This document shows positions 1 through 64,000 of a stretch of 64,000 bases of DNA, one piece after another (positions within the stretch are counted from its first letter, which is position 1; every line of letters begins with the position of its first letter). The notes under the pieces are model-generated. The model saw only the letters and a program-made list of their open reading frames with translations. It ran no database searches and was not told where the DNA came from. Both the position numbers and the translations under genes were made by a program. The stretch comes from a virus, in the IMG/VR virus record IMGVR_UViG_3300018080_000139, positions 1 to 64,000 of that record. One strand, given 5' to 3'.

Positions 1-5
1 TAGAC

Positions 6-434
6 GTGGGAAAAGTCTATCGTCTCAAAGGCTGGGTGAAAAGCCAGGCCCGCTTTGGCTCCTCCCTCAGCGTCACTCTCGCCGTCGTGTCCAGGTGGAC
101 GGTCGAGGACTGGGAGTTCCTCGGCACGGACGAGGAGCGCGCGAGGCTTCACGCCAAGCGCGACACGGCCGACCGGAAGAAAAACCAGAGATACCTCGGG
201 GCCGTCGGAGACGAGATTTCCGGGGCCTTTGAAGTCCGAACGGTAAAGGAAGTCACCTCGAGGTTTGGAATTTCCAACCTCGTTGTAATTGAGAATGCAG
301 AAGGAAACCGGGCGAAATTCTTCACGACGCGCCCCGTGCGTGTCGGCCAGCCGGTCGTCGTCGCCGGAATTGTAAAGGAATGCGAGGAGTGGAACGGTTG
401 GAAATCGACACTCCTTCGAAAGGTCAAGTTTTAG
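6..434 (+). CDS. hypothetical phage protein (possibly 5'-truncated; OB-fold-like C-terminus)
   Basis: 142-aa ORF at the window edge; beta-rich C-terminus ending ...KSTLLRKVKF. Confidence 0.55.
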   Translation: MGKVYRLKGWVKSQARFGSSLSVTLAVVSRWTVEDWEFLGTDEERARLHAKRDTADRKKNQRYLGAVGDEISGAFEVRTVKEVTSRFGISNLVVIENAEGNRAKFFTTRPVRVGQPVVVAGIVKECEEWNGWKSTLLRKVKF

Positions 435-499
435 CGGTGAGCGAAAGGGCTGGGGCGGCTTCGGCCGCCTATGAGCGGGTTCGATTCCCGCCACCGCTC
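433..499 (+). ncRNA. tRNA-like RNA lacking an anticodon loop (element 1)
   Basis: 7-bp acceptor stem AGCGGTG(433-439)/CACCGCT(492-498); T-arm GCGGG-TTCGATT-CCCGC (475-491); C(UUCG)G hairpin 453-470 in place of the anticodon arm; T-run 500-506 follows. Confidence 0.65.
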
Positions 500-542
500 T
501 TTTTTTGTCAGGCAAACACGTTTTATGGAGGTGTAAAAAGCT

Positions 543-656
543 ATGTTGAACTTGATTTTCGCTTTGTTGTCGGTTATTGTGGTTTCCGTCGTCGTTGGGT
601 TTTCCGTCCTGGGGTTCTTGTTGATGGCCGACCGGCTGGAAAGGGGGCAAGCGTGA
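543..656 (+). CDS. small single-TM membrane protein (37 aa)
   Basis: GGAGGT RBS upstream; MLNLIFALLSVIVVSVVVGFSVLGFLLMADRLERGQA translated by hand. Confidence 0.6.
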   Translation: MLNLIFALLSVIVVSVVVGFSVLGFLLMADRLERGQA

Positions 657-735
657 CGCCGAAAGAAATCGTGCAAGAGGCTGTCGACAGGATGGCGGCA
701 CCGGAGGAGTATTCCGGTTTTGTAAGGGGAAAATC

Positions 736-1701
736 ATGGCAAAAAGAAATGTATGCGCGAAATCGCGGGAAGAACAGCGCTACGTCCGCGATGCGCTGAA
801 AAAGAAGCTTGCGGAAGGGGAGACGGTCCGTGGCCTGGCCCGTGCCGCCGGCGTCGATCACGGCTCCCTCTCGAAAATTACGAATGGGAAGATAAGGCCT
901 TCGGACGACACGGTGGAGGCCCTCTATTCGTGTGGCGCGATCGCGCGGCCGACCGAATCCGACCTTGAGGCCTTTGCCCCCAAGAAGAAGTCCGCACCTC
1001 TCCCCTCTTGGGGTGGAGAAATCAAAACCACGGCCGAGGCCGGCCAGGACAAAGGATATTCGGATAGGACCATCCGGCGTATGGCGGCCGACGGCCGCCT
1101 GGACTACATCAGGGTCGGGCGGAGGATCATGATTGTTGTCAACGCTAAATATCGGACCCTCTCCCCCTCCGCTGGCCGGCGTGCGGATCTGGCCGAAGCC
1201 GAATGCGAGCGTCTCCGTCGGGACCTCGAAGAGGCCCGCGCGCGCATCGTTGAACTCGAAGCGTCGGCCATTGGCACACACGAATTCCTCTCGGCTGATG
1301 GGGACGACGAAGAGCCCCGTTGCGCTTGCGGCGCCGAGCTTGTGAACGCCGACGAGATTCGGGAGGGAGTCTGCACTACGTGCGCTTACCTTCACGCGCC
1401 GGCGCCGGCCTCGATCGACGTTTGCCGAGATTGCGGAGCCGATGGAGAAACCATCCTCGGCCAATGCCGGGACTGCTCCGACTTTTGGCCTGTTCGAAAT
1501 CCGGCCGGCGAGGAAATAACTGATTGGCTGGTGAAAAATCGCGACGAGGAGGACGGCTCCCGCCGTTTCCTGGATTGTCGAAACGGATCCCCGAGGCCCG
1601 GGCGCATCAAGTCCCCGCCGGCGGGGCTTTTTACCGAGTACGCCGAGGCCTGCGTGTACGTCCCTGACGACGTGCTAGACAGGCTGGAAGGGAGGTTGTA
1701 A
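736..1701 (+). CDS. DNA-binding protein: XRE-type HTH, excisionase-like HTH, coiled coil and Zn-finger CxxC motifs
   Basis: VRGLARAAGVDHGSLSKITNGKIRPS (XRE HTH); GYSDRTIRRMAADGRLDYIRVGRRI (HTH_17-like); CACG/CTTC/CRDC/CRDC. Confidence 0.7.
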   Translation: MAKRNVCAKSREEQRYVRDALKKKLAEGETVRGLARAAGVDHGSLSKITNGKIRPSDDTVEALYSCGAIARPTESDLEAFAPKKKSAPLPSWGGEIKTTAEAGQDKGYSDRTIRRMAADGRLDYIRVGRRIMIVVNAKYRTLSPSAGRRADLAEAECERLRRDLEEARARIVELEASAIGTHEFLSADGDDEEPRCACGAELVNADEIREGVCTTCAYLHAPAPASIDVCRDCGADGETILGQCRDCSDFWPVRNPAGEEITDWLVKNRDEEDGSRRFLDCRNGSPRPGRIKSPPAGLFTEYAEACVYVPDDVLDRLEGRL

Positions 1702-2303
1702 AAATGGCAAAACGAAAAAGAGTAGCTGGCTGGGCACTGGACACGGCCCTGCTTGTGGTCGGCCAGACGTCGGAGGAAACCATTGCGATTAAGCGGGAGC
1801 TGGTCCGTCTCGGACTTCAACTCTTCAGCTCGTTCGCGCGAGACTGCCACTATGACGTCCGCCGGGTAAATGCGAGTACCTGCTTTGAAGCTTCTGCGTC
1901 CGATATCTAAAATTTTTCCATCCGCCATTTCAGGGTGATATTTTACTCCGATTGCACGATGTATATGAGGATCGAACTGGTCTCCCACTCTCGTCTTTAT
2001 CTCCTCTACGCCAAGGATTTCAAGACTTTTTAGAACGGCCTCTATGATTGCATCCAACTCTTTTCGAGAAGCTATTTCGACTTCGTAGGCGCTATCGAGC
2101 ACCTCGATAAGGTTTCTCAGCCTTGTTATGATTTTGTCCTGCGACTCGCGGCCATAGACTCCTATCAATTCTGCAATCCGATTTTCTACCATCCGCAATC
2201 CTTCGCTTCTGTCGGAAATTTCTGCGACGAGTTGCCAAAAAATTTTTATCATTGACAGGAAGGTATCGTTTTGAGTATCACTGTCTTTAACATTTATAGA
2301 CAT
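1392..2303 (-). CDS. grpE: GrpE-like nucleotide-exchange-factor domain protein (low-GC insert)
   Basis: GAAAGGAGGA RBS before ATG 2303; LKSLEILGVEEIKTRVGDQFDPHIHRAI...GKILDIGRRSFKAGTRIYPADVIVA matches the GrpE head; the tail of the ORF runs antisense over plus-strand genes. Confidence 0.6.
   Translation of the reverse strand: MSINVKDSDTQNDTFLSMIKIFWQLVAEISDRSEGLRMVENRIAELIGVYGRESQDKIITRLRNLIEVLDSAYEVEIASRKELDAIIEAVLKSLEILGVEEIKTRVGDQFDPHIHRAIGVKYHPEMADGKILDIGRRSFKAGTRIYPADVIVAVSRERAEELKSETDQLPLNRNGFLRRLADHKQGRVQCPASYSFSFCHFYNLPSSLSSTSSGTYTQASAYSVKSPAGGDLMRPGLGDPFRQSRKRREPSSSSRFFTSQSVISSPAGFRTGQKSEQSRHWPRMVSPSAPQSRQTSIEAGAGA
1704..1910 (+). CDS. hypothetical protein
   Basis: GGAGG RBS, directly downstream of the previous gene. 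Confidence 0.4.
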   Translation: MAKRKRVAGWALDTALLVVGQTSEETIAIKRELVRLGLQLFSSFARDCHYDVRRVNASTCFEASASDI

Positions 2304-2452
2304 TTTATGATCCTCCTTTCCCTTATAGTTTACAAAAAAATAAACTGAATTAATAGGGAAAAAGAGGATTTTTTTTTGCCCCTCCAAATTTTTGGTTTGT
2401 CGATATCAATTGCTATTGAGCCCGATTTCCGCGAATTCATGAATAATTCGGG

Positions 2453-2740
2453 CTAGAAGTCAACAAGTCCTTTGTCAACGGCGAATGAGATTATATCGCG
2501 CCAAGTGAGCTTGTAGGCTCGGTTGCTTTTGGTATGCAAGACCAAAGGCTCGCCCGACATAGTGTTCGTGAGCACCACCTCATGCAAAATAGCCGGGCCC
2601 CCGTCAGCAGCGTCTTCGTGGAAAGTGGCGAACGTCGGGTTTTCCATGCAGGGGAGCTTTTTCTTGTTCATGTTTTCGAGTATCTCCCCCGGCGCGCCGA
2701 TCTTCAGTATCCTTTTCCGTATCCAAGCAGTAAACTTCAT
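2453..2740 (-). CDS. hypothetical protein
   Basis: 95-aa ORF co-oriented with the left arm. Confidence 0.55.
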   Translation of the reverse strand: MKFTAWIRKRILKIGAPGEILENMNKKKLPCMENPTFATFHEDAADGGPAILHEVVLTNTMSGEPLVLHTKSNRAYKLTWRDIISFAVDKGLVDF

Positions 2741-2887
2741 AGAATTTCTCTGCGCCGGAAACCCCCGACTTCAGTCGGGGGAGGAAGCGCAGCCTCCTCT
2801 ATACAGTTTGTTCGACCCGGCGAAGCTGGGTCGCAGTAGACTGAACCGGCAGTCACTATTTGCCCCCTCAGACAAAAAAGCAGCCTC

Positions 2888-2916
2888 TTGACAATTCGGT
2901 CAAAAATATTTACCAT
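2888..2916 (+). promoter_or_regulatory. sigma70-like promoter inside the IS remnant
   Basis: TTGACA-17 bp-TACCAT. Confidence 0.5.
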
Positions 2917-2979
2917 GTGGGTATGATAGAAATCAAAAGAAATCGGAATTGTGTGTATCAAATAGCATACCATGTGATA

Positions 2980-3123
2980 TGGGGCTGGAGAAGCACCCCA
3001 GGGTACGAACTTTGGCTCTCCACACCAACGTAGCCTGTCAGTCTTGCGACCACGGCTCAAGCCTGGTCAACGTGAGGCTTGCAGTTTCCTACAAGCCTGC
3101 CACTTCAGTGGCGGGTAGTTGAC
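2980..3123 (-). ncRNA. HEARO/omegaRNA scaffold, 3'-truncated
   Basis: Minus strand shows GTCAAC...GGCTTG...CAAGCC...GTTGACCAG...CTACGTT...CCCTGGGGTGCTTCTCCAGCCCCA, the hallmark order of omegaRNA motifs. Confidence 0.7.
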
Positions 3124-3280
3124 GTATACAAATTTTCCACACGTCAATCTCGACAAGCCATAGCCAAACCCCCAAACGCAAAGCCGGATGCATGGCCGCG
3201 GGGCGCCCCGCTCTCGTCCTCCCGTCACCGGAAATGGGATTCCTACTGTCTAACCGTAGAGCAAGCGGCCAGGGGAAATC

Positions 3281-3682
3281 TTACCCGCGAAGGCCAGACC
3301 TCTCCATCCGACGAAGCCTCGTGTAATAGTCGGGGAGTTCTGCCAGGTGATCGAGAGCGATTTTTTTGGCAAGCATGGGGTCGTCCGTGTGTTCCTTTTC
3401 GACTTCGACGCCGGCCTTGAGTTCTTCGAGGTCCGCGTCCTCTTCGGAAAACCCCCCCTTTACTGACTTCCCGTCCACCAAAAGCAGATTGGCGTACCTC
3501 GTCGCCAGCACGTAAGCGGCCGCTTCGGCCTCGTGGACGTCCAGTCCCCCTCCCTCGGCCCAGGCGTGAAAGTCCCGATCTTCGGGGTCGGGGTGCTCTG
3601 CGAGAAATCGGGCCACGTCGGTTATGATTTCATCCAGCTCGTCGGGCGACATTGCCCTTTCCAAGTCTTCTCTCACTCCCAT
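3281..3682 (-). CDS. conserved phage protein (DUF5661-like)
   Basis: ELKAGVEVEKEHTDDPMLAKKIALDHLAELPDYYTRL motif; AGGAG RBS. Confidence 0.7.
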   Translation of the reverse strand: MGVREDLERAMSPDELDEIITDVARFLAEHPDPEDRDFHAWAEGGGLDVHEAEAAAYVLATRYANLLLVDGKSVKGGFSEEDADLEELKAGVEVEKEHTDDPMLAKKIALDHLAELPDYYTRLRRMERSGLRG

Positions 3683-3836
3683 AATTTCTTTCTCCTAAAA
3701 CAAAATCACCTCGTAAAGAGACGTCGAAACCGGCGAACGAAACGTCGGAATCTCCCCCTCCAGCTTCGATTCTTCCGCCAATAGCGATTCGCCCCAAAAA
3801 AAATCTCATTTACCGTAGCACGGGTGAGAGAAAGTT

Positions 3837-4046
3837 TTATTGCTCCCTGTTGATGATTGCCTGCTTACACACTAAATACAGACAGCGTGGGCACAAGCAC
3901 AGAATCGGCCCGGGCAGGTAGGTCTGAAAGAAAATCCTGCTACAGCCTTCGCACTGGTGAAGGTAGTTCGGCAGATTCCGCCGAGCCACTTCCGAAGACG
4001 GGGATCTTTCGTCTGCACCTGACAGCAGGTTTGTTACAGCGTCCAC
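3837..4046 (-). CDS. small Zn-ribbon protein
   Basis: CEGC...CPRC; AAGGAGG RBS. Confidence 0.55.
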   Translation of the reverse strand: MDAVTNLLSGADERSPSSEVARRNLPNYLHQCEGCSRIFFQTYLPGPILCLCPRCLYLVCKQAIINREQ

Positions 4047-4060
4047 AGTGTGTAGCCTCC

Positions 4061-4756
4061 TTAGTCTTCCAGACCTACCCAGTCAGGATGCTCCATGTCC
4101 ACTGTGTGTTCTCCTCTCGTATGATGCTTGCATTTCTTGTTGCTGCAGTACCACCAGTAATCCATATACGGGAACTCCTGCGCGTCGGGCTGCGTCACCA
4201 CGACATTGTACCCGCACTGTTTGCATGTCCCCGCAAACCAACTCGACGGGACTCTCTTCGCCGTCGCCGGAGGAAACGCCCGGCTTCCGCCTGTCGGGGG
4301 AATCATGTGGTCACTGGCGTATCGGACCGGCTCTTCACCCGTCCAGCTTTCGTATCGGCTACAGTAATCGACGCGATAGCCAGAGGGCGGATAGCCGAAA
4401 AGCTGGCATGGAAATTTCACCCAGGCGTCGCTGTCCGCGTCCCTATGCTCCACGCGTCCGGATAACCTGCAAGTGATGCAGCGGGCAAGTTTCTTTCCAT
4501 CCACGTATTCGACTTTGCCACATGGCTCCCCCACACTGGGACCCTTGAGGACGTCGGAGAGTTCTCCTGTCGTTTCCTCGCTTTCGCCCCCGGACAGATT
4601 ATCCAAAGGCAGAGTGTGACTTTTACCGGGTTTTGCACATTCGCCGCAGAGGAACAGCGCGTGGACTTCCTCCCCCAGGCTTCCCCACGCGGTGTCTGTT
4701 GTCAGATTCCTCAGTAAAACCCCACAACTACTACATCGAATTTCGTTTCCTCCCAT
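4061..4756 (-). CDS. Cys-rich multi-Zn-finger hypothetical protein
   Basis: CSSC, CGEC, CITC, CKQC, CSNKKC motifs. Confidence 0.6.
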   Translation of the reverse strand: MGGNEIRCSSCGVLLRNLTTDTAWGSLGEEVHALFLCGECAKPGKSHTLPLDNLSGGESEETTGELSDVLKGPSVGEPCGKVEYVDGKKLARCITCRLSGRVEHRDADSDAWVKFPCQLFGYPPSGYRVDYCSRYESWTGEEPVRYASDHMIPPTGGSRAFPPATAKRVPSSWFAGTCKQCGYNVVVTQPDAQEFPYMDYWWYCSNKKCKHHTRGEHTVDMEHPDWVGLED

Positions 4757-4757
4757 C

Positions 4758-4970
4758 CTACCTATTTCCTTTCATGCGCAAAAGAATATGGTGCGCGTAA
4801 TGCAACGACGTACATGGGGGCGTGGACATCGCAGCTTCTTTCCTGACCTCGTTGGCATAGAACCCCAAAAGCTCTTCATCGGTGACTGTGACAGGAAACG
4901 TCTCCTCCTTTACAGGAGGGGGCGAATTTTCGCATGTGTGTGCGGACACCGTGATCTTCTTCATTTCCAT
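4758..4970 (-). CDS. hypothetical protein
   Basis: GAAAGGAG RBS. Confidence 0.55.
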   Translation of the reverse strand: MEMKKITVSAHTCENSPPPVKEETFPVTVTDEELLGFYANEVRKEAAMSTPPCTSLHYAHHILLRMKGNR

Positions 4971-5051
4971 CCGTCGTCTCCTTTCGGGTAATAACTACTC
5001 CAGTCCATGATAACTCCTACAACACAAACGCCCTGTTTACCTCAAAAACTG

Positions 5052-5405
5052 CTAACCCTCCGCAACTCTCTTCCACTCTGCCCAGGGCAAGTACTCGAAC
5101 TCCGCCTTCACGCGAGGAAAAAGCGTGGCTATCTTCGCCATAAGCGTTGCCACGGCGTCTCCACATTGCCCCTCTCCCCATGACACAGCGACATTTGCCA
5201 CGAGCGCTCGGGCGTCCAGAGGAGTCATGCTTACGTATTCCAACAAATCCTCGTTCCTCGATGGCCGAACGTCCAGGATCGTGCAGCCGGAGATAAGCTT
5301 TTTTTCCTGGTAAGCCTCGATGATTTCGTGCGTGTCCGACGGCTTAACCACCTGCAAAAGGAGGGTGACGAACGCATATTTTGGGTAATAGCGGCCTATT
5401 TCCAT
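5052..5405 (-). CDS. hypothetical protein
   Basis: AAGGAG RBS, 117 aa. Confidence 0.6.
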   Translation of the reverse strand: MEIGRYYPKYAFVTLLLQVVKPSDTHEIIEAYQEKKLISGCTILDVRPSRNEDLLEYVSMTPLDARALVANVAVSWGEGQCGDAVATLMAKIATLFPRVKAEFEYLPWAEWKRVAEG

Positions 5406-5459
5406 ATGTTCTCCTTGAAATACCCCTCGTAGTGAAAAGGCTGATCGGGAAGCAAGTCA

Positions 5460-5819
5460 TTATGCCCTCTCCCCCACAATATCCGTGATGGATACGCTAA
5501 GTTGCACCTCGTCGCCGTCCATGCCCGCCACCGAGATGGTGACGGTGCCCGTGCCTTTTTCCGGCAGCCCGCTCCCCTCACCTCCCACCGACTCCAGCAT
5601 GCCGCGGCAGAGGTGGAGCGGGGTTTTCGGCAGCACCAAGGGATGCCCCACCGAAAACCCGTCCGTCATTTCCTTTGTCGCCTTCACCCTCACCTCCTCT
5701 ATTGCCTGTTCCAGCTCGGGGATGAGGCGGCGCACAACGGGCAGGTCGTACTGTCTGCCAGCATGCCAGGCCTCCAATTCCTGCTTTGCGCTACGGATGA
5801 CCTCTTTCTCCTCTGTCAT
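5460..5819 (-). CDS. hypothetical protein
   Basis: GGAGGAGG RBS before ATG 5819. Confidence 0.6.
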   Translation of the reverse strand: MTEEKEVIRSAKQELEAWHAGRQYDLPVVRRLIPELEQAIEEVRVKATKEMTDGFSVGHPLVLPKTPLHLCRGMLESVGGEGSGLPEKGTGTVTISVAGMDGDEVQLSVSITDIVGERA

Positions 5820-5872
5820 GGTACCTCCTCCACCCGCCCGTCCAGGCGGAACACGAGACACCTGTTAATTCC

Positions 5873-6094
5873 CTACATGTTAATTCCCTGCTCCTTCTCG
5901 ATAGAGAGGTGTATTTTCTGGACGGCTCCATTCTCTACCGAAAGGGTGATCTGCCCCTCCTCTATGCCCAACGTCCTACACATTGCTGCAAGGTAAACGT
6001 GCCATGTCTCCGAAACCCGAATATCCTCACGAGTCTGCAAAATCTCTTCTTTCCCGACGACGCGAACCTGCACCACGGGGATAATCTCGTCCAT
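5873..6094 (-). CDS. hypothetical protein
   Basis: GAAAGGAG RBS before ATG 6094. Confidence 0.6.
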   Translation of the reverse strand: MDEIIPVVQVRVVGKEEILQTREDIRVSETWHVYLAAMCRTLGIEEGQITLSVENGAVQKIHLSIEKEQGINM

Positions 6095-6266
6095 CCGTCG
6101 TCTCCTTTCTCTAAAATTAAGTCTACCTCCACACGACTTCCTCCAGTTTTCCCCCCTCTCCCACCAGGAAAATAACTCCCAGGCACACTGGGCGGGCATG
6201 GCTAAAATTCGCTCGTCCCTCAATAAGAGGGCTGCCGCAGTAGGGGCGGCACGGAGGCGCGGCGGT

Positions 6267-6371
6267 TTATAGCCCAAAAAGGCTACAAAGCACCATAACA
6301 CCGTAAAAAATAAGACCTAAAGCTACTACGACAAATGCCGCCGTGCAATCGCTTCCCCCGTCTTCGCTCAT
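6267..6371 (-). CDS. small single-TM protein (34 aa)
   Basis: MSEDGGSDCTAAFVVVALGLIFYGVMVLCSLFGL translated by hand; GGAG upstream. Confidence 0.5.
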   Translation of the reverse strand: MSEDGGSDCTAAFVVVALGLIFYGVMVLCSLFGL

Positions 6372-6373
6372 CG

Positions 6374-6643
6374 CTATGCTCCTTTCCACCAATAGGGGTC
6401 CCGAAGAAGTTTACCGCACTCACAATCCCCATCCCCCCAGACCTGCCGGCGGGCGCAGTGTTCCGTATGCCCCTCCGAAACCAGAAGACCTATTCTTACT
6501 TGCTCTTCGTCCTCATCGGGGGAGGACGGAATGTCAATAGAGCTAGAGCAGGCAGGGCATATGGGGCCGTCCGGCGTAATCCGAACATCGTACAGCAACC
6601 CGGACCAACCGCAAATCCCACAGGACGCTATCTCTTCGGTCAT
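6374..6643 (-). CDS. small Zn-finger protein
   Basis: CGIC, CPAC, H..HC...CEC; AAGGAG RBS. Confidence 0.6.
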   Translation of the reverse strand: MTEEIASCGICGWSGLLYDVRITPDGPICPACSSSIDIPSSPDEDEEQVRIGLLVSEGHTEHCARRQVWGDGDCECGKLLRDPYWWKGA

Positions 6644-6686
6644 CTCTCCTTCTCCTTTAACATGCTTGGAAACAATTGTTTTCATC

Positions 6687-6905
6687 CTACAACTCCTTTT
6701 CAGAAACGTCAACGGCAAGCGGTACGGAAACACCTGCCTCGACAACAGAATGAAGAGAACACCGTATCTTTACTCCCCTCCAAAACCTTTTAAGTTCCCA
6801 GCGGATTCTCCGATTAGGAGACCAAACGGAAATGCTCGGAGTCTCCATGCCTGCGCTGTCCTCAGCGTATGTCTTGATTGCCGACTTTATAAGCTCTTCA
6901 GACAT
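6687..6905 (-). CDS. hypothetical protein
   Basis: GGAGG RBS; overlaps the polymerase stop. Confidence 0.45.
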   Translation of the reverse strand: MSEELIKSAIKTYAEDSAGMETPSISVWSPNRRIRWELKRFWRGVKIRCSLHSVVEAGVSVPLAVDVSEKEL

Positions 6906-9564
6906 CCACCACCTCCGTGTCTCTCCAGTTAGGCCCGATCTCAACCTCAACCTCCACCGGGACAGTGATAAACTTCGGGACGTCGAGCATCTTTTCTCTG
7001 ATTATTTTGGCGACATCCATGGCTTCGGATTCGGGAGCGTCAGCCAGCATTTCGTCGTGGATGAGCCCGATTAGTTTTGCTTTCATTCCCCGACTTCGGA
7101 ATTCATCGTTGACCTTGATCGCAGAGAAGAGAGTCAAATCACTTGCGTCGGCCTGTATGCCAGCATTGACGGCCTGCCTCTCCGCCTCGCTGTAGGTCTC
7201 CCTGTTCTCGGGGTAAGCCAGGGCCACGAGGCGTCTCCGGCGTCCGAAGCTCGTGGTAATCGAAAGCGTCTCGGCCGCTTTTCGCTTCGTTTCCTCGATC
7301 CAGGAAGAGACGCCCCCGTGCTTTCGCAAAAAAACGTCCATTTTTTCCTGGGCCTCTTCCGGCGTCACCTGCCTTCCCAGCTCTGACGTGAGTTTTTTTG
7401 CGAGGGCGACGGCTTGCTGTCCATAGATGATCCCAAAGTCTATGGTCTTAGCCACGCGGCGGAGGCGATCCCTCTCGTCTTCAGGTCGCGCCAGGTACTC
7501 TTCCCTGCCCATTTCGAACATCTGCAGGAGTATGGCCGTGTGGATGTCTTCCTTGTCGCGAAATGCCTGCAGCATGTTCTCATCGCCGGATTTCATTGCG
7601 AGTATTCGGAGTTCTATTTGCGAATAGTCGGCCCGGACGATTTTACCCCCCGGGAATCGTGACTTCACGATGCTCCGTACTACCTTCATGTCGCCTTTTT
7701 TAGGAAAGTTCTGAAAATTCGGCCTTGCCGAAGAAAGCCGACCAGTCACGGTTCCACAAGGCTTTAGCTCTGGATGAGCGAGTCCATCATCACCCAGCCA
7801 GCCGGAAATCTTTTCCTCAGAGTACATCCCCAAGAGCTTGTCGACCCGGCGCACCTCGAGAATTTTCTCGAATACCGAGAGGCCCGTGGCCTCCTCGTAG
7901 GCCTTCAGAACTTCCTTGTTCGTAGAGGGAGCCCCGGTTTCGGTGTACTCGATCGGGGTAAGGCCCAGGACCTGATAGAGCAGTATCTTCATGCAATCCG
8001 TGGAGTTGACGTTGAATTCCAACGTGTCGAGCGTGATCTTGCTCTTGCGCCGCGCGTTCGCCTTGTCCTCTTTGACTTTTGTCCATCGCTTGCACGCTTC
8101 CACGGCGTGTTCGTCCCGCGCGAGATCGGACGAGGCCTTCCAGCGTTCAGCACGCAAAACCGCCTCGATCTCTTTTAGGGCCCCAAAGTCAAGGCACACT
8201 CCATTGCGTTGCACGTCGAGGAGCATTCGCAAGGCCGGCCGCATCAGGTCCTCATACACCCCGTCCTGTCCTTCGGCCTCGACCATAGGCCAAAGGACAC
8301 GCCCCACGTCGGCTGTAACCTCCGTGTCGAAAGCGTTGTAGGGGAGTAGGACATCCTCAAAAGGCAGGTCCTCGTACTGTCGATTGTTTTTCGCCACACG
8401 GCGCGACGCGAAAAACTCCTCCACTTCGTGGTCGTAGTCGATGTGCTGAGTGTACTGGTTTCCGAGCATCTTCAGCCCGTGAGTCCCTTTCTCTTCCGTC
8501 ACGGCCAGGTAATGCTCGACCATCGTGTCCCGTATCTTGTCAGCCGGGAGCCGTAACCCGGGAAACATTCCCTCGAGAAAGGCAACATCAAAAATGGAGT
8601 TGTGAAAAATCACCTCCTCCGATGTCTCCAGGACCCCCCGCAGACCGTCTTCTATCATACTTTGCACTCTCCGAGAAAGCTTGTTTTCTCGATGGCGAAG
8701 AGGGAAAATGAAGGTCGTGTTTGCCCCCTCATACTCGAAGGTGCAAGAGCAGGAGAGAACCCGGGCCCCTGGCGAGTACGGGGCCACTGTCGTCGTCTCG
8801 ACATCGACGGCGACGCGAGGGCTCGAGGATGCAACTTCGAAGACGAGATCCAAAATCCCGGGCTCATCGACGGTGACGTATTCGACGCCTGGCGGGCGGA
8901 TCTCGAGGAACCTCCGCGCAATCGTCAAGTCGACGATCACTTTTTCTTCGTTTGCCGGAGAGCGAAGAACGAAAGCGGGGTGGTATGTGACCACAACGGG
9001 GTAGGTCCGACCGTTGACGTTGATCCTCTCGATGCCCCCACGAACGTCGGAGACTGAGCGCGGGCGCCCGGTGAGCCCGTGGGCGGCGACGCCTCCAAGC
9101 GCGATTATGATGTCGGGCTTGTAGGCGTCAATCTCCGAAAGCAGAAAGCTTCTGCAATGCTTGATAGGCTTCTTGTCTGCGAGGTTGTTGTCGGGGGGGC
9201 GGCATTTCACGGCGTTCGAAAAGTATACCGTTTCGGGGTCTATTCCGGCTTCCCGGAAGAGTTGATCTTTCTTAGTCCCGGACGGCCCCGTGAATACCTG
9301 ATGGCTCTTTTCGTCCTCGTGGTATCCGGGAGCTTCCCCGACGCCCATGTATCTCCGGCCAGGCTTTGGCTCCTTCGCCGGGAGCGTGCCAAACATGAGG
9401 GGAGTCTTGCACCCCTTGAGGTACAGCCCGCACGGTTTGCAGGCCGGATCCGGCGGAGGGGCCGCTTTCTGTTTTTTTGCCTTGTCCCCCCTGGTAGCTG
9501 GTGGCGATGTCTCTGCCGCCGCCATCTTTGCTGCATCTACCAGCTCGAGATTCTCGTCTCCCAT
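6898..9564 (-). CDS. polA: family A DNA polymerase with N-terminal family-4 uracil-DNA glycosylase and 3'-5' exonuclease (SPO1-like architecture)
   Basis: UDG: GEAPG, NAVKCRP, TYHPAFVLR and Fe-S cysteines; exonuclease: DVETT, HNSIFD, YNAFD; polymerase: TGRLSS.PNFQN, ADYSQIELR (motif A), RRVAKTIDFGIIYG (B), IHDE (C). Confidence 0.95.
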   Translation of the reverse strand: MGDENLELVDAAKMAAAETSPPATRGDKAKKQKAAPPPDPACKPCGLYLKGCKTPLMFGTLPAKEPKPGRRYMGVGEAPGYHEDEKSHQVFTGPSGTKKDQLFREAGIDPETVYFSNAVKCRPPDNNLADKKPIKHCRSFLLSEIDAYKPDIIIALGGVAAHGLTGRPRSVSDVRGGIERINVNGRTYPVVVTYHPAFVLRSPANEEKVIVDLTIARRFLEIRPPGVEYVTVDEPGILDLVFEVASSSPRVAVDVETTTVAPYSPGARVLSCSCTFEYEGANTTFIFPLRHRENKLSRRVQSMIEDGLRGVLETSEEVIFHNSIFDVAFLEGMFPGLRLPADKIRDTMVEHYLAVTEEKGTHGLKMLGNQYTQHIDYDHEVEEFFASRRVAKNNRQYEDLPFEDVLLPYNAFDTEVTADVGRVLWPMVEAEGQDGVYEDLMRPALRMLLDVQRNGVCLDFGALKEIEAVLRAERWKASSDLARDEHAVEACKRWTKVKEDKANARRKSKITLDTLEFNVNSTDCMKILLYQVLGLTPIEYTETGAPSTNKEVLKAYEEATGLSVFEKILEVRRVDKLLGMYSEEKISGWLGDDGLAHPELKPCGTVTGRLSSARPNFQNFPKKGDMKVVRSIVKSRFPGGKIVRADYSQIELRILAMKSGDENMLQAFRDKEDIHTAILLQMFEMGREEYLARPEDERDRLRRVAKTIDFGIIYGQQAVALAKKLTSELGRQVTPEEAQEKMDVFLRKHGGVSSWIEETKRKAAETLSITTSFGRRRRLVALAYPENRETYSEAERQAVNAGIQADASDLTLFSAIKVNDEFRSRGMKAKLIGLIHDEMLADAPESEAMDVAKIIREKMLDVPKFITVPVEVEVEIGPNWRDTEVVDV

Positions 9565-9585
9565 ATTCTCACCCCTGAGAAAAGA

Positions 9586-9891
9586 TTAGGATTTTTTTAC
9601 GTCGGCCGCCACACGCAAATCGTTTGTTCCGGAGGCCTTCGCCTTGGCTTCTTCCCTCCGGGCTTTTTCCTTGGCTTCAGCCTCCTTCTCGCTTGCCAGG
9701 AGCTTTTTCAGATTCTCCCACCACGCGGCGCGAACGGCCTGACGCTTCTCGCATTTCCCGCGACGCCGGGCCCTCTTCACCTTGTGGGCCTGCATCTCGC
9801 CCGGGAAATGCCGGCGGAGGTTGCGCCGGCGCTTTTGTCCTTCGGACCTGGCTTTCCTCGGGCCAGACCCCTTTCGAAATTGTGTTTTCAT
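9586..9891 (-). CDS. basic (Arg/Lys-rich) hypothetical protein
   Basis: ATGA overlap with the upstream ORF; AAGGAG RBS. Confidence 0.55.
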   Translation of the reverse strand: MKTQFRKGSGPRKARSEGQKRRRNLRRHFPGEMQAHKVKRARRRGKCEKRQAVRAAWWENLKKLLASEKEAEAKEKARREEAKAKASGTNDLRVAADVKKS

Positions 9892-10247
9892 GCGTTCTCC
9901 TTCTCGACCGCGAGTAATGCGTTGAGTTTTATGATGGCTGCGTCTTGGAGTATTTTAAATTGCCTGTCGAACTCCTCCATGATTTCCCTGCTGTTAATCG
10001 CAGCCTCCAGCTCGTCGCGGCTGGCTGAAGCCGCCATTTCCGCCGCTTTCGCGGAGAAGGCCTCCCGGTTCGCATGGTGGAGCGCCGCGAAGTAACCGAT
10101 AAGCATGTTTTTAGGATCGGCGCCCATATCGGCGGCCTGGTCGATCATCTGGCTGACGAGGATCGACATTGCCACCTCGCGACAGAAAGCCAGATTCGTG
10201 ATTACGTGCAGGCCTTCGGAAAGTATCTGCTTTTGCTGGGAATGCAT
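9888..10247 (-). CDS. hypothetical helical protein
   Basis: AAGGA RBS before ATG 10247. Confidence 0.55.
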   Translation of the reverse strand: MHSQQKQILSEGLHVITNLAFCREVAMSILVSQMIDQAADMGADPKNMLIGYFAALHHANREAFSAKAAEMAASASRDELEAAINSREIMEEFDRQFKILQDAAIIKLNALLAVEKENA

Positions 10248-10261
10248 TTGAATCCTTTCTT

Positions 10262-10579
10262 TCAAAACGGAGGATCCTCCTGGTCGGGAGACTCCTCTTT
10301 GGCCCTCTCCCCCGCCTCGGTCTCGTCCTTCAGTTCCTTTATACACTTTTCGGGATCCGGAGCGACCCGGAAGTTCACTTGAACGCAATACTTCTCGTCC
10401 TCCAGCCGCTTTTTTCGCTCCTGCTCGGTCTCCGAAATGAGGACTACGTACCCGTTCAAGGATCTCCGGGGCTGAAACGAATATATTCGCCCCGGATTCG
10501 GGTTTTCCAGGAAGGCATTGAGGAGTGTCCGCAAATCCTGGGGATCTCCGGAAAGAGAGAAAATGAAATGCTCACGCAT
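10262..10579 (-). CDS. hypothetical protein with acidic C-terminal tail (...DQEDPPF)
   Basis: GAGGGG RBS before ATG 10579; SSB-like C-terminal tip. Confidence 0.55.
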   Translation of the reverse strand: MREHFIFSLSGDPQDLRTLLNAFLENPNPGRIYSFQPRRSLNGYVVLISETEQERKKRLEDEKYCVQVNFRVAPDPEKCIKELKDETEAGERAKEESPDQEDPPF

Positions 10580-10587
10580 AGATCCCC

Positions 10588-10782
10588 TCACTTCCCGCCG
10601 CAAGTTCGGCAACGGTAGGAGTGGAAGCAATTGAATAACACGAGCAAGAGCCACATTACGGCCCACAGCCCGACCGTGACGAGAGTGAGAAGCAAATGGA
10701 GGACGTGGTTGACCCCTCGCTTCTCGAATGGCCTCATCTCGCCGCAATTTTTGCATTTACGCTGTATAACCAGCACCGACAT
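10588..10782 (-). CDS. membrane-associated Zn-ribbon protein (LITAF-like)
   Basis: CKNC - NHVLHLLLTLVTVGLW hydrophobic hairpin - CRTC. Confidence 0.65.
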   Translation of the reverse strand: MSVLVIQRKCKNCGEMRPFEKRGVNHVLHLLLTLVTVGLWAVMWLLLVLFNCFHSYRCRTCGGK

Positions 10783-11032
10783 CGGTGATCTCCTTAAGTA
10801 ATCTGTGTAGATTTCGGATTCGAAACTTTTTCGTCTCGCCCGGGTTGGGGACCCCCGGGAGAGACTCCCGCGCGCCAGGCCGCCGAAAACTCGACGGCCC
10901 GGCCATCTCCCTCAGAGGTGCGGCGTTGTCGGGTTTTTGGCCTTCTGAATGGGAATCGTCAAGGCCAAACCCCGGGCCGGTGTGCGGGATTTCCACCGTG
11001 GATTCGGCCATGGCGATTTTGAGTAGTTCCAC
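10757..11032 (-). CDS. hypothetical protein
   Basis: AAGGAG RBS; in operon. Confidence 0.45.
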   Translation of the reverse strand: MELLKIAMAESTVEIPHTGPGFGLDDSHSEGQKPDNAAPLREMAGPSSFRRPGARESLPGVPNPGETKKFRIRNLHRLLKEITDVGAGYTA

Positions 11033-11034
11033 GA

Positions 11035-11259
11035 TTACTCCTTTTGGGACAAGAGTTTTCTGGCTTTCATCAGCCGGCGGGCGAAGTTGAGGGCGCTCAA
11101 GATTTCGTCGCGCCCGGCGTAATTGGCTTCTCCCATCACGGTCTCGAACACGCTGACGCGGCGTGAGAACCTGGTCACAATCTCTAGCTCGCCGGCTGTC
11201 AGAAACTTCTTCTCGTCGCCCGGGACGAGTTCCACATCGCTCTCGGGACTAGTTTTCAT
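11035..11259 (-). CDS. hypothetical protein
   Basis: tightly packed operon. Confidence 0.55.
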   Translation of the reverse strand: MKTSPESDVELVPGDEKKFLTAGELEIVTRFSRRVSVFETVMGEANYAGRDEILSALNFARRLMKARKLLSQKE

Positions 11260-11536
11260 AGAAATCCCCCAGGTCGACGGCCGTAGACGTCCCCTCTTTT
11301 CCCTTGCCGGACGCCGCGTCTATCACCATGTTTTCGATAGTGACGACAGCCACGTCGAATCCCAAACGCGCAATCATGTCGCGCGCGGCCGGTTCGGTCA
11401 CGTTGACCTTCGGGGGTACGAACAGCAAAGCGCGTTGGTCCGGTAAGAACAAAACACGGTGCCCCCGTCCCCGCAAAGCCGCCAAAAGCACCGCCAAAAC
11501 GTTTTTATTCTTCATCGGCTTTCCTTTCCCCTCCAT
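11249..11536 (-). CDS. hypothetical protein
   Basis: tightly packed operon. Confidence 0.55.
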   Translation of the reverse strand: MEGKGKPMKNKNVLAVLLAALRGRGHRVLFLPDQRALLFVPPKVNVTEPAARDMIARLGFDVAVVTIENMVIDAASGKGKEGTSTAVDLGDFYEN

Positions 11537-12368
11537 CTGTGAGGCGTTTTTGCTCGAGCCCTTGCACCTCCTCGAAAAAGCCGACCGGGAATTCGTAGTC
11601 CCGGCTTATTTCCTCCTCAGACTCGACCACAAAAAACTCCGGCTGAGCGTTCCAGCGGCGGGCCCAGTCCTCGAGGGCCTTCATCATCCGTGCCTGCATG
11701 TCGAACACGGCGGCCGGCGGCACGTCCGGCCAGCCATAAGCCACCTTTCCAATTTCGGCGACGGCCCGCTTCGAGAGGTGGTCTATTATCGCCTCCCCCG
11801 GGGGGCAAAACTCCGAAATTCCGCACAGCCGAACGCGAGCCAAAACGAAAGTCTCCCGTGTCTCGAGTACGGCCTCGACCATGGCCTGCTTTTTCGTGCG
11901 AAAAGGCCCCCTCCACTGGCCGAACTGGGGCCGGTACACCCAGCCGTAACCCACCCGGCGCTCAGGGCTGATCCCGAGCATATTTCGCAACTTCTCCCGG
12001 CAAGCCTGACGATTCGTGAAGTGGCCGAAATCGGGATCGAGCATGAGACCTAAGCGCACCAGGTCCTCGGTCGAAATCCGTCGCGTGTTTTTCCAGAAGG
12101 CCTTCAGCCGGGCCGTGTCCCCCACGATCCAGGCCTTGTAAATTTCCCGGGCTGTCGCCTCGTCGGCCTCCTTGCGCCTCTGCACTGTCGTCCGCTCCAC
12201 GAGCAGCCGCAAATTTATTCTCTGCAGCTCCGCGCGATCGCGCGGCGTGATTTTCGAGATTTCATTCGCCCGGTACTTTTTAAGTGTCCTCGCTAGCCCT
12301 TCGAGGGACGAGATCACCCGGGAAAGCTCTCTCAGGTCTTGGTGGGGCAATTCCAGGTCTTCGCTCAC
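11505..12368 (-). CDS. hypothetical protein
   Basis: GGAGG RBS; GTGA overlap with the upstream gene. Confidence 0.6.
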   Translation of the reverse strand: MSEDLELPHQDLRELSRVISSLEGLARTLKKYRANEISKITPRDRAELQRINLRLLVERTTVQRRKEADEATAREIYKAWIVGDTARLKAFWKNTRRISTEDLVRLGLMLDPDFGHFTNRQACREKLRNMLGISPERRVGYGWVYRPQFGQWRGPFRTKKQAMVEAVLETRETFVLARVRLCGISEFCPPGEAIIDHLSKRAVAEIGKVAYGWPDVPPAAVFDMQARMMKALEDWARRWNAQPEFFVVESEEEISRDYEFPVGFFEEVQGLEQKRLTDGGERKADEE

Positions 12369-13021
12369 GCCTCCCCCCTCTCCGCTCGAGATAGCATACT
12401 TCCTGCCTCGAGCAGGCTCACAGAAAAAATCTCGCTTACTGCCGTTCGGACCGTCCACCGTGAGGGCCTTTCACCCGTCCGCGCAAGCACCTCACGCACG
12501 CGCGCCAAAAGCTCCCCGCTCTCATAGATCTCGCGCAACGGCTCCCGGGAAGACTCCAAAAACTCGCAGCAACCAGGGTCCTCCACGTCGGCAAGGTCCC
12601 CCGCCGGCTGCTCCCTTTCCGCGCGGGAGCGCAAGCGAGCATAGCGCAAATTTCGGGCCGCCGTCAGAAAATACCTCTCCGGGCTGCGGGCCCTCCTGAC
12701 GCAGGGGTCGAGGAGGAGAACCCAAAGGTCTTGGCGAAAGTCCTCTCTCTCAGTCCAGGGAACATTTCCCTTCATACGGTCTATCACCATTTCCCCAAAC
12801 ATTTCCAGGCTTTTCGAGAGAGGCTCGTATTCCACTTTCGCCCCCGTTTTGCGAAAATTTATGCTGCTCGACCCTTCTTTCCTTCCGCGACGGAGGCTTG
12901 CAAGCCTCATCAACTCTACAGAGCAATCAACTCCCGATTTTCGAGCCCTGTGAATTCTGACATAGAGAGTGTTGCGTAATCGCGAAATCGAGCATTTTTC
13001 ACGATTTTTCAATTTCCTCAT
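12365..13021 (-). CDS. sigma70 region-2-like (ECF-type) phage transcription factor
   Basis: REDFRQDLWVLLL...PERYFLTAARNLRYARLRS resembles ECF sigma region 2; first gene after a consensus promoter. Confidence 0.5.
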   Translation of the reverse strand: MRKLKNREKCSISRLRNTLYVRIHRARKSGVDCSVELMRLASLRRGRKEGSSSINFRKTGAKVEYEPLSKSLEMFGEMVIDRMKGNVPWTEREDFRQDLWVLLLDPCVRRARSPERYFLTAARNLRYARLRSRAEREQPAGDLADVEDPGCCEFLESSREPLREIYESGELLARVREVLARTGERPSRWTVRTAVSEIFSVSLLEAGSMLSRAERGEA

Positions 13022-13073
13022 TCAAAGAGCCTTTCGTCGGGAGCCTAGATAATACCTATACTGACGAGAGGTC

Positions 13074-13102
13074 ATTATAGCATATCGCAAGGCGTTTGTC
13101 AA
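13074..13102 (-). promoter_or_regulatory. perfect consensus sigma70 promoter driving the left arm
   Basis: minus strand TTGACA-17 bp-TATAAT with extended -10 TG. Confidence 0.85.
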
Positions 13103-13270
13103 CTGCAAAATGCCATTCTCGGGGTCAAACAATCCCTTCCCCCGGACCCACTCACCCCTCTGAAACCCCCGAAAATAGGCTGAAACAGACTCACATTAAA
13201 CTTTTCTCCGCACCAAAACCGAAAATGCTAAGCCAAGGCTTGTATGCTATAAAGACATACAAGCCAAAGC

Positions 13271-13468
13271 GACTAAAGAGATAAGCTACTCTAAACGTAG
13301 AATCCTTTCGTAGAGAAGAGTAAGAAGACTTTCTCTACGAGAAAGTCTTCGTGCTTAATGAGTAAGAGTACAAAAGTACTCTTGCGAATATGCTCTTTAG
13401 TCCGCGTTATAGGCCTTATAGCTTAAGCTTTATAGCTAGTATTATTTCCTCTACGAGGAAATAATACT
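13271..13468. repeat. cluster of perfect inverted repeats in the AT-rich divergence region (candidate origin or cruciform site)
   Basis: GAAGACTTTCTC-TAC-GAGAAAGTCTTC (13324-13350); AGTATTATTTCCTC-TAC-GAGGAAATAATACT (13438-13468); AAGAGTAC-AAAA-GTACTCTT; GACTAAAGAG/CTCTTTAGTC. Confidence 0.8.
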
Positions 13469-13879
13469 TACAGCAAAAGGTATGCCACTTTTAAAAGCCA
13501 AATCATATGGTGATATTTAGCTTTTGATGCCAGGAAGGCTTTCTGCGCTAACTTCAATAACTTTATCAAGATAGGAAAATTTTTGGCTTCATCGAGACAA
13601 ATATGTCTCGATTTTGGAGGGAAGAACTCGACGGGCTGACGCCCATCGAGTCCACGACTTTCTGGTTCGTGGGAACTCACTGGCGGCGTCTTTCCCCCTT
13701 CCCAAAAATTTCCTGCTTGAACTCCCAAGCTGAAAGGCTTTATCGCAATTGGAGCGTCCTGGCGTGGAGCTTCCAGGCAAATTTTTTTGAAAAAGCTTGT
13801 TGTCTTGGAAGGCTTTAGAGCGTTCGTTTGCAAGACGTCCTCTTTGCCGAACCTCCTAAAGCATTGATAGAGAAAGAGC

Positions 13880-13918
13880 TTTACTTTTTTGCTTTCGTGC
13901 GTATAATTTGAGTATGCT
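13880..13918 (+). promoter_or_regulatory. putative sigma70 promoter for the right arm
   Basis: TTTACT-16-TATAAT (13880-13907) or TTGCTT-18-TATGCT. Confidence 0.45.
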
Positions 13919-14002
13919 AGCTGTTCTGTCATAAAAGAGAATTACGAAAACGCCGAGGAGGCAAGGAGAAAGCCACCTGGCGTCCTCATGAGGAGTGAAA
14001 GC

Positions 14003-16726
14003 ATGAAAACGAAAACCGAGGGCGGAAGGCTCTTGATCGAGAGTGGACGCCCGCCGGAGGCGAAGGCTTCCGCGAAGGAAATGGCAAAGATGCTTGTGGA
14101 ATACCACGAGCGCGGGGGATCGGCGAAAAACGCCGTGAACTTGATGGAGGGAAAAAGCCTCGACATCGAGACGATACGCGACTTTGCGGACGTCGTCCAG
14201 ATTGAGGCGAGGCGCGCCGGCGCGGCCGGCGAAAAGTGCTTTATCGACCCCCTCTCGGGAGATATTTTGCTGGAGTCCAAAGAGGCCCCCGCGCGGGAGG
14301 CGGTCCAGCGGCTTTCGGATGCCTTGGGGGTGGCTTGTCGCGTTACGGTCGGCAAGCGGACTCGAATGCGTCTGGCCTACCCGGGGGGCATCGGGCTGGA
14401 AAAGAGCCGTAAGAACGACGATGGCACGCGCGACATGGTGGAGTCGATCGTGGATGCGAGCCCCGTCGAGAGCTTCGCGACTTCCGACGACGTCGACAGG
14501 CTGGTAGAGGCGGCCGCGACGATGACACCCAAGCAAATCGCCGAGAGGTTTGCAATCCCTTATGCTCTGGCGAAGCAAGTCTGTCAGAAGGCAGGCGGCC
14601 CCGCGCGCCCGGCCGTGCCTTGCCCGCTGTGCGCTTCGGACCTCAAGACCGAATCGAAAAGCTCCTGGCGATGCCCGGCTTGCGATTTCAAAGGCAAAGT
14701 GAGCGGGTTCATCCAGGAGGCAGCCTCGAAGGCCCCGCGCTGCAGCGTTTGTGGAAGCTTCACCGAGAGCCGGGGGGCCCGGTGCCAGTGCGGATTCGAC
14801 AACCGCGCCGCGAAGTCGCTCACCGAATCGGCCGCGCGGCCGACGAGCGAGCCGGCCGAAAAGCCGACTATCGTGGAATCCGGATGCCCCTCCTGCAAGG
14901 GCACGGCGGCCAAAATCGCCGATTCGTGGACCTGCCTCGAATGCCGCGCGAACCTGACCGAAAACCAAGTCATGTCCCTTTTCAGCCGAAAAGAAGAGCA
15001 GGAATACACCGTGGAGCCGTCGGCCGACAGGTACGGCCTCCCCGAGGGTTATTCCGTCGAATCCGAGGACCCGGCCGCGTACCCCATGGGCGGTGGTGAT
15101 TACGACATGGAGATAGCCGAGCAGGACGACGAAGAGGAGTACGAAGACGAATTCACCAGCGGTTCGATGGAAGAGCAGGACGACGAAGCCGGCCTTCCTC
15201 CGGAGGACGCCGACGAGTACGGATATGCAGAATCCGTGGATCCGGACATGGACACGGAAGCCAGAGACGAAGAGGATTACGACGAGACGACGACCGCGGA
15301 CGCAATTGGCACCTACCCCGCGCCGTTCACCGACGACAATTTGCCTCCCTACGGCGTGGTGATCGCCCCGGACGACTCGGCGAGCGCTCTCGAGTACCTT
15401 CGGGATTCGGGCATGTACGCTCCCGGGCAATCTCTCTTCGAGAGCGACGGCGAGGGCTGGGGGCTGATGGAGGGCGAGCCCTCCGGAGAGACCCCCCTGA
15501 TGGTCGCGGCCGAATCCGAGGAGGACGCCGGCCGGATCCGCGATGCCCTGACGGCTCAGGGGATCGAGTCCGAGGTGGAGGAGTTCCAGAAAGAAGAGAA
15601 GATGAGTTATCATCCGGACCGCCGCGGCGAGGGGATGGGCGGGGGCCACTACGACCAGGGCTCCACGTTCGATTACGCGCGCGGATCTGCCGGAGCCGGC
15701 CCGTCGAACGCTCCCTGGAATTACTCCTTCTATGGCGAGAGCAAAGAGGCGAGCGAGGACCCCGACCTGCAAGAGCGCGCGCGCATTTCCGCGCACGAGT
15801 CTTTCCTCACCGAAGCCCAGGAGATTTTCCGTGACGAAATGCTCCCGCAAATGGGCCTGACGCGCGCGCAACGAGACAAGGCCCTCCACCTTTTCAGTAA
15901 GGGCACGACCCCGGCCGAAGTCGCGAGCAAGACCGGGATCCCGCTGCATCTGCTCGAGCAGGGCCCCTCCGGTATGCCTTCGAGCGTCGGTGACGATTTC
16001 GAGGAGCAGGACGAGGCCGAATATATCCCTCAGCTCGGAGGAGATTGGGAGAGCGAAGGAACGGGCATAAGCTATCACCTTCGGGACCCCAAGAGTTATC
16101 GGCCCCCGCTTAAGTTCAAGACGCTCACCAAGCCGGGGGCGCCCCCGGTAAAACTCGTGCGCGCGAAGGTGGCCGGATCCGAAGTCCCCGTGAAGCTCGT
16201 GTTCATGAAAGACGATTGGACGCTCGAAGACGCGAAAGCGTGGGTCAAGAAGCACCGCGGCAAATTCCGTGAGAGCGAGGAAGAGGACTACGAAGAGCAA
16301 GACGAGTACGAAGAGCAAGACGAGTACGAAGAGCAAGACGAGTACGAAGAGCAAGACGAGTACGAAGAGCAAGACGACTCTTCGGCCGAGATGGAGGAGC
16401 AAGTAGGCCCCGATGACTTCGATTTGATCGAGGACGGGGAGGACGACTTGCGAATGATGCTCGGCGGCGATTCGGTCTTGCTTTCCGAGAAGTGGGAAGA
16501 GACCGAAAACGAGATACGCCACCGAATTCGGGACCCCAAGGGTTACGAATCTTTTTCCTACAAGTGGATCAAGCCCTCGAAGCCGATCGCTCTGCTCATC
16601 GGGCGAAAAGGCCCGGACGAGTCCGAGGTTCAGGCCCTTCGTTTTCCGAGAAAGCACTGGGATCTCTCTTCAGCCAAAGAATGGGTCTCCGCGCATGGGG
16701 ACGAACTCAAGGAGGCCCGTGGATGA
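14003..16726 (+). CDS. mosaic acidic protein with three Zn ribbons, YEEQDE repeats and a duplicated C-terminal domain; probably head-internal
   Basis: GAGGAG RBS; CPLC/CPAC, CSVC/CQC, CPSC/CLEC; two copies of the ...RDPK.Y...W.L..AK.WV..H domain. Confidence 0.75.
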   Translation: MKTKTEGGRLLIESGRPPEAKASAKEMAKMLVEYHERGGSAKNAVNLMEGKSLDIETIRDFADVVQIEARRAGAAGEKCFIDPLSGDILLESKEAPAREAVQRLSDALGVACRVTVGKRTRMRLAYPGGIGLEKSRKNDDGTRDMVESIVDASPVESFATSDDVDRLVEAAATMTPKQIAERFAIPYALAKQVCQKAGGPARPAVPCPLCASDLKTESKSSWRCPACDFKGKVSGFIQEAASKAPRCSVCGSFTESRGARCQCGFDNRAAKSLTESAARPTSEPAEKPTIVESGCPSCKGTAAKIADSWTCLECRANLTENQVMSLFSRKEEQEYTVEPSADRYGLPEGYSVESEDPAAYPMGGGDYDMEIAEQDDEEEYEDEFTSGSMEEQDDEAGLPPEDADEYGYAESVDPDMDTEARDEEDYDETTTADAIGTYPAPFTDDNLPPYGVVIAPDDSASALEYLRDSGMYAPGQSLFESDGEGWGLMEGEPSGETPLMVAAESEEDAGRIRDALTAQGIESEVEEFQKEEKMSYHPDRRGEGMGGGHYDQGSTFDYARGSAGAGPSNAPWNYSFYGESKEASEDPDLQERARISAHESFLTEAQEIFRDEMLPQMGLTRAQRDKALHLFSKGTTPAEVASKTGIPLHLLEQGPSGMPSSVGDDFEEQDEAEYIPQLGGDWESEGTGISYHLRDPKSYRPPLKFKTLTKPGAPPVKLVRAKVAGSEVPVKLVFMKDDWTLEDAKAWVKKHRGKFRESEEEDYEEQDEYEEQDEYEEQDEYEEQDEYEEQDDSSAEMEEQVGPDDFDLIEDGEDDLRMMLGGDSVLLSEKWEETENEIRHRIRDPKGYESFSYKWIKPSKPIALLIGRKGPDESEVQALRFPRKHWDLSSAKEWVSAHGDELKEARG
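16289..16377 (+). repeat. 5 x 18-bp tandem repeat (YEEQDE)
   Basis: TACGAAGAGCAAGACGAG x5. Confidence 0.9.
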
Positions 16727-16736
16727 CCTTCCAAAT

Positions 16737-16943
16737 GCCTTTCGATCGAGTTGGAAGACCAGCCGGTGAGCGGATTTCGCACCTGTCCGCTCCCGGTTTA
16801 TTCCCTCTCGATCGAGGGGCTTTTCCTATGCCGCCCCCCTTCCGCGGGGGGCGTGGGTTGAAACATAGTTGTGGTTGGCTTTCTTCGACCAATCCCGGCC
16901 CACGCTACAGGTCCATTACTTCCTGTGGCCGTGGGCTTTTTTT
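16737..16943 (+). ncRNA. cluster of intergenic hairpins ending in a terminator-like hairpin and U-tract
   Basis: long rod 16737-16820 (GCCTTTCGATCGAG/CTCGATCGAGGGGC); CGCCCCCC/GGGGGGCG; GGCCCACG..CAGG/CCTG..CGTGGGCT followed by T7 (16897-16943). Confidence 0.5.
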
Positions 16944-16945
16944 GT

Positions 16946-17003
16946 GCCGGCGTAACTTAGGGGACGCTGACAGTAGCGGGTTCAACTCCCGCCGCCGGCT
17001 CCA
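16946..17003 (+). ncRNA. 58-nt tRNA-like RNA with encoded CCA and no anticodon arm (element 2)
   Basis: GCCGGCG/CGCCGGC acceptor stem plus T-CCA; T-arm GCGGG-TTCAACT-CCCGC; only 23 nt between the acceptor 5' strand and the T-arm. Confidence 0.7.
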
Positions 17004-17192
17004 TTCGCTTCGCGCTGATGAGGACAACACATTCAACTTTTTTAACCCGTCTGCGTTCTTTTCTAGGGATTCTGGCGGTTCCGAAAACATCGAGGCGCGT
17101 GGCGAAATCTCGAATCTGTCTGTTTTCCAGGCAGACTTCCTTGGGGGCCGGCCGGATCCCGGCCGTGCCCTCTCTCTTTTCAGGAGGAAAGC

Positions 17193-17609
17193 ATGAGCTG
17201 GGAAAGCGGCGAACCAGACCTGTTCGAGCCAAGCTTGACGGGAGACTTTGCCGATAGCCAGGCCGTGGCGGACATAAAGCAGGCCGACGCTATGGCTCTC
17301 TACGTCGACTACACGAAGGGGGACGAGGACGGAATAGAGCTGAGGTTATCGTTTCGGCCGGAGGGGGCCCCGGCCGATGACTACTACCAGGATTCGCGGC
17401 TAAACATGGGTGATGGGGTGGTGACATCAATCACGTATCTCTTGAGCGAGACCGCTAAAATTCGCATACCCGACCCCGTACTCATTCAGGAAGATAAGCT
17501 TCTTGTCGAAGTCAGGGGGCTTCCGGCCGGCCCGGCGCTCACCTACTCTGGGACGGTAACACTTCGACATCGGACCAACAACCAGTATTGGCGAGGGTGT
17601 CAGTCATGA
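17193..17609 (+). CDS. putative virion structural protein (beta-rich)
   Basis: AGGAGG RBS; first gene of the structural cluster. Confidence 0.65.
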   Translation: MSWESGEPDLFEPSLTGDFADSQAVADIKQADAMALYVDYTKGDEDGIELRLSFRPEGAPADDYYQDSRLNMGDGVVTSITYLLSETAKIRIPDPVLIQEDKLLVEVRGLPAGPALTYSGTVTLRHRTNNQYWRGCQS

Positions 17610-18118
17610 CGTTGAGGACAGAGAGGTTCCAGGCAAAACGCCTTGGCGGCGGCGGTGGTGTAGGCACATTAAACGGGGTGGGCCTCCCCGCGGACCTGGT
17701 TTCCGCGGACGGGTCGGTCGACATCGTTCCAGGCGCCGGAGAAATAGACATCTCTGTTAGCTCCTCTTTCGATCCTGGCGGGGACCTTATAGCCCCTCCG
17801 GCCGGGATGGCCGCCTTTTCGGTTGTCGCCCTAAATCCAGCCGTCCCCGGCGGGATGGTACTCGCGGACTCTCTCACGCAGAAAGCGGCGTTTGGGATTG
17901 TCGAGGCAGTGGTCGGGCCGTCCGCGTCTGGGAAGGTGACGACCCTTGGAGTCGTGGAAAATCCCGCGTGGTCGTGGACTTTGGGGCTCCCGCTCTTTTT
18001 GGAGGCCTCTGGTGCTATAACGCAAACGCCGCCCGCGTCTGGTATTTTGCAACCCCTCGGAGACGTCCTTACAGCCACCAGGATTTATTTTCGGCCACGC
18101 TTGCCGATTTTGAGATAG
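17606..18118 (+). CDS. capsid decoration/fibre-type protein
   Basis: Gly/Ala-rich; W.WTLG.PLFL.ASGAITQTPP motif; paralogous to the next gene. Confidence 0.6.
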   Translation: MTLRTERFQAKRLGGGGGVGTLNGVGLPADLVSADGSVDIVPGAGEIDISVSSSFDPGGDLIAPPAGMAAFSVVALNPAVPGGMVLADSLTQKAAFGIVEAVVGPSASGKVTTLGVVENPAWSWTLGLPLFLEASGAITQTPPASGILQPLGDVLTATRIYFRPRLPILR

Positions 18119-18128
18119 GAGAAAATTC

Positions 18129-18569
18129 ATGCCCTTTCGAAAGCCTTTGGTGTTAGGAGCGAGCGGTTATGTCGAGGAGCTGCAAGCTGGGGATTACATA
18201 AGCGATCCGACTCCGGACATCGTAACTATGACCGGCGGCGGAGCCGTGGCGGTTCGCGACGCGGTCTACGTCGATGGGTCCGGAAAGGTCCAAAAAGCTA
18301 ACGCGGCCGCAATCGGGACGATGCCTGCCATCGGGTTTGCTCTCGAGGTTCTCGCGCTCGACTCCTCCGGGAAAGTCCAGATCGACGGCATTGTGTCCGG
18401 CTTCACCGGGCTCACGCCAGGGGCCCCGGTATTCGTGGACGCCACTACTCCCGGGGCCGTCACCCAAACTCCTCCGACCGGAGTGGGAAAAGTCGTGCAG
18501 ATTATCGGTCACGCATTTAGCGCGACGGAGGTTGAGATCGAACGCCAGCAGCCAATAAAACGGGGGTAG
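18129..18569 (+). CDS. capsid decoration/cement (DUF2190-like) protein
   Basis: AVYVDGSGKVQKANA...GLTPGAPVFV...PGAVTQTPP...VQIIGHA. Confidence 0.6.
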   Translation: MPFRKPLVLGASGYVEELQAGDYISDPTPDIVTMTGGGAVAVRDAVYVDGSGKVQKANAAAIGTMPAIGFALEVLALDSSGKVQIDGIVSGFTGLTPGAPVFVDATTPGAVTQTPPTGVGKVVQIIGHAFSATEVEIERQQPIKRG

Positions 18570-18631
18570 AGGGATATGGCGGACAGAGTTCCGTTGGTGT
18601 TAGGAGCGAGCGGCTATGTCGAGGAGCTGCA
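18147..18631 (+). repeat. 38-bp near-identical repeat (18147-18184 and 18594-18631)
   Basis: TTGGTGTTAGGAGCGAGCGG(T/C)TATGTCGAGGAGCTGCA. Confidence 0.9.
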
Positions 18632-19082
18632 GCCGGGAGACGTTGCAAATTCTAGGCGCCCGCATTATTGGGCCGAGAGCGGGGTCTTCGCAGCCACAAC
18701 AAGCACCACCTTCCTTCAGTACCTTCGTCTTACTACCCCCTCTATCCCGGCGGGAGTCTACTGTGTTTCTTGGTCCGCTCTGTGGAGTGTTGGCGGAAAT
18801 TTTTCTCGCGGAGCGCTTCGCGTGCAGGTCGATGATACGCAAGAGATCGTCAACCCCTCGGCGACAGACGGCTTTTCCGGGGAAGCACATCTATACCCGG
18901 GATTTGTGGCGCCGACGGGTGGCGTTGACCATGAGGTGTGGTTGCGTGCTCCGGCGTCGGGATTTCGGAATGTCACGTTGGCTGCTGGGATTCACACAGT
19001 CGACCTTGATTACCGTGGCGATTCTGGGGGCTCGATGGGATTGCATCATGGGGCTTTGGCGGTTACTCGTATTGGAGCTTAG
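18576..19082 (+). CDS. fibre/adhesin-like virion protein sharing its N-terminus with the previous gene
   Basis: PLVLGASGYVEELQ.GD N-terminus; beta-sandwich-like C-terminus. Confidence 0.6.
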   Translation: MADRVPLVLGASGYVEELQPGDVANSRRPHYWAESGVFAATTSTTFLQYLRLTTPSIPAGVYCVSWSALWSVGGNFSRGALRVQVDDTQEIVNPSATDGFSGEAHLYPGFVAPTGGVDHEVWLRAPASGFRNVTLAAGIHTVDLDYRGDSGGSMGLHHGALAVTRIGA

Positions 19083-19084
19083 TA

Positions 19085-19948
19085 ATGGCGACCTCTTTTG
19101 TTTTCAGTGTGGGGGACACGGCAAACGATAAAGTTAGCCTGCCTCGCCTTTCCTCGGAGATTCGAGCATCGGCCATCGGGGCTGCCTTAGATCGCATCGA
19201 CCAGGTGGGATCGACTTTCACGGTGATCTTCAAGGCCGACCTGTCTGCTGGCGACGAGACGATACTCGATGCGCTCGTGGCGGCACACACGGGGGGGCCG
19301 CTTTCGGCGCCCGCTGAGGTTGTGGTGGAGGAGCGTATAGGCGGTTATGGCACGGTTGTCACTGGTCTCGGGATTTCCGGAGGCCCGTCCGCGACGCATA
19401 AGGCGGAATTGACGATGCTGTGTGCGGCTCACCTGCAGGGGGCCTTCCTGCTTTTCGACGGCTTCGACCTCGACGACCGCGGGCACCTGGCCCTCATCAA
19501 CCCGGCTGGCGACTCATCGCTGCAGGCCGCGGCCGATGAGGGGGCAACGGAAATTTCGGTGGAAGCCGCAAAGGCTCCCTACTATGCGCCGGCGAATGGA
19601 GCGGCCCAGGTGGAATTCTGGGACGACGACGCGCTCGTGGAACAACAACCCCTCGCCTCTGTCAGCGGGTCGACGGTCACACTCGGCGCCCCCCTCTCTC
19701 AGGCCCTCGCGTCCGGGATTGTGACGCGCGTCCGCATTGGCGGATATACCCCAGTGTCGGGAGATGACGGCCTGGCCGGTGGGGTGCGCCTGCTTGGCGC
19801 CGGCCAGCTCGTAATCAAGAACGAATTCGGGGTCTCGGAGGAGATCCCACAGGGAATGGTGGTGGCCGGTAGAATCAAGACGTCTTCGGCCGAAGGCACG
19901 AGGAAACTCGCGCTCGATTATATTTTCCGAACCAATTGTGGGCATTAA
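19085..19948 (+). CDS. putative virion structural protein
   Basis: 287-aa ORF in operon; FKADLSAGDETILDALVAAHTG N-terminal module. Confidence 0.65.
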   Translation: MATSFVFSVGDTANDKVSLPRLSSEIRASAIGAALDRIDQVGSTFTVIFKADLSAGDETILDALVAAHTGGPLSAPAEVVVEERIGGYGTVVTGLGISGGPSATHKAELTMLCAAHLQGAFLLFDGFDLDDRGHLALINPAGDSSLQAAADEGATEISVEAAKAPYYAPANGAAQVEFWDDDALVEQQPLASVSGSTVTLGAPLSQALASGIVTRVRIGGYTPVSGDDGLAGGVRLLGAGQLVIKNEFGVSEEIPQGMVVAGRIKTSSAEGTRKLALDYIFRTNCGH

Positions 19949-19961
19949 AAGGGTGTAGCTG

Positions 19962-22900
19962 ATGGAAGATATACACGGACTGTTGCGGGAATTCTACGAA
20001 AGCGAACTGCTCCTCGAGAGCAAGCAGCACCCGATTGTGAGAGACGTACAGCTCAAAGAGATTTCGTGGTTTGACCTGGCGTTTACCGTTTTTACGACGT
20101 TCGCACCCACGCGCGACATGGCGCGCAAGGACGCGCGCGAAATGGGCCTTTACGGGGCAAGCCTCGCGCGGGCCTGGAAGGCTGCGGCCAAACTCAAAGA
20201 CCCTGTTGTCAGGGAGATGACCCCCCCACCATCGGACGTCACGAAAGGTGGAGAGATCAACCAGGACCGGATGGAGGCGATCGTCAAGCGCCTCAAGGTC
20301 CCGATGAAAAAGATTTACCGGGGCAAGAAGGGCTTCGAAGAGCTTCTCCCCATCGTCAGCGCTTTGAAGCCGACCGCTGTCCAGATGTGGGCCAAACCGT
20401 TCAAACTCCTTCCGAAAAACGCCTGGCCGGAGACGGCCGATGCCGACATGACAACCGACCTCCTGAAGGACCTGGGATGGGCCGAGAAAATCAGGCTCCT
20501 CGCCACCGCGGCCTGGACGGTTCGGTCCCGCGAGATGAACGCCCTGCGCTTTGGCGGGATAGACCTCGAAACTTACAACAACGCGGCTCCGGCGCTCCAG
20601 AAAGCGGGCCTTCTCTCTAAGGCAGCCACGCCGACGATCACCAAGAGCGGCCGCGCGGCCGCCGACGCTCTGGTGGCTCAGCTCAAAGCCAGGACGTACT
20701 CGAACGCCGTCGAGCAGCTCGCCGGCGACGCCCCATCGATTTCGCCCACGGCTGCCCACGCATACGCCGACGAGAAGCCGAAAGCGGCCTCGATGCCGTG
20801 GGGAGAGCAGGTGGCAATCGTCTCCCTGTGGGAAATACAGGGACGCAACAAGCCGGACCGAGAACGTAAACAGGACGCCGAGGACTTCGCCGCGTCCGAA
20901 GTCCACATCACGGCCGATTCCTTCCACTCAGCCTGGGACTCTCTTGTAGCGAAAGGACTCATCGACGAAAAAGCAAATAGACTCACACCCGAGGGCGGAA
21001 AACGCCACAGCGGAATATTTTTGCATCTCGGGGCCGGCGCCACGAAACTCGCCATGATAAAACTCCTGAACCGCGCCCCGGCCGCCGAGATGAAGGCCTC
21101 CCGCGATTTGATGGTGCAGGGGGCTATAAACCATCTGGGCTGGACGGGCCAGGCCGTTGTCGTGGCGATCGACATGCTGGGAGGGGGGAGGTTCCAGCCG
21201 CACCAGATAGCCTCCCTGGCTTACGACCAGTGTGGAATCACACAGGCCGAATGGGATGAGGGATACTCGAAAGCGGCCACGGCCGGCGGCATTATCAAGT
21301 CCCCGACCGGGCTGACAGACTTCGGCCGCCTCGTTTCCTCAGCCGTCCAGGAAGACCTGGGGGCGAAGGGGTCTCGCGTGTGGGCCGCTCTCCGCCGCGC
21401 GAAGCCGGAGAGCTACAAACCAGTGGCCGGACCCGCGTCGGCGTCAAGCGCCCCGAAGCGATTCGATGAGCTTTCGTGGTCCGAAGTAGCGCTCCTCATC
21501 GGCTACTGGAACGTGGGAAACCATAAGACTTTCGACTCCGACGGCCAGATGAAGAACAAGCTCCTCCTGTACTCCGGTCTGGATCCGGGGGACTACATAT
21601 GGGCCCACGAGGCCCTCCGCCAAAAGGGACTGGTTTCGCTTCTCGGGGGGTCAAAGACGGTCGAGGGGGCCGAGATAGCCTCGCAAGTCTTCGCTTTTCT
21701 CAGCGAAAAATACGGGACCTCCGCGCTCAACAGCTTCATGGATCAGATGAACACTCTCGTTGTCGAGAAGCCGAAGGACGTGCGCGCGAAGCTTTCCACC
21801 ACAAACAAGATGAAGCCGAAAGTCAATAAGCCTCTCGCGGCCGCTCCCAAAGCCGGCCCGGCATCCGTGAAAGACGCCGGTCTCACCTGGCAGGAAAAAA
21901 ACACTCTGCTCGTTTTCTACCTCTACCGGGGGGAGGCTTCGACGAAGGAAAAACGCGACAAGGCCCAGAAGTACGCGAACGTGGGGACGGACGAGTACGA
22001 GCTGGCCTTGGCGAAGCTGCAGCGTTTGAAGTTCCTTTCCAAGCGATTCGCCATCACCAAGGCGGGGGCGGCCGTCGCCCAGTCAATCCTCAAGGAGAGG
22101 GGGTTCGAAGAGAAGGCCCACGCCACGACGGTCAACACGCAGAAGGTGTTTTCGGCCGTGGCCGAAGCCGGGGGATACGTCAGCCCCGCGAGAGAGCGGG
22201 AGATTCAAAACCAGGCGGCCGTGGACAAGACGCCGTCGAGGGCTGAAGACACGAAGGGGGCCGGCGGGGATCTCTTGGAAGTCGAAAAGCTCGTGATGAT
22301 GCTCGTCGCGTTCACGAACCCGGGAGAGCATGACTACATCAAGTCGATGCTCGCGAAGGATCTTGGGCGGCCGGCGGGCGAGTTCGACGCCGCCGTTTTG
22401 AAGCTGCGGAAGGAAGGCTACATCCAGCCCTACCGTGACGCCGAATTGAAGGAAAGCGGGGAATGGGAACCGACGACACGGGGGTTCGCCGCACGCGACA
22501 ATATCGAGGACCTCTTGCGCGCCGTGGATGACACGGACGTCGTTGAGATTCTCACGCGAAACCTCAAGACGAAAGCCCGGGCCGCCGACGTTCGCAAGGG
22601 AGTTCTCAAGATCAACTCGGCGGAAGACCTTCGGGATCCGGAGAAGGCTGCCATAATCGCAATCGAGATCGGGCGTAATTCGAGCTACCAGCATCACGCT
22701 TCTCGTATTTACAACGATATGACCTCGTGGAATTTCCGTGACGCTCTGCCTAATCTGGAGGCGGCCTTCCTTGTGGAGGAAGACGAGAATGGAAAGCTCG
22801 GCCTGACAGGGAAGGGCGGGAAGATCGCTGACGAGATAACACACAATCGGTCTCTTTGGGACGCTTTTCGGGAATACATTCGTTCGGGGGCAAAAGAACG

Positions 22901-25900
22901 GCCCACCCCTAAAATCGACTACACGCAAAAAATTGACATCAACAGAATGGGCATCCTGGAAAAAATCACCCTGATTGGCATTTACCACAAAGAGAACATC
23001 AAGGAGATGCAGGACACGTTTGCGCGTGATGAAAACGACTATACAACCCCCACAGAGGAGGAGTTTCAAAAGGCGGCCGCCGGTCTTCTCGGGATAACGC
23101 TCGGGGGGGAGCCCATCATCCGGCCGGAGGGGATTTTCTACACACTCACCCCGGCGGGGAAGGCGACTGTGGACCTTCTCCTCGACGTGATGGGGGTGAG
23201 GAGCCCTGATGATGCTTGGGACGTGCTGGTGGCGCAACTCAATTCCGGTCAGGGCGAATTCGATTTTGAAACGGAGGGGATGGAAGAGCCTCCTTCGAAC
23301 GAGCCCAAAGAGATTTCCTGGATGACTTTCGAGATGAAAGCCGCCCTCCTCGCCGTCGCGATCGCGCAAAAGACGAAGATGGACAAGGAAGATCCCAATG
23401 CAGCCTACAAGCTTTTGGCTTACAACGTCACCGGCGATGACCTGATGTCGGTTATCCCCCGTCTCGCCTCGGACGGACAAGTGGAACTCACCGACGAAGT
23501 AAAGTGGGTGCAGGGTCCGATGGGGAAGACATACGAGAAAGAGCCGGGGGCCCCTAAGCTTACGATTCCGGGTCGTGCGACTTTGGTCTCTCTCCTATCG
23601 TGGCACGGTGATGAGAACGCCAAGGATTGCTTCCGTCACTACACGAAGACTGGGAGCATCGTCGAGCCTCCGTCGGCGGCGGAGATGAGTGCGGCGATTG
23701 CGGCGCACTATGCGAAGAAGCCCGAGGAGCCTTCCGAGCTTTCGGCCGCTATGGACACGCTCACTGCGAAGCCCCAGGACGCGGATTTGCCGAAGGACCC
23801 GGCCCGGATGGAGGGCCCCGCCCCCTGGGAAACCCTTTCCCCTTCAGCACAATTCTTGCTCGTCGTGATGAACGAGGTGGCCCCGTCGCTCACGAGTTCT
23901 CGAGACTACGTGGACGCCTACATGAAGGTGGCCGCGCCTTATGGCTACCGTCTCGGGGACTACGAAAACGACGTGAAGACTCTCCTTCAGACTTCCGGGG
24001 GCCTTATCGGCAAATCGGACGCCGGCTATTTTCCCAAGAGCGAGGCCCGGGCCGCGGCCGCTCAGATCGTTTCCCATCACGGAGCCGGGAACGTCGAGGC
24101 GGCCTTGAAGGCCCTCGCGCCCCAGTTCAAGAAGGCTCGCAGGCAGCAGGCGTCCCCGCCGGCCGGGGCCGTCGCCGATCTCACCTGGGCCGAAAAAATC
24201 GTGGCCCTCGTCTATGGGGCCTCGGACATCTCGCGAGGAAATCGCCGGTGGGTCATAAGCGCTCGTGGGGAGCTGCAAGAATTCGAGATCGAGGATGCTG
24301 TATCTTCCCTGAAGGCAAAAAAGCTCCTCTCCGTGAAGGGGTCCCCGACAGCACGCACGAAGGAGGTTGCGACTGCTATCAGGAACGCCGTCGGAGAAAC
24401 GAATACGGAAAAGGCCGCGGACATCCTGGCGAAGGAGCGTCCGAAACCGGCGGCCCTCCCGGAAGAGCCGGCGGCCCCGGCATCCTTTCCGCCTGTGTCG
24501 GGGGAGGAACCCATGGAGTGGATAGAGTGGGTGGCTCTCGTTGCGTGCATGGCTTATCCGAAGCGCGAAAGGTTCAACGAGGTCAACCGAAGGGTGAATC
24601 CCCAAAAAGGCGGTGGGATGGACCGAAACGATCTGACGGAAGGCGAGTTGTTCCTCCTGGACCGGGGGTTTTTGATCGACGTCAAGGACTCCGATGATCC
24701 TCAGTGGCTCAACTTCGGCCGGGTGCCTAAAGGCCCCGTGACCGAGGCCGGATATGCAGCCGTGCAGAGTCTGCTGCGGAAAGCGGGGATTTCCGGGGAC
24801 AACCGGGAGGCCTACAATAAAGCTTTCGAGTACCTGAAGAAGTACAAGCCGAATCCTCCCGGAGAGATCGGCGCACGGGAGGCGGCTTTCTTGTCGCTGG
24901 TTTCCTCTTTTCCCAGGGAAGCCCGGGCCGTGCTGATGTTTTACTTGTTGTGGCATAACGAGCATCCGAATTCCAGCGCCAAGCGTCCGGAGATCGCACG
25001 CGAGAGGTTCGGAATTCCCGAGAAGGTTTTCCAGGCACAAGCCTTGTTCCTTGAAGAAAAAGGGCTCCTCGAGGCGAACCGTAGCTATATCTCCAACGAC
25101 GGAAGGAGCGCCGCGTGGGCAATCCAGAATTCTCTGCAGGTGGGCTCCCCCGCCTGGGCTCTCGAGGCCTTGGGCTACCCTGAGAGACCCCTTCCCGCGC
25201 ACACTCCTCCCTCGTGGGCGGGCGGGGTGAACGATCTCCCGTGGGATGCCGTGGCTTTCCTGGCCACCATGTACTTCTCGCCACAGGCTCGAAGCGAGGG
25301 CAAATCTAAGCAATCCAACGTCTTGAACACGAATACCGGCTTGCGTACTACCTACTATTACAGTGACAGCAGTTCCGTTTTTCAGCTCGGCCTGGTAGAG
25401 GAAGGTAAAGGTCCGGAAGGCGAAACCTCCTGGAAGCTCACCGACAAGGGGACGAAAATGATGAACGCCGTCGGCCGGGTCTTCGTTCAAATCCATGGGG
25501 TACGGGACGACGGTCGGGATCTGCTCGAAGTCCTCCGCGAGTTTTTCCCGGGACGCGGAAAAGACCTGCCGGACAGGTGGGGCGAGGAGAAGCCGACGCG
25601 CCCAATCACGATGCCTCTCCCGAAGCTCGGAGAGGAACCGGCGGAGGGGAAAGAGCCGTCCGTTGGGCGTTTGAATGTCGAAGAGTTTTCGGCACCAACT
25701 AAGCTGTTTCTGGTGTGGATGGGGCTCGCGGAGAAGAGAAGCCCTCGCGAATCAGCTTTACGGCAAGCGAGATCTGCCGCTATGACCTACGGACTTAAGG
25801 ATAGAGAAATCGCGGAAAATGAGATCGTCCGCTTGGGCCTTTACGAGCCTGCGACGCAGAAACTTAGCCACAAGGGAGTCAAGGCCTTAGATGCTCTTCT

Positions 25901-27230
25901 TCAGTCTTTAAGCGCTGATTTGAGGGGGGCGGAGTCTATTCTATCCAGAGAAGTTCCACGAGGGATTCCGGTTGGGGACCAGTTTCAGCCAGACTTGATC
26001 GTTACTCGTCAGCACTTGATTACACTTGCCTCTTGTATGTTATATCCGGACAGCGAGAGGGAAAGACGAGTATTGGCGTATACGAAGCAGCATGGAGACG
26101 ACTACGACCAACGAGAATACCGGGAGACGCTGCAGGAATTAGAAGATGACCGCCTTTTGGACTTGTCTCATCGTGGACGCGGTGTTATTCCGCAAGGCCC
26201 AGTAACCGAAAAGGGCTATGCGTCACTTCTTAAAGCCTACAAGAATGCAGGAGTTTCGGAGGGAGACAGCGCAGGACTCTTAGCCTCTCTCGTCTCCCCC
26301 CCGGCCCCGGCTCCAACGCCGGCCGCGGGAAATGCCGAGAAAATCATGAACAAGGCGAGTACGGCCGAAAAATCTTTGGTGATCGCATACGGCACGACGG
26401 ACCCGAAATACTACTATGCCATTCCGGACCGCCTCACGGGTCTCCGACATTCTCCGGGCGAGCTGAAGAGGGCGGCGAACTCCCTCGTTCAGAAGGGGAT
26501 TTTCGAGCCGACGGGGCCCGCCGCGATCTTGCCGAATTTCAAACTGACGCAAACCGGGCGCGCCGCCGCCGACTACTTGAGGAGGCTCCTTTCGGCAAAG
26601 GAAGGGGCTAACATGCATTTGCAGAAGCTCCGTCCGACTCACGCAGTGAAAGTCAGGTTCGAAGGGCTTTCGCCAGAGGCGAAAATAGTGGCCTTTGCTG
26701 TGTGGGAGCAAGCCAAGAAGTACAAAGAGCGCTCTCGCTCTATGGGACTTAGTAACAAAGAGATAAAGGCGGCCGTCGAAGAGCTGCAAAATGCCGAGTA
26801 TTTGACGTCGAAGGAGGAACCGACTGGAGACATGTCGACCGCGCAAATACTGGATGCTATGCTGTACCTGAACGCAAAGCCCGGAAGTTACGGGGCGTAC
26901 AACGACGCTTTGGTTACGCTCCGTAACCAAAGAGCCGACCTGGCGAGGGAGAAGCCGCCGAAAGCGCCGGTCTCCTCACCTCCAGCGGAGCCGTCACCCC
27001 CGCCTGTCGAGACCATGACCGACCGCGCCGGGCAAACCTACTCCGTTTCAGACCTCGACCGGATTATCCCCGGAATCGCGAAAGACAAGGGAGCGCTGTC
27101 CATGGTGCAGGAGGCCTTCCGGGCCGGACAGATCGAAGACCAGGACCACTTGCGATTCCTGGCCGACGTTGTGAAAAATTACATGGAACTTCCTGAGAGC
27201 GTGAGGAGGACGACCGGATGGCTGATCTGA
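19962..27230 (+). CDS. giant protein A (2422 aa): array of about 18 divergent winged-helix-like repeats
   Basis: recurring L(S/T)W.EK..(L/V)...(Y/F)..A...L..KGL(I/V)...(L/I)T..G pattern separated by Pro/Ala linkers. Confidence 0.85.
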   Translation: MEDIHGLLREFYESELLLESKQHPIVRDVQLKEISWFDLAFTVFTTFAPTRDMARKDAREMGLYGASLARAWKAAAKLKDPVVREMTPPPSDVTKGGEINQDRMEAIVKRLKVPMKKIYRGKKGFEELLPIVSALKPTAVQMWAKPFKLLPKNAWPETADADMTTDLLKDLGWAEKIRLLATAAWTVRSREMNALRFGGIDLETYNNAAPALQKAGLLSKAATPTITKSGRAAADALVAQLKARTYSNAVEQLAGDAPSISPTAAHAYADEKPKAASMPWGEQVAIVSLWEIQGRNKPDRERKQDAEDFAASEVHITADSFHSAWDSLVAKGLIDEKANRLTPEGGKRHSGIFLHLGAGATKLAMIKLLNRAPAAEMKASRDLMVQGAINHLGWTGQAVVVAIDMLGGGRFQPHQIASLAYDQCGITQAEWDEGYSKAATAGGIIKSPTGLTDFGRLVSSAVQEDLGAKGSRVWAALRRAKPESYKPVAGPASASSAPKRFDELSWSEVALLIGYWNVGNHKTFDSDGQMKNKLLLYSGLDPGDYIWAHEALRQKGLVSLLGGSKTVEGAEIASQVFAFLSEKYGTSALNSFMDQMNTLVVEKPKDVRAKLSTTNKMKPKVNKPLAAAPKAGPASVKDAGLTWQEKNTLLVFYLYRGEASTKEKRDKAQKYANVGTDEYELALAKLQRLKFLSKRFAITKAGAAVAQSILKERGFEEKAHATTVNTQKVFSAVAEAGGYVSPAREREIQNQAAVDKTPSRAEDTKGAGGDLLEVEKLVMMLVAFTNPGEHDYIKSMLAKDLGRPAGEFDAAVLKLRKEGYIQPYRDAELKESGEWEPTTRGFAARDNIEDLLRAVDDTDVVEILTRNLKTKARAADVRKGVLKINSAEDLRDPEKAAIIAIEIGRNSSYQHHASRIYNDMTSWNFRDALPNLEAAFLVEEDENGKLGLTGKGGKIADEITHNRSLWDAFREYIRSGAKERPTPKIDYTQKIDINRMGILEKITLIGIYHKENIKEMQDTFARDENDYTTPTEEEFQKAAAGLLGITLGGEPIIRPEGIFYTLTPAGKATVDLLLDVMGVRSPDDAWDVLVAQLNSGQGEFDFETEGMEEPPSNEPKEISWMTFEMKAALLAVAIAQKTKMDKEDPNAAYKLLAYNVTGDDLMSVIPRLASDGQVELTDEVKWVQGPMGKTYEKEPGAPKLTIPGRATLVSLLSWHGDENAKDCFRHYTKTGSIVEPPSAAEMSAAIAAHYAKKPEEPSELSAAMDTLTAKPQDADLPKDPARMEGPAPWETLSPSAQFLLVVMNEVAPSLTSSRDYVDAYMKVAAPYGYRLGDYENDVKTLLQTSGGLIGKSDAGYFPKSEARAAAAQIVSHHGAGNVEAALKALAPQFKKARRQQASPPAGAVADLTWAEKIVALVYGASDISRGNRRWVISARGELQEFEIEDAVSSLKAKKLLSVKGSPTARTKEVATAIRNAVGETNTEKAADILAKERPKPAALPEEPAAPASFPPVSGEEPMEWIEWVALVACMAYPKRERFNEVNRRVNPQKGGGMDRNDLTEGELFLLDRGFLIDVKDSDDPQWLNFGRVPKGPVTEAGYAAVQSLLRKAGISGDNREAYNKAFEYLKKYKPNPPGEIGAREAAFLSLVSSFPREARAVLMFYLLWHNEHPNSSAKRPEIARERFGIPEKVFQAQALFLEEKGLLEANRSYISNDGRSAAWAIQNSLQVGSPAWALEALGYPERPLPAHTPPSWAGGVNDLPWDAVAFLATMYFSPQARSEGKSKQSNVLNTNTGLRTTYYYSDSSSVFQLGLVEEGKGPEGETSWKLTDKGTKMMNAVGRVFVQIHGVRDDGRDLLEVLREFFPGRGKDLPDRWGEEKPTRPITMPLPKLGEEPAEGKEPSVGRLNVEEFSAPTKLFLVWMGLAEKRSPRESALRQARSAAMTYGLKDREIAENEIVRLGLYEPATQKLSHKGVKALDALLQSLSADLRGAESILSREVPRGIPVGDQFQPDLIVTRQHLITLASCMLYPDSERERRVLAYTKQHGDDYDQREYRETLQELEDDRLLDLSHRGRGVIPQGPVTEKGYASLLKAYKNAGVSEGDSAGLLASLVSPPAPAPTPAAGNAEKIMNKASTAEKSLVIAYGTTDPKYYYAIPDRLTGLRHSPGELKRAANSLVQKGIFEPTGPAAILPNFKLTQTGRAAADYLRRLLSAKEGANMHLQKLRPTHAVKVRFEGLSPEAKIVAFAVWEQAKKYKERSRSMGLSNKEIKAAVEELQNAEYLTSKEEPTGDMSTAQILDAMLYLNAKPGSYGAYNDALVTLRNQRADLAREKPPKAPVSSPPAEPSPPPVETMTDRAGQTYSVSDLDRIIPGIAKDKGALSMVQEAFRAGQIEDQDHLRFLADVVKNYMELPESVRRTTGWLI

Positions 27231-30200
27231 AAAAGGCCTTGGAATTTGCCTTGCAGTTCAAAAGCGTGGAGGCTGCCGCCGACCATGCCGCCAAGATTCG
27301 CGAGGGTGGGGACGAAAAGAAGCTCAAAGGCGCGAAATACCAGGCAATAGTGAAGAGCATCGAGAAGGGGGGCACGAAGGCGGAAGCGGTTTTTGCGATG
27401 CGTAAGCTCGGGCCCAAGGACTTTGCTGTTCTCGCCGTGGACTTTCATGGAATGCCGCTGACGACTCTTCGAGGTGTCGTCTCCAATCCCGAACAGTATG
27501 CCGTGCGCGCGAAAATGGAGAAGTTGAAACTGTACGAGCCCGGCCGGACGGGTGTCGTCTCCGACTTCGGGGCCCAGGTCCTGAACCTCGCGTATCCCAA
27601 CAGGACGTACAAAAATGAAAAGGCCCGGATGAAGGCCATAATGGATGATGTCTACAAGGAAGCCGACGCGAAGGCCTCAACGCCGACCGAACCCCAGCCC
27701 GACCCCAAGAAAGCCCTCCCGGTCGTCCCGGTCAAAGCCAAATACAAAATAGCGCTCGAGCGTCTGACGCCCGAGGAAAAAATCGTCCTCGTTTCGATGT
27801 CGGCCTACCCCATCGGCACGAAGCCGAAAGGCTTCCCCGGGGAATCCGTCCGGACTAAAGACCAGGCCGCTCTCGCGCAACGGTACACAAAGCTCACCCC
27901 CATCGAGTTCGTGCGGATCCAGCGGGAACTCTTCCGCGGGAAGAAGCGGGAGGGGCAGCCGGTAATCCCCCCCGTCACGTTGGGGGGCCAGAGGATTTTC
28001 CAGCAGGACTTCGCCACGAAAGACTACATCCTTTCAGACCCCGGAAAGAGCGTGGCGGACTCGATCAGAAACGCGCTCAACCAGCGGACGCACATCAAGA
28101 CGCTTCAGGCCCTGAAGAAGGAGCGTGACGCCGTGCAGGCCGCCGGCGGCCCGGAGCTTTTCGCGAAGGGGGTGAAAGCGCAGACGATAAAACCGCCGAT
28201 GGGGAGGCCTGCAGCGGCCCCGCCTCGCGTTACGATCGCCGACCTGCAAAAGCTGATGGATGACTTCCGGGAAGTCTTCGACAAGGAAATCCTTGCCGTA
28301 AATCGTTATGAGGTTTGGGAGACACCGAGAACGAAGAAAGCTTATGAGACTTTGCGCGATGATGTCATTCCGCGGCTTGTCGCCTATTGGAATTCGATGC
28401 CGAAGGGTGAGTTGGCAAAGGAATATGACAAGCACATAGAGGCTTTGCAAGACAAGTCGATGGAGCGCATGGTGATTACGGCGACACAGACACGCGCTCA
28501 GTTTCTCCTTCCCCTGCAGCACTTGGCAGCCATCAATCGTTTGGGGGAGATCGACAGAGAAGAATGGAAAAACGACAAGGCCGCTCGCCTCGATTTCAAT
28601 TCACTTGTCCTCGATGAAAAGGCAATGGTTGTTGCCCTTGCCGTCCACATTTACGACCCCAAGGAAATAGAGATTTACACTGGGTTCAATGGCAGAGAGC
28701 AGGAAGATGCTCTGAAAAGCCTGAAGGATAAGAACATCGTGGTCCTTCCCCGCATGAAGGGGAACGACTTCACGCGGCCCGAGGAGTTTCGGGCTCAAAT
28801 AGACGAGCTTGTGAGGGAGGACTATCAGCATGGGGTCGCGAAGGGTGCCTTGATGCGGTTCGCAAAAAAGACTCATTTCCCTGCGCTCTACAAACCGCAC
28901 CAGGCTGCGTACATAGTCTTGCTTTGGAAAGCTCAAAAAAGTTATGGTGACGTCACCAATGAGGAGTTTTATAAAGTAGCGAAAGAGAATGGCTATGGGC
29001 GCATGGGAGTTATGTACGCGGAAGACGCGCGCCGCTGGGCGAAAAAAGAGGGGTTGATTGAGACTGGACGCTACGACGTAGGAAAACTAACGCCTTATGG
29101 GGAGGCGTTTTTCGATTACCTATACTCGATTGTCTATCGCGGAAAGACCGTACCGGAAATGCTGAAGGCCTTGCAGCCTAAAGTAGAGGTAGACAAAATC
29201 AAAGTCGATCTCGGCGCCGGCCCCCTCACCCTAGCAACATCACAAACTAAGGCCATGACCGCCGACGACACCGGCCTGTCTTGGGAAGAAGAGATGGTGG
29301 CTTTGAGCTATCTCGCCAACGTCAAAAAGTGGGGGGGCCACCCTGACTATCGGAGGTTTATGACCACCGTCGTTCTGAGGCTCATGTCCTCCGACGAGTT
29401 CGATCGGGGCCGGGAAGGCCTGCAGAAGAAAGGCCTGGTGGGGAAGAGAGATCAAGTCACGGCCAAAACCCGGGCGCTCGGAGAACTCATCAAGAAACGT
29501 CTCGGAATGCCGGAAGGAACCGTCCAGGGGGCGCGCGACGCCCTCGCGAAAAAGCGCCCCGGCGGACCGCTCAACATCCAAAACCAGGCCACGGATTCCG
29601 CGGAATCCCCGGTGGCGTCCGCCATCGGCTCGCTCATGCAGTCCCCCCAAGCGCAAGGCGAGGACATGATCCCGGGCTCTCTCCGGGTCCCCCTCTCCGC
29701 GCGCAACAAGCTTCGCGGCGCGTACACCATGAACGACGCCGAGCTGAGCCGCCTGGTTGACGACTTTATAGCGGGGAAACAATACCTCGCACTGGTTCAC
29801 CTGTCCTCGATCCTTCCTCAGAATCCGAACATCTCGCCGCGGACGCACGACGGCCTGAGAATGATGCTGAAAGACCAGGGATATGATGCCTTCGCAGGGT
29901 TCGAGGAGGCCATGGATTATGGGCTCGCCGACGAAGTGCTGCAGATAATCGGGACGGCGACGCACCCCGGGAAAGTCGTTCCGTTCGCGAAGCTCCTCCC
30001 GAGGATTCGCAAGATCGTCACCGATGACGGCAAGTGGGAAAATCGGTATGCGGCAATCCGGATCCTCAACGTCGGTCGGGACACGTCCGACGAGGCCATG
30101 GCGCAACTCGAGAAGGCCCTCGAGGACCAGGACGAGCGTGTTCGCGGAATTGCCAAAAAGACCTTGGAGAAGCTCGGGAAGTCCTCGGGCGTCCTGACCG

Positions 30201-33200
30201 CCGTGGACAAGAGAACGGCGACGGAGCCCGGGCCCGAGGAAAAGGAGCCTCCTCGCCGGCCGGACCTGAAAGACCTATCGTGGGGTGAGCTGGTGGCTCT
30301 CGGCGTGTGGTCCTATCACCCCAACGTCGACCGGGGAATGATAGGCGATCGGCTTGCCAAGTACAAGGTCGAGGCGCCGGCGACCATCCTGGCAAATCTC
30401 GAGAAAAGACCCGGAATGATTACGACGGAGGTGCCAGGCGAAGAGGACCTGGAAGGTTTCGAAACCGTCGTCCCCCTCCCCTCGGACGAAGGGATCGTGC
30501 TGTGGGCCCTGACCGACCTCGGCCGTAGTGTGGGGGAAGACGTCCGGCGCCTGGTCGGCAACCCTGCAGAGGCTTTGAAATTCCGACAAAAAATGCAAGA
30601 ATTTATCCCGGACCGGGAGTCGGCCACGTCGAAGCCGAAGCCCGCCATATTTGCCGGGCGAGAGGAGAAGCGGGAAGCCTCGGGCCTGTGGCACGAGGGG
30701 GAAAACCGGGCCGCGGACGCGCTGGTGCTTCTCCCACTCAAGGGGATTCCCTACATACTCCTCATTCAGCGAAGAGATGGGACCTATGCTCTTCCCGGCG
30801 GATTCGTCGAAGGGAACAAGCCGGGGGCGGCCGCGGCCGCCGACGCCTCGCGTGAGGAGGTGGAGCAGGAGACCGGGCTCTCGCTTCCACCGAAGGCCCG
30901 TGAAATCGGCTACTACTCCGACAAGGGGAGAGACCCCAGGTCTACGGGTGACAGGTGGGTGTCCACTCGCGTATTTGCGTACCACATGCCGGACGCTTCG
31001 AATCTGCCTCCAGTAACGCACGAAGGCGACCCGGACGGCGGGGCCCGGCACGCGCTGTGGGTGACGATTCCTGAAACTCGAAGACTCAATTTTTACGCCG
31101 ATCACGCGAAGATCCTTAAAAAGTATCTCGAAGACGAACTACGAAACATGGCGGCTGAAGGCCTGCTCCTCCACGACGTCGTGGATGAGGTCCTGTCCGG
31201 CGTGAAATCTCGCGGGAAAATCCCCGAGATGAAACTCGACCTGTCCCGGCTGGCCTGGACGGAGAAGGTAGCCCTTCTCGCACAAAACGCCTGGTGGACG
31301 TCGATTGACGAGGTGGCCGGCGGGATGAGCCATGCCGTGGACGCTACTGGGATCGGAGAAGACGAGTACGAGGACGCTCTTGGCGCCTTGATGCAAGTAC
31401 AGATGGGCGGTGAATACATCATGAAGCCCGTCGGAAGAGTCACGTCAACAGGCGTGAAGGTTGTCGATGCTTTGCTGGCCGAGCTGCAAGCAAAGTCCGT
31501 GCCGGAGGCTTTGAGAAAGCTCAAGGCCTCCCGGCCATCCACGCCTGATGCGAAGGCCGATGAGGCGGACCTATTCGCCGGAGAAGGTCGGGACATTGGC
31601 CAAAAACTGAGAATTTCGATTCGACGACCTGACCAGGAACTGACCAACGAGGAGCTGACCGCGCGCATCAAGCACGACGTGGGCCCGTCCAAGCGTCAGG
31701 AATCTTGGAGCTTCTTCGTTCAGCGTCGCAGTCTGAAGCCGGGGATTGACGCCAAGGAATATTGGGCTATCTGGGACAAGGTCCGGCCGAACCCACACGA
31801 ACGAGAAATTGAAGTCACGTTCGAGCCCACGCACAAAGAGACGCTCACCGGGGCCGAAGTGATGGTCATTCGGGATAAAGAGAGTCGCGGCGGTTATCTG
31901 GCCATTTTCGCGTCCGGGGCAACCTCACAGATCACGCGGCACACACCCAAACAAAATTTCGTTTCCCTGAAAGACGGAACCCCGTTCAACTGGGGTTTCC
32001 CGCCGGAGGAAAAGAAGGCTCCGGCGTCGAAGGTTGTCTTGACTCCGGAGGGCAAAAGCCTGTCAGGGGAAGTCCAGGACTTTCTTCAGAAAATCGACGA
32101 AAAGCAGAAAGTAGCTCTCTTGGTCGCCGCAATCCCAGAAATTTGGAGTAAAGCGAACGCTCGGGACTACAAAGAGGCAGTTTATCTCGAGGCTACCGGG
32201 GGAGACGATGAGGACTACTGGAGGCAGATAAGCAGGCTCGAGGAGCTGGGGGGGACCGATTCGCATGGCGTGGTGACGGAATTCGGGGCCGAGGTGGTCA
32301 AAGGCATCACCGGCGGGAGGAGCCCGATTGAATTTCTACATTACAACAAGGGGGTAACGTGGCGGGTGTCTCACTATTTCTACGGCGAGACCTTGCCTCC
32401 CCGGCTGGGCCCTGCGATTTTGGCGATCCTGCTTTCTCGCAGCAGTCCGCGCGACGAGTTCCAAAAAATGAAGTGGAGCATCGAGTGGGTGGAGTACGGG
32501 AACAAGTACTTGCGTGAGCAAAACCTCCTGGACTCCTCCAACAAATTGACTAAAGAGGGGATGTTTACGGCCTACGAGATTTTCGCCTCCGCGGGGACCA
32601 GCAAACTTTCGGAAATTCTTGCGAGGCTCGACCGGCAACTGCGTTTGGACTCAAAGCCAGGGCACGATTACGCCGTCGAAGTGGCGGCCCCTCCGGGGTC
32701 TTTCGAGATGGGCATGGGAAAAATGAAGCTTCGTAAGGGTTTCTCTTCCCCCGTTTCCGTAATGCGAAAAAAAGAAGGGGAACTCCCCTTGCCGAAGGAA
32801 CTGGAAGGGTTCAAGTTGTCCGGCAAGCTTGCAAGCGTGCCAAAGCTTGTGGCTCAGATGTTCCGAATAAAGAGACCACTCAAGAAACGGAAAGAGATCT
32901 ATGAGAAGCTGCATGTAATCTTGCGTGAGGAACTGGAAGACCGGCTCAACGACGCCGGTGTGCATTCGGCCTATTACGCCGGCGGGAAGATGTCCGATTA
33001 CCGGGGTGGGGTTTACAGTGGGCTCCTCCGCGTCCTGACTCGTAAGGATGCGCTGGGAAAGCCGGAGACCGAAAAAGATATATTGATGAATGCGCGTTCC
33101 GTGCTGTGGAGTGCGGAAAAGGCCCAAGCCATGGTGGACGATCTTATCGCAAAGTACGGCAAGAAACAAAAGGAAGGCCTGGAGAGCATTTTGCCGCACG

Positions 33201-34957
33201 AGGAGCCGAAGTCCGTACCTCTCGCCGATGTCTTGAAGGCCTCGTACCTCAAGATAGTTGCCGGCCAACCGTACTCGGCCGCGGTCTACCTGTCCGAACT
33301 GTTCCGGGAGGCCCGCAAGCTTAACGCTACCTTGTCCGTGGAAGAGTTCAAAAAAACAATCGAGGACCTGGAAAAGCAGGTCGTAATCGACGCCGTTCCG
33401 GTGAACGATCGGACGATGGTGAAAAGTGGCGAGTACGCGATCACGCAGGCCGACGGAGGCATCATAGACTTTATCATGTGGCGGGAGACAGCGCAAAAGC
33501 GGGCGCAAAAGTCTTCGGTTCCCCCGCAGACATCGAAAGAGCCGGAGCTTTCCAGGGAAGAACAGGTTGCCTTGCTCGTGCTGACGCTGAAGGCCTTAAA
33601 TCCCATCCAAAAGAAGGAGAAGGCCTACCTGTACGGGCTTCCTCACGGCAAGTTCGAAGACACCCTTCTCTCTCTCAGGGAAAAGGGGTATGTCGCCCAG
33701 GGGACGAGCGCGAATACGGCCGGAAAAGACCGCGCCACAGCGATCGCGAAGGAACTCAAGGCGAAGGACGCTATAGGCGCCCTCGAAAAGATCTCGGAGG
33801 CGCGACCGGACCTCTCTCCGACGGCCGCGGCCGTTTCTGCAATCGGCGCGCCTTCGCCAAAACTGGCGTCCGTGGGCAGCCTCTCGTGGGAGGAGAAAGT
33901 TGCGCTCCTGCTTATCTACTCGACGAAGGGGAGCGCGCGGCCCGGCGCTGGGGAGCGCATGGCCGGACTCAAACGAGATGCCTTCTTTGCCGCTGAGAAG
34001 ACTCTCATCGACAAAGGCTTTGCCCAGGCGGCTCCCGGGGAAAAATCGGCCCTCATGACCGAAGAAGGCGTCAAGGCCGTAGAGCGTATGATCGCCGATT
34101 CCGGGCTGCAATACGCCGAACAGCTCATCAAGCAGATGTCCCGAAAGGATGAGGGCCTGGAGTTCTCCCGGCGGAGCTATTCGGATCCGGAAGCCTTTCC
34201 CACATTGCACCGGCTTTACATCGAGGAAGCCGAAAAGCAACCCATGATGGCGGGAAATCTTACTATCTCAGAACTTTACGATGGCATGGTTGCCAAGGGC
34301 TTTTCGAATGACGTCGAAAAGTTTAAATCGGCTTTGCTCGGATGGATGAAGGAGCGAAAACTCACACTCTGGGTGGTCGACTCTCCCCGCCTCGAGCCGA
34401 GATCGAAGACGGATGGCATACCCAGTGATCGGGGCCTTTTGTATTTTGTTCGGATGCCGCGCGAAGGCACCCCTGGCGCGCCGGCGCCGGCGCCATCGGC
34501 ACCCACAAGTCAACCGACGGACCCCGACGCAAGCAAGCCTTCAGTTTCCGCAGCAAAGAAGAAGTACACTTTGGATTTCGATAAGGCCGGCGATAAACGG
34601 AAGAGTTTTCCATATGTTGCACGTCTGTTCCTCGACGACCGCGGGGCGGTGAAGCGGGACTTCAAGGACCTCAATCGAGAGTATTTGGGAAAATATGATG
34701 TCCGCGTGTACGGTAGGTACACCGTGGAAGAGGGGGAGGTGCTGGAAATCCAAGAAGGGGAGGGATCGTGGAGAGATAAGGACCGGCATATTTACATCGT
34801 ATTGGCCGGCGAAGAGCGTTACGTGGGGAAGGCGACAGACGTTAAAGTACATCGTCAGATCACAGAATATTTGGGCGGCAAGATAGAAGTGGAAGATATT
34901 GCGTTTAAGAGGCCTCTTATACAACCACCACAGGAGGACCCCAGATTGGAAGATTAG
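27218..34957 (+). CDS. giant protein B (2579 aa): about 11 wHTH-like repeats, a HEAT repeat, a Nudix domain and two further wHTH modules
   Basis: same repeat (LSWEEKVALL, LAWTEKVALL, LSREEQVALL); LEKALEDQDERVRGIAKKTLEKLG (HEAT); YALPGGFVE...EQETGL...GRDPR (Nudix). Confidence 0.85.
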   Translation: MADLKKALEFALQFKSVEAAADHAAKIREGGDEKKLKGAKYQAIVKSIEKGGTKAEAVFAMRKLGPKDFAVLAVDFHGMPLTTLRGVVSNPEQYAVRAKMEKLKLYEPGRTGVVSDFGAQVLNLAYPNRTYKNEKARMKAIMDDVYKEADAKASTPTEPQPDPKKALPVVPVKAKYKIALERLTPEEKIVLVSMSAYPIGTKPKGFPGESVRTKDQAALAQRYTKLTPIEFVRIQRELFRGKKREGQPVIPPVTLGGQRIFQQDFATKDYILSDPGKSVADSIRNALNQRTHIKTLQALKKERDAVQAAGGPELFAKGVKAQTIKPPMGRPAAAPPRVTIADLQKLMDDFREVFDKEILAVNRYEVWETPRTKKAYETLRDDVIPRLVAYWNSMPKGELAKEYDKHIEALQDKSMERMVITATQTRAQFLLPLQHLAAINRLGEIDREEWKNDKAARLDFNSLVLDEKAMVVALAVHIYDPKEIEIYTGFNGREQEDALKSLKDKNIVVLPRMKGNDFTRPEEFRAQIDELVREDYQHGVAKGALMRFAKKTHFPALYKPHQAAYIVLLWKAQKSYGDVTNEEFYKVAKENGYGRMGVMYAEDARRWAKKEGLIETGRYDVGKLTPYGEAFFDYLYSIVYRGKTVPEMLKALQPKVEVDKIKVDLGAGPLTLATSQTKAMTADDTGLSWEEEMVALSYLANVKKWGGHPDYRRFMTTVVLRLMSSDEFDRGREGLQKKGLVGKRDQVTAKTRALGELIKKRLGMPEGTVQGARDALAKKRPGGPLNIQNQATDSAESPVASAIGSLMQSPQAQGEDMIPGSLRVPLSARNKLRGAYTMNDAELSRLVDDFIAGKQYLALVHLSSILPQNPNISPRTHDGLRMMLKDQGYDAFAGFEEAMDYGLADEVLQIIGTATHPGKVVPFAKLLPRIRKIVTDDGKWENRYAAIRILNVGRDTSDEAMAQLEKALEDQDERVRGIAKKTLEKLGKSSGVLTAVDKRTATEPGPEEKEPPRRPDLKDLSWGELVALGVWSYHPNVDRGMIGDRLAKYKVEAPATILANLEKRPGMITTEVPGEEDLEGFETVVPLPSDEGIVLWALTDLGRSVGEDVRRLVGNPAEALKFRQKMQEFIPDRESATSKPKPAIFAGREEKREASGLWHEGENRAADALVLLPLKGIPYILLIQRRDGTYALPGGFVEGNKPGAAAAADASREEVEQETGLSLPPKAREIGYYSDKGRDPRSTGDRWVSTRVFAYHMPDASNLPPVTHEGDPDGGARHALWVTIPETRRLNFYADHAKILKKYLEDELRNMAAEGLLLHDVVDEVLSGVKSRGKIPEMKLDLSRLAWTEKVALLAQNAWWTSIDEVAGGMSHAVDATGIGEDEYEDALGALMQVQMGGEYIMKPVGRVTSTGVKVVDALLAELQAKSVPEALRKLKASRPSTPDAKADEADLFAGEGRDIGQKLRISIRRPDQELTNEELTARIKHDVGPSKRQESWSFFVQRRSLKPGIDAKEYWAIWDKVRPNPHEREIEVTFEPTHKETLTGAEVMVIRDKESRGGYLAIFASGATSQITRHTPKQNFVSLKDGTPFNWGFPPEEKKAPASKVVLTPEGKSLSGEVQDFLQKIDEKQKVALLVAAIPEIWSKANARDYKEAVYLEATGGDDEDYWRQISRLEELGGTDSHGVVTEFGAEVVKGITGGRSPIEFLHYNKGVTWRVSHYFYGETLPPRLGPAILAILLSRSSPRDEFQKMKWSIEWVEYGNKYLREQNLLDSSNKLTKEGMFTAYEIFASAGTSKLSEILARLDRQLRLDSKPGHDYAVEVAAPPGSFEMGMGKMKLRKGFSSPVSVMRKKEGELPLPKELEGFKLSGKLASVPKLVAQMFRIKRPLKKRKEIYEKLHVILREELEDRLNDAGVHSAYYAGGKMSDYRGGVYSGLLRVLTRKDALGKPETEKDILMNARSVLWSAEKAQAMVDDLIAKYGKKQKEGLESILPHEEPKSVPLADVLKASYLKIVAGQPYSAAVYLSELFREARKLNATLSVEEFKKTIEDLEKQVVIDAVPVNDRTMVKSGEYAITQADGGIIDFIMWRETAQKRAQKSSVPPQTSKEPELSREEQVALLVLTLKALNPIQKKEKAYLYGLPHGKFEDTLLSLREKGYVAQGTSANTAGKDRATAIAKELKAKDAIGALEKISEARPDLSPTAAAVSAIGAPSPKLASVGSLSWEEKVALLLIYSTKGSARPGAGERMAGLKRDAFFAAEKTLIDKGFAQAAPGEKSALMTEEGVKAVERMIADSGLQYAEQLIKQMSRKDEGLEFSRRSYSDPEAFPTLHRLYIEEAEKQPMMAGNLTISELYDGMVAKGFSNDVEKFKSALLGWMKERKLTLWVVDSPRLEPRSKTDGIPSDRGLLYFVRMPREGTPGAPAPAPSAPTSQPTDPDASKPSVSAAKKKYTLDFDKAGDKRKSFPYVARLFLDDRGAVKRDFKDLNREYLGKYDVRVYGRYTVEEGEVLEIQEGEGSWRDKDRHIYIVLAGEERYVGKATDVKVHRQITEYLGGKIEVEDIAFKRPLIQPPQEDPRLED

Positions 34958-35217
34958 AAGCGGACATCCGTGACTATTACACCAAAACTTATTGGGGACA
35001 CAACGGCCAGCTGCGATTGAGTGAGTTGTGGCCTCATCTGGAAAGTTTGGGATACACACGAGAGTGGGCTAAACCGAAGGTGCTGGAGCTGAAGAACTCG
35101 GGGAAGCTTAGACTACGGGCTGCTATCAATATGTCAGGGCTGCAAGAAGCGGACATCATTCGGGAGCGTAACGAGATCTATTTTGCTCTGCAAATCCCGG
35201 ATCTTATGGATTTCTAA
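34954..35217 (+). pseudogene. detached C-terminal wHTH module of giant protein B (-1 frame)
   Basis: LEADIRDYYTKTYWGHNG...IYFALQIPDL is homologous to the C-terminus of 35234..36031; the frame is broken by an 8-bp duplication at 34943-34958. Confidence 0.6.
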
Positions 35218-35233
35218 GCAGAGGGAAGTTAGC

Positions 35234-36031
35234 ATGGAAGATTTGAAGAAGTTTTTCGAGGCCGAACTGAGTTTAGACTTGCCTGGCTTTGCTCGACGCC
35301 GAAAAGAGTTTTGGGCCCGGATACGCAATGCTTGGGAGTCCTTCCCCTCCTTGGGCAGGGAAACCATCAAAAAGATCGAGGATGAAACTAGAAAATTTGC
35401 GGACAAGGAAAAACATCCCGCGGCTAAAATAGCGGCGAAGATAGCTGGAATACGGGCTATACAAGGGCTGTGGGACATCGACGGCGGAGACGCTTGGCGG
35501 AAGCATCGAATCGAAAAATACAACCCCGTCGGGAGAGCGGAGATTTTGATTAGAAAAGAAGCGGGGAGCATACTGAGGGACGTTTTCGAGCTTGTCTACA
35601 ACACACCACATCCAACTGGGAGCCGGGAGGCTATAGCATATAAAATCCCGCGTGACGCTCAGAAGGTAAAGCCTCTTTATCCAAAGTTCAGGACGGATTT
35701 CGTGGAACCAAAACCGCCAGGGCGCTCTCCCTCCTCGCCAACCCCTCGACCGAATAAACCTGCCTTGGATTTTGTTGGGGACATCCGGGACTTTTACTCA
35801 CGGACTTACCGGGATCACCGAGGGCTAATGCTGCTATCCCAGGCTTTGGATTACGCCGAGAGGCGTTTAAAGCTTAATCGCGGCGACGCTAAAAAGTTGC
35901 TTCTGCAGTACACCAACCAAGGCAAGTTTCGCCTGGTAAAGGCGTTTGAGATTACCGGACTACAAGAAAAAGATGTGATCCGCGAGGGAGGCAAGATTTA
36001 CTTCGCGCTCCAGATTCCGGACTTGCGGTAG
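35234..36031 (+). CDS. hypothetical protein with MEDLKKFFE leader and C-terminal wHTH-like module
   Basis: GAGG RBS; internal paralogy with 34954..35217. Confidence 0.75.
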   Translation: MEDLKKFFEAELSLDLPGFARRRKEFWARIRNAWESFPSLGRETIKKIEDETRKFADKEKHPAAKIAAKIAGIRAIQGLWDIDGGDAWRKHRIEKYNPVGRAEILIRKEAGSILRDVFELVYNTPHPTGSREAIAYKIPRDAQKVKPLYPKFRTDFVEPKPPGRSPSSPTPRPNKPALDFVGDIRDFYSRTYRDHRGLMLLSQALDYAERRLKLNRGDAKKLLLQYTNQGKFRLVKAFEITGLQEKDVIREGGKIYFALQIPDLR

Positions 36032-36039
36032 GAGGACTT

Positions 36040-36423
36040 ATGGAACCTGACATAAAGACGCTGAAAAAACTGGTGGAGGACTTCGACACCCTGTTTTCGT
36101 TTTTCACGCCACTTGCTCCGCAAAAGGCCGGGTCCTACATGCTTCAACTCAAGACGGCCGTCGGAGAGCCGGAGATGAAGCGGGCCTTGGACTATTACGC
36201 GCAGAAGTTCTCCTCCCCTTCTTCAGAAGAAATTCGTGACGCAGCCGAGAACGTCCGGACGTCGCTTGCTGTTCTCAACAAGCGCCTGGACCGGGCTTTC
36301 GACATCGTTTCTTCCAGGGCCTACGAGCGGGAGTACGAGGCCCGATATGGGGAGCCGCCGGCGGACGCTCGCTTCTCGAAAAAAATAAGAGAGGCTATTG
36401 ACAGACTGACTTGTAGGGGATAG
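36040..36423 (+). CDS. hypothetical protein
   Basis: AGGAGG RBS. Confidence 0.7.
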   Translation: MEPDIKTLKKLVEDFDTLFSFFTPLAPQKAGSYMLQLKTAVGEPEMKRALDYYAQKFSSPSSEEIRDAAENVRTSLAVLNKRLDRAFDIVSSRAYEREYEARYGEPPADARFSKKIREAIDRLTCRG

Positions 36424-36427
36424 ACTT

Positions 36428-36937
36428 ATGATGGAAGACTTTAAACCGATCTTTTTCGAAAGCGCGCGCCGAAGTCTGACGGAAGACTACAAAGCCGAGA
36501 ATACCAAGAATTTCGGGCGTGTGATGAACCTCGGCGCGAGCTTGGCGGCCGATTTTCGGGGGATCGCAAACTTACCAGAGGTGGCCGCCGAAGACAAAGG
36601 AGACTATCTGCAGGCCGCGGAAAAGCTGAAGCGTGTGGCGGCCGCGGAAAGCGAGTTTATCTTGGCATTGGAGAGGCTGATGGAGGTTCACGGGATTCTT
36701 GTGGAAGAAGAAGACGACTTGTTTCGCTTTTCGAACCCGATAAAGAAGGCTTTCGGTTATGGTGGAAAAGACGAGCGCCCGGTTTTTTTCCCCAAACGTA
36801 AGAAAATTCTCGAGCGCATACGTAAAGGCCGCGACAGGATGATGGCGGCTTTTGTGCAGGGTGTGAGGTCGTGGGCAAAAGAAAAATACGACAGGTATGA
36901 GGACCTCCGCCCGGCCCCCCCTGGAGGATGGAGATGA
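36428..36937 (+). CDS. hypothetical protein with MEDFKPIFFES leader
   Basis: in operon; leader resembles that of giant A. Confidence 0.7.
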   Translation: MMEDFKPIFFESARRSLTEDYKAENTKNFGRVMNLGASLAADFRGIANLPEVAAEDKGDYLQAAEKLKRVAAAESEFILALERLMEVHGILVEEEDDLFRFSNPIKKAFGYGGKDERPVFFPKRKKILERIRKGRDRMMAAFVQGVRSWAKEKYDRYEDLRPAPPGGWR

Positions 36938-36962
36938 CACGGGAAGCTTTTCCGCGGCGGTG

Positions 36963-37829
36963 ATGGAGCCAGCCCCTCTCGTTTTCAGTGGTGGTGGCTC
37001 GAAAGTGCCAATCCATGTCGGAGCGCTGCAGGCGGTCGAAGACGTTGGAGTTGAAGTCTCCTCCTACTTGGGGACATCGGCCGGCGCGATCGTGGCCGCC
37101 CTGGCGGCCGACGGGATGAAAGCGCGGGAAATGTGGTCTCTTGTTCGTACTCTCGACTTTTCGAAGTTTGTGAAGAGGACCTGGCCGGAAGTGGTCGCTA
37201 ATTTTTTCTTCGGCCGCGGTCTCGTGTCCGGAGCGTATCGCCATGATTTTTTTCGGGAGTTGTTCGGCATCAAGACTATGGCGGACTTGCGAAATCTTAA
37301 GGTTTTCGGGCATTCGCTGGCGCGGCGGCGATGGGTGGAAATCTCGGCGACCTCGTACCCGGGGATGCCGGTTGCCTTGGCTTTGCAGATTTCCACGGCA
37401 ATTCCGATCCTGTTCAGCCCCGTTGGCATTGGCAAGGTCTCTCGGAAGACAAAGCGGGAATTCGACCGGGATTGGCTGGTTGATGGAGGGGTCTCCAAGA
37501 ATTTTCCGGTCGATCGCGCTGGCCGTCGCTTTGTCGGTCATCTGATAGACTCACCGGAAGGCCCGGATTGGCAGGACATCTCTGTGCGCTCACTATTTCG
37601 CGAGACGTTTTCTCAGCTTGTGGGCGCCAACGCCGAGGAGTCTATCCGTAACGCCAGCCCGAATGGGCTCGTTGTCCGCTCGACTTATCGAAAATCCGTA
37701 ACCGATTTTTCGGTGAGCGCGCAGGAAAAAGAAAATATGTTTGATCTCGGTTACGCCGGGATGTCTGAAAGCTTGAAAATATGGCTCAAGGAGGAGTGTT
37801 ATGATAAAAGGCCCGCAGAAGCCCGGTGA
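36963..37829 (+). CDS. patatin-like phospholipase
   Basis: FSGGGSK oxyanion loop, GTSAG nucleophile, DGG catalytic Asp; start position uncertain. Confidence 0.9.
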   Translation: MEPAPLVFSGGGSKVPIHVGALQAVEDVGVEVSSYLGTSAGAIVAALAADGMKAREMWSLVRTLDFSKFVKRTWPEVVANFFFGRGLVSGAYRHDFFRELFGIKTMADLRNLKVFGHSLARRRWVEISATSYPGMPVALALQISTAIPILFSPVGIGKVSRKTKREFDRDWLVDGGVSKNFPVDRAGRRFVGHLIDSPEGPDWQDISVRSLFRETFSQLVGANAEESIRNASPNGLVVRSTYRKSVTDFSVSAQEKENMFDLGYAGMSESLKIWLKEECYDKRPAEAR

Positions 37830-38178
37830 CGCCCCGGTCAAAGCGCCGGCGGAAGACAGCGACGTCAAGCGAGACGGGAACCGCTTCATCGACGCGATTT
37901 TGGCCGCCATGCAAAAGCAGGTGGATGAAGACCTCGCTTCGATACGCGAGGAGATGAACGAGATGCGGAAGCAATTCGAGGATTTGAAGTCAGAGAACGC
38001 GACGAAGCGGACGGAGCTGCTCAAGCAAGTGGACGAGAAGAACGCGGCTGCGCGAAAAGACGTCGACGACTCGATGGCACAGTATCAAACCTCGATAGAC
38101 AACAGCGTTCAGGCCGTCGCGAATCTCGAGCGACGGCTGACAGGGCTGAAAGTGAGTCTCGAAGTCCCCTCGGCGTAA
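37801..38178 (+). CDS. coiled-coil protein
   Basis: AAGGAGGAG RBS; heptad-rich helix. Confidence 0.7.
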   Translation: MIKGPQKPGDAPVKAPAEDSDVKRDGNRFIDAILAAMQKQVDEDLASIREEMNEMRKQFEDLKSENATKRTELLKQVDEKNAAARKDVDDSMAQYQTSIDNSVQAVANLERRLTGLKVSLEVPSA

Positions 38179-38199
38179 AAGCAGTGAAGGAGGTTTGCC

Positions 38200-38643
38200 A
38201 TGGAGAACGGCGGAAACAAAGAGCCGGACAGCCAAATAAAAAGCCTGGAAGACTTGAAATCTGGAGTGGATGACGACCTTCCTAAGGGGGATCCAGACAC
38301 TTACGTTCGTGAGTATCAAACGAAGACGCGAGAGGGACGCTGGACAACGCTTATCGAGACCGCGCGAGAGGGTGTGAAGATCACGAAGCGGATAAGCCGA
38401 ACGCTCGACGAAATAAGCTCACGGCTTGAGTTCATGTCGGACCTGGGGGTTCTTCTGTGCGCCGTAATGCTGGGGGCAAAGATCGTCACTCTCGGGATGG
38501 AGACAGTCACCGGCTGGACCGACGTCCTGTTCGCGCTGACTTGTACAATTATGTGGATGAACAACGGCGCGCGCCTTCCAAAATCCAAGACGGCCGTGGT
38601 CGCGAAGAAGATCAAGGACACCTTCACGAACTTGCAGGATTAG
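38200..38643 (+). CDS. two-TM membrane protein (holin-like or effector-like)
   Basis: AGGAGG RBS; LGVLLCAVMLGAKIV and VLFALTCTIMW hydrophobic segments; basic C-terminal tail. Confidence 0.65.
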   Translation: MENGGNKEPDSQIKSLEDLKSGVDDDLPKGDPDTYVREYQTKTREGRWTTLIETAREGVKITKRISRTLDEISSRLEFMSDLGVLLCAVMLGAKIVTLGMETVTGWTDVLFALTCTIMWMNNGARLPKSKTAVVAKKIKDTFTNLQD

Positions 38644-38650
38644 GATTGAG

Positions 38651-40171
38651 GTGGAAATGCCCGAATTATTATATCTCGACAAGTACGGGGAGAAGAAGAC
38701 TCTCGAAGTCAAGGAGCGTGCGACAATCGGCACTTTCGACGACTGCGATGTGTGCTTGTCTTCCTCAGCGCTCGACGAAAGGCATGTTCTGATTTTCAGC
38801 GCGGAGTGTGGCTGGGAGGACGAATTTTCCGAGGCGGACGCCGGCAAGTACTTCGTGAAAAACGTGGGGTCCCGCCCTGTTTTCGTCCACCATGTAATCC
38901 GGAGAGCTAGCGAAGTGCTGGAGCCTGGAGCGAGATCAGGCCTGTCCGCAAAAGTTTCCATTTCGGTTGGGACTGCACGCGAGGGAGACCAGGTTACGGT
39001 CGTGTGGATGAATGCCGAAGCGGAATACGCCGACGAAGATTACCGGATTGTCCGGCTGAAAGCCAGCAGTGGAAAAGACGAGCTTCTCGATCTCGAGGTG
39101 CGAAGGCATCTCGAAAATTACTATCTGCGCTTGCGAGGGGTGGCCGCGAAGCCTGGGGATGTCGCGCGGGCGACGGCTCTTTTTCTGCGAGAGTCTTTCG
39201 ACGTGTCCATGGCCGCCATCTATCGCCGGACCGGGCCGAAATGGAAGTCCGCGGCCGTGTCCCGGAGGCTGAAGAGCGATGAGTACGTACCGTCGACGAC
39301 GATTTTCCGTCGGGCCATCGAGGAAAAGACGCCACTCCTCGTTCGTTTCGAAGACGGCGTGGTAAAAATCGACGAAGAGGCCTCGACACCTTCGCTTTCC
39401 GTTGTGGCGTCGCCGGCAAAGCGCGCCGTACTAATCCCTCTCTTTCAGGGGGATAGCGTTTTCGGAATGCTGTACTTGGACACGCGCGACGAGACCATCT
39501 TGACACAAAAGGACTATGACGTTCTGGTCCGGATGGTTCACCGCGGGGGGGTGGGAGCCGTTCTCGCCGGCTATCTCGCCGAGGACGCGGAGGCGAAGCA
39601 GTTTTTGCTTTTTCGGGATTCTCCACCGCGTGGTGAATACTGGCGTTACGTTTTCGCGGCGGAGAGGGCGCCTTACCCCCTTACGGGAGTTAAGGTTGAC
39701 AAGGACCGCGGGATTATGCGCTTTCTTTTCGGACACGTTTCCGATAAGCTCTCTACGGTCTGCCGGGTCAAGAGCTTTTGCGCGGGGGCGATGGCCGCCG
39801 GCGTCGAGGATTTGCTCACCATCGCCACCAGGTACTCGGTTTCGATCGACGACTCCGTCGATCTGCTTAAAGCTGGGCTGTCGCACATAACAGTGGCTTT
39901 CCCGGATGAGGGGGATATACTCGACGACACGGACGCCGAGACGCGGACCGTTCGCGTCGGCCTTTTCGGGGACGTGTATGCCTACATGCGGAAAGACGGT
40001 AAGGTGTATGAGTTTCGAGACGACGAGGAAGGCTACAGGGATTTCGAATTCGCCGTCGGGGACTACTTGGTGATTTCTCTTCGCCGCATTCCCGATAGAT
40101 TTCTCACCGATCGAGTCCGAGAGCTGAAAAAGCACAGTCGCGACTTCTTTTTGCTCGCAAGGGAGAGATGA
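38651..40171 (+). CDS. FHA-like + GAF + degenerate SpoIIE/PP2C-like domain protein
   Basis: TIGTFDDCDVCL...ERHVLI (FHA-like); PSTTIFRRAIEEK...LIPLFQGDSVFGMLYLD (GAF); FLFGHVSDK and VGDYLVIS (PP2C-like, catalytic Asp residues missing). Confidence 0.65.
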   Translation: MEMPELLYLDKYGEKKTLEVKERATIGTFDDCDVCLSSSALDERHVLIFSAECGWEDEFSEADAGKYFVKNVGSRPVFVHHVIRRASEVLEPGARSGLSAKVSISVGTAREGDQVTVVWMNAEAEYADEDYRIVRLKASSGKDELLDLEVRRHLENYYLRLRGVAAKPGDVARATALFLRESFDVSMAAIYRRTGPKWKSAAVSRRLKSDEYVPSTTIFRRAIEEKTPLLVRFEDGVVKIDEEASTPSLSVVASPAKRAVLIPLFQGDSVFGMLYLDTRDETILTQKDYDVLVRMVHRGGVGAVLAGYLAEDAEAKQFLLFRDSPPRGEYWRYVFAAERAPYPLTGVKVDKDRGIMRFLFGHVSDKLSTVCRVKSFCAGAMAAGVEDLLTIATRYSVSIDDSVDLLKAGLSHITVAFPDEGDILDDTDAETRTVRVGLFGDVYAYMRKDGKVYEFRDDEEGYRDFEFAVGDYLVISLRRIPDRFLTDRVRELKKHSRDFFLLARER

Positions 40172-41223
40172 TGCAGCCTACGCAGCAACCGGCTTTAGAC
40201 GAGTTTCTGTCGACGGTAGACGCGATTGCTGGAGGAGACCACTCCCCGGACACGCTGCAAAAGATGTGCGTTCTGTGTTCGCCTGACTATGAGCCCACGC
40301 GCGAAGACAAGGTTCGATTGGGTGGCGAAGCGATTGTCCTAAAAGTATCAAATACTGTGCTTGATCGCGCAGAAGTATTAAAAATACCCCGACGCGCACT
40401 GGTCGAGAATAAGAGGCTTCTGGCACGGTATTTTCGGGGAATGCAACTGCAAAGCCGTGTCCACCGCTACGTTCGCGCCGGAGTCCCAGAAGTGTACGCA
40501 GCACGATATAATGCCCCGTTTGTCAGCATGGAGTGGATTCGCGGGCTGGCACTACTCCGCTTCCTCGAGCAAGCGGGCCAGCGAGAGTCCGCCCGGTTTT
40601 TTGTTAGCATCTTGGACTTGGTAGCCAGCCTGCATGATCGAATGGTGATTCATCGGGATCTTACACCCTCTAATATACTCGTGGGGGTGGATCCTGTAAC
40701 GGAAGCTCTTTGCCCTTACCTTTTGGATTTCGGCCTCGCAAAGCGCGTGCAAGGCGAATCAACGCTTACGGGAATTGGAGCAAAGCTGGGGACGAACGGC
40801 TGGGCGAGTCCGGACCAGCTCGATGATGCCGCGCGTGCTGATTTCCTGGACGACGTGTACACGGCGGGGCGTTTGCTCTACGTGATGGCTACTTATGCCA
40901 CGACAAAAGCCTGTCCGCGGAAAGATCGCGATTATGACGAGCGGCTTTTACCTGGGGAGTGGCTTCCAATTTTTCAGGCGGCGACCGCTCCACGAGAGGC
41001 TCGCTACCAATCTATCAGGGAGCTTCGGGCTGCCGTCGCTCGTGTCGTGGGGATCGAGGACGTAAGTATTGTTAGGGTGCCCGACCCCATTTCGGTTTTC
41101 TCAGAAGATCTACGGTCGACCAGAAAGATTCGGAAAGTTTCGCCCCCTCCCGAGAGTACGGAAGGGGATGACCTCGTAGACCTTTTCGTAAAAGCGGTAA
41201 GGTCTGCAATTTATAACTCGTAG
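40168..41223 (+). CDS. Hanks-type Ser/Thr protein kinase
   Basis: EVLKI, MEWIRG, IHRDLTPSNILV, LLDFGLAK, GTNGWASPDQ, DVYTAG. Confidence 0.92.
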   Translation: MMQPTQQPALDEFLSTVDAIAGGDHSPDTLQKMCVLCSPDYEPTREDKVRLGGEAIVLKVSNTVLDRAEVLKIPRRALVENKRLLARYFRGMQLQSRVHRYVRAGVPEVYAARYNAPFVSMEWIRGLALLRFLEQAGQRESARFFVSILDLVASLHDRMVIHRDLTPSNILVGVDPVTEALCPYLLDFGLAKRVQGESTLTGIGAKLGTNGWASPDQLDDAARADFLDDVYTAGRLLYVMATYATTKACPRKDRDYDERLLPGEWLPIFQAATAPREARYQSIRELRAAVARVVGIEDVSIVRVPDPISVFSEDLRSTRKIRKVSPPPESTEGDDLVDLFVKAVRSAIYNS

Positions 41224-41235
41224 GAGGGACGGCAA

Positions 41236-41844
41236 GTGACGATAGGAAATTACGGTTTGGAATTTACTTTCACCAATGAAACGGACGGGATCGTGTCCGC
41301 CAATCAGCTCGGGATCCCCGGCCTGGCCCCGGGAGAGACGGTAACGATTTATGAAAACAAGTTGCGCCCGGGGCATTTCGGCATGGTCGATGGGGGGAAA
41401 CTCTCGGTGTCTCCGGAGCTTCCCCCCGACCTCGTGACGCGCGCGGCGTCGCTGAACTGGCAGGACTCGGAGTGGAGGAAACTCCTCGAGATGCTGGCCG
41501 CCAGCAAAGACAGCCTGGCTTTCGCTTCGGACGCACCGGCCACCGCCGACGTCGACGCCGAAGTCGAGGTGGAGCTTTTCCTGCTCGACGCGGCGGGAGT
41601 ACCGATCCTGCTCGACTCCGAAGAGGAAGTGGACATCAGCGTGGACACCGGGCTGATCGTGGACGTGTCCGGTTACGTGTCCGGAGACTTGAACGACGTC
41701 GGGCCGATTCGCGCGAAGTGCGCGTCCGGGCTTATCACGATCACCGTGACCGACGACGCGGCCGAAGCGCAAACGATTTCGCTCGCAAACCCGTCGACCG
41801 CCGGACTGACCGTCACCGACACGCACGTCGTAACTTACAGTTAA
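41236..41844 (+). CDS. acidic beta-rich putative virion protein
   Basis: AGGAGG RBS; Ig-like C-terminal composition. Confidence 0.65.
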   Translation: MTIGNYGLEFTFTNETDGIVSANQLGIPGLAPGETVTIYENKLRPGHFGMVDGGKLSVSPELPPDLVTRAASLNWQDSEWRKLLEMLAASKDSLAFASDAPATADVDAEVEVELFLLDAAGVPILLDSEEEVDISVDTGLIVDVSGYVSGDLNDVGPIRAKCASGLITITVTDDAAEAQTISLANPSTAGLTVTDTHVVTYS

Positions 41845-41857
41845 TAGGGAGCGCGGG

Positions 41858-42208
41858 ATGATGACGATTTCCGTCAAGGGGGCCGTGCAGGTAAAAAACG
41901 AGCAGGGGCGCGTCGAATACTCGGAGCTGCTGGCGAAGGATTTTTCTGTTGCTGAACACTATATTCGGCATTTGAAAATAGCCGCCGGCTCCATAGACGC
42001 CAACCTGGACTTGGGCGGGGTGAGCGACATCACTTTCGCCCTGATCCTCTCTGATCTGCCCGTGGCCCCGAAAATAAACGGAGCCCTGTCGGCTCTCCCG
42101 GCCGGAAACATGTTTGTTTTCAGCGGATCGACGGGAAGCTACATCACAGACATTAAGCTGTCGAACGCGGCCGGCACGGACGCTAACTTGCGCGTTATTT
42201 TGGGGTAA
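41858..42208 (+). CDS. putative virion protein
   Basis: GGGAG RBS; beta-rich. Confidence 0.65.
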   Translation: MMTISVKGAVQVKNEQGRVEYSELLAKDFSVAEHYIRHLKIAAGSIDANLDLGGVSDITFALILSDLPVAPKINGALSALPAGNMFVFSGSTGSYITDIKLSNAAGTDANLRVILG

Positions 42209-42212
42209 TGCC

Positions 42213-42494
42213 ATGAGTAGCAGCTTGACATATTACTACTACCTACAGGCCTTCCCGTACCCCCGCGCGGGATCGTATCCTCGGAGACCGCGAGACGAGG
42301 CGTTCGAGGAGAAAGTGGATCGTCCAATGTCCCCCAGCGCCAGAATGATAAATGAGAATTTGGCGACGACCAAGGGGGCTATGCTGTGGTGGTATTGGGG
42401 GCTCGGTGCTTATCCGTACCCGACCGCCGGGCAATACAACAAGAAGAAAAAAAAGAAGCGAAAGGGGATAAGCCCATGGGACTCGCTAACGTAA
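42213..42494 (+). CDS. hypothetical Tyr/Lys-rich protein
   Basis: AFPYP.AG.Y motif occurs twice; poly-Lys tail. Confidence 0.55.
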   Translation: MSSSLTYYYYLQAFPYPRAGSYPRRPRDEAFEEKVDRPMSPSARMINENLATTKGAMLWWYWGLGAYPYPTAGQYNKKKKKKRKGISPWDSLT

Positions 42495-42886
42495 AAGTGG
42501 GGGGCTTCGCGTTCAAGGCGGACGTGGAGTTCAACGCGGACCCGCGCCAGAATATCGCATACATCTTGAAGATTTTGGGCGAGCCGGCGAGCAAGCTGTA
42601 TCCGTCAGTGCCTTCGAACTCAGCCCCCCCTCCCGGACGCGGTTTGCAGTTCGACGTCCGCCCGGAGAGTGGGGACCCGATTCCCGGCGGCGTGGGCTTG
42701 CGCGCTGTCGGAATTCGCGAAGTCGTTACGGCTCCGCCGGGGGCGCTGGGGATTAACGATCCTTTCCCGGAGGATTACGGGACCCTCGAGGTTTTCGATC
42801 CGAACGACTCGGGCTACGAAGCCCCGTATCCTAATGACAGGTTTCCTTCAACCCCTCCGGAGCTTCCGGAAAAGACGTTTCCGTAA
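42476..42886 (+). CDS. Pro-rich hypothetical protein
   Basis: AAGGGG RBS. Confidence 0.6.
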   Translation: MGLANVKVGGFAFKADVEFNADPRQNIAYILKILGEPASKLYPSVPSNSAPPPGRGLQFDVRPESGDPIPGGVGLRAVGIREVVTAPPGALGINDPFPEDYGTLEVFDPNDSGYEAPYPNDRFPSTPPELPEKTFP

Positions 42887-42895
42887 GGGGGGAAT

Positions 42896-43147
42896 TTGCT
42901 CGAGACAAAGATTTTTCCACCGAAAGATGCGGAGGCCTATGACTTCCATCGCGAGGCGTACTCGCCTTTTGTCAAGGTCTCTCTGCCTGGGGGCGGCGAT
43001 GAGTACTCGTTGCTGTGGGAAGAGTTCGTCTCGTGGTTTCGTCGCGTGTGCCCGGCCTATTGGCCGCGCGATCGCGCGCAAACATATCTTTTCAACTTTC
43101 GAAAGTTGCGGTTTTTCCTTGAGACTCAGGATTTTATACCGCTGTAA
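42896..43147 (+). CDS. hypothetical protein
   Basis: TTG start with AAGGGGGG RBS. Confidence 0.55.
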   Translation: MLETKIFPPKDAEAYDFHREAYSPFVKVSLPGGGDEYSLLWEEFVSWFRRVCPAYWPRDRAQTYLFNFRKLRFFLETQDFIPL

Positions 43148-43159
43148 AGGAGAAAAATC

Positions 43160-43420
43160 ATGCCTACCGGAATGGTTCGCGACTTGAAAATCATCCCGTC
43201 GCGTAAAGAGAACGGGAATGTCGACATCACCACGCCGCACGGAGACGAGATGGACGCCGTCTTCTCGGGCACTCCGGCCGCCGCCGCCGAATATCTCGTG
43301 GACAACCACGGGTTGACATTGCAGGCGGCTCAGGAGTGGATAGCCCGGGCGCGTGAGGTTCGAGGCATCACGAAAGGCGTGGGATACACGCAGGTACACC
43401 CCGCCGTAGGCCTCGGCTAA
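43160..43420 (+). CDS. hypothetical protein
   Basis: AAGGAG RBS. Confidence 0.65.
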   Translation: MPTGMVRDLKIIPSRKENGNVDITTPHGDEMDAVFSGTPAAAAEYLVDNHGLTLQAAQEWIARAREVRGITKGVGYTQVHPAVGLG

Positions 43421-43430
43421 CGGCGGCGGC

Positions 43431-45248
43431 GTGATGACTACGACAACGCCGAAATGGTTTCTCTACGACTCGGTTCTACTGGATTACTCCATTACCGAGA
43501 GCGCTGAAGGGCTCTTGATTTTGCGCGGGAAGGTGCAGCACGCCGACATAAAAAACGACAACAACCGGGTGTATCGTTACTCCGTGCTGGACAAGGTTTT
43601 GAAAGCGCAAAAGGTAAGAGACCGGCTGCGTCGGCGTCTCATGGTCGGGGAGCTGGAGCATCCTGAAGACGGCATCACGAAATTCTATCGAGTTTCGCAT
43701 CTGGTGACGGATCTCCGTTGGGGAGAGGGAAAGGTCGTCTTGGGCTCCTTCGAGATTTTCGATGACGTTCCGCATGGAATAATCGTGGCGCGCCTGATCC
43801 GTCGGGGGGTTCCTGTGGGAGCCTCCACGCGCGGGAAGGGGACGTCTCACGAGCAGGATGACGTCGAATTCGTGGACGACAACTATGATCTGGAGACGGT
43901 CGACATTGTCTACAACCCTTCGACTCCGGGAGCGTACCCCAAGCCCGTGAAAGTTGCCATGTCCGGGGAACTTCCGACCTGGGAGCGAGATGAGGAGAAG
44001 ACATCCAGAAAACTCGTGAGCCTGGCCGATGATGCGGGTCGGGTTCGCGTGGCCGCTTCACGCGGAAAAGCTAGCGATGAGGAGATACGGCGTTGTGAGA
44101 GGGACCTCTCGGGGGTGTCCGGACATGGCGACGCGCTCCTCGAGAAGTTTTGTGAGTTAATCAACAGGGACTTGAAGGAGGCCAGAAAAATGGCGAAAAG
44201 CAAGTTGACCGTCCCCGTCCAAGCGGTGAGCCAGATGATAGAGGCGATCCGGTCAGACGAGGAGGAATACAAACCCCCCACCGAGGAGCGAAAGAAGCGG
44301 CGTAAGACCGAGCAGGAGGGGGACGAGTACGAAGAGCGGAAAAAGCGCCGGCGCAAATCGGAGCAGGCCGAATACGAAGACGAGTACGAAGAGCAAGATG
44401 ACGAAGAAGGCTTGGACGACGAGGAGTACGAAGAGCGCAAGCGGCGTCGGAAAATGGAGGCGAAGAAGAAACGCCAGCGCAAATCGGAGCAGGCCGAATA
44501 CGAAGACGAGTATGAGGAGCAAGATGACGAAGAAGGCTTGGACGACGAGGACGAGTACGAGGAGCAGGACGAGCCCGAAGAGGAGTACGAAGAGCAGGAC
44601 GACGAAGAAGAAAAGCCCGCTCCTCCTCCCCCCGTCGAAAAGAAAAGCTTTCTCTCTCGCAAGGAGAGGAAATGCGAATCCGCCGGCGTGCTGAGAAAGG
44701 CTCTCGTCCGCGAGCGCAAGCTCAAAAACGCGCTCGTCGAGCGCGCGCGTCAGCTTCGCGCGGCAAACTCCGTGTTGGCGTCGAAGCTCGACAGCTCTGT
44801 GGACTTGATCGCAAAAGTGGTCGAGCGGGTGGAGGCGGAGAAAAAGCGCCGTATCCTCTCGCGGGCGACGGCCGAAAACCCGGAGATGGGAAATCTGCTC
44901 CCGGTGCTGGAGCGGTGCAGCGCACGCGAACTCGAAGAGGCTGTCCGTTTGGTGCAGGAAAGCAGGGAAACCAAAATGCGGGAAGAGGAAAGCCGTCGTC
45001 AGGAGGAAGCAGCTCGACGTACCCCGCCTTCGCGCAGAAGGTACACACCGCCGCCGGCCAGAACGCGAGAACTGATGGTCGAATCTCAGGATCTCCCCGC
45101 CGAGGACCTTCCGAAAAAGCAAGTGAAGGAAAACAAACTGTCTTTGGGAAGGATTCTCGAGGAGAGCCGCCACGGGGCGGATAGCGACTATTCGCGAATG
45201 GCCGATAACCTGATCGACGGCGGGCACCTTCCGCCCGGATGGATGTAG
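43431..45248 (+). CDS. prohead core protease (T4 gp21-like) fused to an acidic coiled-coil scaffold (gp22-like)
   Basis: ADIKNDNNRVY, GELEHP, VSHLV, GASTRGKGT, TVDIVYNPSTPGA; directly upstream of the major capsid gene. Confidence 0.9.
   Translation: MMTTTTPKWFLYDSVLLDYSITESAEGLLILRGKVQHADIKNDNNRVYRYSVLDKVLKAQKVRDRLRRRLMVGELEHPEDGITKFYRVSHLVTDLRWGEGKVVLGSFEIFDDVPHGIIVARLIRRGVPVGASTRGKGTSHEQDDVEFVDDNYDLETVDIVYNPSTPGAYPKPVKVAMSGELPTWERDEEKTSRKLVSLADDAGRVRVAASRGKASDEEIRRCERDLSGVSGHGDALLEKFCELINRDLKEARKMAKSKLTVPVQAVSQMIEAIRSDEEEYKPPTEERKKRRKTEQEGDEYEERKKRRRKSEQAEYEDEYEEQDDEEGLDDEEYEERKRRRKMEAKKKRQRKSEQAEYEDEYEEQDDEEGLDDEDEYEEQDEPEEEYEEQDDEEEKPAPPPPVEKKSFLSRKERKCESAGVLRKALVRERKLKNALVERARQLRAANSVLASKLDSSVDLIAKVVERVEAEKKRRILSRATAENPEMGNLLPVLERCSARELEEAVRLVQESRETKMREEESRRQEEAARRTPPSRRRYTPPPARTRELMVESQDLPAEDLPKKQVKENKLSLGRILEESRHGADSDYSRMADNLIDGGHLPPGWM
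44351..44551 (+). repeat. 75-bp direct repeat within the scaffold (RKSEQAEYEDEYEEQDDEEGLDDE)
   Basis: copies at 44351-44425 and 44477-44551. Confidence 0.85.
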
Positions 45249-45286
45249 ACGACGCGCTACAAAGCGCAAAACGAAAGGAGAAAAGC

Positions 45287-46723
45287 ATGTTGATGCCACA
45301 GATAGAGGGGGTCCCCCCCATTGCCAACCTGGCGGAAAATCTCCAGATGGGCGGCCAGACAATCCTGGAACGCACCCAGGAGAAGGGAGCCAAGCTCGCC
45401 GCCGAGGATTGGAGTCACCTTTGCCGCCGCCTCCCGAAAAACATGCGGTGGCGAACCGCCATCCTGCTGGAAAACACGAAGTCTTACTTCAAGAACTTCA
45501 ACGAGACCGTGCGCCAGCAAGCAATCGGGAACTTCGACAAGTTCGCCTTCCCGCTGATCCGGGCCATATACCCGAACCTGGTGGCCCAGGAACTCGTTTC
45601 CGTACAGCCCATGACCGGGCCCATCTCCCTGATTTTCTATCTCGACGCTTTGTACGGCTCGAACAAGGGGAGCGTCCAGGCGGGACAGGCCGCGTTCGAT
45701 GCGGTCTCCGGCCCCAACGAAAACCCGTCTTACAGCTCCGAAGACGTCGAGCTGGAGCCGCTCGGCGCCGGCGACGACGCGGAGACGAACTTCACGGGAA
45801 ACGTAGGATACACCCCCATATACCAGGGGACTGTGCAGGTGGCCGCCGGCGATGTCGTTGGTTGGGACGATGGGGACGGCAACATAACCGGAACCGGGAT
45901 TGCGGCGGGAAGCATCGACTACGACACCGGAGCCTACGACATCACTTTCTCTGTGGCCCCGGTGGGCGGGACGATCATCACGGCCTCGTACCGTTTCGAC
46001 ATGGAAGGCTCGGAACTGGTGCCGCAAATGGACATCGGGATGGTCTCCACCCCTGTCGTTGCCCAGCACCACAAGCTGAGAATCCGCTGGTCGATCGAGG
46101 CTCAGGCTTCGGCCAGATCCCTCCACGGCCTGGACGCGCAAAGTGAACTCATGGCATTCACGGCGGAGGAACTCAAATTCGAAATCGACCGCCGTGTCAT
46201 AAGGGACTTGTACAACATCGCCCTCGCCGGACACGTTTTCTGGCAGATCACCCAGCCGGCCGGCGTGAGCTTTACCGAACACAAGCTGTCTTACATCGAC
46301 GCTTTGATCGAGCTGGGCAACTTGATTTTCCGTGCAACTCGGCGTGGGAACATGAATTTCATCGTGACGTCCGTGGAGGTGGCAAATATCATCGAAAGCC
46401 TCCCCACTTTCGTCGCCGAGCCGAACGCTTTTTCGGTCCAGAGGACGGCGGGCGTGGTCAAGGTCGGCGTGCTCAACAACAGGTGGACCGTCTACAAAGA
46501 CCCCTTCCTCGGTAACGGACAGCCGAACCCGAGAGTGTTTTTCGGCGGCTACAAAGGCGGGAGCTGGATGGACGCCGGCTATGTCTTCGCTCCGTATCTC
46601 CCCCTGTACACGACTCCTACGATCTTTTTGGATGACTTCTTGGGGAGGAAAGGTTTGGGCATCGCCTACGGAAAAAAGACGATCAACCCCAGATTTTACG
46701 GCACCGGCGAAGTCACCGCGTGA
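45287..46723 (+). CDS. major capsid protein (T4 gp23-like)
   Basis: TAILLEN, FPLIRAIYPNLVAQELVSVQPMTGP, KLRIRWSIEAQ...LHGLDAQSEL, EIDRRVI, DAGYVFAPYLPL; AAAGGAG RBS. Confidence 0.95.
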   Translation: MLMPQIEGVPPIANLAENLQMGGQTILERTQEKGAKLAAEDWSHLCRRLPKNMRWRTAILLENTKSYFKNFNETVRQQAIGNFDKFAFPLIRAIYPNLVAQELVSVQPMTGPISLIFYLDALYGSNKGSVQAGQAAFDAVSGPNENPSYSSEDVELEPLGAGDDAETNFTGNVGYTPIYQGTVQVAAGDVVGWDDGDGNITGTGIAAGSIDYDTGAYDITFSVAPVGGTIITASYRFDMEGSELVPQMDIGMVSTPVVAQHHKLRIRWSIEAQASARSLHGLDAQSELMAFTAEELKFEIDRRVIRDLYNIALAGHVFWQITQPAGVSFTEHKLSYIDALIELGNLIFRATRRGNMNFIVTSVEVANIIESLPTFVAEPNAFSVQRTAGVVKVGVLNNRWTVYKDPFLGNGQPNPRVFFGGYKGGSWMDAGYVFAPYLPLYTTPTIFLDDFLGRKGLGIAYGKKTINPRFYGTGEVTA

Positions 46724-46734
46724 TTCGGGCAATC

Positions 46735-46758
46735 GCGGGGAGGGCTTTTCCTCCCCGC
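46735..46758 (+). terminator. GC-rich hairpin after the major capsid gene (mRNA stabiliser or weak terminator)
   Basis: GCGGGGAGG-GCTTTT-CCTCCCCGC; no U-tract. Confidence 0.5.
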
Positions 46759-46807
46759 ACGCCCATACACTAATTAGCCTGGAAAGCAGAAGAAAAGGAG
46801 AAGAGAA

Positions 46808-47290
46808 ATGACGCAGCAAACCCAACAGAAATTCATCAATAACCGACCGTACAGGGTGGTAGGCCTCAACGGAGCCGGCGGGCGGAAAGAAGTGGCCCCC
46901 GGGGCCGTGGTAGGCCCAGAGTTCGCAAGCCTCGTCAACCAGCGAAAAGGCCTCGTACCTTACGACGGGCCGCGCCCTCTCGGCCAGATGCAAAAAAGCG
47001 GAAAGGGAGCGCCCAAGCGCCCCAAATTCGCTCAGATGCTCGGGGCGAACGACGACGCGAAAGAGGCGCGCGACCGCGCCCAGAAAGCCAAGGCCATAGC
47101 CGGAGGTGAAGCCTATATGGATCAGAGTTATGAAGAGTGGTGCGACGTCGCCGCGCAAGGAAAACTCGAATCGTTTTCGCGTTCCCAACTTTTAGGACTC
47201 GGGCGTTTTGTGGGGATCGACTTTGCGGAGGCGACCGCGAAAAAAGACATCATAGGCACGCTCAGAACCAAGCTCGCTCCCGGAAAGTAG
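46808..47290 (+). CDS. hypothetical protein (C-terminal HeH/Rho-N-like helix pair)
   Basis: LESFSRSQLLGLGRFVGIDF...KKDII. Confidence 0.65.
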   Translation: MTQQTQQKFINNRPYRVVGLNGAGGRKEVAPGAVVGPEFASLVNQRKGLVPYDGPRPLGQMQKSGKGAPKRPKFAQMLGANDDAKEARDRAQKAKAIAGGEAYMDQSYEEWCDVAAQGKLESFSRSQLLGLGRFVGIDFAEATAKKDIIGTLRTKLAPGK

Positions 47291-47297
47291 GTAGACG

Positions 47298-48353
47298 ATG
47301 GCAGAAGTAGTGCAGCGCTCCTCCTCTTTCAGCCCGCAAGGAAACTCGGCGCCAGACCTGCTGGTAATTGAAACCAGTTTTCAGCGGGGCGGCCGGGCTG
47401 TCGCCGTGAGCGACCTGGTTTTGCGTGTGTTTTCGGATGGAGTGCAAATACTCCCAGACATTACGGCAAGCACGGAACCAGCAATCGAGCGTAAAGTGTC
47501 CGGGTGTGGAACGTACTACTTCGTCCGCCTCAATCCCGATGGTTTGGGGGAATCACCGCTGGAAGCCCGATGGTATGCCACCTACGACGGAAAGCCCTGG
47601 TGCCCCTCCCCCCAGATCACCATGGTCGCCACACAGTCGACCATGGATGGCGTCTTGCTATCGTCAGAGCTTCGCGACTGGATTTTGCGTAAGTTGGGCT
47701 GGCCGAAGCAGGGGGTGGAGCTGGACGAATCACAGATTTGCGATTCTATCGCAGACGCGCTTGCCGAATACAATCAATACGTGCCGAGGTGGAAATATGG
47801 CGAGATCCGTCTCGTCACCGGGCGGAAAGCATACACTATAACCGAATTCGGCCGCGGGGTTTATGATGTCCAATTTCGTCGGAAAGAAGGAACTCCGATC
47901 ATCTCAGACCCTCTATTTGGTCGTCACTACCCCAGGTTTTCGCAGTTGGCTTTCGATGACTTCGTTTTGTCACAATCGCATTACGGGACGGTCCTTCGTG
48001 TCACTGGACAAGAGCCAATTTGGCGTTGGGATCCGGGGACCCCGACAAAAATTTTTATTGACACGGGTGAGTGGGATCGCTCCTTCTACGAGGTCACATA
48101 TGCTTACGGGGTAGACCACCGCCTGGGAGACATCACGCCGGCGCACCAGCAAACTTTGAAACGTCTTGCCCTGGCGCGCGCCAAGATCGTTCTTGGAGAG
48201 ATCCGCGAAAAATTCGGGGACTCTGTAATCACTCCAGGCGGGAACGTGCAGCTCAACGGCGGGAAGCTGAAGGATGAGGGGTTTCGGGAGGCGGAGGCCT
48301 TACAGGAGATACTGCAAGGCCTCGCCATCCCAATGTGGCCGATCTATGGCTAA
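47298..48353 (+). CDS. neck/head-tail adaptor (T4 gp13-like)
   Basis: LRDWILRKLGWPKQGVELDESQI; LALARAKIVLGEIREKF...PGGNVQLNG. Confidence 0.85.
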   Translation: MAEVVQRSSSFSPQGNSAPDLLVIETSFQRGGRAVAVSDLVLRVFSDGVQILPDITASTEPAIERKVSGCGTYYFVRLNPDGLGESPLEARWYATYDGKPWCPSPQITMVATQSTMDGVLLSSELRDWILRKLGWPKQGVELDESQICDSIADALAEYNQYVPRWKYGEIRLVTGRKAYTITEFGRGVYDVQFRRKEGTPIISDPLFGRHYPRFSQLAFDDFVLSQSHYGTVLRVTGQEPIWRWDPGTPTKIFIDTGEWDRSFYEVTYAYGVDHRLGDITPAHQQTLKRLALARAKIVLGEIREKFGDSVITPGGNVQLNGGKLKDEGFREAEALQEILQGLAIPMWPIYG

Positions 48354-48899
48354 ATGTGGATAAGTGGGGGAAAAGCCGTGTACGACGCGGAGCTACCTGT
48401 AGACTTTACAGGCAATTACGACATAGAAGTATATCGCGCGCTCCATCTGGAAAACTGGAAGCGTGATGTATCTTTTATGTGGTGGCGCCGCTTGATCCGT
48501 GATCCCCGCCTTGTCTACGATGCTGGCTACAGGTACGACGCACAATACAAGTACGACGAATACGATTCGGTAGACCCCCTCTACAACGAGGCAATGGAAA
48601 AACGCTACCACCCACCTGTTCGCATCAGGATTTTCTTTCAGGAGCAGGGGAACCAGGCGGACCTGTTCAAGCTTGGGATTATCGAGAGCCGGCCGGCAAT
48701 CTGCAAGTTTTCGGTTTTCGCGCTGGAAGAGGCGGGCTTCTCCTCGGACGCTGTAGCTCCAGGGGATTTGATTCTGTACGAGCAGCACGAGTACGAGATT
48801 TCGACTGTAATTGGGGATGTCGAGGCTCAGTGGTTGTCAAGCTCTATCCCATTCATCCTGCTTTGCAAACTCAACGTGGTTGACAGGATTTCAGCGTAA
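48354..48899 (+). CDS. neck/head-closure protein (gp14-like)
   Basis: position; DPLYNEA, LFKLGI, PGDLILY. Confidence 0.65.
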   Translation: MWISGGKAVYDAELPVDFTGNYDIEVYRALHLENWKRDVSFMWWRRLIRDPRLVYDAGYRYDAQYKYDEYDSVDPLYNEAMEKRYHPPVRIRIFFQEQGNQADLFKLGIIESRPAICKFSVFALEEAGFSSDAVAPGDLILYEQHEYEISTVIGDVEAQWLSSSIPFILLCKLNVVDRISA

Positions 48900-49534
48900 T
48901 GGCGAAAAAACTGAAAATGGGAGTCTCCTTTCGGGGGGACACGCACAAGATGAAGCGCTACGTCGCGAAAGTCGCTCGGGAAGCCGGAATGAAGGCCGCC
49001 CGGGAATTTCTCCTCGAGCTGGGAGGAAGCTTTCTCTTCCGGCTGCAAGAGGCGATTTTGCGTCAGGACCTCGATCTTGCAGCTCTCAGCAAGCCTTACG
49101 TGGAGTTCAAAAAGCGGGCCGACCTCGATCCTAGAACACTGATAGCTACAGGGGAATACGTCGAGTCAATCGAGATACAGGAACGGATGCGCGGTGAAAA
49201 CTACATGGTTGTGGTCACTGTGCCTGACCGAGAGCATGAGACGTCAGGAGTGAATCTGCAGCTACTCGCGCGCGTGCTGGAGTACGGGAGCGTCAAAAAC
49301 AACATACCTCCAAGGCCTCACTGGCGCGCAATCAAGGAGATGTTTTTGCTGCAAGAGGATATGATCTCTCGACGCGCCGAGGAGAAGATCGCGCGCGAAG
49401 TTCGTGAGGCGATAAAACGCGGGCGCGTCGAGGCGGCTTATCGCAAAGCCAGCGAGCAGTGGAAGGAGTTGAATCCAGCGGAGGAAGCGCGTCTGCACGG
49501 TGTGGCGGAGTCTTTTCGGAGTGGTCGTATATGA
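48899..49534 (+). CDS. tail-completion / virion morphogenesis protein
   Basis: TLIATGEY, LEYGS..NNIPPRPHWR. Confidence 0.7.
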   Translation: MAKKLKMGVSFRGDTHKMKRYVAKVAREAGMKAAREFLLELGGSFLFRLQEAILRQDLDLAALSKPYVEFKKRADLDPRTLIATGEYVESIEIQERMRGENYMVVVTVPDREHETSGVNLQLLARVLEYGSVKNNIPPRPHWRAIKEMFLLQEDMISRRAEEKIAREVREAIKRGRVEAAYRKASEQWKELNPAEEARLHGVAESFRSGRI

Positions 49535-50400
49535 GCATAAACAACCCACCCCCAGGAATCGAGTTTCTGTCCTCGTTCACAGAGGCAAATCCGGTAGACC
49601 AGCTCCGGCTTTATGACGACCAGATTAAGCGCTGGGTGCTTACTTTCAGCCATCCAGACATCAAGACGCGATCGACAAGCGAGTGCGCGCCCAACGGACA
49701 GCCCGGGCCGATGTTTACTCAGATCGCGACGCCTGACCGGCCTTTCGCCGAGATGCGAAACCTGTACAACAAGCAGCTTCCGGAGAGGGAGCGCCGGCGC
49801 GACCCGATTATCCGCCCGGACTTTCCGGCTTGTTCGATAACTCGCATGGGGCCGCAAAAAGACATGGGGCGCCGGCGTCACCGCGGGGTTTTTCGGCGTG
49901 CCGGGTGGGTTAGCGACCAGCAAAAAGAGGTATATCAGATTCCTTACCCGGACCCCTGGAATATACCCTATCAGGTCGACGTCACTGCGATAAACCGGCG
50001 CACGCTTAACCTCGTGCAGACATGGATGATGTTACAATTTGACGACGATCGCTTTTACGTCACTGTGGATTTTCGTCAGGTCCACGCCGAGGCCTACAAG
50101 TATCCTTATGTATTTCCGGTTCGCTTTGACTCTCTTGACGACACGAGCGATCTCGAGGTGGGGGATGGCGAGAGATTTTTTAGGCTGACCTTGACCGTGA
50201 CGGTTGAGGCCATGCTCATGCGCCCGGTACGCAAAGTGCCGGTCGTGCATACCTACAACTACGATTTTTACGAGTACGAGGAGGCGAGGATTTCGCAGGC
50301 CGCGGAGAGGATGCCTGAATTCACGTTGGCGCCCCCTGTAGTTGCGGCGGAGCCTCCCGACGCGGTTATCCTGGAAATCCAAACTGGAGGGATTCCCTAA
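49531..50400 (+). CDS. tail terminator / sheath stabiliser (gp15-like)
   Basis: P.P.NIPYQVDV motif; immediately before the sheath gene. Confidence 0.65.
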   Translation: MSINNPPPGIEFLSSFTEANPVDQLRLYDDQIKRWVLTFSHPDIKTRSTSECAPNGQPGPMFTQIATPDRPFAEMRNLYNKQLPERERRRDPIIRPDFPACSITRMGPQKDMGRRRHRGVFRRAGWVSDQQKEVYQIPYPDPWNIPYQVDVTAINRRTLNLVQTWMMLQFDDDRFYVTVDFRQVHAEAYKYPYVFPVRFDSLDDTSDLEVGDGERFFRLTLTVTVEAMLMRPVRKVPVVHTYNYDFYEYEEARISQAAERMPEFTLAPPVVAAEPPDAVILEIQTGGIP

Positions 50401-50591
50401 TGCCACACACGATCAAAAACAAGCTCCGGCAAATGCAGCCGGTGCTGGTAAAAGACACCGCCACCGGGAGATCGAAGGTCTTAAACCTCCTCCCGCGCGC
50501 GACGGTGGAGGTGGACAGCGCCGCCGTGACAGCGGACGTTGAGAAGAGGCATACGGCCGGCCTGGTCGTATTGACAGAGATCGGAGGTTAA
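50400..50591 (+). CDS. small hypothetical protein
   Basis: GGAGG RBS, between terminator and sheath genes. Confidence 0.65.
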   Translation: MPHTIKNKLRQMQPVLVKDTATGRSKVLNLLPRATVEVDSAAVTADVEKRHTAGLVVLTEIGG

Positions 50592-50595
50592 GAAC

Positions 50596-52464
50596 ATGGC
50601 CGAATACATTTCCCCGGGGGTCTACTCGCGCGAGATAGATCTCTCTCAGTACGCGCCGGCGCTCGCCACCGCAATTTTCGCTGTAGTCGGAACGGCCCAG
50701 AAAGGCCCAGTGAACGACCCTACTCCGGTTACAAGCGCTCTGGAATTGCAAAACAAGTTCGGCGTGGGGGCGCTCACGCATTACGCCGTGTACGCGATGG
50801 AGCAGTACTTGCGAAATGGCCGTCAAGGGCTCTTTGTGCGCGTGACCGACGGGACGGAGTCGGCAGCCTCGAAAGCCGTCGCTGGGGCGGCGCAAATCGC
50901 GTTCTTCAAGGGGTTCAAAAACCTGTCCGGCGGAATCGACTTGAGCGTGCGCTATCGGATTCGCGTCACCATCGACGGGAGCAGTCACGACATCAACCTG
51001 CGCGACAGCTACACCGGGGACCTCACCGACGTCCCGATCGAGCAGATAATCACGGCGATAAACAATACGGTTGCTGGCGCCGCGGCGAAAGACAATCTCA
51101 ATGCCTACCCAATAATCCGAGGTACGGTGGCGGGGGAGGCGTCGGGAGAGGTGACAATAGAGGCCTACGCCGACCCCCTGACCGACGCCGGCCAGCATGT
51201 TTTCGGCGTGCCGTCCATCCCCTACACCGTCACTGGGATTGACGCCGAAGCGGCGGCTCTCACCGTGTACGCGGAGAGTCCGGGGACTTTCGCCAACGGC
51301 TTGCAAATCCGGATAGAGAACGGGACTACGACGGGGACCTTCAAGCTTTCGGTCTGGGACGTCCAAAGCAATCTGCTCGAGACCTACGACAACCTGACCA
51401 AAGCGAACGTGGAAAAGACGATAAACGGTGTCAGTGCTTACATCGTGGTGGACGACGAAGGGAACGACAGCCTTCCGGACCCGGCGACTTACTTGGCGAC
51501 CCCCCCGACTCCCGTCTCCTACTCTCTCGCCGGAGGGGCCGACGGAATTTCTACCATTTCAGACGCCGACTACATCGGGACCGTCACGGGCGGCGTGAAG
51601 ACCGGGCTGAAAACGCTGAACAATCCGGAAATCATCGACGTCAACATCGTTGCCACTCCTGGGGTTTCCAGCGGCCCGGTCGTCCTGGAGCTGCTCGAGC
51701 TTTGCCGCTCCCGCGGCGATTGTCTCGCGATCGTCGACCCCCCGATGGGGCTCGACTACGACGACGTGATAGATTGGCACAACGGGAACGGGGCCTACGA
51801 CGGCTTGCATCCCACGTTCAACTCGTCCTACGGGGCCACCTATTGGCCGTGGGTCGAGCAGTACGACCCGAACGCCGAAGAGCGGGTTTTCACGCCACCG
51901 TCCGGCTGGGTGGCCGCTCAGATGGCCTTCACCGACTACCTGAACGATCCCTGGTATGCTCCGGCCGGCCTCACGCGGGGGCGGCTTAACACTGCCCTTC
52001 GGCTCGAAAAGCCTTCTCCCGATCTGGGACAGAGAGACTTTTTGTATGGCAATGGAAACGCCGTCAACCCCATCGTCGACTTCCCGCGTGATGGGATCTT
52101 GATTTACGGCCAGCGCACCCTGCAGCGGACGGCGAGCGCGCTCGATCGAGTAAACGTCCGAAGGATGTTGCTCTTCGCGCGAAAGCTCATCGCTACCGTA
52201 TCGCAGATACTCGTTTTCGAGCCGAATGACTCCACTTTGTGGCGTCGCGCGACGAATCTTATCAATCCGATTTTGAACAGAATCAAAGCCGGCCGTGGAA
52301 TAGAAGAGTTTCAGGTGAGGATCGACTCCAGCACCAATCCGCCCGATGTCCGGAACAGAAACGAGATGCACGGGAAACTCTTTATCATCCCGACAAAGGC
52401 CGCGGAAAAAATCGTACTCGATTTTGTGATTTTGCCCTCGGGGGCCGAATTCTCCGAAGGTTAA
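50596..52464 (+). CDS. tail sheath protein (gp18-like)
   Basis: YISPGVYSREIDLS, KGPVN.P, PWYAPAGLTRG, GQRTLQ..SALDRVNVRR, FEPND. Confidence 0.97.
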   Translation: MAEYISPGVYSREIDLSQYAPALATAIFAVVGTAQKGPVNDPTPVTSALELQNKFGVGALTHYAVYAMEQYLRNGRQGLFVRVTDGTESAASKAVAGAAQIAFFKGFKNLSGGIDLSVRYRIRVTIDGSSHDINLRDSYTGDLTDVPIEQIITAINNTVAGAAAKDNLNAYPIIRGTVAGEASGEVTIEAYADPLTDAGQHVFGVPSIPYTVTGIDAEAAALTVYAESPGTFANGLQIRIENGTTTGTFKLSVWDVQSNLLETYDNLTKANVEKTINGVSAYIVVDDEGNDSLPDPATYLATPPTPVSYSLAGGADGISTISDADYIGTVTGGVKTGLKTLNNPEIIDVNIVATPGVSSGPVVLELLELCRSRGDCLAIVDPPMGLDYDDVIDWHNGNGAYDGLHPTFNSSYGATYWPWVEQYDPNAEERVFTPPSGWVAAQMAFTDYLNDPWYAPAGLTRGRLNTALRLEKPSPDLGQRDFLYGNGNAVNPIVDFPRDGILIYGQRTLQRTASALDRVNVRRMLLFARKLIATVSQILVFEPNDSTLWRRATNLINPILNRIKAGRGIEEFQVRIDSSTNPPDVRNRNEMHGKLFIIPTKAAEKIVLDFVILPSGAEFSEG

Positions 52465-52475
52465 GGAGGTAAATT

Positions 52476-53057
52476 ATGCCTATAACTCCAATGACGAGCA
52501 ATCATCTCGCCTCTCAGCTCGGAACCTTCGAGCCTCAGCGGCGAAACCACTATCAAATCCGATTTTTCTTGGGCAACTTCCTGGATGAGGAAATGCTCAC
52601 ACTCGGAATCGTCGGAGGCTTCATGCCGTCCGAGGGCAATGAGGAAATTCAGATCCCGCACAAGAACGAAGACGTTTGGGTGGCCGGACGGCGAACGCTC
52701 GAAAGCGGAACGATCCGCGTTCGCGATTACGTCGACCGCGAAACGCTGGCGGCCATCCTCCGTTGGCGCCAGCAAGTCTACAATCCTTTGACGGGCGGCG
52801 TGGGCTTCGCAAGCCTCTACAAAAAATCCGGGGAAATTCTGCTCACGGCTCCGGATGGAATCAGCAACGAACGCATTTGGCAACTTATCGGGTGCTGGCC
52901 GACGCAGGCGAACCCCGGGGAGCTGGCCGACGACCAGAACGATGTCGTCGTTGCCGACGTCACGATCCGATTCGACAAAGCCATTCCGCTTTTTGCAATC
53001 TCGGCGGAATCGAGTTTGGCCGCTTCGATTCCTTCGGTAGCCGGCGGCCTGGTCTAA
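52476..53057 (+). CDS. tail tube protein (gp19-like)
   Basis: FEPQRRN, YKKSGEI, WQLIGCWP, TIRFD. Confidence 0.9.
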   Translation: MPITPMTSNHLASQLGTFEPQRRNHYQIRFFLGNFLDEEMLTLGIVGGFMPSEGNEEIQIPHKNEDVWVAGRRTLESGTIRVRDYVDRETLAAILRWRQQVYNPLTGGVGFASLYKKSGEILLTAPDGISNERIWQLIGCWPTQANPGELADDQNDVVVADVTIRFDKAIPLFAISAESSLAASIPSVAGGLV

Positions 53058-53082
53058 AAAGTAAACAGAAAGGAAGTCTGCC

Positions 53083-53874
53083 TTGGAAAATATACCTGAA
53101 AGTACTATCTTTGAGGACGTTGTCCTACCGTCTCGTGGTTATCTCTACAAGACGGACGCCGGGGAGCTGATAATTCCCGATGGCAAGATACGGATACATG
53201 CCATGACCGGCAAGGCGGAGAAAATCCTGTACGGAAGCGCCGGCGAAGGGAAAATAGACGCCTTGATTCGACTCTGCACGACCCTTCCCGGCGCTCTCTC
53301 CCCAGCCGAATTGACGATGGGGGATCGAAATTACATCCTGGTAAAACTCCGAATACTCTCCTTGGGGGAGGCCTACCCGGTGCGCTGTCGTTGCGAATCT
53401 TGCCGAGAGCAATTCGCCTATCAGGTGGACCTGTCAAGGCTTGACGTGAACAGTTTCGGGGACGAAGCGGAGGCCGAACCGTTCAAAGTTACGTTACCTC
53501 TGAAAGGCTGCGAGGTGGGGTTTCGGCTTCTCCGCGGTCGGGATGAAGAGGTTGTCCGAAAGTTTCGCCGGCGGTGCCAGCTCGAGGGAAAGCAAGAAGG
53601 CGGAGGGGACGCTTACATCTTCTCACTTTCCCGCCGGATTGTGTCAGTAAACGGACACGCTTCCGAGGGGGCAGCATCCTTCGACTTCGTGGAAAACCTA
53701 GTGTCACGAGACTTGACAGCTTTTCGTCACGCATACGACGAAAAGAATGTCGGGGTGAACATGGAGCTGAAAGTGGTGTGCCCTTCGTGCTTGTACGAGT
53801 CCGAAGAGACACTTCCTTTCAGCGATGAGTTTTTTCGCCCAAAGCGTCGACATGTACCGGAGCGTGCTTTTTGA
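53083..53874 (+). CDS. baseplate hub assembly / tail assembly chaperone (gp26-like)
   Basis: LPSRGYLY, LTMGDRNYILVKLRILSLG, CESC, CPSC, EFFRP. Confidence 0.8.
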   Translation: MENIPESTIFEDVVLPSRGYLYKTDAGELIIPDGKIRIHAMTGKAEKILYGSAGEGKIDALIRLCTTLPGALSPAELTMGDRNYILVKLRILSLGEAYPVRCRCESCREQFAYQVDLSRLDVNSFGDEAEAEPFKVTLPLKGCEVGFRLLRGRDEEVVRKFRRRCQLEGKQEGGGDAYIFSLSRRIVSVNGHASEGAASFDFVENLVSRDLTAFRHAYDEKNVGVNMELKVVCPSCLYESEETLPFSDEFFRPKRRHVPERAF

Positions 53875-54031
53875 GCAGTTCAACCTGATCCACCATTCAG
53901 GTTTTGATTATGGATCTCTGGAGAACATGCCGACGCCCGAGCGCCGGTTTTTCCACAAAACGCTGGTCGACCTGCTCGAAAAACAGAAAAACGAAATTGA
54001 GCGGGCGGCCGCAAAAAGGAGCAAAGGGTAA
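53825..54031 (+). CDS. gp51-like chaperone or frameshift extension
   Basis: F.Y..LENMPTPERRFF motif; precedes the tape measure gene. Confidence 0.7.
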   Translation: MSFFAQSVDMYRSVLFEQFNLIHHSGFDYGSLENMPTPERRFFHKTLVDLLEKQKNEIERAAAKRSKG

Positions 54032-54035
54032 ATAG

Positions 54036-56171
54036 ATGCCTCGCGAGCATGATCTTGGATTTATGCTTTCCCTCAAAGACAACATGTCAAAATCCATAAA
54101 GGGGATCGAGGGAGCTATTGACGACCTGACGGAGTCCATCGAAAAGGCTGAAAGGCAGACGGAGAAGGACTTCGATGGTGTCGGCGGGGCAATCGAGAAG
54201 ATGGGACGCAAACTCGAGGAGGGACATAAAGAGGCAAAGACATTTCGTGAGCGCTTATCGGGAGCGCGTAACAGTGTGCTTTCTGGCTTGAAGGACACTC
54301 GCGGCGGCATGTCAGACCTTGCCAATATGACCGACGACCTTATAACCTCGATGCGTTCGATTTTTTCGATCGAGGGTGCCGTGGGGATGGCTAACCGTTT
54401 TGTCGCGGCCGCCTCGACAGTCGAGGAAAGCCTTGTCGCGATGCACCGCCGAATCGACCTGATTGGGGAAACCAGGTCCGATGTGAGTGGTCTTACGGCA
54501 ACCTTCGCGGACATGCGAGAAGAAGTCCTGGACGTGCAGAGGGAGCTTCGAATCGGGTTTGAGCGCACCGACGCGCTCGTGCGAACGCTCTCGATCGACC
54601 AGATGCGCCTGGCGCGCGGGCCCATGCGCGAGTACATCGCATCCGTTTCAGCTTTGTCCTTTGCGACCGAGCTTTCGGAGGGGGAAGCGGCAAATGCCTT
54701 ACAAACATATCAAGTCTGGTACGGGGCCGAGGATGGCTTCCGCCAACTGTCCAACCAAATTCGGTTTCTCGCCGCGACAACGCGCATGTCCGCAAGCGAG
54801 GCCGTCGACGCGGCCCGCTCGTTTCAGGACGTGGCTCTTGCAATGGAAATGCGTGGGCGTGGGGGAACAGGGCTTGCAGCGCAAATAAACACGATAACGG
54901 CGATGGTCCGGGAGACACGAGGGGACGTGTCCGAATACGCCGGGCTCATGACAAGACTCACGAGTCCGGACATGGCGACCATGCGCCAGGCCCGGGCGCA
55001 ACTGCGGGCCTTCTTCCAGCAAGCGGGGATGACCGTAAATCTTGACGACCTGATAGACCGTCAGGGGGATCTCGTTGAAGTCTTTCTGCAGATGCAGGAG
55101 GCCACGCGCGCGCTCAGCCAAGACAGGTTCATGCTGCTCAACAAGTCCATGGAAGACCTGACAGGGGTCTCGGGCCGAAACCTCTTGCTGATGCGCCAAT
55201 ACGAAGGATCCCTCCGGGGGATTTCGGAGGAGTCTGCTGAGGCTGCAACCAGGACGGACGATCTCGACGCCGCGGCGGAGAGGTCGCGGCAAACTCTCCG
55301 CGAGCAGGCGGACCAGATGCGCGCGGCCTTCGCGCCAATGATGGCCGAGCTGGGAGAAAACATCCGGGAAGTCGTCGTCTACATGGGGGACCATCTAATC
55401 CCTGTAATTTCTGAGATAGCTGATAATTTCTCTTCTGTCGATCGCTTTGTCGAGTCCATCGGCGCCGGTATCGACGCTTGGGCTGAAAAATATCCCGCGT
55501 TCGGGACGCACCTTGAGGGTCTAAAAGAAGTGTTGTCTTGGGCATGGGAGACAATACAGCAAATAGGGAGCTACCTTTCGGGGATTGGAGAGGACTTTGG
55601 GCATTACATAGAAGGTATAGAATCCGACATCGAGAGGATTCAGCACATTTTAGATGCATTGGTTGAGACCTGGCACAGGATAAAGGCCTTTCTCGGCGCG
55701 GAAGACACCCAGCTTCGCGCGGATCTGCCTGAAAGCTTTCGCGAAGAAATACGTGGGATGACAACGGGAGAACTCCCGATGGGGGTGGGCCCTCACGAGT
55801 TCGAGCCTATGGCCGGCGGCGGAATAATCCGGCGCCCCCTCCTTCTTGGGGAGGGAGGAGAAGAAGCTGTAATCCCTTTTGACGACCTGGGAGCGCTTTT
55901 CGCGGATACGCTTGACACCATGAGCCGAAGCCGGGTCACGCGCGCGGCGGCCGAACACGTTCGCGCCGTGACGGCTCCCGCGGTCGTGCAGATGGGTGGA
56001 AGGTCGGCCGTTCCGTCGACGGGAACTCCGGCCGTCCGCCTCGATGCGCGCAAAGTCGTAAACGTGCTTCGTGAGCTTCTGGCTGAGGTAAAGCGGGGGG
56101 GCGGCCAGATGCGCGCCGGCAAAATTGAGATGTCCGACGAGGAAAAGCTCCTCTATCAGTGGGGGATATAA
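54036..56171 (+). CDS. tape measure protein
   Basis: helical, Ala/Glu/Arg-rich; C-terminal MAGGGII...LLGEGGEEAVIP; position. Confidence 0.85.
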   Translation: MPREHDLGFMLSLKDNMSKSIKGIEGAIDDLTESIEKAERQTEKDFDGVGGAIEKMGRKLEEGHKEAKTFRERLSGARNSVLSGLKDTRGGMSDLANMTDDLITSMRSIFSIEGAVGMANRFVAAASTVEESLVAMHRRIDLIGETRSDVSGLTATFADMREEVLDVQRELRIGFERTDALVRTLSIDQMRLARGPMREYIASVSALSFATELSEGEAANALQTYQVWYGAEDGFRQLSNQIRFLAATTRMSASEAVDAARSFQDVALAMEMRGRGGTGLAAQINTITAMVRETRGDVSEYAGLMTRLTSPDMATMRQARAQLRAFFQQAGMTVNLDDLIDRQGDLVEVFLQMQEATRALSQDRFMLLNKSMEDLTGVSGRNLLLMRQYEGSLRGISEESAEAATRTDDLDAAAERSRQTLREQADQMRAAFAPMMAELGENIREVVVYMGDHLIPVISEIADNFSSVDRFVESIGAGIDAWAEKYPAFGTHLEGLKEVLSWAWETIQQIGSYLSGIGEDFGHYIEGIESDIERIQHILDALVETWHRIKAFLGAEDTQLRADLPESFREEIRGMTTGELPMGVGPHEFEPMAGGGIIRRPLLLGEGGEEAVIPFDDLGALFADTLDTMSRSRVTRAAAEHVRAVTAPAVVQMGGRSAVPSTGTPAVRLDARKVVNVLRELLAEVKRGGGQMRAGKIEMSDEEKLLYQWGI

Positions 56172-56887
56172 TGGCCGTACAAAACGCAGACGCCAGCCAA
56201 CCAGAAATAGCGGACGCCTTTATCAAGATCGTTGTTCCCCCCAATCCACGCGATTTCGGAGTACAGCGAGACCAGCTTAATTTCACTTCGACCCCGATAA
56301 TTTCTGGGGTGGCCTCGAACGCACAGTACATGAGCCAAGACGTATTCGGGGGGTCCGAGCCGATAAAGCTCTGGCAACATACGGGGATGAAAACTTTTGC
56401 GCTGGCGACTAAGTTTTTCGTGCAGAACAACCCACAAAGAGACGTGATAGATCGCGTGCGCTGGTGCGAGGCGCTGCAGTACCCTATTTCTGTCGAGGGG
56501 GGGTCGAACGCTTTTCACCCCCCGATCGTGCTTGTCCGGATAGGCTCGTGGTTTCGGGCCCGCTGCGTGGTTACTCAGGTTTCTTACGACCCGAATTTAA
56601 TGGCTACTGTGGGGGATTTCCCTGGGAACACGCGATTTGATCGCCGGAACTTTTTCGATCTCCTCTCGGACGTCGTTTCCGGAGTCCAAAACCCGGAGGC
56701 GGCGCCGGCGCCCCTGGCGACATATCCGGTTTCGGTCGATGTGTCTTTGATGTTCGAGGTGACAACGCAGATCCTGAACCGCGCACAAGCGGACGCGAAC
56801 GAGCAGGGGACTATGCAGCCGTCGCGTTACACTTTTCAAACGGTGGCCTCTGGCCTGCAGGGCTTCAACCCGGAGGATATACGATGA
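56171..56887 (+). CDS. baseplate tube-initiator (gp48/gp54-like)
   Basis: GGSEPI..W..T, PPIVLVRIG...RCVVTQVS, YPVSVDVSLMF. Confidence 0.65.
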   Translation: MAVQNADASQPEIADAFIKIVVPPNPRDFGVQRDQLNFTSTPIISGVASNAQYMSQDVFGGSEPIKLWQHTGMKTFALATKFFVQNNPQRDVIDRVRWCEALQYPISVEGGSNAFHPPIVLVRIGSWFRARCVVTQVSYDPNLMATVGDFPGNTRFDRRNFFDLLSDVVSGVQNPEAAPAPLATYPVSVDVSLMFEVTTQILNRAQADANEQGTMQPSRYTFQTVASGLQGFNPEDIR

Positions 56888-57234
56888 GCCGGCGCCTACT
56901 TCTAAGCGCAAACAGCAGGTATCAACTCACTCCGTATTTCTCGCGCCGAATCTCTGAGAAAACCCCATCGACAGGAAGCGTCCAGTTTTTTGGAACCTTT
57001 GTAGCACCGGAAATATCTCCAGGAAACGACGACGCACTATACACCATGCGCGAAAGCGACAACGGCCGCCTCGATCTCGTAGCGTACAGGTATTATGGGA
57101 CTTCGGAGCTGTGGTGGGTTATCGCGCTCGTGAACGGGATTGCTGATCCCCTGCAAGGGGTGGACGCCGGGACAGTCCTCACCATCCCCCGGCTTAAGAA
57201 AGTGTTTTCCGCGCTCACGGAAGGGGAGTTCTGA
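56884..57234 (+). CDS. baseplate wedge LysM-like protein (gp53/gpX-like)
   Basis: RLDLVAYRYYGTSELWWVIALVNGIADP...GTVLTIP. Confidence 0.85.
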   Translation: MSRRLLLSANSRYQLTPYFSRRISEKTPSTGSVQFFGTFVAPEISPGNDDALYTMRESDNGRLDLVAYRYYGTSELWWVIALVNGIADPLQGVDAGTVLTIPRLKKVFSALTEGEF

Positions 57235-58442
57235 TGCCAAGGAGCTTGACGTCGCCGCCGGTCCTCGAGTATCGAATAGGAGACCAGGACGTGATTTCCC
57301 CGGCCAGCGTCGTTGAGAGTTTCGAATTCTCCTCTGTGATCTCGCCACCAGGGGCCGACGTCCACCAGGTGACGATAGCAAACCCGCAATTCCAGGGGTT
57401 CAACGCACAGCGGATACAAGAGCGCCAGGAGATCTCCTTTCGTTTTGGCTGGGCCGGCGAAATCGACCGGGCCCCTATTCGGCGCGCGCTATTGGTCGAC
57501 TACGACGTGGTTTTCGAAGGCAGAAGCTCACGACTTACAATCACGGGGGCGGACAAAAGCGTTGAGATCAATAGGGGGACAAGAAACCAGGCCTACGTGG
57601 AAAAGCCTATATCCTCGATAGTGCAAGAAATTGCTGGACGAAACGGGGTCTCGGCCGACATAGAAGAAACGAGGGGGGCTTACACCCTACGGCAGGTTTG
57701 GATTTCGGACATCCAGTTCATAACTCGTGTCCTTCTCCCTAAAGCAATTTCGGCAAAAACCGGCCGGGGGGACTATGATTTGTATTTCGATGGCAAGGGG
57801 GTTCTGCACTTCCACCCCCCAAAGCTTGGAAATCAGGTCTACAAAAAGTACACCCTGAGCGACGGCGGGGGTCCGATCTCGAAATTTCGCGTGTTTTTCC
57901 GCGGTGAATACTCGAATGCGGCTGGGGGACTGTCAACGACGGCTTTCGGCTACGACCCCTTCGAGAAGCGGACATTGCAGTTCACGGCGCGGGACACGAC
58001 GACGCGGGAGAAGGACCCCCAAGGAACAAAGTCGTTCCTTTTCAGCCTCCCGCGCGCGGCGACAGATGGGAGGTTTTTGCACAACGGCTATCCGATCACT
58101 CAAAGCGGCGTCGAGAACGAGGCGAAAGCCCAATTTTACGCGGCGCACCGGAAACGGTATGGGGCTGTGGCGGTCATGACTGGGGACCCCTTTATCGAGC
58201 CCGGGAAGCAAGTCTCTATCCAGATCCCCACGGACGCTGGAGGGAGGTTCCACCTGCTCTCCGGCCGCTATCTCGTCGAAGGTGTGCGCCATCTGATCGA
58301 CGCCGACAAATTCGTCTCGGTCTTGTCGCTCACGAAATCGGCTGCAGCCGACGGGGAGGAGACGGTTTCGGGCGTGCGTCCGGGAGTGATCCAAGAAGAG
58401 GTGACGAGCGCAACCGTGAGAGAGGCGGTGGAGTTGCCATGA
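57234..58442 (+). CDS. baseplate hub (gp27/gpD-like)
   Basis: ISSIVQEIAGRNG, Q..ISDIQFI, GDPFIEPG, LSGRYLVEGVRH. Confidence 0.85.
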   Translation: MPRSLTSPPVLEYRIGDQDVISPASVVESFEFSSVISPPGADVHQVTIANPQFQGFNAQRIQERQEISFRFGWAGEIDRAPIRRALLVDYDVVFEGRSSRLTITGADKSVEINRGTRNQAYVEKPISSIVQEIAGRNGVSADIEETRGAYTLRQVWISDIQFITRVLLPKAISAKTGRGDYDLYFDGKGVLHFHPPKLGNQVYKKYTLSDGGGPISKFRVFFRGEYSNAAGGLSTTAFGYDPFEKRTLQFTARDTTTREKDPQGTKSFLFSLPRAATDGRFLHNGYPITQSGVENEAKAQFYAAHRKRYGAVAVMTGDPFIEPGKQVSIQIPTDAGGRFHLLSGRYLVEGVRHLIDADKFVSVLSLTKSAAADGEETVSGVRPGVIQEEVTSATVREAVELP

Positions 58443-59503
58443 TAGGTGGAAACACGAAGCCGGCCCGGTTCCAACGGGATCAGCAAGTATTCCCCGGGCT
58501 TTACCGGGCTTCGGTTGTCGACAACAACGACCCGGACCAACTTTGTCGGCTGAAAGTGAAAGTTTTCGACCTCTACCGGGACATCCCACCGGAAGGACTT
58601 CCGTGGGCATGGCCTTGCTACCCCGACGGCGGAGGAAACGACTACGGGCACGTTTTCATCCCGGAAATCGGGTCCACAGTCTGGGTGATGTTCGAGCAGG
58701 GTAACGTCGACCGCCCGGTTTGGATGGGGACTTTTTACGGCTCCCCGGAGGGACAAAAAGAAACTCCGGCCGTTTTCCGGGGAGACCCCTCCGACCCGGC
58801 CGCTCAGGACTCGGAACCGCTGATCGACGAGCCATCATCCTGGGCGGCCGAATACCCGAAAAACCGAGGAATTCGCACGAAAAATGGAATCGTGATCGAG
58901 TACGACGACACGGACGGGGCCGAGAGGATTCACCTGTATCACCCCTCCGGATCGCACATGGAATTCCGGGCAAACGGTGATGTGGTTTTGCACGTCGTTG
59001 GAGACTATCACGTTGTAGTCGATGGCGATGTGGAGGAGTACTACAAACAGAATCACCACCAGGAAGTGGATGAGGACCAGTTAAAGGAAATCCACGGGAG
59101 TCGTGAGGAGACCATCGACGTCGACAAGACCCTCGAGGTTTTGGGGGAGAAGACCGAAGAGGTTGTGGGCCCCGTAACGCACCAGTATTTGAACACGTTG
59201 ACAGAGACTGTCGTCTTACAGGTTCTGCAGAACTTCCTCAACACCTACACGCGCACGGTCACGCTCCCGGGAACCGAAAACTACCAGGCTACCTACACGC
59301 GCGCGGTCACGCTCGACGCGATCGAGACGTATTTGGCGAACTACACGAAAACCGTGAACCTGCAAATACTCGTGCAGTCTCTCCTGGATAACATTCGAAT
59401 CACGAACGAGACCGCACCTGAGAAGAAAATTTTCATCACGGCGCACCCGGATTCGGGCCAGATTATCTTGTCGGCCGGCGGCGACACGTCGGTTATCGGA
59501 TAA
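58439..59503 (+). CDS. baseplate central spike (gp5/gpV, OB-fold plus beta-helix)
   Basis: YRASVVDNNDPDQLCRLKV, PEIGSTVWVMFEQGNVDRPVWMG, IEYDDTDGAERIHLYHPSG. Confidence 0.92.
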   Translation: MIGGNTKPARFQRDQQVFPGLYRASVVDNNDPDQLCRLKVKVFDLYRDIPPEGLPWAWPCYPDGGGNDYGHVFIPEIGSTVWVMFEQGNVDRPVWMGTFYGSPEGQKETPAVFRGDPSDPAAQDSEPLIDEPSSWAAEYPKNRGIRTKNGIVIEYDDTDGAERIHLYHPSGSHMEFRANGDVVLHVVGDYHVVVDGDVEEYYKQNHHQEVDEDQLKEIHGSREETIDVDKTLEVLGEKTEEVVGPVTHQYLNTLTETVVLQVLQNFLNTYTRTVTLPGTENYQATYTRAVTLDAIETYLANYTKTVNLQILVQSLLDNIRITNETAPEKKIFITAHPDSGQIILSAGGDTSVIG

Positions 59504-59512
59504 GGAGGCGAA

Positions 59513-59917
59513 ATGCCTACGATCCCCTCTATCCCTCAGCCGATAAAAAGGCGGACACGGGGGTATTTTTCCCCCCAGGACGGCCTGGCGACCATACGCG
59601 ATTCCATCGTGACAATTCTCGTTACGAGGATCGGGGAGCGCGTCCACCTCCCGGAGTTCGGGTCTCGTCTCCACGAGCTGGTTTTCGAGCAGCAAGACGA
59701 GGCTTTTCAGGTCCTCGCCCAGGAGTATGTTTTCGAGGCGCTCAGGACGTGGGAGCCACGAATTGATCTCATATCGGCCGTGGTGTCTTTTTCGAAACAC
59801 AGGGAGCATACGGCCGAGCTGGCAATACAATTTCGTGTTCGCCAGCCAATCCCGGCTGAATCGAGCTTGACATTGGCAATCAACCGAGACACTGGATTTA
59901 TTGAGTTAGGGAGGTAG
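59513..59917 (+). CDS. baseplate gp25/gpW-like protein
   Basis: ILVTRIGERVHLPEFGSRL, WEPRI. Confidence 0.92.
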   Translation: MPTIPSIPQPIKRRTRGYFSPQDGLATIRDSIVTILVTRIGERVHLPEFGSRLHELVFEQQDEAFQVLAQEYVFEALRTWEPRIDLISAVVSFSKHREHTAELAIQFRVRQPIPAESSLTLAINRDTGFIELGR

Positions 59918-59922
59918 GAAAT

Positions 59923-61713
59923 ATGCCAGCTCCGAGCATACCGAATCCAACAGCGGATCCTAATGACCGCTATCCGGCAATAGACTATTCGTCTCGGGAC
60001 TTCCCGACCGTCAAGCAAGCGCTCATCGAATTCATAAAGGCTCGTTTCCCCGCAACATTCACGGACTTTACGGAATCTAACTTGTCGGTGATGCTCCTCG
60101 AAGTGTGTGCGTGGGTGGCCGACATGTTGAGCTTTACAATCGACATGGCCGCGAACGAATGCTACCTCCCCACGCTGCGTCAGCGGGAAAATGCTGTAAA
60201 TTTGGTGAAGCTTATAGGCTACGAGCCATCGCCACCGGCTGCGGCCTCGGCCGAGTTGCTTGTGGACACGAATATTGTCGGCGGCCTCGCTCAGGACGCC
60301 ACTATTTCGGCGGGGGCGTCGATTTCCGTTCAAGGTCTGACCTTCGAGCTTCTCGAAGATTTTGTTCTACTCGCCGGCAACCGCGACGCTGGCCCGGGAA
60401 GCACTACCGGGCTGCCTGGGCCCACGTTCGCCGAAGGCGTGAGCTACGACGAATCATTTACGGTTCCGGCGTCGACACCGAATCAAATCTACACCTTGGG
60501 AAACTATCCCGTAATTCGGGGGAGCGTGGAAGTCAGGGTCAACGGCTCCTTGTGGAATGAAGTGGAGGCCTTGGTCTTTGCTGGGCAAGCGAATTCATAC
60601 GCTCTCGATTTCGATGGTGACAACAGGCCGACCATTCGCTTCGGGGACGGCGTAAGCGGTAACATCCCGCTGGCCGGGTCGCTTATCGAGGTCTATTCGC
60701 GCGTTGGCGGGGGGGAGGCCGGGAACATCGGGGCCGGTCTCATTTCCACCCAGCTTTCGGCGACCACGATTTCGGGGACCGTTCAGCTCGCCGCGACCAA
60801 CCCGAACCCGGCAAGCGGAGGAGCTGAGGAGGAGTCCCTCGATTCGATCAAATTCAACGCTCCTCGGTATGTCCGGACACATGGCAATGCCATATCGAAA
60901 CTCGACTATGACACCTTGATTCCGATTTTTGTAGACCCCACTTACGGAGCTATCGCAAAGGGTGTGGCCTTTCCGCGCGTTGGGAAAACGAACTCGAGCG
61001 CTAACGAGATTGACGTGTTCGTGTGGACCCGAACGGCCGGCGCTCTCGTTGGTGGAGCCAGCCAGGGGCTCAAAGAGGCCTTGCTCGACTACCTGAACAT
61101 CAGGAAAGTGCTTAACCTCGACATTTTTATCAACGACGGTCTCTTGAAGGACATCGACATGGTAGTCACGCTTTTCGTCGACCAGCGCGTCAAGCTCGCC
61201 GATGAAATCGTTGCCGATGTCGAGACGGCCTTGCAGGATTTCTTCGACCGGGACAGCCTGGAGCCGGCGCAAACTTTTTTTGTCTCGGAAGTCTACTACC
61301 TGTTGATGGGCCTTGCCGGAGTTCAGCAGGTGAATCTGGGGGTTCCAGGAACGGAAGACACGGCCAGCGACAGCGTGGACGGGTTTTTCATCGCAGGCCT
61401 CACCACGGAGGTTACGTTGACGGCCGGCGGATTGGTCCCGAACGCTTACGCGGGCGGGAGAATCGTCTACACGTCCGGAGCCTTGAACGGGAGGCAGTTC
61501 CCTATTTTGCGAAACACCGCTAGCGTGGTCACGGTCGACGGAATAAATTCGCTCCTCGCCCCCGGGGACACTTTCGACTTGTTTTCGTTGTACGATCCGC
61601 TAAACGACATCGCGGTGGCGGACAACGAAATCTATCGGCTCGGGTCGTACACAGTGGCCGCCTACGAGCGCAGCCAGGACACGCGCGAGAGCTTCCTGAT
61701 AACCTACGTGTAA
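59923..61713 (+). CDS. baseplate wedge gp6/gpJ-like protein
   Basis: IDYSSRDF, IRFGDGVSGNIP, ASGGAEEESLDSIKFNAP. Confidence 0.92.
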   Translation: MPAPSIPNPTADPNDRYPAIDYSSRDFPTVKQALIEFIKARFPATFTDFTESNLSVMLLEVCAWVADMLSFTIDMAANECYLPTLRQRENAVNLVKLIGYEPSPPAAASAELLVDTNIVGGLAQDATISAGASISVQGLTFELLEDFVLLAGNRDAGPGSTTGLPGPTFAEGVSYDESFTVPASTPNQIYTLGNYPVIRGSVEVRVNGSLWNEVEALVFAGQANSYALDFDGDNRPTIRFGDGVSGNIPLAGSLIEVYSRVGGGEAGNIGAGLISTQLSATTISGTVQLAATNPNPASGGAEEESLDSIKFNAPRYVRTHGNAISKLDYDTLIPIFVDPTYGAIAKGVAFPRVGKTNSSANEIDVFVWTRTAGALVGGASQGLKEALLDYLNIRKVLNLDIFINDGLLKDIDMVVTLFVDQRVKLADEIVADVETALQDFFDRDSLEPAQTFFVSEVYYLLMGLAGVQQVNLGVPGTEDTASDSVDGFFIAGLTTEVTLTAGGLVPNAYAGGRIVYTSGALNGRQFPILRNTASVVTVDGINSLLAPGDTFDLFSLYDPLNDIAVADNEIYRLGSYTVAAYERSQDTRESFLITYV

Positions 61714-61760
61714 GGATTTTTCGGATTTTACTCTATCCTGGATAGAGGAGGGATTTTTTC

Positions 61761-63215
61761 GTGGTAGACCAGTTTGATTTTTACGCGCGGCTTATACCGT
61801 TTCGGCATCGCGCGGCGGACGTCGATGAGGCCCTGAAGGCCATCGTTGACGCTTTTCAGGGGGAAATTCTATCCCTGAAGGCCTCCGCGATAGCTTTGCC
61901 AGAGCTACAATCTCTTGACGACGTGCCCTGCGACTATCTGGCCTACCTCGCGAATTTGATCGGGCTGCAAACCGAGGATTGCGACCCGTGCGCCCTCATC
62001 CGAGAGCAAATCCGCGCGGCTGTGCCGATTTACGGGATAAAAGGGACCACGCTGAGCTTTGAGGCTCTCATGCGAACGCTAGGGTTCCAAGCTACCGTGA
62101 TCCCCCTCTTCGAAGACAGCCCGGACAGCGCAATAACGATCGACGAGAGCGCCGCGATAACCGGATTCAACACGCGCCTCCCCGGCTGGCATATGTCCTC
62201 GAGAATAAGGCTGGAACTCGAGAGACTTCCGGAAGCCGAGCTTCTCTCGATTTGCGGCTTTGAAGGGGGTTTGCTCACCCCATTCCTCCTCGCGCGCTTG
62301 TTGAAGAAGCTTCGAGAAATCACGCCCATTCACATCGAACTCGATATGAACACGGTCTACTCGTTTTCAGACGTCATTGGCGTTGATGATGCCGTTTTGA
62401 TTGCGATAGACTACTTGACGCGCGTCAAAATGGGTTGCTGCTGTTACCACGGCAAGGGCGCGCGCGTCGAGAACTACCACACTGTCGTAAGGTATGACGC
62501 TGGGTTCAAGTATGACGAAAGCCCTCCGAGAATCTACGATGAGCCTGGGGAGCATTCGCGCGCGCCAGAGATGGATTACCCCCCGTTTTATTACGATACG
62601 GTCTACTCGCACGAATGCCAATATCCCGACCATATCTATGATCCTTTTCGCTATCGGCTTTCCGGGATATATTGCCGGCGCGACGAAAGCAATGCCTTCG
62701 CGCTGCAGCGTTATGGCTACAACAAAGGCGGTGGCGCGGACATGTCAATCTCTACGCTTCTCGACACGGTTTCAGCCCCGTCCGCAAAATTCGTCTCCAA
62801 TATGCACGTAATCGTAGGGGATTTCGTGCGGATCAATCACGAGTACCGCAAGGTGGAAGAGGTCCTGGGAGAAACGAGCCTTCGCATAGTCGCTCCGTTC
62901 TCCTGGCCCGATGGAATTTACGACTACGAGATTATCTTTTCTGACGCCTACCACAGACGCGAAGCAACGCACAAAGACCCTTTAAACTTCACGGTGCCGA
63001 CATATTACCATCGCATCGAGCTTACTATATATAACCTGTTCGACACGGGATTACTTTTCGACGACGGGCTATTTTTCGATGACGGAGGGCTGAAGCACAA
63101 TTGCTGTATATCCGAAAAGCTCGTGTCTGAGGAAGACGGAAGTGGGGTGGAGGAAGTACACTACCCCGATGAAACAATTATCCCCGGAAGTGAGGGAATA
63201 CTTCTGAAGCCGTAA
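61761..63215 (+). CDS. baseplate wedge gpI/gp7-like protein
   Basis: YLAYLANLIG, REQIRAAVPIYGIKGT, ITPIH. Confidence 0.8.
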   Translation: MVDQFDFYARLIPFRHRAADVDEALKAIVDAFQGEILSLKASAIALPELQSLDDVPCDYLAYLANLIGLQTEDCDPCALIREQIRAAVPIYGIKGTTLSFEALMRTLGFQATVIPLFEDSPDSAITIDESAAITGFNTRLPGWHMSSRIRLELERLPEAELLSICGFEGGLLTPFLLARLLKKLREITPIHIELDMNTVYSFSDVIGVDDAVLIAIDYLTRVKMGCCCYHGKGARVENYHTVVRYDAGFKYDESPPRIYDEPGEHSRAPEMDYPPFYYDTVYSHECQYPDHIYDPFRYRLSGIYCRRDESNAFALQRYGYNKGGGADMSISTLLDTVSAPSAKFVSNMHVIVGDFVRINHEYRKVEEVLGETSLRIVAPFSWPDGIYDYEIIFSDAYHRREATHKDPLNFTVPTYYHRIELTIYNLFDTGLLFDDGLFFDDGGLKHNCCISEKLVSEEDGSGVEEVHYPDETIIPGSEGILLKP

Positions 63216-63216
63216 G

Positions 63217-63732
63217 ATGGCTGGAAAGGGATTTGACGTTATGCCACAAGAATTCAACAAGGCCTATCCGGAGTATAACGCCGACGTCGTTTCCTCCAGG
63301 TTGCGCGCCCAGTTTAATGCCTTGGCGTCCCAGAGTGAGGGCGCAAGCGAGCCCCCCGACCTGCAGCGCGGAATGCTCTGGCTGGACATGGCCGAAACTT
63401 TGAACTGGAAGCTGAAAATGCGAATCGAGGGGGACGGCGCCAACCCGGATCGCTGGGTGGTCCTCTTCGAAAACGTGAACACCCTGCTCGGGTCCCCCAC
63501 AGCTCCTGGCGGATCCAGCCAGTACGAACATGACCAAGCCGTGGCGGCGAATCCGTGGGCCGTAAATCACGCGCTGGGCCGACAATTCGTAAGCGTCGAA
63601 ATAATCGACACGTCGGCGTCCCCGCCGAAAAACGTGGACCCGAGCGCTTACACCGTGGAGTATGACGACGAGGACAACTGCACTATCACTTTTGTCACGG
63701 GAGCCACCAGTGGAAAAGCCATTGTTTCTTGA
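63217..63732 (+). CDS. tail/baseplate-associated protein
   Basis: PP....GMLWLD; YEHDQ..AANPWAVNHALG...VEI. Confidence 0.65.
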   Translation: MAGKGFDVMPQEFNKAYPEYNADVVSSRLRAQFNALASQSEGASEPPDLQRGMLWLDMAETLNWKLKMRIEGDGANPDRWVVLFENVNTLLGSPTAPGGSSQYEHDQAVAANPWAVNHALGRQFVSVEIIDTSASPPKNVDPSAYTVEYDDEDNCTITFVTGATSGKAIVS

Positions 63733-64000
63733 CCGGCTACCGATCAAGCTCAACGTCGAAATAATCGAGTATCGGCAGGGTGGCGTGATCCCGCAAAAGG
63801 TATGGCGCAAGAAAAACGTCGTCGTCAATGTCGGGCGTGAGCAAATCGGTCTGATGCTCGCCACAGGAATTTCAAACCAGATCACGGAAATCGCCTGGGG
63901 GGACGGCGGACACGACGTCGGGGACCCCTCGCAGTACACGCCGGCGTCCTTGACCGATACGGCCTTGGTCAACGAGATTTTCCGGAAGGCCATAACAAGC
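63710..64000 (+). CDS. tail-fibre/collar N-terminal domain protein (runs off the window)
   Basis: hand translation: KNVVVNVGRE...ITEIAWGDGG...TDTALVNEIFRKAI; GGGAG RBS and GTG start. Confidence 0.65.
   Translation, partial: MEKPLFLDRLPIKLNVEIIEYRQGGVIPQKVWRKKNVVVNVGREQIGLMLATGISNQITEIAWGDGGHDVGDPSQYTPASLTDTALVNEIFRKAITS

Follow-up and report, generated by a model that had tools for sequence, protein, structure and literature searches.

An uncultured myophage with a T4-type head encodes, side by side on one strand, two giant proteins, A and B, in which 28 small winged-helix units are strung together, 18 in A and 10 in B. The phage is known from a 96-kb record (95.9 kb) of a sediment metagenome, estimated to be 63% complete; all coordinates below are positions in the window, the whole 64,000-nt stretch that was analysed. 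We tentatively suggest that A and B are packaged in the head and ejected with the DNA, and that their beads are diversified binders, an explanation that we hold to be possible while short of probable.

Two adjacent giant genes

Giant A (19962..27230, + strand; 2422 aa, 266 kDa, pI 6.6) and giant B (27218..34957, + strand; 2579 aa as it stands, 287 kDa, pI 8.8) lie where the first-pass annotation had placed two giant open reading frames. The ATG of B and the stop of A overlap by 13 nt, 5001 codons are open across the pair, and together they occupy 16% of the recorded genome. We conclude that A and B are genuine giant proteins.

Both had been described as built from repeats. This holds for A, which is almost entirely units: an N-terminal leader, about 160 aa unexplained, 18 winged-helix units, and an unexplained tail of 114 aa. 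It holds in part for B, which besides a leader and 10 units has a Nudix domain, HEAT-like repeats and about 1000 aa in segments without explanation. The beads-on-a-string build is supported in both proteins. Every helix-1 motif quoted earlier (LGWAEKIRLL, LSWSEVALL, LTWQEKNTLL, LTWAEKIVAL, LSWEEEMVAL, LAWTEKVALL, LSWEEKVALL) and every quoted wing motif occurs in the translations, and the units are joined by Pro/Ala-rich linkers, as proposed, of 15-66 aa. The AT-richer blocks that had been pointed out are real but modest, with GC of 0.53-0.55 between 25.6 and 26.5 kb and of 0.50-0.535 between 28.3 and 29.5 kb, where neighbouring sequence has 0.60-0.63.

Twenty-eight units pass statistical controls

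The units are highly divergent (pairwise identity 18% on average, 35% at most), and at the DNA level they show no repeat. Pairwise BLAST was nearly blind, giving 3 distinct weak pairs. A profile seeded on nine units and then iterated identified 21 solid units of about 85 aa, 16 in A and 5 in B, with leave-one-out scores of 11-53 bits against maxima of 6.5-10.1 bits in 100 shuffled giants. All units lie on the + strand. In the first half of A these are A169-252 (20466..20717; leave-one-out 52.7 bits, shuffle maximum 8.4), A276-367 (20787..21062; 35.1 against 9.9), A502-591 (21465..21734; 36.2 against 8.0), A639-724 (21876..22133; 50.0), whose structure we modelled, A769-863 (22266..22550; 16.9 against 8.0), A888-969 (22623..22868; 14.3 against 9.9) and A994-1088 (22941..23225; 13.9 against 9.7). 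They continue with A1290-1384 (23829..24113; 16.4 against 8.5), A1405-1488 (24174..24425; 36.0 against 8.9), A1516-1620 (24507..24821; 26.5 against 8.0), which has a long wing insert, A1648-1736 (24903..25169; 27.5 against 8.2), A1757-1840 (25230..25481; 15.0 against 8.3), which also matches the Pfam EarA profile weakly, A1907-1991 (25680..25934; 18.8 against 8.4), A2015-2105 (26004..26276; 14.9 against 9.4), A2132-2218 (26355..26615; 23.2 against 7.8) and A2234-2308 (26661..26885; 18.4 against 9.3). The solid units of B are B181-270 (27758..28027; 11.0 against 6.5), B685-775 (29270..29542; 21.8 against 10.1), B1343-1434 (31244..31519; 38.7 against 8.5), B2109-2191 (33542..33790; 29.4 against 7.8) and B2220-2306 (33875..34135; 31.6 against 8.8).

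Seven further, degenerate segments were raised by hhalign against the unit profile to scores of 20-29, where 52 unrelated 100-aa windows from the same phage reached at most 13.6. Two are in A, A390-469 (21129..21368; 27.9, probability 72%) and A1121-1225 (23322..23636; 28.6, probability 72%). Five are in B: the partial unit B461-535 (28598..28822; 23.0 over 48 columns), B564-637 (28907..29128; 26.2, probability 62%), B1018-1114 with a large wing insert (30269..30559; 25.3, probability 54%), B1628-1697 (32099..32308; 20.2) and B1724-1793 (32387..32596; 22.2). The earlier estimate of about 18 copies in A thus agrees with our count of 16 solid and 2 degenerate units; of the 11 or so expected in B ten are supported, an eleventh near B60-140 (score 10.7) is not, and B2005-2108 is borderline (hhalign 17.8). 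The sub-types noted in the first-pass annotation correspond to mutual best partners, A1516 with A2015 (35% identity), A994 with B1343 (23%) and B685 with A1405 (24%). The hydrophobic core signature of the fold is kept in all 28 units.

The unit is a winged helix with unusual surface charge

The AF2 model of A639-724, built with an alignment of 21 units, has a pLDDT of 88.8; three helices (5-16, 23-34, 38-50) are followed by a hairpin (54-60) and a further helix (62-74). Its VIA comparison gave SSV1 F-93 (1tbx; Z 9.9, rmsd 2.4 Å, 74 of 86 residues) in a list filled by MarR, MepR, PadR and Rio2 winged helices, in which every chain is or contains a winged-helix domain. Profile searches agree: a PDB search of the unit returned 1tbx (E 4.6e-4), a MarR protein (4e-3), S19e and TubR, and the Pfam EarA profile matched at E 5.5e-5. 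The winged-helix assignment made at first sight is thereby upheld, and by the model the fold is of the MarR/SSV1 F-93 type. The best sequence family is Pfam PF24409, matched in A673-713 (E 5.5e-10, 39.6 bits against a cut-off of 27); one unit passes this cut-off, B1749-1782 scores 14.7-16, and other units are not reported. The PADLOC profile PRTase_III-A matched A626-710 (E 8.7e-5).

The surfaces depart from those of canonical DNA binders. Summed over the 21 units, the recognition helix (helix 3) carries a net charge of -19 and the wing -1, the recognition helix is positive in only two units, and the sums for helix 2 (+22) and helix 4 (+13) are slightly basic; taken together, the 21 units thus do not show the basic or polar recognition helix and wing typical of DNA binding, which concerns their function and not their fold. 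Net charge ranges from -9 to +6 per unit and is -8 for giant A as a whole; six units are clearly basic (A169, A639, A2132, B181, B685 and B2109; pI 9.3-10), and nine have a pI below 5.6. This pattern argues for non-canonical, diversified surfaces.

Giant B carries further domains and is truncated

Between its units B contains HEAT-like repeats at B929-1005 (30002..30232, +), which reach 28.3 bits against the Pfam HEAT_2 cut-off of 27.7 when the segment is searched alone and 24.2 bits in a scan of the whole protein. A Nudix domain follows at B1165-1302 (30710..31123, +; PF00293 E 5.5e-8, 33.3 bits where the cut-off is 21.1). It matches 3i9x (1.7e-5) and NUDT9 (1q33, 3.3e-5) in the PDB, NCBIfam NadM-Nudix and PHROG 1198, and is predicted to be of the NUDT9/NadM-Nudix (ADP-ribose pyrophosphatase) type. 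Aligned through 3i9x to the consensus GX5EX7REUXEEXGU, its Nudix box is degenerate: Asn stands at position 7 in place of Glu, four additional Ala lengthen the box, and E-E-V-E-Q-E takes the place of REUXEE, so that Arg has become Glu and one catalytic Glu has become Gln. Hydrolase activity is therefore doubtful. By analogy with the NUDT9-H domain of TRPM2, the domain might bind its ligand without hydrolysing it.

At its end B runs into an imperfect 8-nt tandem duplication, AGATTGGA followed by AGATTAGA (34943..34958, +), which makes the TAG stop (34955-34957) and shifts the frame; the same letters are found in a second assembly at a depth of 13.7. Beyond it, in the -1 frame, 34960..35217 (+) encodes an 85-aa domain that is 49% identical to the C-terminus of the next gene, C (BLASTP E 2.5e-23; HMM score 174 bits, at most 0.5 in shuffles), and this continuation stops 16 nt before the ATG of C. 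B is thus truncated, the duplication having thrown a further domain out of frame.

Five consecutive genes share a leader upstream of T4-type head genes

A, B and the next three genes, C, D and E, begin with a common leader of about 10 aa. It reads MEDIHGLLRE in A (19962..19991, +), where positions 4, 7 and 8 are hydrophobic and position 10 is Glu, and MADLKKALEF in B (27218..27247, +). Gene C (35234..36031, +; 265 aa), an orphan, opens with the leader MEDLKKFFEAE and continues through a helical body and a Pro-rich linker to the C-terminal domain just described; gene D (36040..36423, +; 127 aa) starts with MEPDIKTLKKLVE, and gene E (36428..36937, +; 169 aa, or 168 aa from a second Met at 36431) with MEDFKPIFFE. 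Exactly five of the 826 ATG-initiated open reading frames in the genome, the consecutive genes A-E, start with M-(E/A)-D-(I/L/F)-(K/H), a short pattern that was derived from these same five genes. The leader is absent from neighbouring enzymes (a patatin and a Ser/Thr kinase). The five genes may instead owe their shared N-terminus to common descent, C and the out-of-frame end of B having a C-terminal domain in common.

In T4 the capsid-targeting sequence (CTS) is MKTYQEFIAE (PMC8442874); residues 4 and 7 are important for targeting, 8 and 10 for processing, and L/I-x-E is the site after which the protease gp21 cleaves (PMC9026906). In the T-even phages, internal proteins make up a varied anti-defence set with only the CTS in common (PMC3012670). 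The strict T4 spacing (hydrophobic 4, 7 and 8, Glu 10) is found in three of the 826 starts, two of them A and E, while the leaders of B, C and D fit it only loosely.

The phage has the corresponding head genes. A 605-aa open reading frame (43431..45248, +) carries an N-terminal T4 gp21-type prohead protease domain (Peptidase_S77; PF03420 E 2.2e-16, above cut-off; PHROG 207), the next gene encodes a T4 gp23-like major capsid protein (45239..46723, +; PHROG 138, E 1e-50), and the portal matches Portal_T4 (E 1.7e-35); S77 protease, T4 portal and gp23-like capsid protein together define the head as T4-type. The giants lie upstream of the head and tail genes, on the same strand and with no gap, A starting 13 nt past the preceding gene. 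A sigma-70-like site (13880-13907; 10 of 12 matches) at the head of this rightward block would, if active, allow its early transcription, and the 64-kb window contains no T4 late-promoter motif.

Proposed packaged cargo and competing explanations

We suggest that A, B and genes C-E may form one cargo set. The amphipathic leader would work like the T4 CTS, docking each protein to the prohead scaffolding core, and would be removed after a Glu by the gp21-type protease. The cargo would then travel in the head and exit with the DNA, small, independently folding helical beads on flexible linkers being a shape that could thread the tail channel. In the new host, the diverse winged-helix surfaces would form a multivalent binder set; most, acidic or neutral where those of DNA-binding relatives are basic, would hold host proteins and a minority nucleic acid, and the Nudix-like domain would bind or hydrolyse an ADP-ribose-type nucleotide. 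Giant packaged phage proteins have precedent in the N4 virion RNA polymerase and in predicted polyvalent proteins (PMC5512222). Against packaging speak the size and near-neutral character of A and B, T4 internal proteins being small and basic, the loose fit of the leaders of B, C and D to the T4 spacing, and the sigma-70-like site with its potential for early transcription. A more specific version, in which a leader-tagged library of about 28 long-diverged modules and three small proteins is injected, each bead captures or neutralises a different host factor and the Nudix-like domain, its catalytic box impaired, is an ADP-ribose-type trap, seems unlikely when taken as a whole. It would be a new modular form of injected multi-target counter-defence, whose targets could include defence proteins, nucleic-acid signals and partners of the retron type III PRTase effector, the C-terminal domain of which is the named family closest to the bead.

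Alternatively, A and B may never be packaged and may act within the infected cell as large multivalent scaffolds or sinks, which might sequester host proteins or give structure to a zone of replication or assembly; the leader would then be a trace of ancestry or a translation-initiation feature. The sigma-70-like site at the start of the rightward block and the acidic recognition helices are consistent with such a role, as is the domain common to C and the end of B, which points to paralogy within the block; winged helices are, moreover, often protein-protein adaptors, as in cullins, ESCRT-II and kleisin partners. We nevertheless think an intracellular role rather unlikely, as the genes are embedded without a gap in a same-strand block that runs into the head and tail genes, the leaders of A and E have T4 CTS spacing, and a gp21-type protease is present.

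The protease might also cut A and B, once inside the prohead, as polyproteins within the linkers, releasing about 28 separate proteins of about 10 kDa, the size of T4 IPI, or an inner-body-like core for DNA packing. The unit size of about 85 aa and the presence of a gp21-family protease would suit this, since the family cuts after Glu with few other determinants and S/A-x-E is the processing site of many head proteins in PhiKZ-like phages (PMC9026906). A linker-opening (A/E)(K/E)(K/R)P motif occurs 9 times in A, where 4.1 would be expected, and in 8 cases it lies 4-36 residues past a unit end. This enrichment is, however, only about twofold and within the shuffled maximum, A-x-E and L-x-E occur too often to serve as a diagnostic, and only some linkers have a suitably placed Glu; we consider this reading improbable.

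The first-pass annotation had raised the possibility that the arrays coat and shield injected DNA. A covalent string of DNA-binding winged helices, covering phage DNA in the capsid or on entry, could protect it from restriction or CRISPR; most relatives of the fold (MarR, PadR, TubR, AspA) are DNA binders, six units are basic, helices 2 and 4 are mildly so, and packaged anti-restriction giants have precedent in the Dar proteins of P1 (PMC5512222, PMC12810830). The charges described above disfavour this for most units: because the recognition helices are on balance acidic (-19, positive in two units), with a wing at -1, nine units below pI 5.6 and A at -8 overall, they argue against a uniform DNA coat, and at 18% identity the units are too divergent for one that is uniform and sequence-independent. 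We regard it as very unlikely. Two other ideas raised in that annotation, a decoy or sponge against host defences and a shuffling of modules, are speculative. Finally, it is highly improbable that the giants are decaying products of a runaway, selfish domain expansion, now functionless and drifting, with their uniqueness and the frameshift in B as signs of erosion: A and B are orphans, the last domain of B is out of frame and several units are degenerate, but all 5001 codons remain open, the unit has a confident AF2 model, identical sequence pieces recur in three more metagenome runs from other studies, and retention of the core signature in all 28 units at 18% identity requires purifying selection.

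Winged helices are among the commonest protein modules, yet a chain of 18 with a neighbour of 10 is an architecture without a relative among billions of sequences, and at 16% of the recorded genome the giants are a heavy cost to the phage. If the leader is truly capsid-targeting, the T4 manner of loading diverse cargo would reach distant phages and 270-kDa proteins, and A and B would be natural examples of very large proteins built for tail passage. If the beads are diversified binders, they offer a ready stock of small domains that fold independently, and their targets could point to defence or regulatory factors of the sediment host.

Comparison with known systems

No full-length relative of A or B was found among 5.8 billion protein clusters, INPHARED and IMG/VR, the unit profile found no comparable array among 1.84 billion representatives, and tblastn of the giants had no match in 50,697 phage records. 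A match over their length to a virion RNA polymerase, tail fibre or other characterised family was sought with Pfam, PHROGs, NCBIfam, PADLOC and tblastn and was absent. The earlier remark that no system of this architecture had been described holds for the literature searched and for the sequence and structure libraries.

With SSV1 F-93 and MarR/PadR-type proteins (1tbx, 3vb2, 4ld5) the unit shares fold and topology, three helices, a β-hairpin wing and a C-terminal helix (VIA Z 9-10, rmsd 1.9-2.8 Å over 71-79 residues). Those proteins are single-domain dimeric DNA binders, whereas A and B chain 28 copies in two polypeptides, mostly with acidic recognition helices. PF24409 (wHTH-PRTase associated) represents the C-terminal part of retron type III-A PRTase effectors and is single-copy where known, in contrast to the multi-copy array. 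A PRTase domain (PF00156) is absent from the 95.9-kb record, 63% complete by estimate, in a search whose positive controls succeeded in 14 of 14 genomes.

The closest relatives with a single copy form a family of about 200 aa on 16 IMG/VR viral contigs (P0015, P0016, P0019 and others; loci L003-L018), and the unit is therefore a phage-lineage domain. Over their last 80 aa they align with nearly all of the unit profile (positions 2-80, E as low as 7e-8), with L-T-W-x-E-K-I/V-V-L as opening and I-T-x-x-G-R-N as wing in common; they carry one copy behind an unrelated N-terminal domain, among small accessory genes, while the units here are in giants. The nearest database relatives of the unit also match PF24409 weakly. 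Several winged helices per chain are otherwise found in the next-best matches of the unit profile (E 3e-11 to 2e-5): HTH_67 proteins, which hold 5-6 copies in about 900 aa, a 339-aa protein in which 3 units stand in tandem, and repeat proteins fused to TrbI. Credible units number at most 3-6 in these proteins, for most of them the match spans the helix-3-to-wing part only, and they belong to cells or conjugative elements and are no phage giants.

T4 IPI, IPII, IPIII and Alt resemble the proposed cargo in having a gp21-family protease, a T4-type head and a short leader common to otherwise unrelated neighbours, with the 4/7/8/10 spacing in A and E. The leaders of A-E are not homologous in sequence to MKTYQEFIAE, and the T4 internal proteins are basic and of 10-20 kDa, whereas A and B are 266 kDa at pI 6.6 and 287 kDa at pI 8.8.

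Polyvalent proteins (Iyer et al. 2017, PMC5512222), such as P1 DarB/DdrB and the N4 virion RNA polymerase, are likewise very large, multidomain and encoded near virion genes; they are predicted or shown to be delivered with DNA, and Nudix domains occur in related contexts (PMC5512222). In A and B, searches of Pfam, PHROG, NCBIfam and PADLOC found only wHTH, HEAT and Nudix domains, and no MuF, methylase, helicase, peptidase or ART domain; MuF is absent from the whole record. Polyvalent proteins bring together many kinds of domain, most of them enzymatic, and a link to MuF or the portal is frequent, whereas A is one type of domain repeated 18 times.

Genomic setting of the giant genes

The IMG/VR virus record is a single sequence of 95,867 bp, classed as linear, with an estimated CheckV completeness of 63%; its first 64 kb make up the window. 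Two long plus-strand open reading frames, A (19962-27230, 2422 aa) and B (27218-34957, 2579 aa), encode giant proteins; A starts 13 nt after the end of the gene upstream, and the start of B, preceded by a GAGGAGG ribosome-binding site, overlaps the stop of A. They belong to a single long plus-strand array of the giants, three small genes (C, D and E), a patatin, a kinase pair, a gp21-type Peptidase_S77 protease, a gp23-like capsid protein, sheath, and tape measure. The DNA polymerase gene is on the minus strand (6898-9564), a divergent promoter region lies at 13.0-13.9 kb, and a T4-type portal is encoded outside the window, in the rest of the record. On gene content, the genes around A and B identify the phage as a myophage with a T4-type head. 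The closest cultured relatives of the capsid protein are those of the Thornevirus phages LIS04 and SP-15 (35% identity), which share the protease-capsid-neck-sheath order with the record; neither has a giant gene in the 20 kb preceding its protease-capsid pair.

The divergent promoter region occupies a gap of 43% GC, with a perfect TTGACA-17-TATAAT and extended TG on the minus strand (13074-13102) facing the replication genes, and a sigma-70-like site matching at 10 of 12 positions on the plus strand (13880-13907), directly before the 912-aa open reading frame that heads the rightward array (13988-16726). At 63-64%, the GC of this frame is the highest in the window, and its only family match is a sub-threshold zinc finger (Vps36 NZF-N, E 5e-5). 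Within the locus, sigma-70 and terminator scans stayed at chance level, and the T4 late-promoter motif TATAAATA had no match in the window. Two adjacent paralogous small genes (18129-18569 and 18576-19082) share the N-terminus P-L-V-L-G-A-S-G-Y-V-E-E-L-Q-x-G-D; both match PHROGs of unknown function, and one also weakly matches "phage cement protein" (E 0.006). Further downstream, 36897-41223 encodes a patatin-like phospholipase (Pfam E 7e-27), a protein of 506 aa that weakly matches GAF, and a Ser/Thr kinase (Pkinase E 4.5e-15), and also contains two small genes. In the 605-aa open reading frame at 43431-45248, the Peptidase_S77 prohead protease domain is confined to the first ~180 aa; because the counterpart in LIS04 is a similar gene of 560 aa ("peptidase U9"), the remainder may be a fused scaffold.

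Repeat units of A and B

Self-comparison of A and B by BLAST gave only three weak pairs; pairwise BLAST was dropped for unit counting as nearly blind, and an iterated profile was used instead, seeded with nine units that share an L-[ST]-W-x-E-K opening picked out in the first-pass annotation. The seed profile alone found nine further units at 3.2-16.4 bits, eight of them at 6.7 or more, compared with a maximum of 2.7 bits in 100 shuffled giants, and iteration converged on 21 units. Left out in turn, all 21 reached 11.0-52.7 bits, with shuffles peaking at 6.5-10.1, and the unit profile, run on the entire record in six frames, returned the same 21 and no others. Profile-profile scoring with hhalign added seven more segments at 20.2-28.6, where 52 control windows of 100 aa, drawn from nine further phage proteins, reached at most 13.6; remaining parts of the proteins of A to E scored 8.7-15. 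The C-terminal domain common to gene C and the out-of-frame end of B, B2320-2420, B51-150, and genes D and E were not unit-like by hhalign, at 8.9-12.8, within the range of the controls. The repeats proposed from the sequence alone thus exist; the proposed count of 18 in A stood, while profile and hhalign together found 10 in B rather than 11.

The units share a mean identity of 18% (maximum 35%) and no DNA-level repeat was found among them, which argues for an old or fast-diverged array rather than recent amplification. Pairs of units previously singled out as recurring sub-types were recovered as mutual or one-way best partners in our unit comparison, and blocks of two units are collinear between the two proteins, near the start in A and the end in B, A205-347 aligning with B2146-2286.

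Fold of the unit

With the 21 units as input alignment, AlphaFold2 modelled A639-724 (pLDDT 88.8) with three helices followed by a short hairpin and then a further helix. All Foldseek matches to this model were winged-helix proteins or domains. SSV1 F-93 ranked first in VIA-align, with 74 residues superposed at an rmsd of 2.4 A (Z 9.9), and MarR, MepR, the Rio2 N-domain, RosR, PadR, and TubR came next (Z 8.3-9.6), although Z values of about 8-10 are commonplace among small helical domains. Sequence profiles agreed: a search of the PDB with the unit also returned F-93 first (E 4.6e-4), then MarR, S19e, and TubR; Pfam matched the giants to PF24409 (wHTH-PRTase associated, E 5.5e-10) and EarA (5.5e-5); and the C-terminal end of the PADLOC retron type III-A PRTase model matched A626-710 (E 8.7e-5). 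The winged-helix assignment, already suggested in the first-pass annotation, is sound on the joint weight of profile agreement, a uniform match list, and whole-domain coverage.

Other domains and truncation of B

Scanned as separate segments, B929-1005 matched HEAT_2 barely above the cut-off and B1165-1302 matched Nudix (PF00293) clearly above it. The Nudix domain most resembles ADP-ribose pyrophosphatases, namely NUDT9, the NUDT9-H domain of TRPM2, the C-domain of NadM-Nudix, and a MutT/Nudix protein from Listeria. A degenerate Nudix box, with the first Glu replaced by Asn, four Ala inserted, and E-E-V-E-Q-E in place of R-E-U-x-E-E, makes its hydrolytic activity doubtful. No fold could be assigned to B275-450, 1436-1625, 1812-2005, 2307-2579, or the C-terminal domain shared with gene C: single-sequence AlphaFold2 of B1435-2579 gave a mean pLDDT of 35, and an ESM Atlas search with B1436-1625 gave no usable match. 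About 1000 aa of B and both ends of A lie outside the explained domains.

Directly 3' of the TAG of B, a stretch of 85 aa is encoded in the -1 frame (within 34943-35217); it is 49% identical to the C-terminal domain of gene C (35234-36031; E 2.5e-23) and stops 16 nt ahead of the ribosome-binding site and start codon of that gene; B's present stop is followed by 276 nt without a gene, inside an otherwise gap-free array. The B frame breaks at an imperfect 8-nt tandem duplication, AGATTGGA followed by AGATTAGA (34943-34958), across which both frames read R-L-E; minus one copy, B continues P-R-L-E-A-D-I-R-D-Y-Y. B is evidently truncated, its last domain put out of frame by the duplication, and as there is no slippery heptamer at the break, a programmed frameshift is less likely than a mutation. 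The duplication is spelled identically in a second assembly of the probable source run (depth 13.7), which draws on the same data and is not independent confirmation.

Short contigs identical to pieces of 19500-37500 were found at depth 2-3 in metagenomes of other studies (three further runs, two of sediment and one of seawater), which argues that the phage is present beyond one sample. These short pieces showed no variant or copy-number difference, and none of those listed covers the frameshift site. No RNA run is listed among the sequencing runs with the locus.

Relatives of the unit

Searched against 1.84 billion representative proteins, the unit profile matched A in 16 stretches (E 6e-281) and B in 5 (E 4e-86); the best match after these was at E 3e-11, and 74 proteins in all reached E 1e-3. 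The next matches included HTH_67 proteins of ~900 aa with 5-6 winged helices per chain, a 339-aa protein with three tandem units, and TrbI-fused repeat proteins, in which the match is confined to the part from helix 3 to the wing. P0027 (1656 aa, "7 stretches") was rejected as a unit array, being an unrelated perfect tandem repeat with a match of 20 columns only. In a viral family of ~200 aa (P0015, P0016, P0019, and others), the last 80 residues align with the unit from end to end, and this C-terminal winged helix is the nearest single-copy relative of the giants' unit. The family occurs on 16 IMG/VR viral contigs (L003-L018), amid small accessory genes, which makes the unit a phage-lineage domain that is normally single-copy. 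The N-terminal domain of this uncharacterised family is conserved, with the motifs F-P-x-Y-x-G-R-K-F, W-D-G-G-S-R, and V-E-H-S-I-F-C-G-K-D.

Wider searches were empty: tblastn with A found nothing in 50,697 phage records (INPHARED); word-seeded full-length searches with A, B, and gene C of 5.8 billion clusters, outside the "longer" and "shorter" length classes, returned self-matches only; IMG/VR pattern scans with A, with the capsid protein, and with one protein of the ~200-aa family found no relatives; and literature searches found no description of such giant winged-helix-array proteins. As far as the searched libraries reach, the architecture is without counterpart; what sets it apart is its size, subtype, and occurrence in a phage, since winged helices are chained elsewhere too.

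Possible roles and comparison with T4

Summed over the 21 units, net charge is -19 in helix 3 and -1 in the wing; single units lie between -9 and +6, and the whole of A carries -8. These charges make canonical DNA recognition by most units unlikely; six basic units could bind nucleic acid. Conserved unit positions are core residues and exposed positions are variable, a pattern that fits diversified binding surfaces or plain drift alike.

Tentatively, we favour A and B as cargo that may be packaged and ejected, bearing diversified binders, a mechanism inferred from context and a short leader. A non-packaged intracellular scaffold or sink is somewhat unlikely. Still less likely would be a polyprotein or a role in the head core; the linker motif (A/E)(K/E)(K/R)P is too weakly enriched to claim as a cleavage signal. 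A coat on DNA is less probable again, given the acidic helix 3 sum and near-neutral wing, and decay is very improbable; a small share of the probability is assigned to none of these readings.

The leader that bears on the packaged-cargo reading is a MEDLKK-like N-terminus of ~10 aa in five consecutive genes, A to E (starts at 19962, 27218, 35234, 36040, and 36428; D and E span 36040-36423 and 36428-36937). The two strands of the record have 826 ATG-initiated open stretches of at least 60 aa, among which M-(E/A)-(P)-D-(I/L/F/V)-(K/H) marked five distinct gene starts, exactly these (one matched at both adjacent Met codons); since the pattern was written from the five genes themselves, this shows specificity, not significance. 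No gene of 36897-41223, which separates the leader-bearing genes from the head protease, carries the leader.

T4 supplies a stricter, independent test. Its capsid-targeting sequence is MKTYQEFIAE (PMC8442874), in which residues 4 and 7 serve targeting and 8 and 10 processing, and gp21 cleaves after L/I-x-E (PMC9026906). The corresponding spacing, Glu at position 10 and a hydrophobic residue at each of 4, 7, and 8, occurred in 3 of the 826 stretches: two are the starts of A and E, and one begins at an internal Met of A. The leaders of A and E are thus spaced as in T4, whereas in those of B, C, and D the Glu comes one position early or a single residue is inserted. Together with the gp21-family protease in the same operon, the leader makes a T4-like loading mechanism for these proteins a reasonable hypothesis by analogy. 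T4 also offers a precedent, a diverse set of anti-defence proteins that have the capsid-targeting sequence alone in common (PMC3012670).

Follow-up and report, generated by a model that had tools for sequence, protein, structure and literature searches.

PknB-like kinases lie beside FHA- and PP2C-type partners in several signalling systems, including PknB-PstP-FhaA/B of M. tuberculosis and the PpkA-PppA-Fha1 threonine-phosphorylation pathway of type VI secretion. PP2C-type domains can also serve as protein-binding adaptor modules, as in E. coli RssB. A further Hanks kinase/PP2C/FHA signalling set is encoded by the Deinococcus DRA0332-0334 operon (bioRxiv 10.64898/2026.01.23.701218), and metazoan PHLPP2 carries a pseudo-PP2C domain which kept its fold after catalysis was lost and binds protein (PMC12002173). 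In Wolbachia phage WO, a proposed lytic cassette comprises a patatin and a protein of <150 aa that combines a coiled coil with a TM span and has charged residues at its C-terminus; this cassette adjoins a structural module, and the phage has no recognised endolysin (PMC9203015; PMC3173496).

The 64,000-nt stretch of viral DNA analysed here (the window) belongs to a 95.9-kb contig from an uncultured myovirus with a T4-like capsid gene. The record is ∼63% complete, and the phage looks like a lytic myovirus. All five ORFs of interest are present, co-directional, on the + strand at the positions claimed for them, with two giant ORFs (2422 and 2579 aa) upstream and the prohead protease and major capsid genes downstream. 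Our preferred reading, held tentatively and with a little less than even confidence, is that the five genes form two adjacent modules in one long late operon, one for lipid-based lysis or entry and the other pairing a kinase with a catalytically silent regulatory subunit. Module 1 would comprise the intact patatin together with two small proteins, one a coiled coil and the other a membrane protein with a basic tail, and by analogy with the phage WO cassette it may attack host membrane lipid at lysis or possibly at entry. Module 2 would be a translationally coupled pair, in which the partner has no catalytic role but serves as a regulatory or scaffolding subunit, produced in step with the kinase and presumably bound to it. 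The GAF domain of the partner might sense some ligand, its dead FHA and PP2C domains could act as docking surfaces, and the substrates of the kinase, phosphorylated late in infection, would be proteins of the host or the phage.

The patatin-like phospholipase (36963..37829, +) matches Pfam PF01734 well above threshold (E 7e-27, 95.3 bits, cut-off 27.7), and its translation contains GGGSK (GGGxK), GTSAG and DGG. With all three motifs retained, the enzyme is catalytically intact by this measure. It has zero matches in PHROGs or among 50,697 phage records, and thus no sequence similarity to the phage patatins in those records. The 125-aa protein (37801..38178, +) matches only coiled-coil-type families (EzrA, TRIM_CC and others), and these weakly. 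For the 147-aa protein (38200..38643, +), searches of Pfam, PHROGs, PADLOC and NCBIfam yielded no family, and phage matches were likewise absent. Its N-terminal half is hydrophilic and its C-terminal tail basic, and in shape only it is holin-like. One hydrophobic span is clear (residues ∼78–103, KD19 maximum 2.12) whereas a second is weaker (near 0.9), making two TM segments, as originally proposed, plausible but not secure. Like the phage WO cassette, this trio places a patatin beside small TM/coiled-coil genes near a structural module. It differs in that there is no ankyrin protein here, the coiled coil and TM span reside on two proteins, and the trio lies upstream of the head genes rather than by the tail genes. 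This position argues against a role in lysis, as lysis genes usually close the late operon. In favour of such a role, no peptidoglycan hydrolase was found among the 10 ORFs scanned where that operon ends, which cover part of the record only.

The partner of the kinase (38657..40171, +) fails all Pfam cut-offs, with FHA and GAF seen below threshold only (E 0.0045 for GAF) and PP2C not detected. Its AF2 model (pLDDT 76) nonetheless matched three folds in a VIA-align search. The N-terminal domain (38651..39019, +; residues 1–123) is predicted to be a degenerate FHA domain, resembling the FHA of DgcB (Z 13.4, rmsd 2.1 Å, 98 residues). The GAF domain (39071..39580, +; residues 141–310) is the best-preserved part of the partner, the modelled structure matching 3p01 (Z 14.8) and also the GAFs of PDE2A/5/6. 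The C-terminal region (39611..40168, +; residues 321–506) has a predicted PP2C fold of the SpoIIE/RsbU type, from which the metal-binding Asp residues are missing; in the model it superimposes on the RsbU domain of Rv1364c (Z 14.8, rmsd 2.5 Å, 167 residues), with SiaA, RssB, SpoIIE and RsbX among the other structural matches. Independently, residues 320–506 fall with SpoIIE clusters in the ESM Atlas (TM 0.62–0.71). The FHA-GAF-PP2C layout given in the preliminary description is borne out by the predicted structures.

The residue losses listed for the partner hold on alignment to canonical proteins, and they extend across the family. Among 1.84 billion representatives, we found 8 full-length homologues, recorded solely on contigs that are metagenomic or unnamed. 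All 8 share the same losses at 20–33% identity, with the three-domain length intact, and identity among most family members is 27–33%. In the FHA domain, GR has become G-x, SxxH has become DxxH and NG is gone, such that the Arg, Ser and Asn are absent in every member. Of the four canonical metal-ligand positions in the PP2C-like domain, three could be aligned, all of them variable, and the fourth, the DD motif, fell outside the alignment; there are zero invariant Asp residues across 9 members. Because every full-length member has the same losses, the degeneration is old and conserved, and the retention of full length argues for selection for a non-catalytic role rather than decay. Sequence comparison thus indicates that the partner is a member of an old, rare pseudoenzyme family and not a recent host capture. 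The idea of a captured host signalling pair fares poorly, given a family that is small and deeply diverged and carries the losses in every full-length member.

A cellular protein from an Acidobacteriota MAG (588 aa, L088:316-2079) has the same three domains, FHA-GAF-SpoIIE, in the same order. By hhalign, the two proteins are colinear (E 3e-4) from the FHA across the GAF and a P..GW linker as far as the second PP2C motif, and phosphatases of this cellular type share a SpoIIE/RsbU-type fold with the partner. In contrast to them, the phage family lacks the FHA residues GR, S(xx)H and NG and the Asp residues of the PP2C motifs GGD, GDVSG and TDG, and its TDG-to-DD segment is shorter. No kinase gene lies within 10 kb of the cellular gene. 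The best reading of this alignment, as part of the tentative whole, is that the partner descends from a cellular FHA-GAF-SpoIIE phosphatase. The locus differs from the Hanks kinase/PP2C/FHA sets in that FHA and PP2C are fused with GAF, both without working residues, and in that a phage carries the pair, whose kinase has neither a membrane/sensor domain nor the alpha-C Glu. RssB of P. aeruginosa is among the partner's structural matches (3eq2 and 3es2, Z ∼13). However, the partner has neither the receiver nor the LRR domains of RssB and PHLPP2, and no sequence relationship to either was detected.

The Hanks-type Ser/Thr kinase (40171..41223, +) matches Pfam Pkinase (56.2 bits, cut-off 31.7) and phrog_2361 (1e-22), and the top fold match of its AF2 model (pLDDT 80) is M. 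tuberculosis PknB. The model predicts two N-terminal helices, a disordered linker (residues 303–331) and a C-terminal helix. As had been noted, the catalytic residues are retained, and the alignment shows no variation at Lys72, HRD Asp164, Asn169 or DFG Asp187. On this basis, the kinase is probably active. A point absent from the preliminary description is that the alpha-C Glu is replaced by Gly91, and the Gly-rich loop is degenerate; these features mean that the kinase may be weak or inactive. It has one close relative (39% identity), the two forming the whole clade, and the next-best matches are generic cellular kinases (∼30–34%). Its start codon is probably ATG 40171 (350 aa), which has one base in common with the partner's TGA (40169–40171); starting from ATG 40168 (351 aa) would give a 4-base ATGA overlap. 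The Shine-Dalgarno sequence AGGGAG (40160–40165) falls inside the partner's last codons. This stop/start overlap arranges the two genes for coupled translation, in agreement with the original proposal. Indirect co-occurrence comparisons gave no sign that the pair is co-conserved: no kinase match lay on a contig equal in length to any that carries a partner homologue, and among the best 80 kinase loci in IMG/VR none had a partner-family neighbour.

The locus had been proposed to be a single five-gene cassette, in which the kinase and dead regulator govern the output of the phospholipase and membrane genes, so as to time lysis or exclude superinfecting phages. The five genes do adjoin one another on one strand, overlapping or separated by short gaps, and they include both a signalling pair and an enzyme of the kill type. 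Such packing is not peculiar to them, however, as the whole late operon is equally tight. Moreover, no shared regulatory feature singles them out, promoter- and terminator-like sites being no more frequent than in shuffled controls, and the patatin has no visible FHA-binding or phospho-regulated feature. We consider this arrangement unlikely. It is distinctly unlikely that the genes serve phage-borne defence or superinfection exclusion, as an abortive-infection kinase of the PD-T4-6/Stk2 kind that has the patatin for its effector and excludes competing phages. Among the libraries tried, PD-T4-6 models in PADLOC match the kinase best (E 1.9e-28, 98 bits, versus 56 bits for Pfam and 75 bits for PknB-family models), and the Stk2 and MAD6 models match as well. 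But the PD-T4-6 match covers the generic kinase core only, and since those models amount to little beyond a kinase domain, any Hanks kinase would match. The patatin's matches to defence phospholipase models are weak (CBASS lipase 16 bits, cut-off 200; anti-phage phospholipase 16 bits, cut-off 400), the partner has no PADLOC match, and no CBASS-type signal was seen. Furthermore, PD-T4-6 and Stk2 are single-gene host or prophage systems, whereas here the kinase has a coupled pseudoenzyme partner and is embedded in the structural late operon of an apparently lytic myovirus.

The position of the genes between the giant ORFs and the prohead protease/major capsid genes would fit another possibility, namely that kinase, partner and patatin are packaged in the capsid and leave it with the DNA, acting early alongside the two giant proteins. 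In T4-like phages, internal head proteins are encoded in the neighbourhood of the prohead protease and capsid genes. Here, though, the T4-like portal gene is located well downstream (record 77293–78981), and hence the gene order is not T4-like; virion cargo seems distinctly improbable. Finally, the partner may not be dead at all but have non-canonical phosphatase or phospho-binding activity as a true antagonist of the kinase. Four PP2C-like columns are acidic in most members (residues 366, 412, 471 and 498, with D in 8/9 at the 412 column), and these positions, D471 and D498 included, make a non-canonical activity possible. In addition, the residue before the conserved His of the FHA domain is basic in 6/9 members. 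Against this, the family has no invariant Asp and only variable residues at the three aligned metal-ligand positions, two of the conserved acidic columns hold K and H in this phage's own partner, and no member retains Arg, Ser or Asn of the FHA. An active antagonist is distinctly improbable.

Each of the last four genes is preceded by a strong Shine-Dalgarno site of its own. For the patatin, an alternative ATG lies upstream at 36897 and would yield 310 aa. The 3' end of this gene overlaps the start of the 125-aa gene by 29 nt, with GGAGGAG 4 nt ahead of the latter's ATG, and GAAGGAGG precedes the ATG of the 147-aa gene. The partner ORF opens at GTG 38651 (506 aa); ATG 38657 (504 aa) is probably the real start, being favoured by GAGGTGG just upstream and by homologues that begin MPEL.

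All five genes listed in the preliminary description are present on the + strand. They encode a patatin (36963..37829), a coiled-coil protein (37801..38178), a small membrane protein (38200..38643), a 504/506-aa FHA-GAF-PP2C-fold protein that we call the partner (38657..40171) and a Ser/Thr kinase (40171..41223). Strong Shine-Dalgarno elements precede the ATG codons of the coiled-coil gene at 37801 (GGAGGAG) and of the membrane-protein gene at 38200 (GAAGGAGG). For the partner gene, GAGGTGG lies ahead of the ATG at 38657, and hence the GTG at 38651 belongs to the ribosome site and is not the start. The kinase gene has two candidate start codons, ATG 40168 and ATG 40171, with AGGGAG at 40160–40165. 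Both are overlapped by the partner's TGA (40169–40171), an arrangement usual for genes whose translation is coupled, as would be predicted here. GC3 is 0.56 for the kinase and 0.63 for the patatin, compared to 0.70–0.78 for the structural genes, the lower value being only a weak hint.

A word-indexed homologue search with the partner returned nothing, and its family was recovered only by exhaustive phmmer against 1.84 billion representatives, which defined a set of 19 proteins. Eight of the 19 are full-length (483–534 aa); seven of these are 27–33% identical to the phage partner (E = 5e-71 to 1e-33), and one, P0014, is more distant (24% identity, E = 1e-12). Several others are shorter, at 341–433 aa. 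All the homologues are singletons, mostly from Logan, JGI or ENA assemblies with one NCBI record, and the contigs that carry them reach 138,780 bp. Among the shorter, metagenomic relatives, P0015, P0016, P0018–P0020 and P0022 have a degenerate FHA domain and a GAF domain, with the C-terminal domain shortened or absent, so the more ancient unit may be the pseudo-FHA-GAF core. No match was seen when the partner and P0014 were compared to phage records by tblastn. Likewise, no relatives came from IMG/VR locus scans with the partner, the kinase, the homologue P0006 or the protein alignment A3, from metagenome scans with A3 and P0007, or from a GTDB scan with P0014.

Sequence libraries detect FHA and GAF in the partner below threshold (PF00498, 14.1 bits versus a cut-off of 20.7; PF01590, 17.9 bits versus 22.4) and detect no PP2C; PF07228 matches neither the partner nor anything else in the record, i.e. 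the whole contig. We modeled the partner with AlphaFold2, using the homologues as the alignment (pLDDT 76). Foldseek of the whole model is dominated by the GAF domain, via phytochrome entries, and an exhaustive VIA-align search of the same model resolved three domains. Residues 1–123 match many FHA entries, including the FHA domain of DgcB (6hbz; Z 13.4, rmsd 2.1 Å over 98 residues), and residues 141–310 match the GAF fold (Z 14.8). Residues 321–506 match the RsbU domain of Rv1364c (3ke6; Z 14.8, rmsd 2.5 Å over 167 residues), with further PP2C-fold matches (entries 3pu9, 6k4e, 5ucg and 3w40 among them), the matched proteins including SiaA, RssB, SpoIIE, RsbX and tPphA. In the ESM Atlas, residues 320–506 fall with SpoIIE/RsbU clusters, both by language-model features (0.92) and by the structure model of that region (TM 0.62–0.71).

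Genuine SpoIIE domains for comparison were taken from an Acidobacteriota MAG, two large plasmids having been searched and found to contain none. One protein of this MAG (C1:939892-941655; locus L088:316-2079) is a textbook FHA-GAF-SpoIIE protein (FHA 3e-20, GAF 3e-12, SpoIIE 2e-50). The profile of the partner family is colinear with it over residues 3–366 (hhalign E = 3e-4), in an alignment that covers FHA, GAF, the P..GW linker and the first two PP2C motifs. When the partner's C-terminal domain was compared to seven genuine SpoIIE domains, the hhalign score was not significant (E = 0.17). The predicted PP2C identity of this domain is a matter of structure and colinearity, and not of its own sequence similarity. 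With three folds matched in colinear order with a cellular protein, the FHA-GAF-PP2C layout proposed in the preliminary description is borne out, including the PP2C-like C-terminal fold on which that interpretation had been made to depend (Z 14.8 to the RsbU domain in the AlphaFold2 model). The MAG itself contains 77 Pkinase and 18 SpoIIE matches. No kinase lies within 10 kb of the canonical FHA-GAF-SpoIIE gene, and another SpoIIE gene (C3, ∼3.12 Mb) has a kinase 2 kb away.

The partner had also been described as having lost the functional residues of its FHA and PP2C domains, and alignments to canonical proteins match each of the changes listed. Relative to the canonical FHA protein P0023 and the L088 protein, the family has G-x in place of GR and D-x-x-H in place of S-x-x-H, and N-G is absent. 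The phosphothreonine-binding Arg, Ser and Asn are replaced in every family member, with His alone retained. In the PP2C-like domain, the GGD position reads P-x-x-S/G across the family; the Asp of GDVSG is His in the phage partner and F, Y, T, I or S in other members; and TDG is replaced by LRR in the phage partner and mostly by P-x-x elsewhere. The DD-motif position could be mapped by secondary-structure register only. Across the nine full-length proteins, just four positions of the C-terminal domain are invariant (W331, P343, G354 and R504), none of them an Asp.

Since these losses are common to the full-length members and the three-domain length has been kept, degeneration is ancient and maintained. 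Recent capture from a host followed by decay is rejected on this pattern, and the earlier picture of a captured host signaling pair is not supported. Several acidic positions of the PP2C-like domain persist: columns 471 and 498 are conserved in most members, and column 412 is D in all eight homologues and His in the phage partner. Because such columns are kept in most members, the domain may have a non-canonical function. Column 366 is D/E in five of the eight homologues and Lys in the phage partner.

The kinase is readily recognized by sequence (PF00069, 56.2 bits versus a cut-off of 31.7; phrog_2361, 1e-22), and its AlphaFold2 model (pLDDT 80, pTM 0.78) has PknB of M. tuberculosis as the top fold match. 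In alignment with cellular kinases, Lys72, the HRD Asp164, Asn169 and the DFG Asp187 are invariant, just as the preliminary description had reported, and the activation loop contains Thr residues. Other features are unusual. The sequence of the Gly-rich loop is GGEAIV, Thr replaces the usual Lys of the catalytic loop (two cellular homologues have Ser here), and the α-C Glu of RFxRE is replaced by Gly91, which lies inside the predicted α-C helix (residues 82–99). Gly is also found at this position in P0026, the only close relative of the kinase (39% identity, on a 3,968-bp ENA contig). The usual Lys/HRD/DFG rule predicts an active kinase; the missing α-C Glu is a real caveat, and with this residue gone the kinase may need a partner. 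In common with P0026, the kinase has a pair of helices at the N-terminus, which include a conserved CxxC, and a C-terminal helix that follows a disordered linker; these we infer to be candidate docking elements. Phage-encoded Hanks kinases are rare, with only distant matches to this one in 21 of 50,697 phage records.

Upstream of the pair, the patatin gives a clear family match (PF01734, 95.3 bits versus a cut-off of 27.7) and retains the oxyanion GGGSK, the nucleophile motif GTSAG and the DGG Asp, so that both the Ser-Asp dyad and the Gly-rich motif are in place. It has no match in PHROGs and none by tblastn among 50,697 phage records. Patatins and two-TM proteins had been linked to CBASS-type systems; the patatin falls well short of the cut-offs set for the CBASS cGAMP-activated lipase model (NF041079, 16.1 bits versus 200) and for an anti-phage phospholipase model (16 versus 400), and no CBASS cyclase was found among the scanned neighbors. 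The 125-aa protein has only weak matches, to coiled-coil families. The 147-aa protein, which has no family match and no tblastn match in phage records, consists of a hydrophilic first half, a clear hydrophobic span at residues ∼78–103, a weaker span and a Lys-rich tail. Its earlier designation as a two-TM protein is plausible, though less certain for the second span, and its predicted general shape is holin-like.

The proposed lytic cassette of phage WO combines a patatin with a protein of <150 aa that has a TM span, a coiled coil and a charged C-terminus, and it adjoins the structural module in phages that lack an endolysin (PMC9203015; PMC3173496). The patatin, coiled-coil and membrane proteins described here similarly lie beside head genes, and by analogy this trio resembles the patatin-based WO cassette. 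One difference is that the WO-type cassette includes an ankyrin protein, whereas no ankyrin match was found among the neighbors here. The intact patatin, with its small membrane-protein neighbor, is one more case for the growing proposal that some phages may leave or enter cells through lipid hydrolysis. Ten ORFs were scanned where the late operon ends; they include no lysozyme, amidase or other peptidoglycan hydrolase, whereas a papain-like peptidase is present among them.

Our reading of the locus is that it comprises two modules, the patatin trio and the kinase/partner pair, the latter best read as a kinase in which the partner would serve as a non-catalytic regulatory subunit. In cells, this second module is most closely paralleled by Hanks kinase/PP2C/FHA sets and, in concept, by pseudo-PP2C proteins such as RssB and PHLPP2. 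The only connection found between trio and pair is adjacency, a trait of every gene in the operon; promoter- or terminator-like sites are no more frequent than in shuffled controls, and no support has so far been found for control of the phospholipase by the pair. As for the pair itself, the kinase clade has two members and the partner family eight full-length homologues plus shorter forms. Kinase matches did not coincide with partner-homologue contigs when the bp lengths of the longest contigs were compared, a weak test. Similarly weak, the 80 best IMG/VR kinase loci contained no partner-family gene within 6 kb, an HMM of the protein alignment A1 having found nothing below E = 0.03 in their ORFs. 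These negatives carry little weight because the word index misses relatives below ∼35% identity.

Two other readings of the locus are possible and have less support. The kinase could belong to a set of anti-phage genes like PD-T4-6, which is its best PADLOC match (98 bits); however, the PD-T4-6 model describes a generic kinase core and has no curated cut-off. The proteins of the locus might instead be packaged as cargo. Within our preferred reading of a kinase with a non-catalytic subunit, one elaborate version, which we consider a long shot, would have this rare family convert all three domains of an FHA-GAF-PP2C phosphatase into non-catalytic parts, the partner then serving as an allosteric subunit, gated by a ligand, that turns on a kinase unable on its own to make the usual Lys-Glu pair. 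The GAF domain of the partner would sense a small molecule of the host, possibly a cyclic nucleotide, and the resulting phosphorylation would time lipid-based lysis or block host defense. Overall, the preliminary observation is confirmed and sharpened and its interpretation is partly supported, in that the claims on architecture and residues hold.

In the literature we found no phage kinase described as having a dedicated pseudoenzyme partner. To our knowledge, kinase regulation by a pseudophosphatase has until now been a theme mainly of eukaryotes. Should the pair function as proposed, it would provide a clear case from a prokaryotic virus, and a compact, expressible two-protein system in which to study the reuse of dead FHA and PP2C domains.

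The IMG/VR record, of which the window is the first 64 kb, is linear (95,867 bp) and ∼63% complete according to CheckV. Its genes include those for a T4-like major head protein (phrog_138, 1e-50), prohead protease, neck proteins and contractile sheath; a family-A DNA polymerase is encoded on the opposite strand. Among 50,697 phage records, none matches the capsid protein at more than 36% identity, and a locus scan of IMG/VR found no relatives of it. The record represents a deep, uncultured myovirus lineage. From ∼13.9 kb onward, nearly all genes of the window lie on the + strand with minimal spacing.

Other features of the record include a T4-type portal gene at 77293–78981 (L096:13293-14981, L096 being a later part of the record; Pfam 1.2e-34), which is located well downstream of the head and tail genes and not beside those for the protease and capsid. 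A papain-family (C1) peptidase is encoded at 73241–74110 (L096:9241-10110), after the tail-fiber region. Two giant ORFs of 2422 and 2579 aa stand side by side at window positions 19962–34957, immediately upstream of the small genes found ahead of the patatin, and their only Pfam matches are small ones, to wHTH-PRTase_assc, EarA-like and HEAT_2. In the prohead protease ORF (window 43431–45248, 605 aa), the family match spans residues 23–364 only, and hence the protease seems to carry a fused C-terminal extension, which is perhaps a scaffold.
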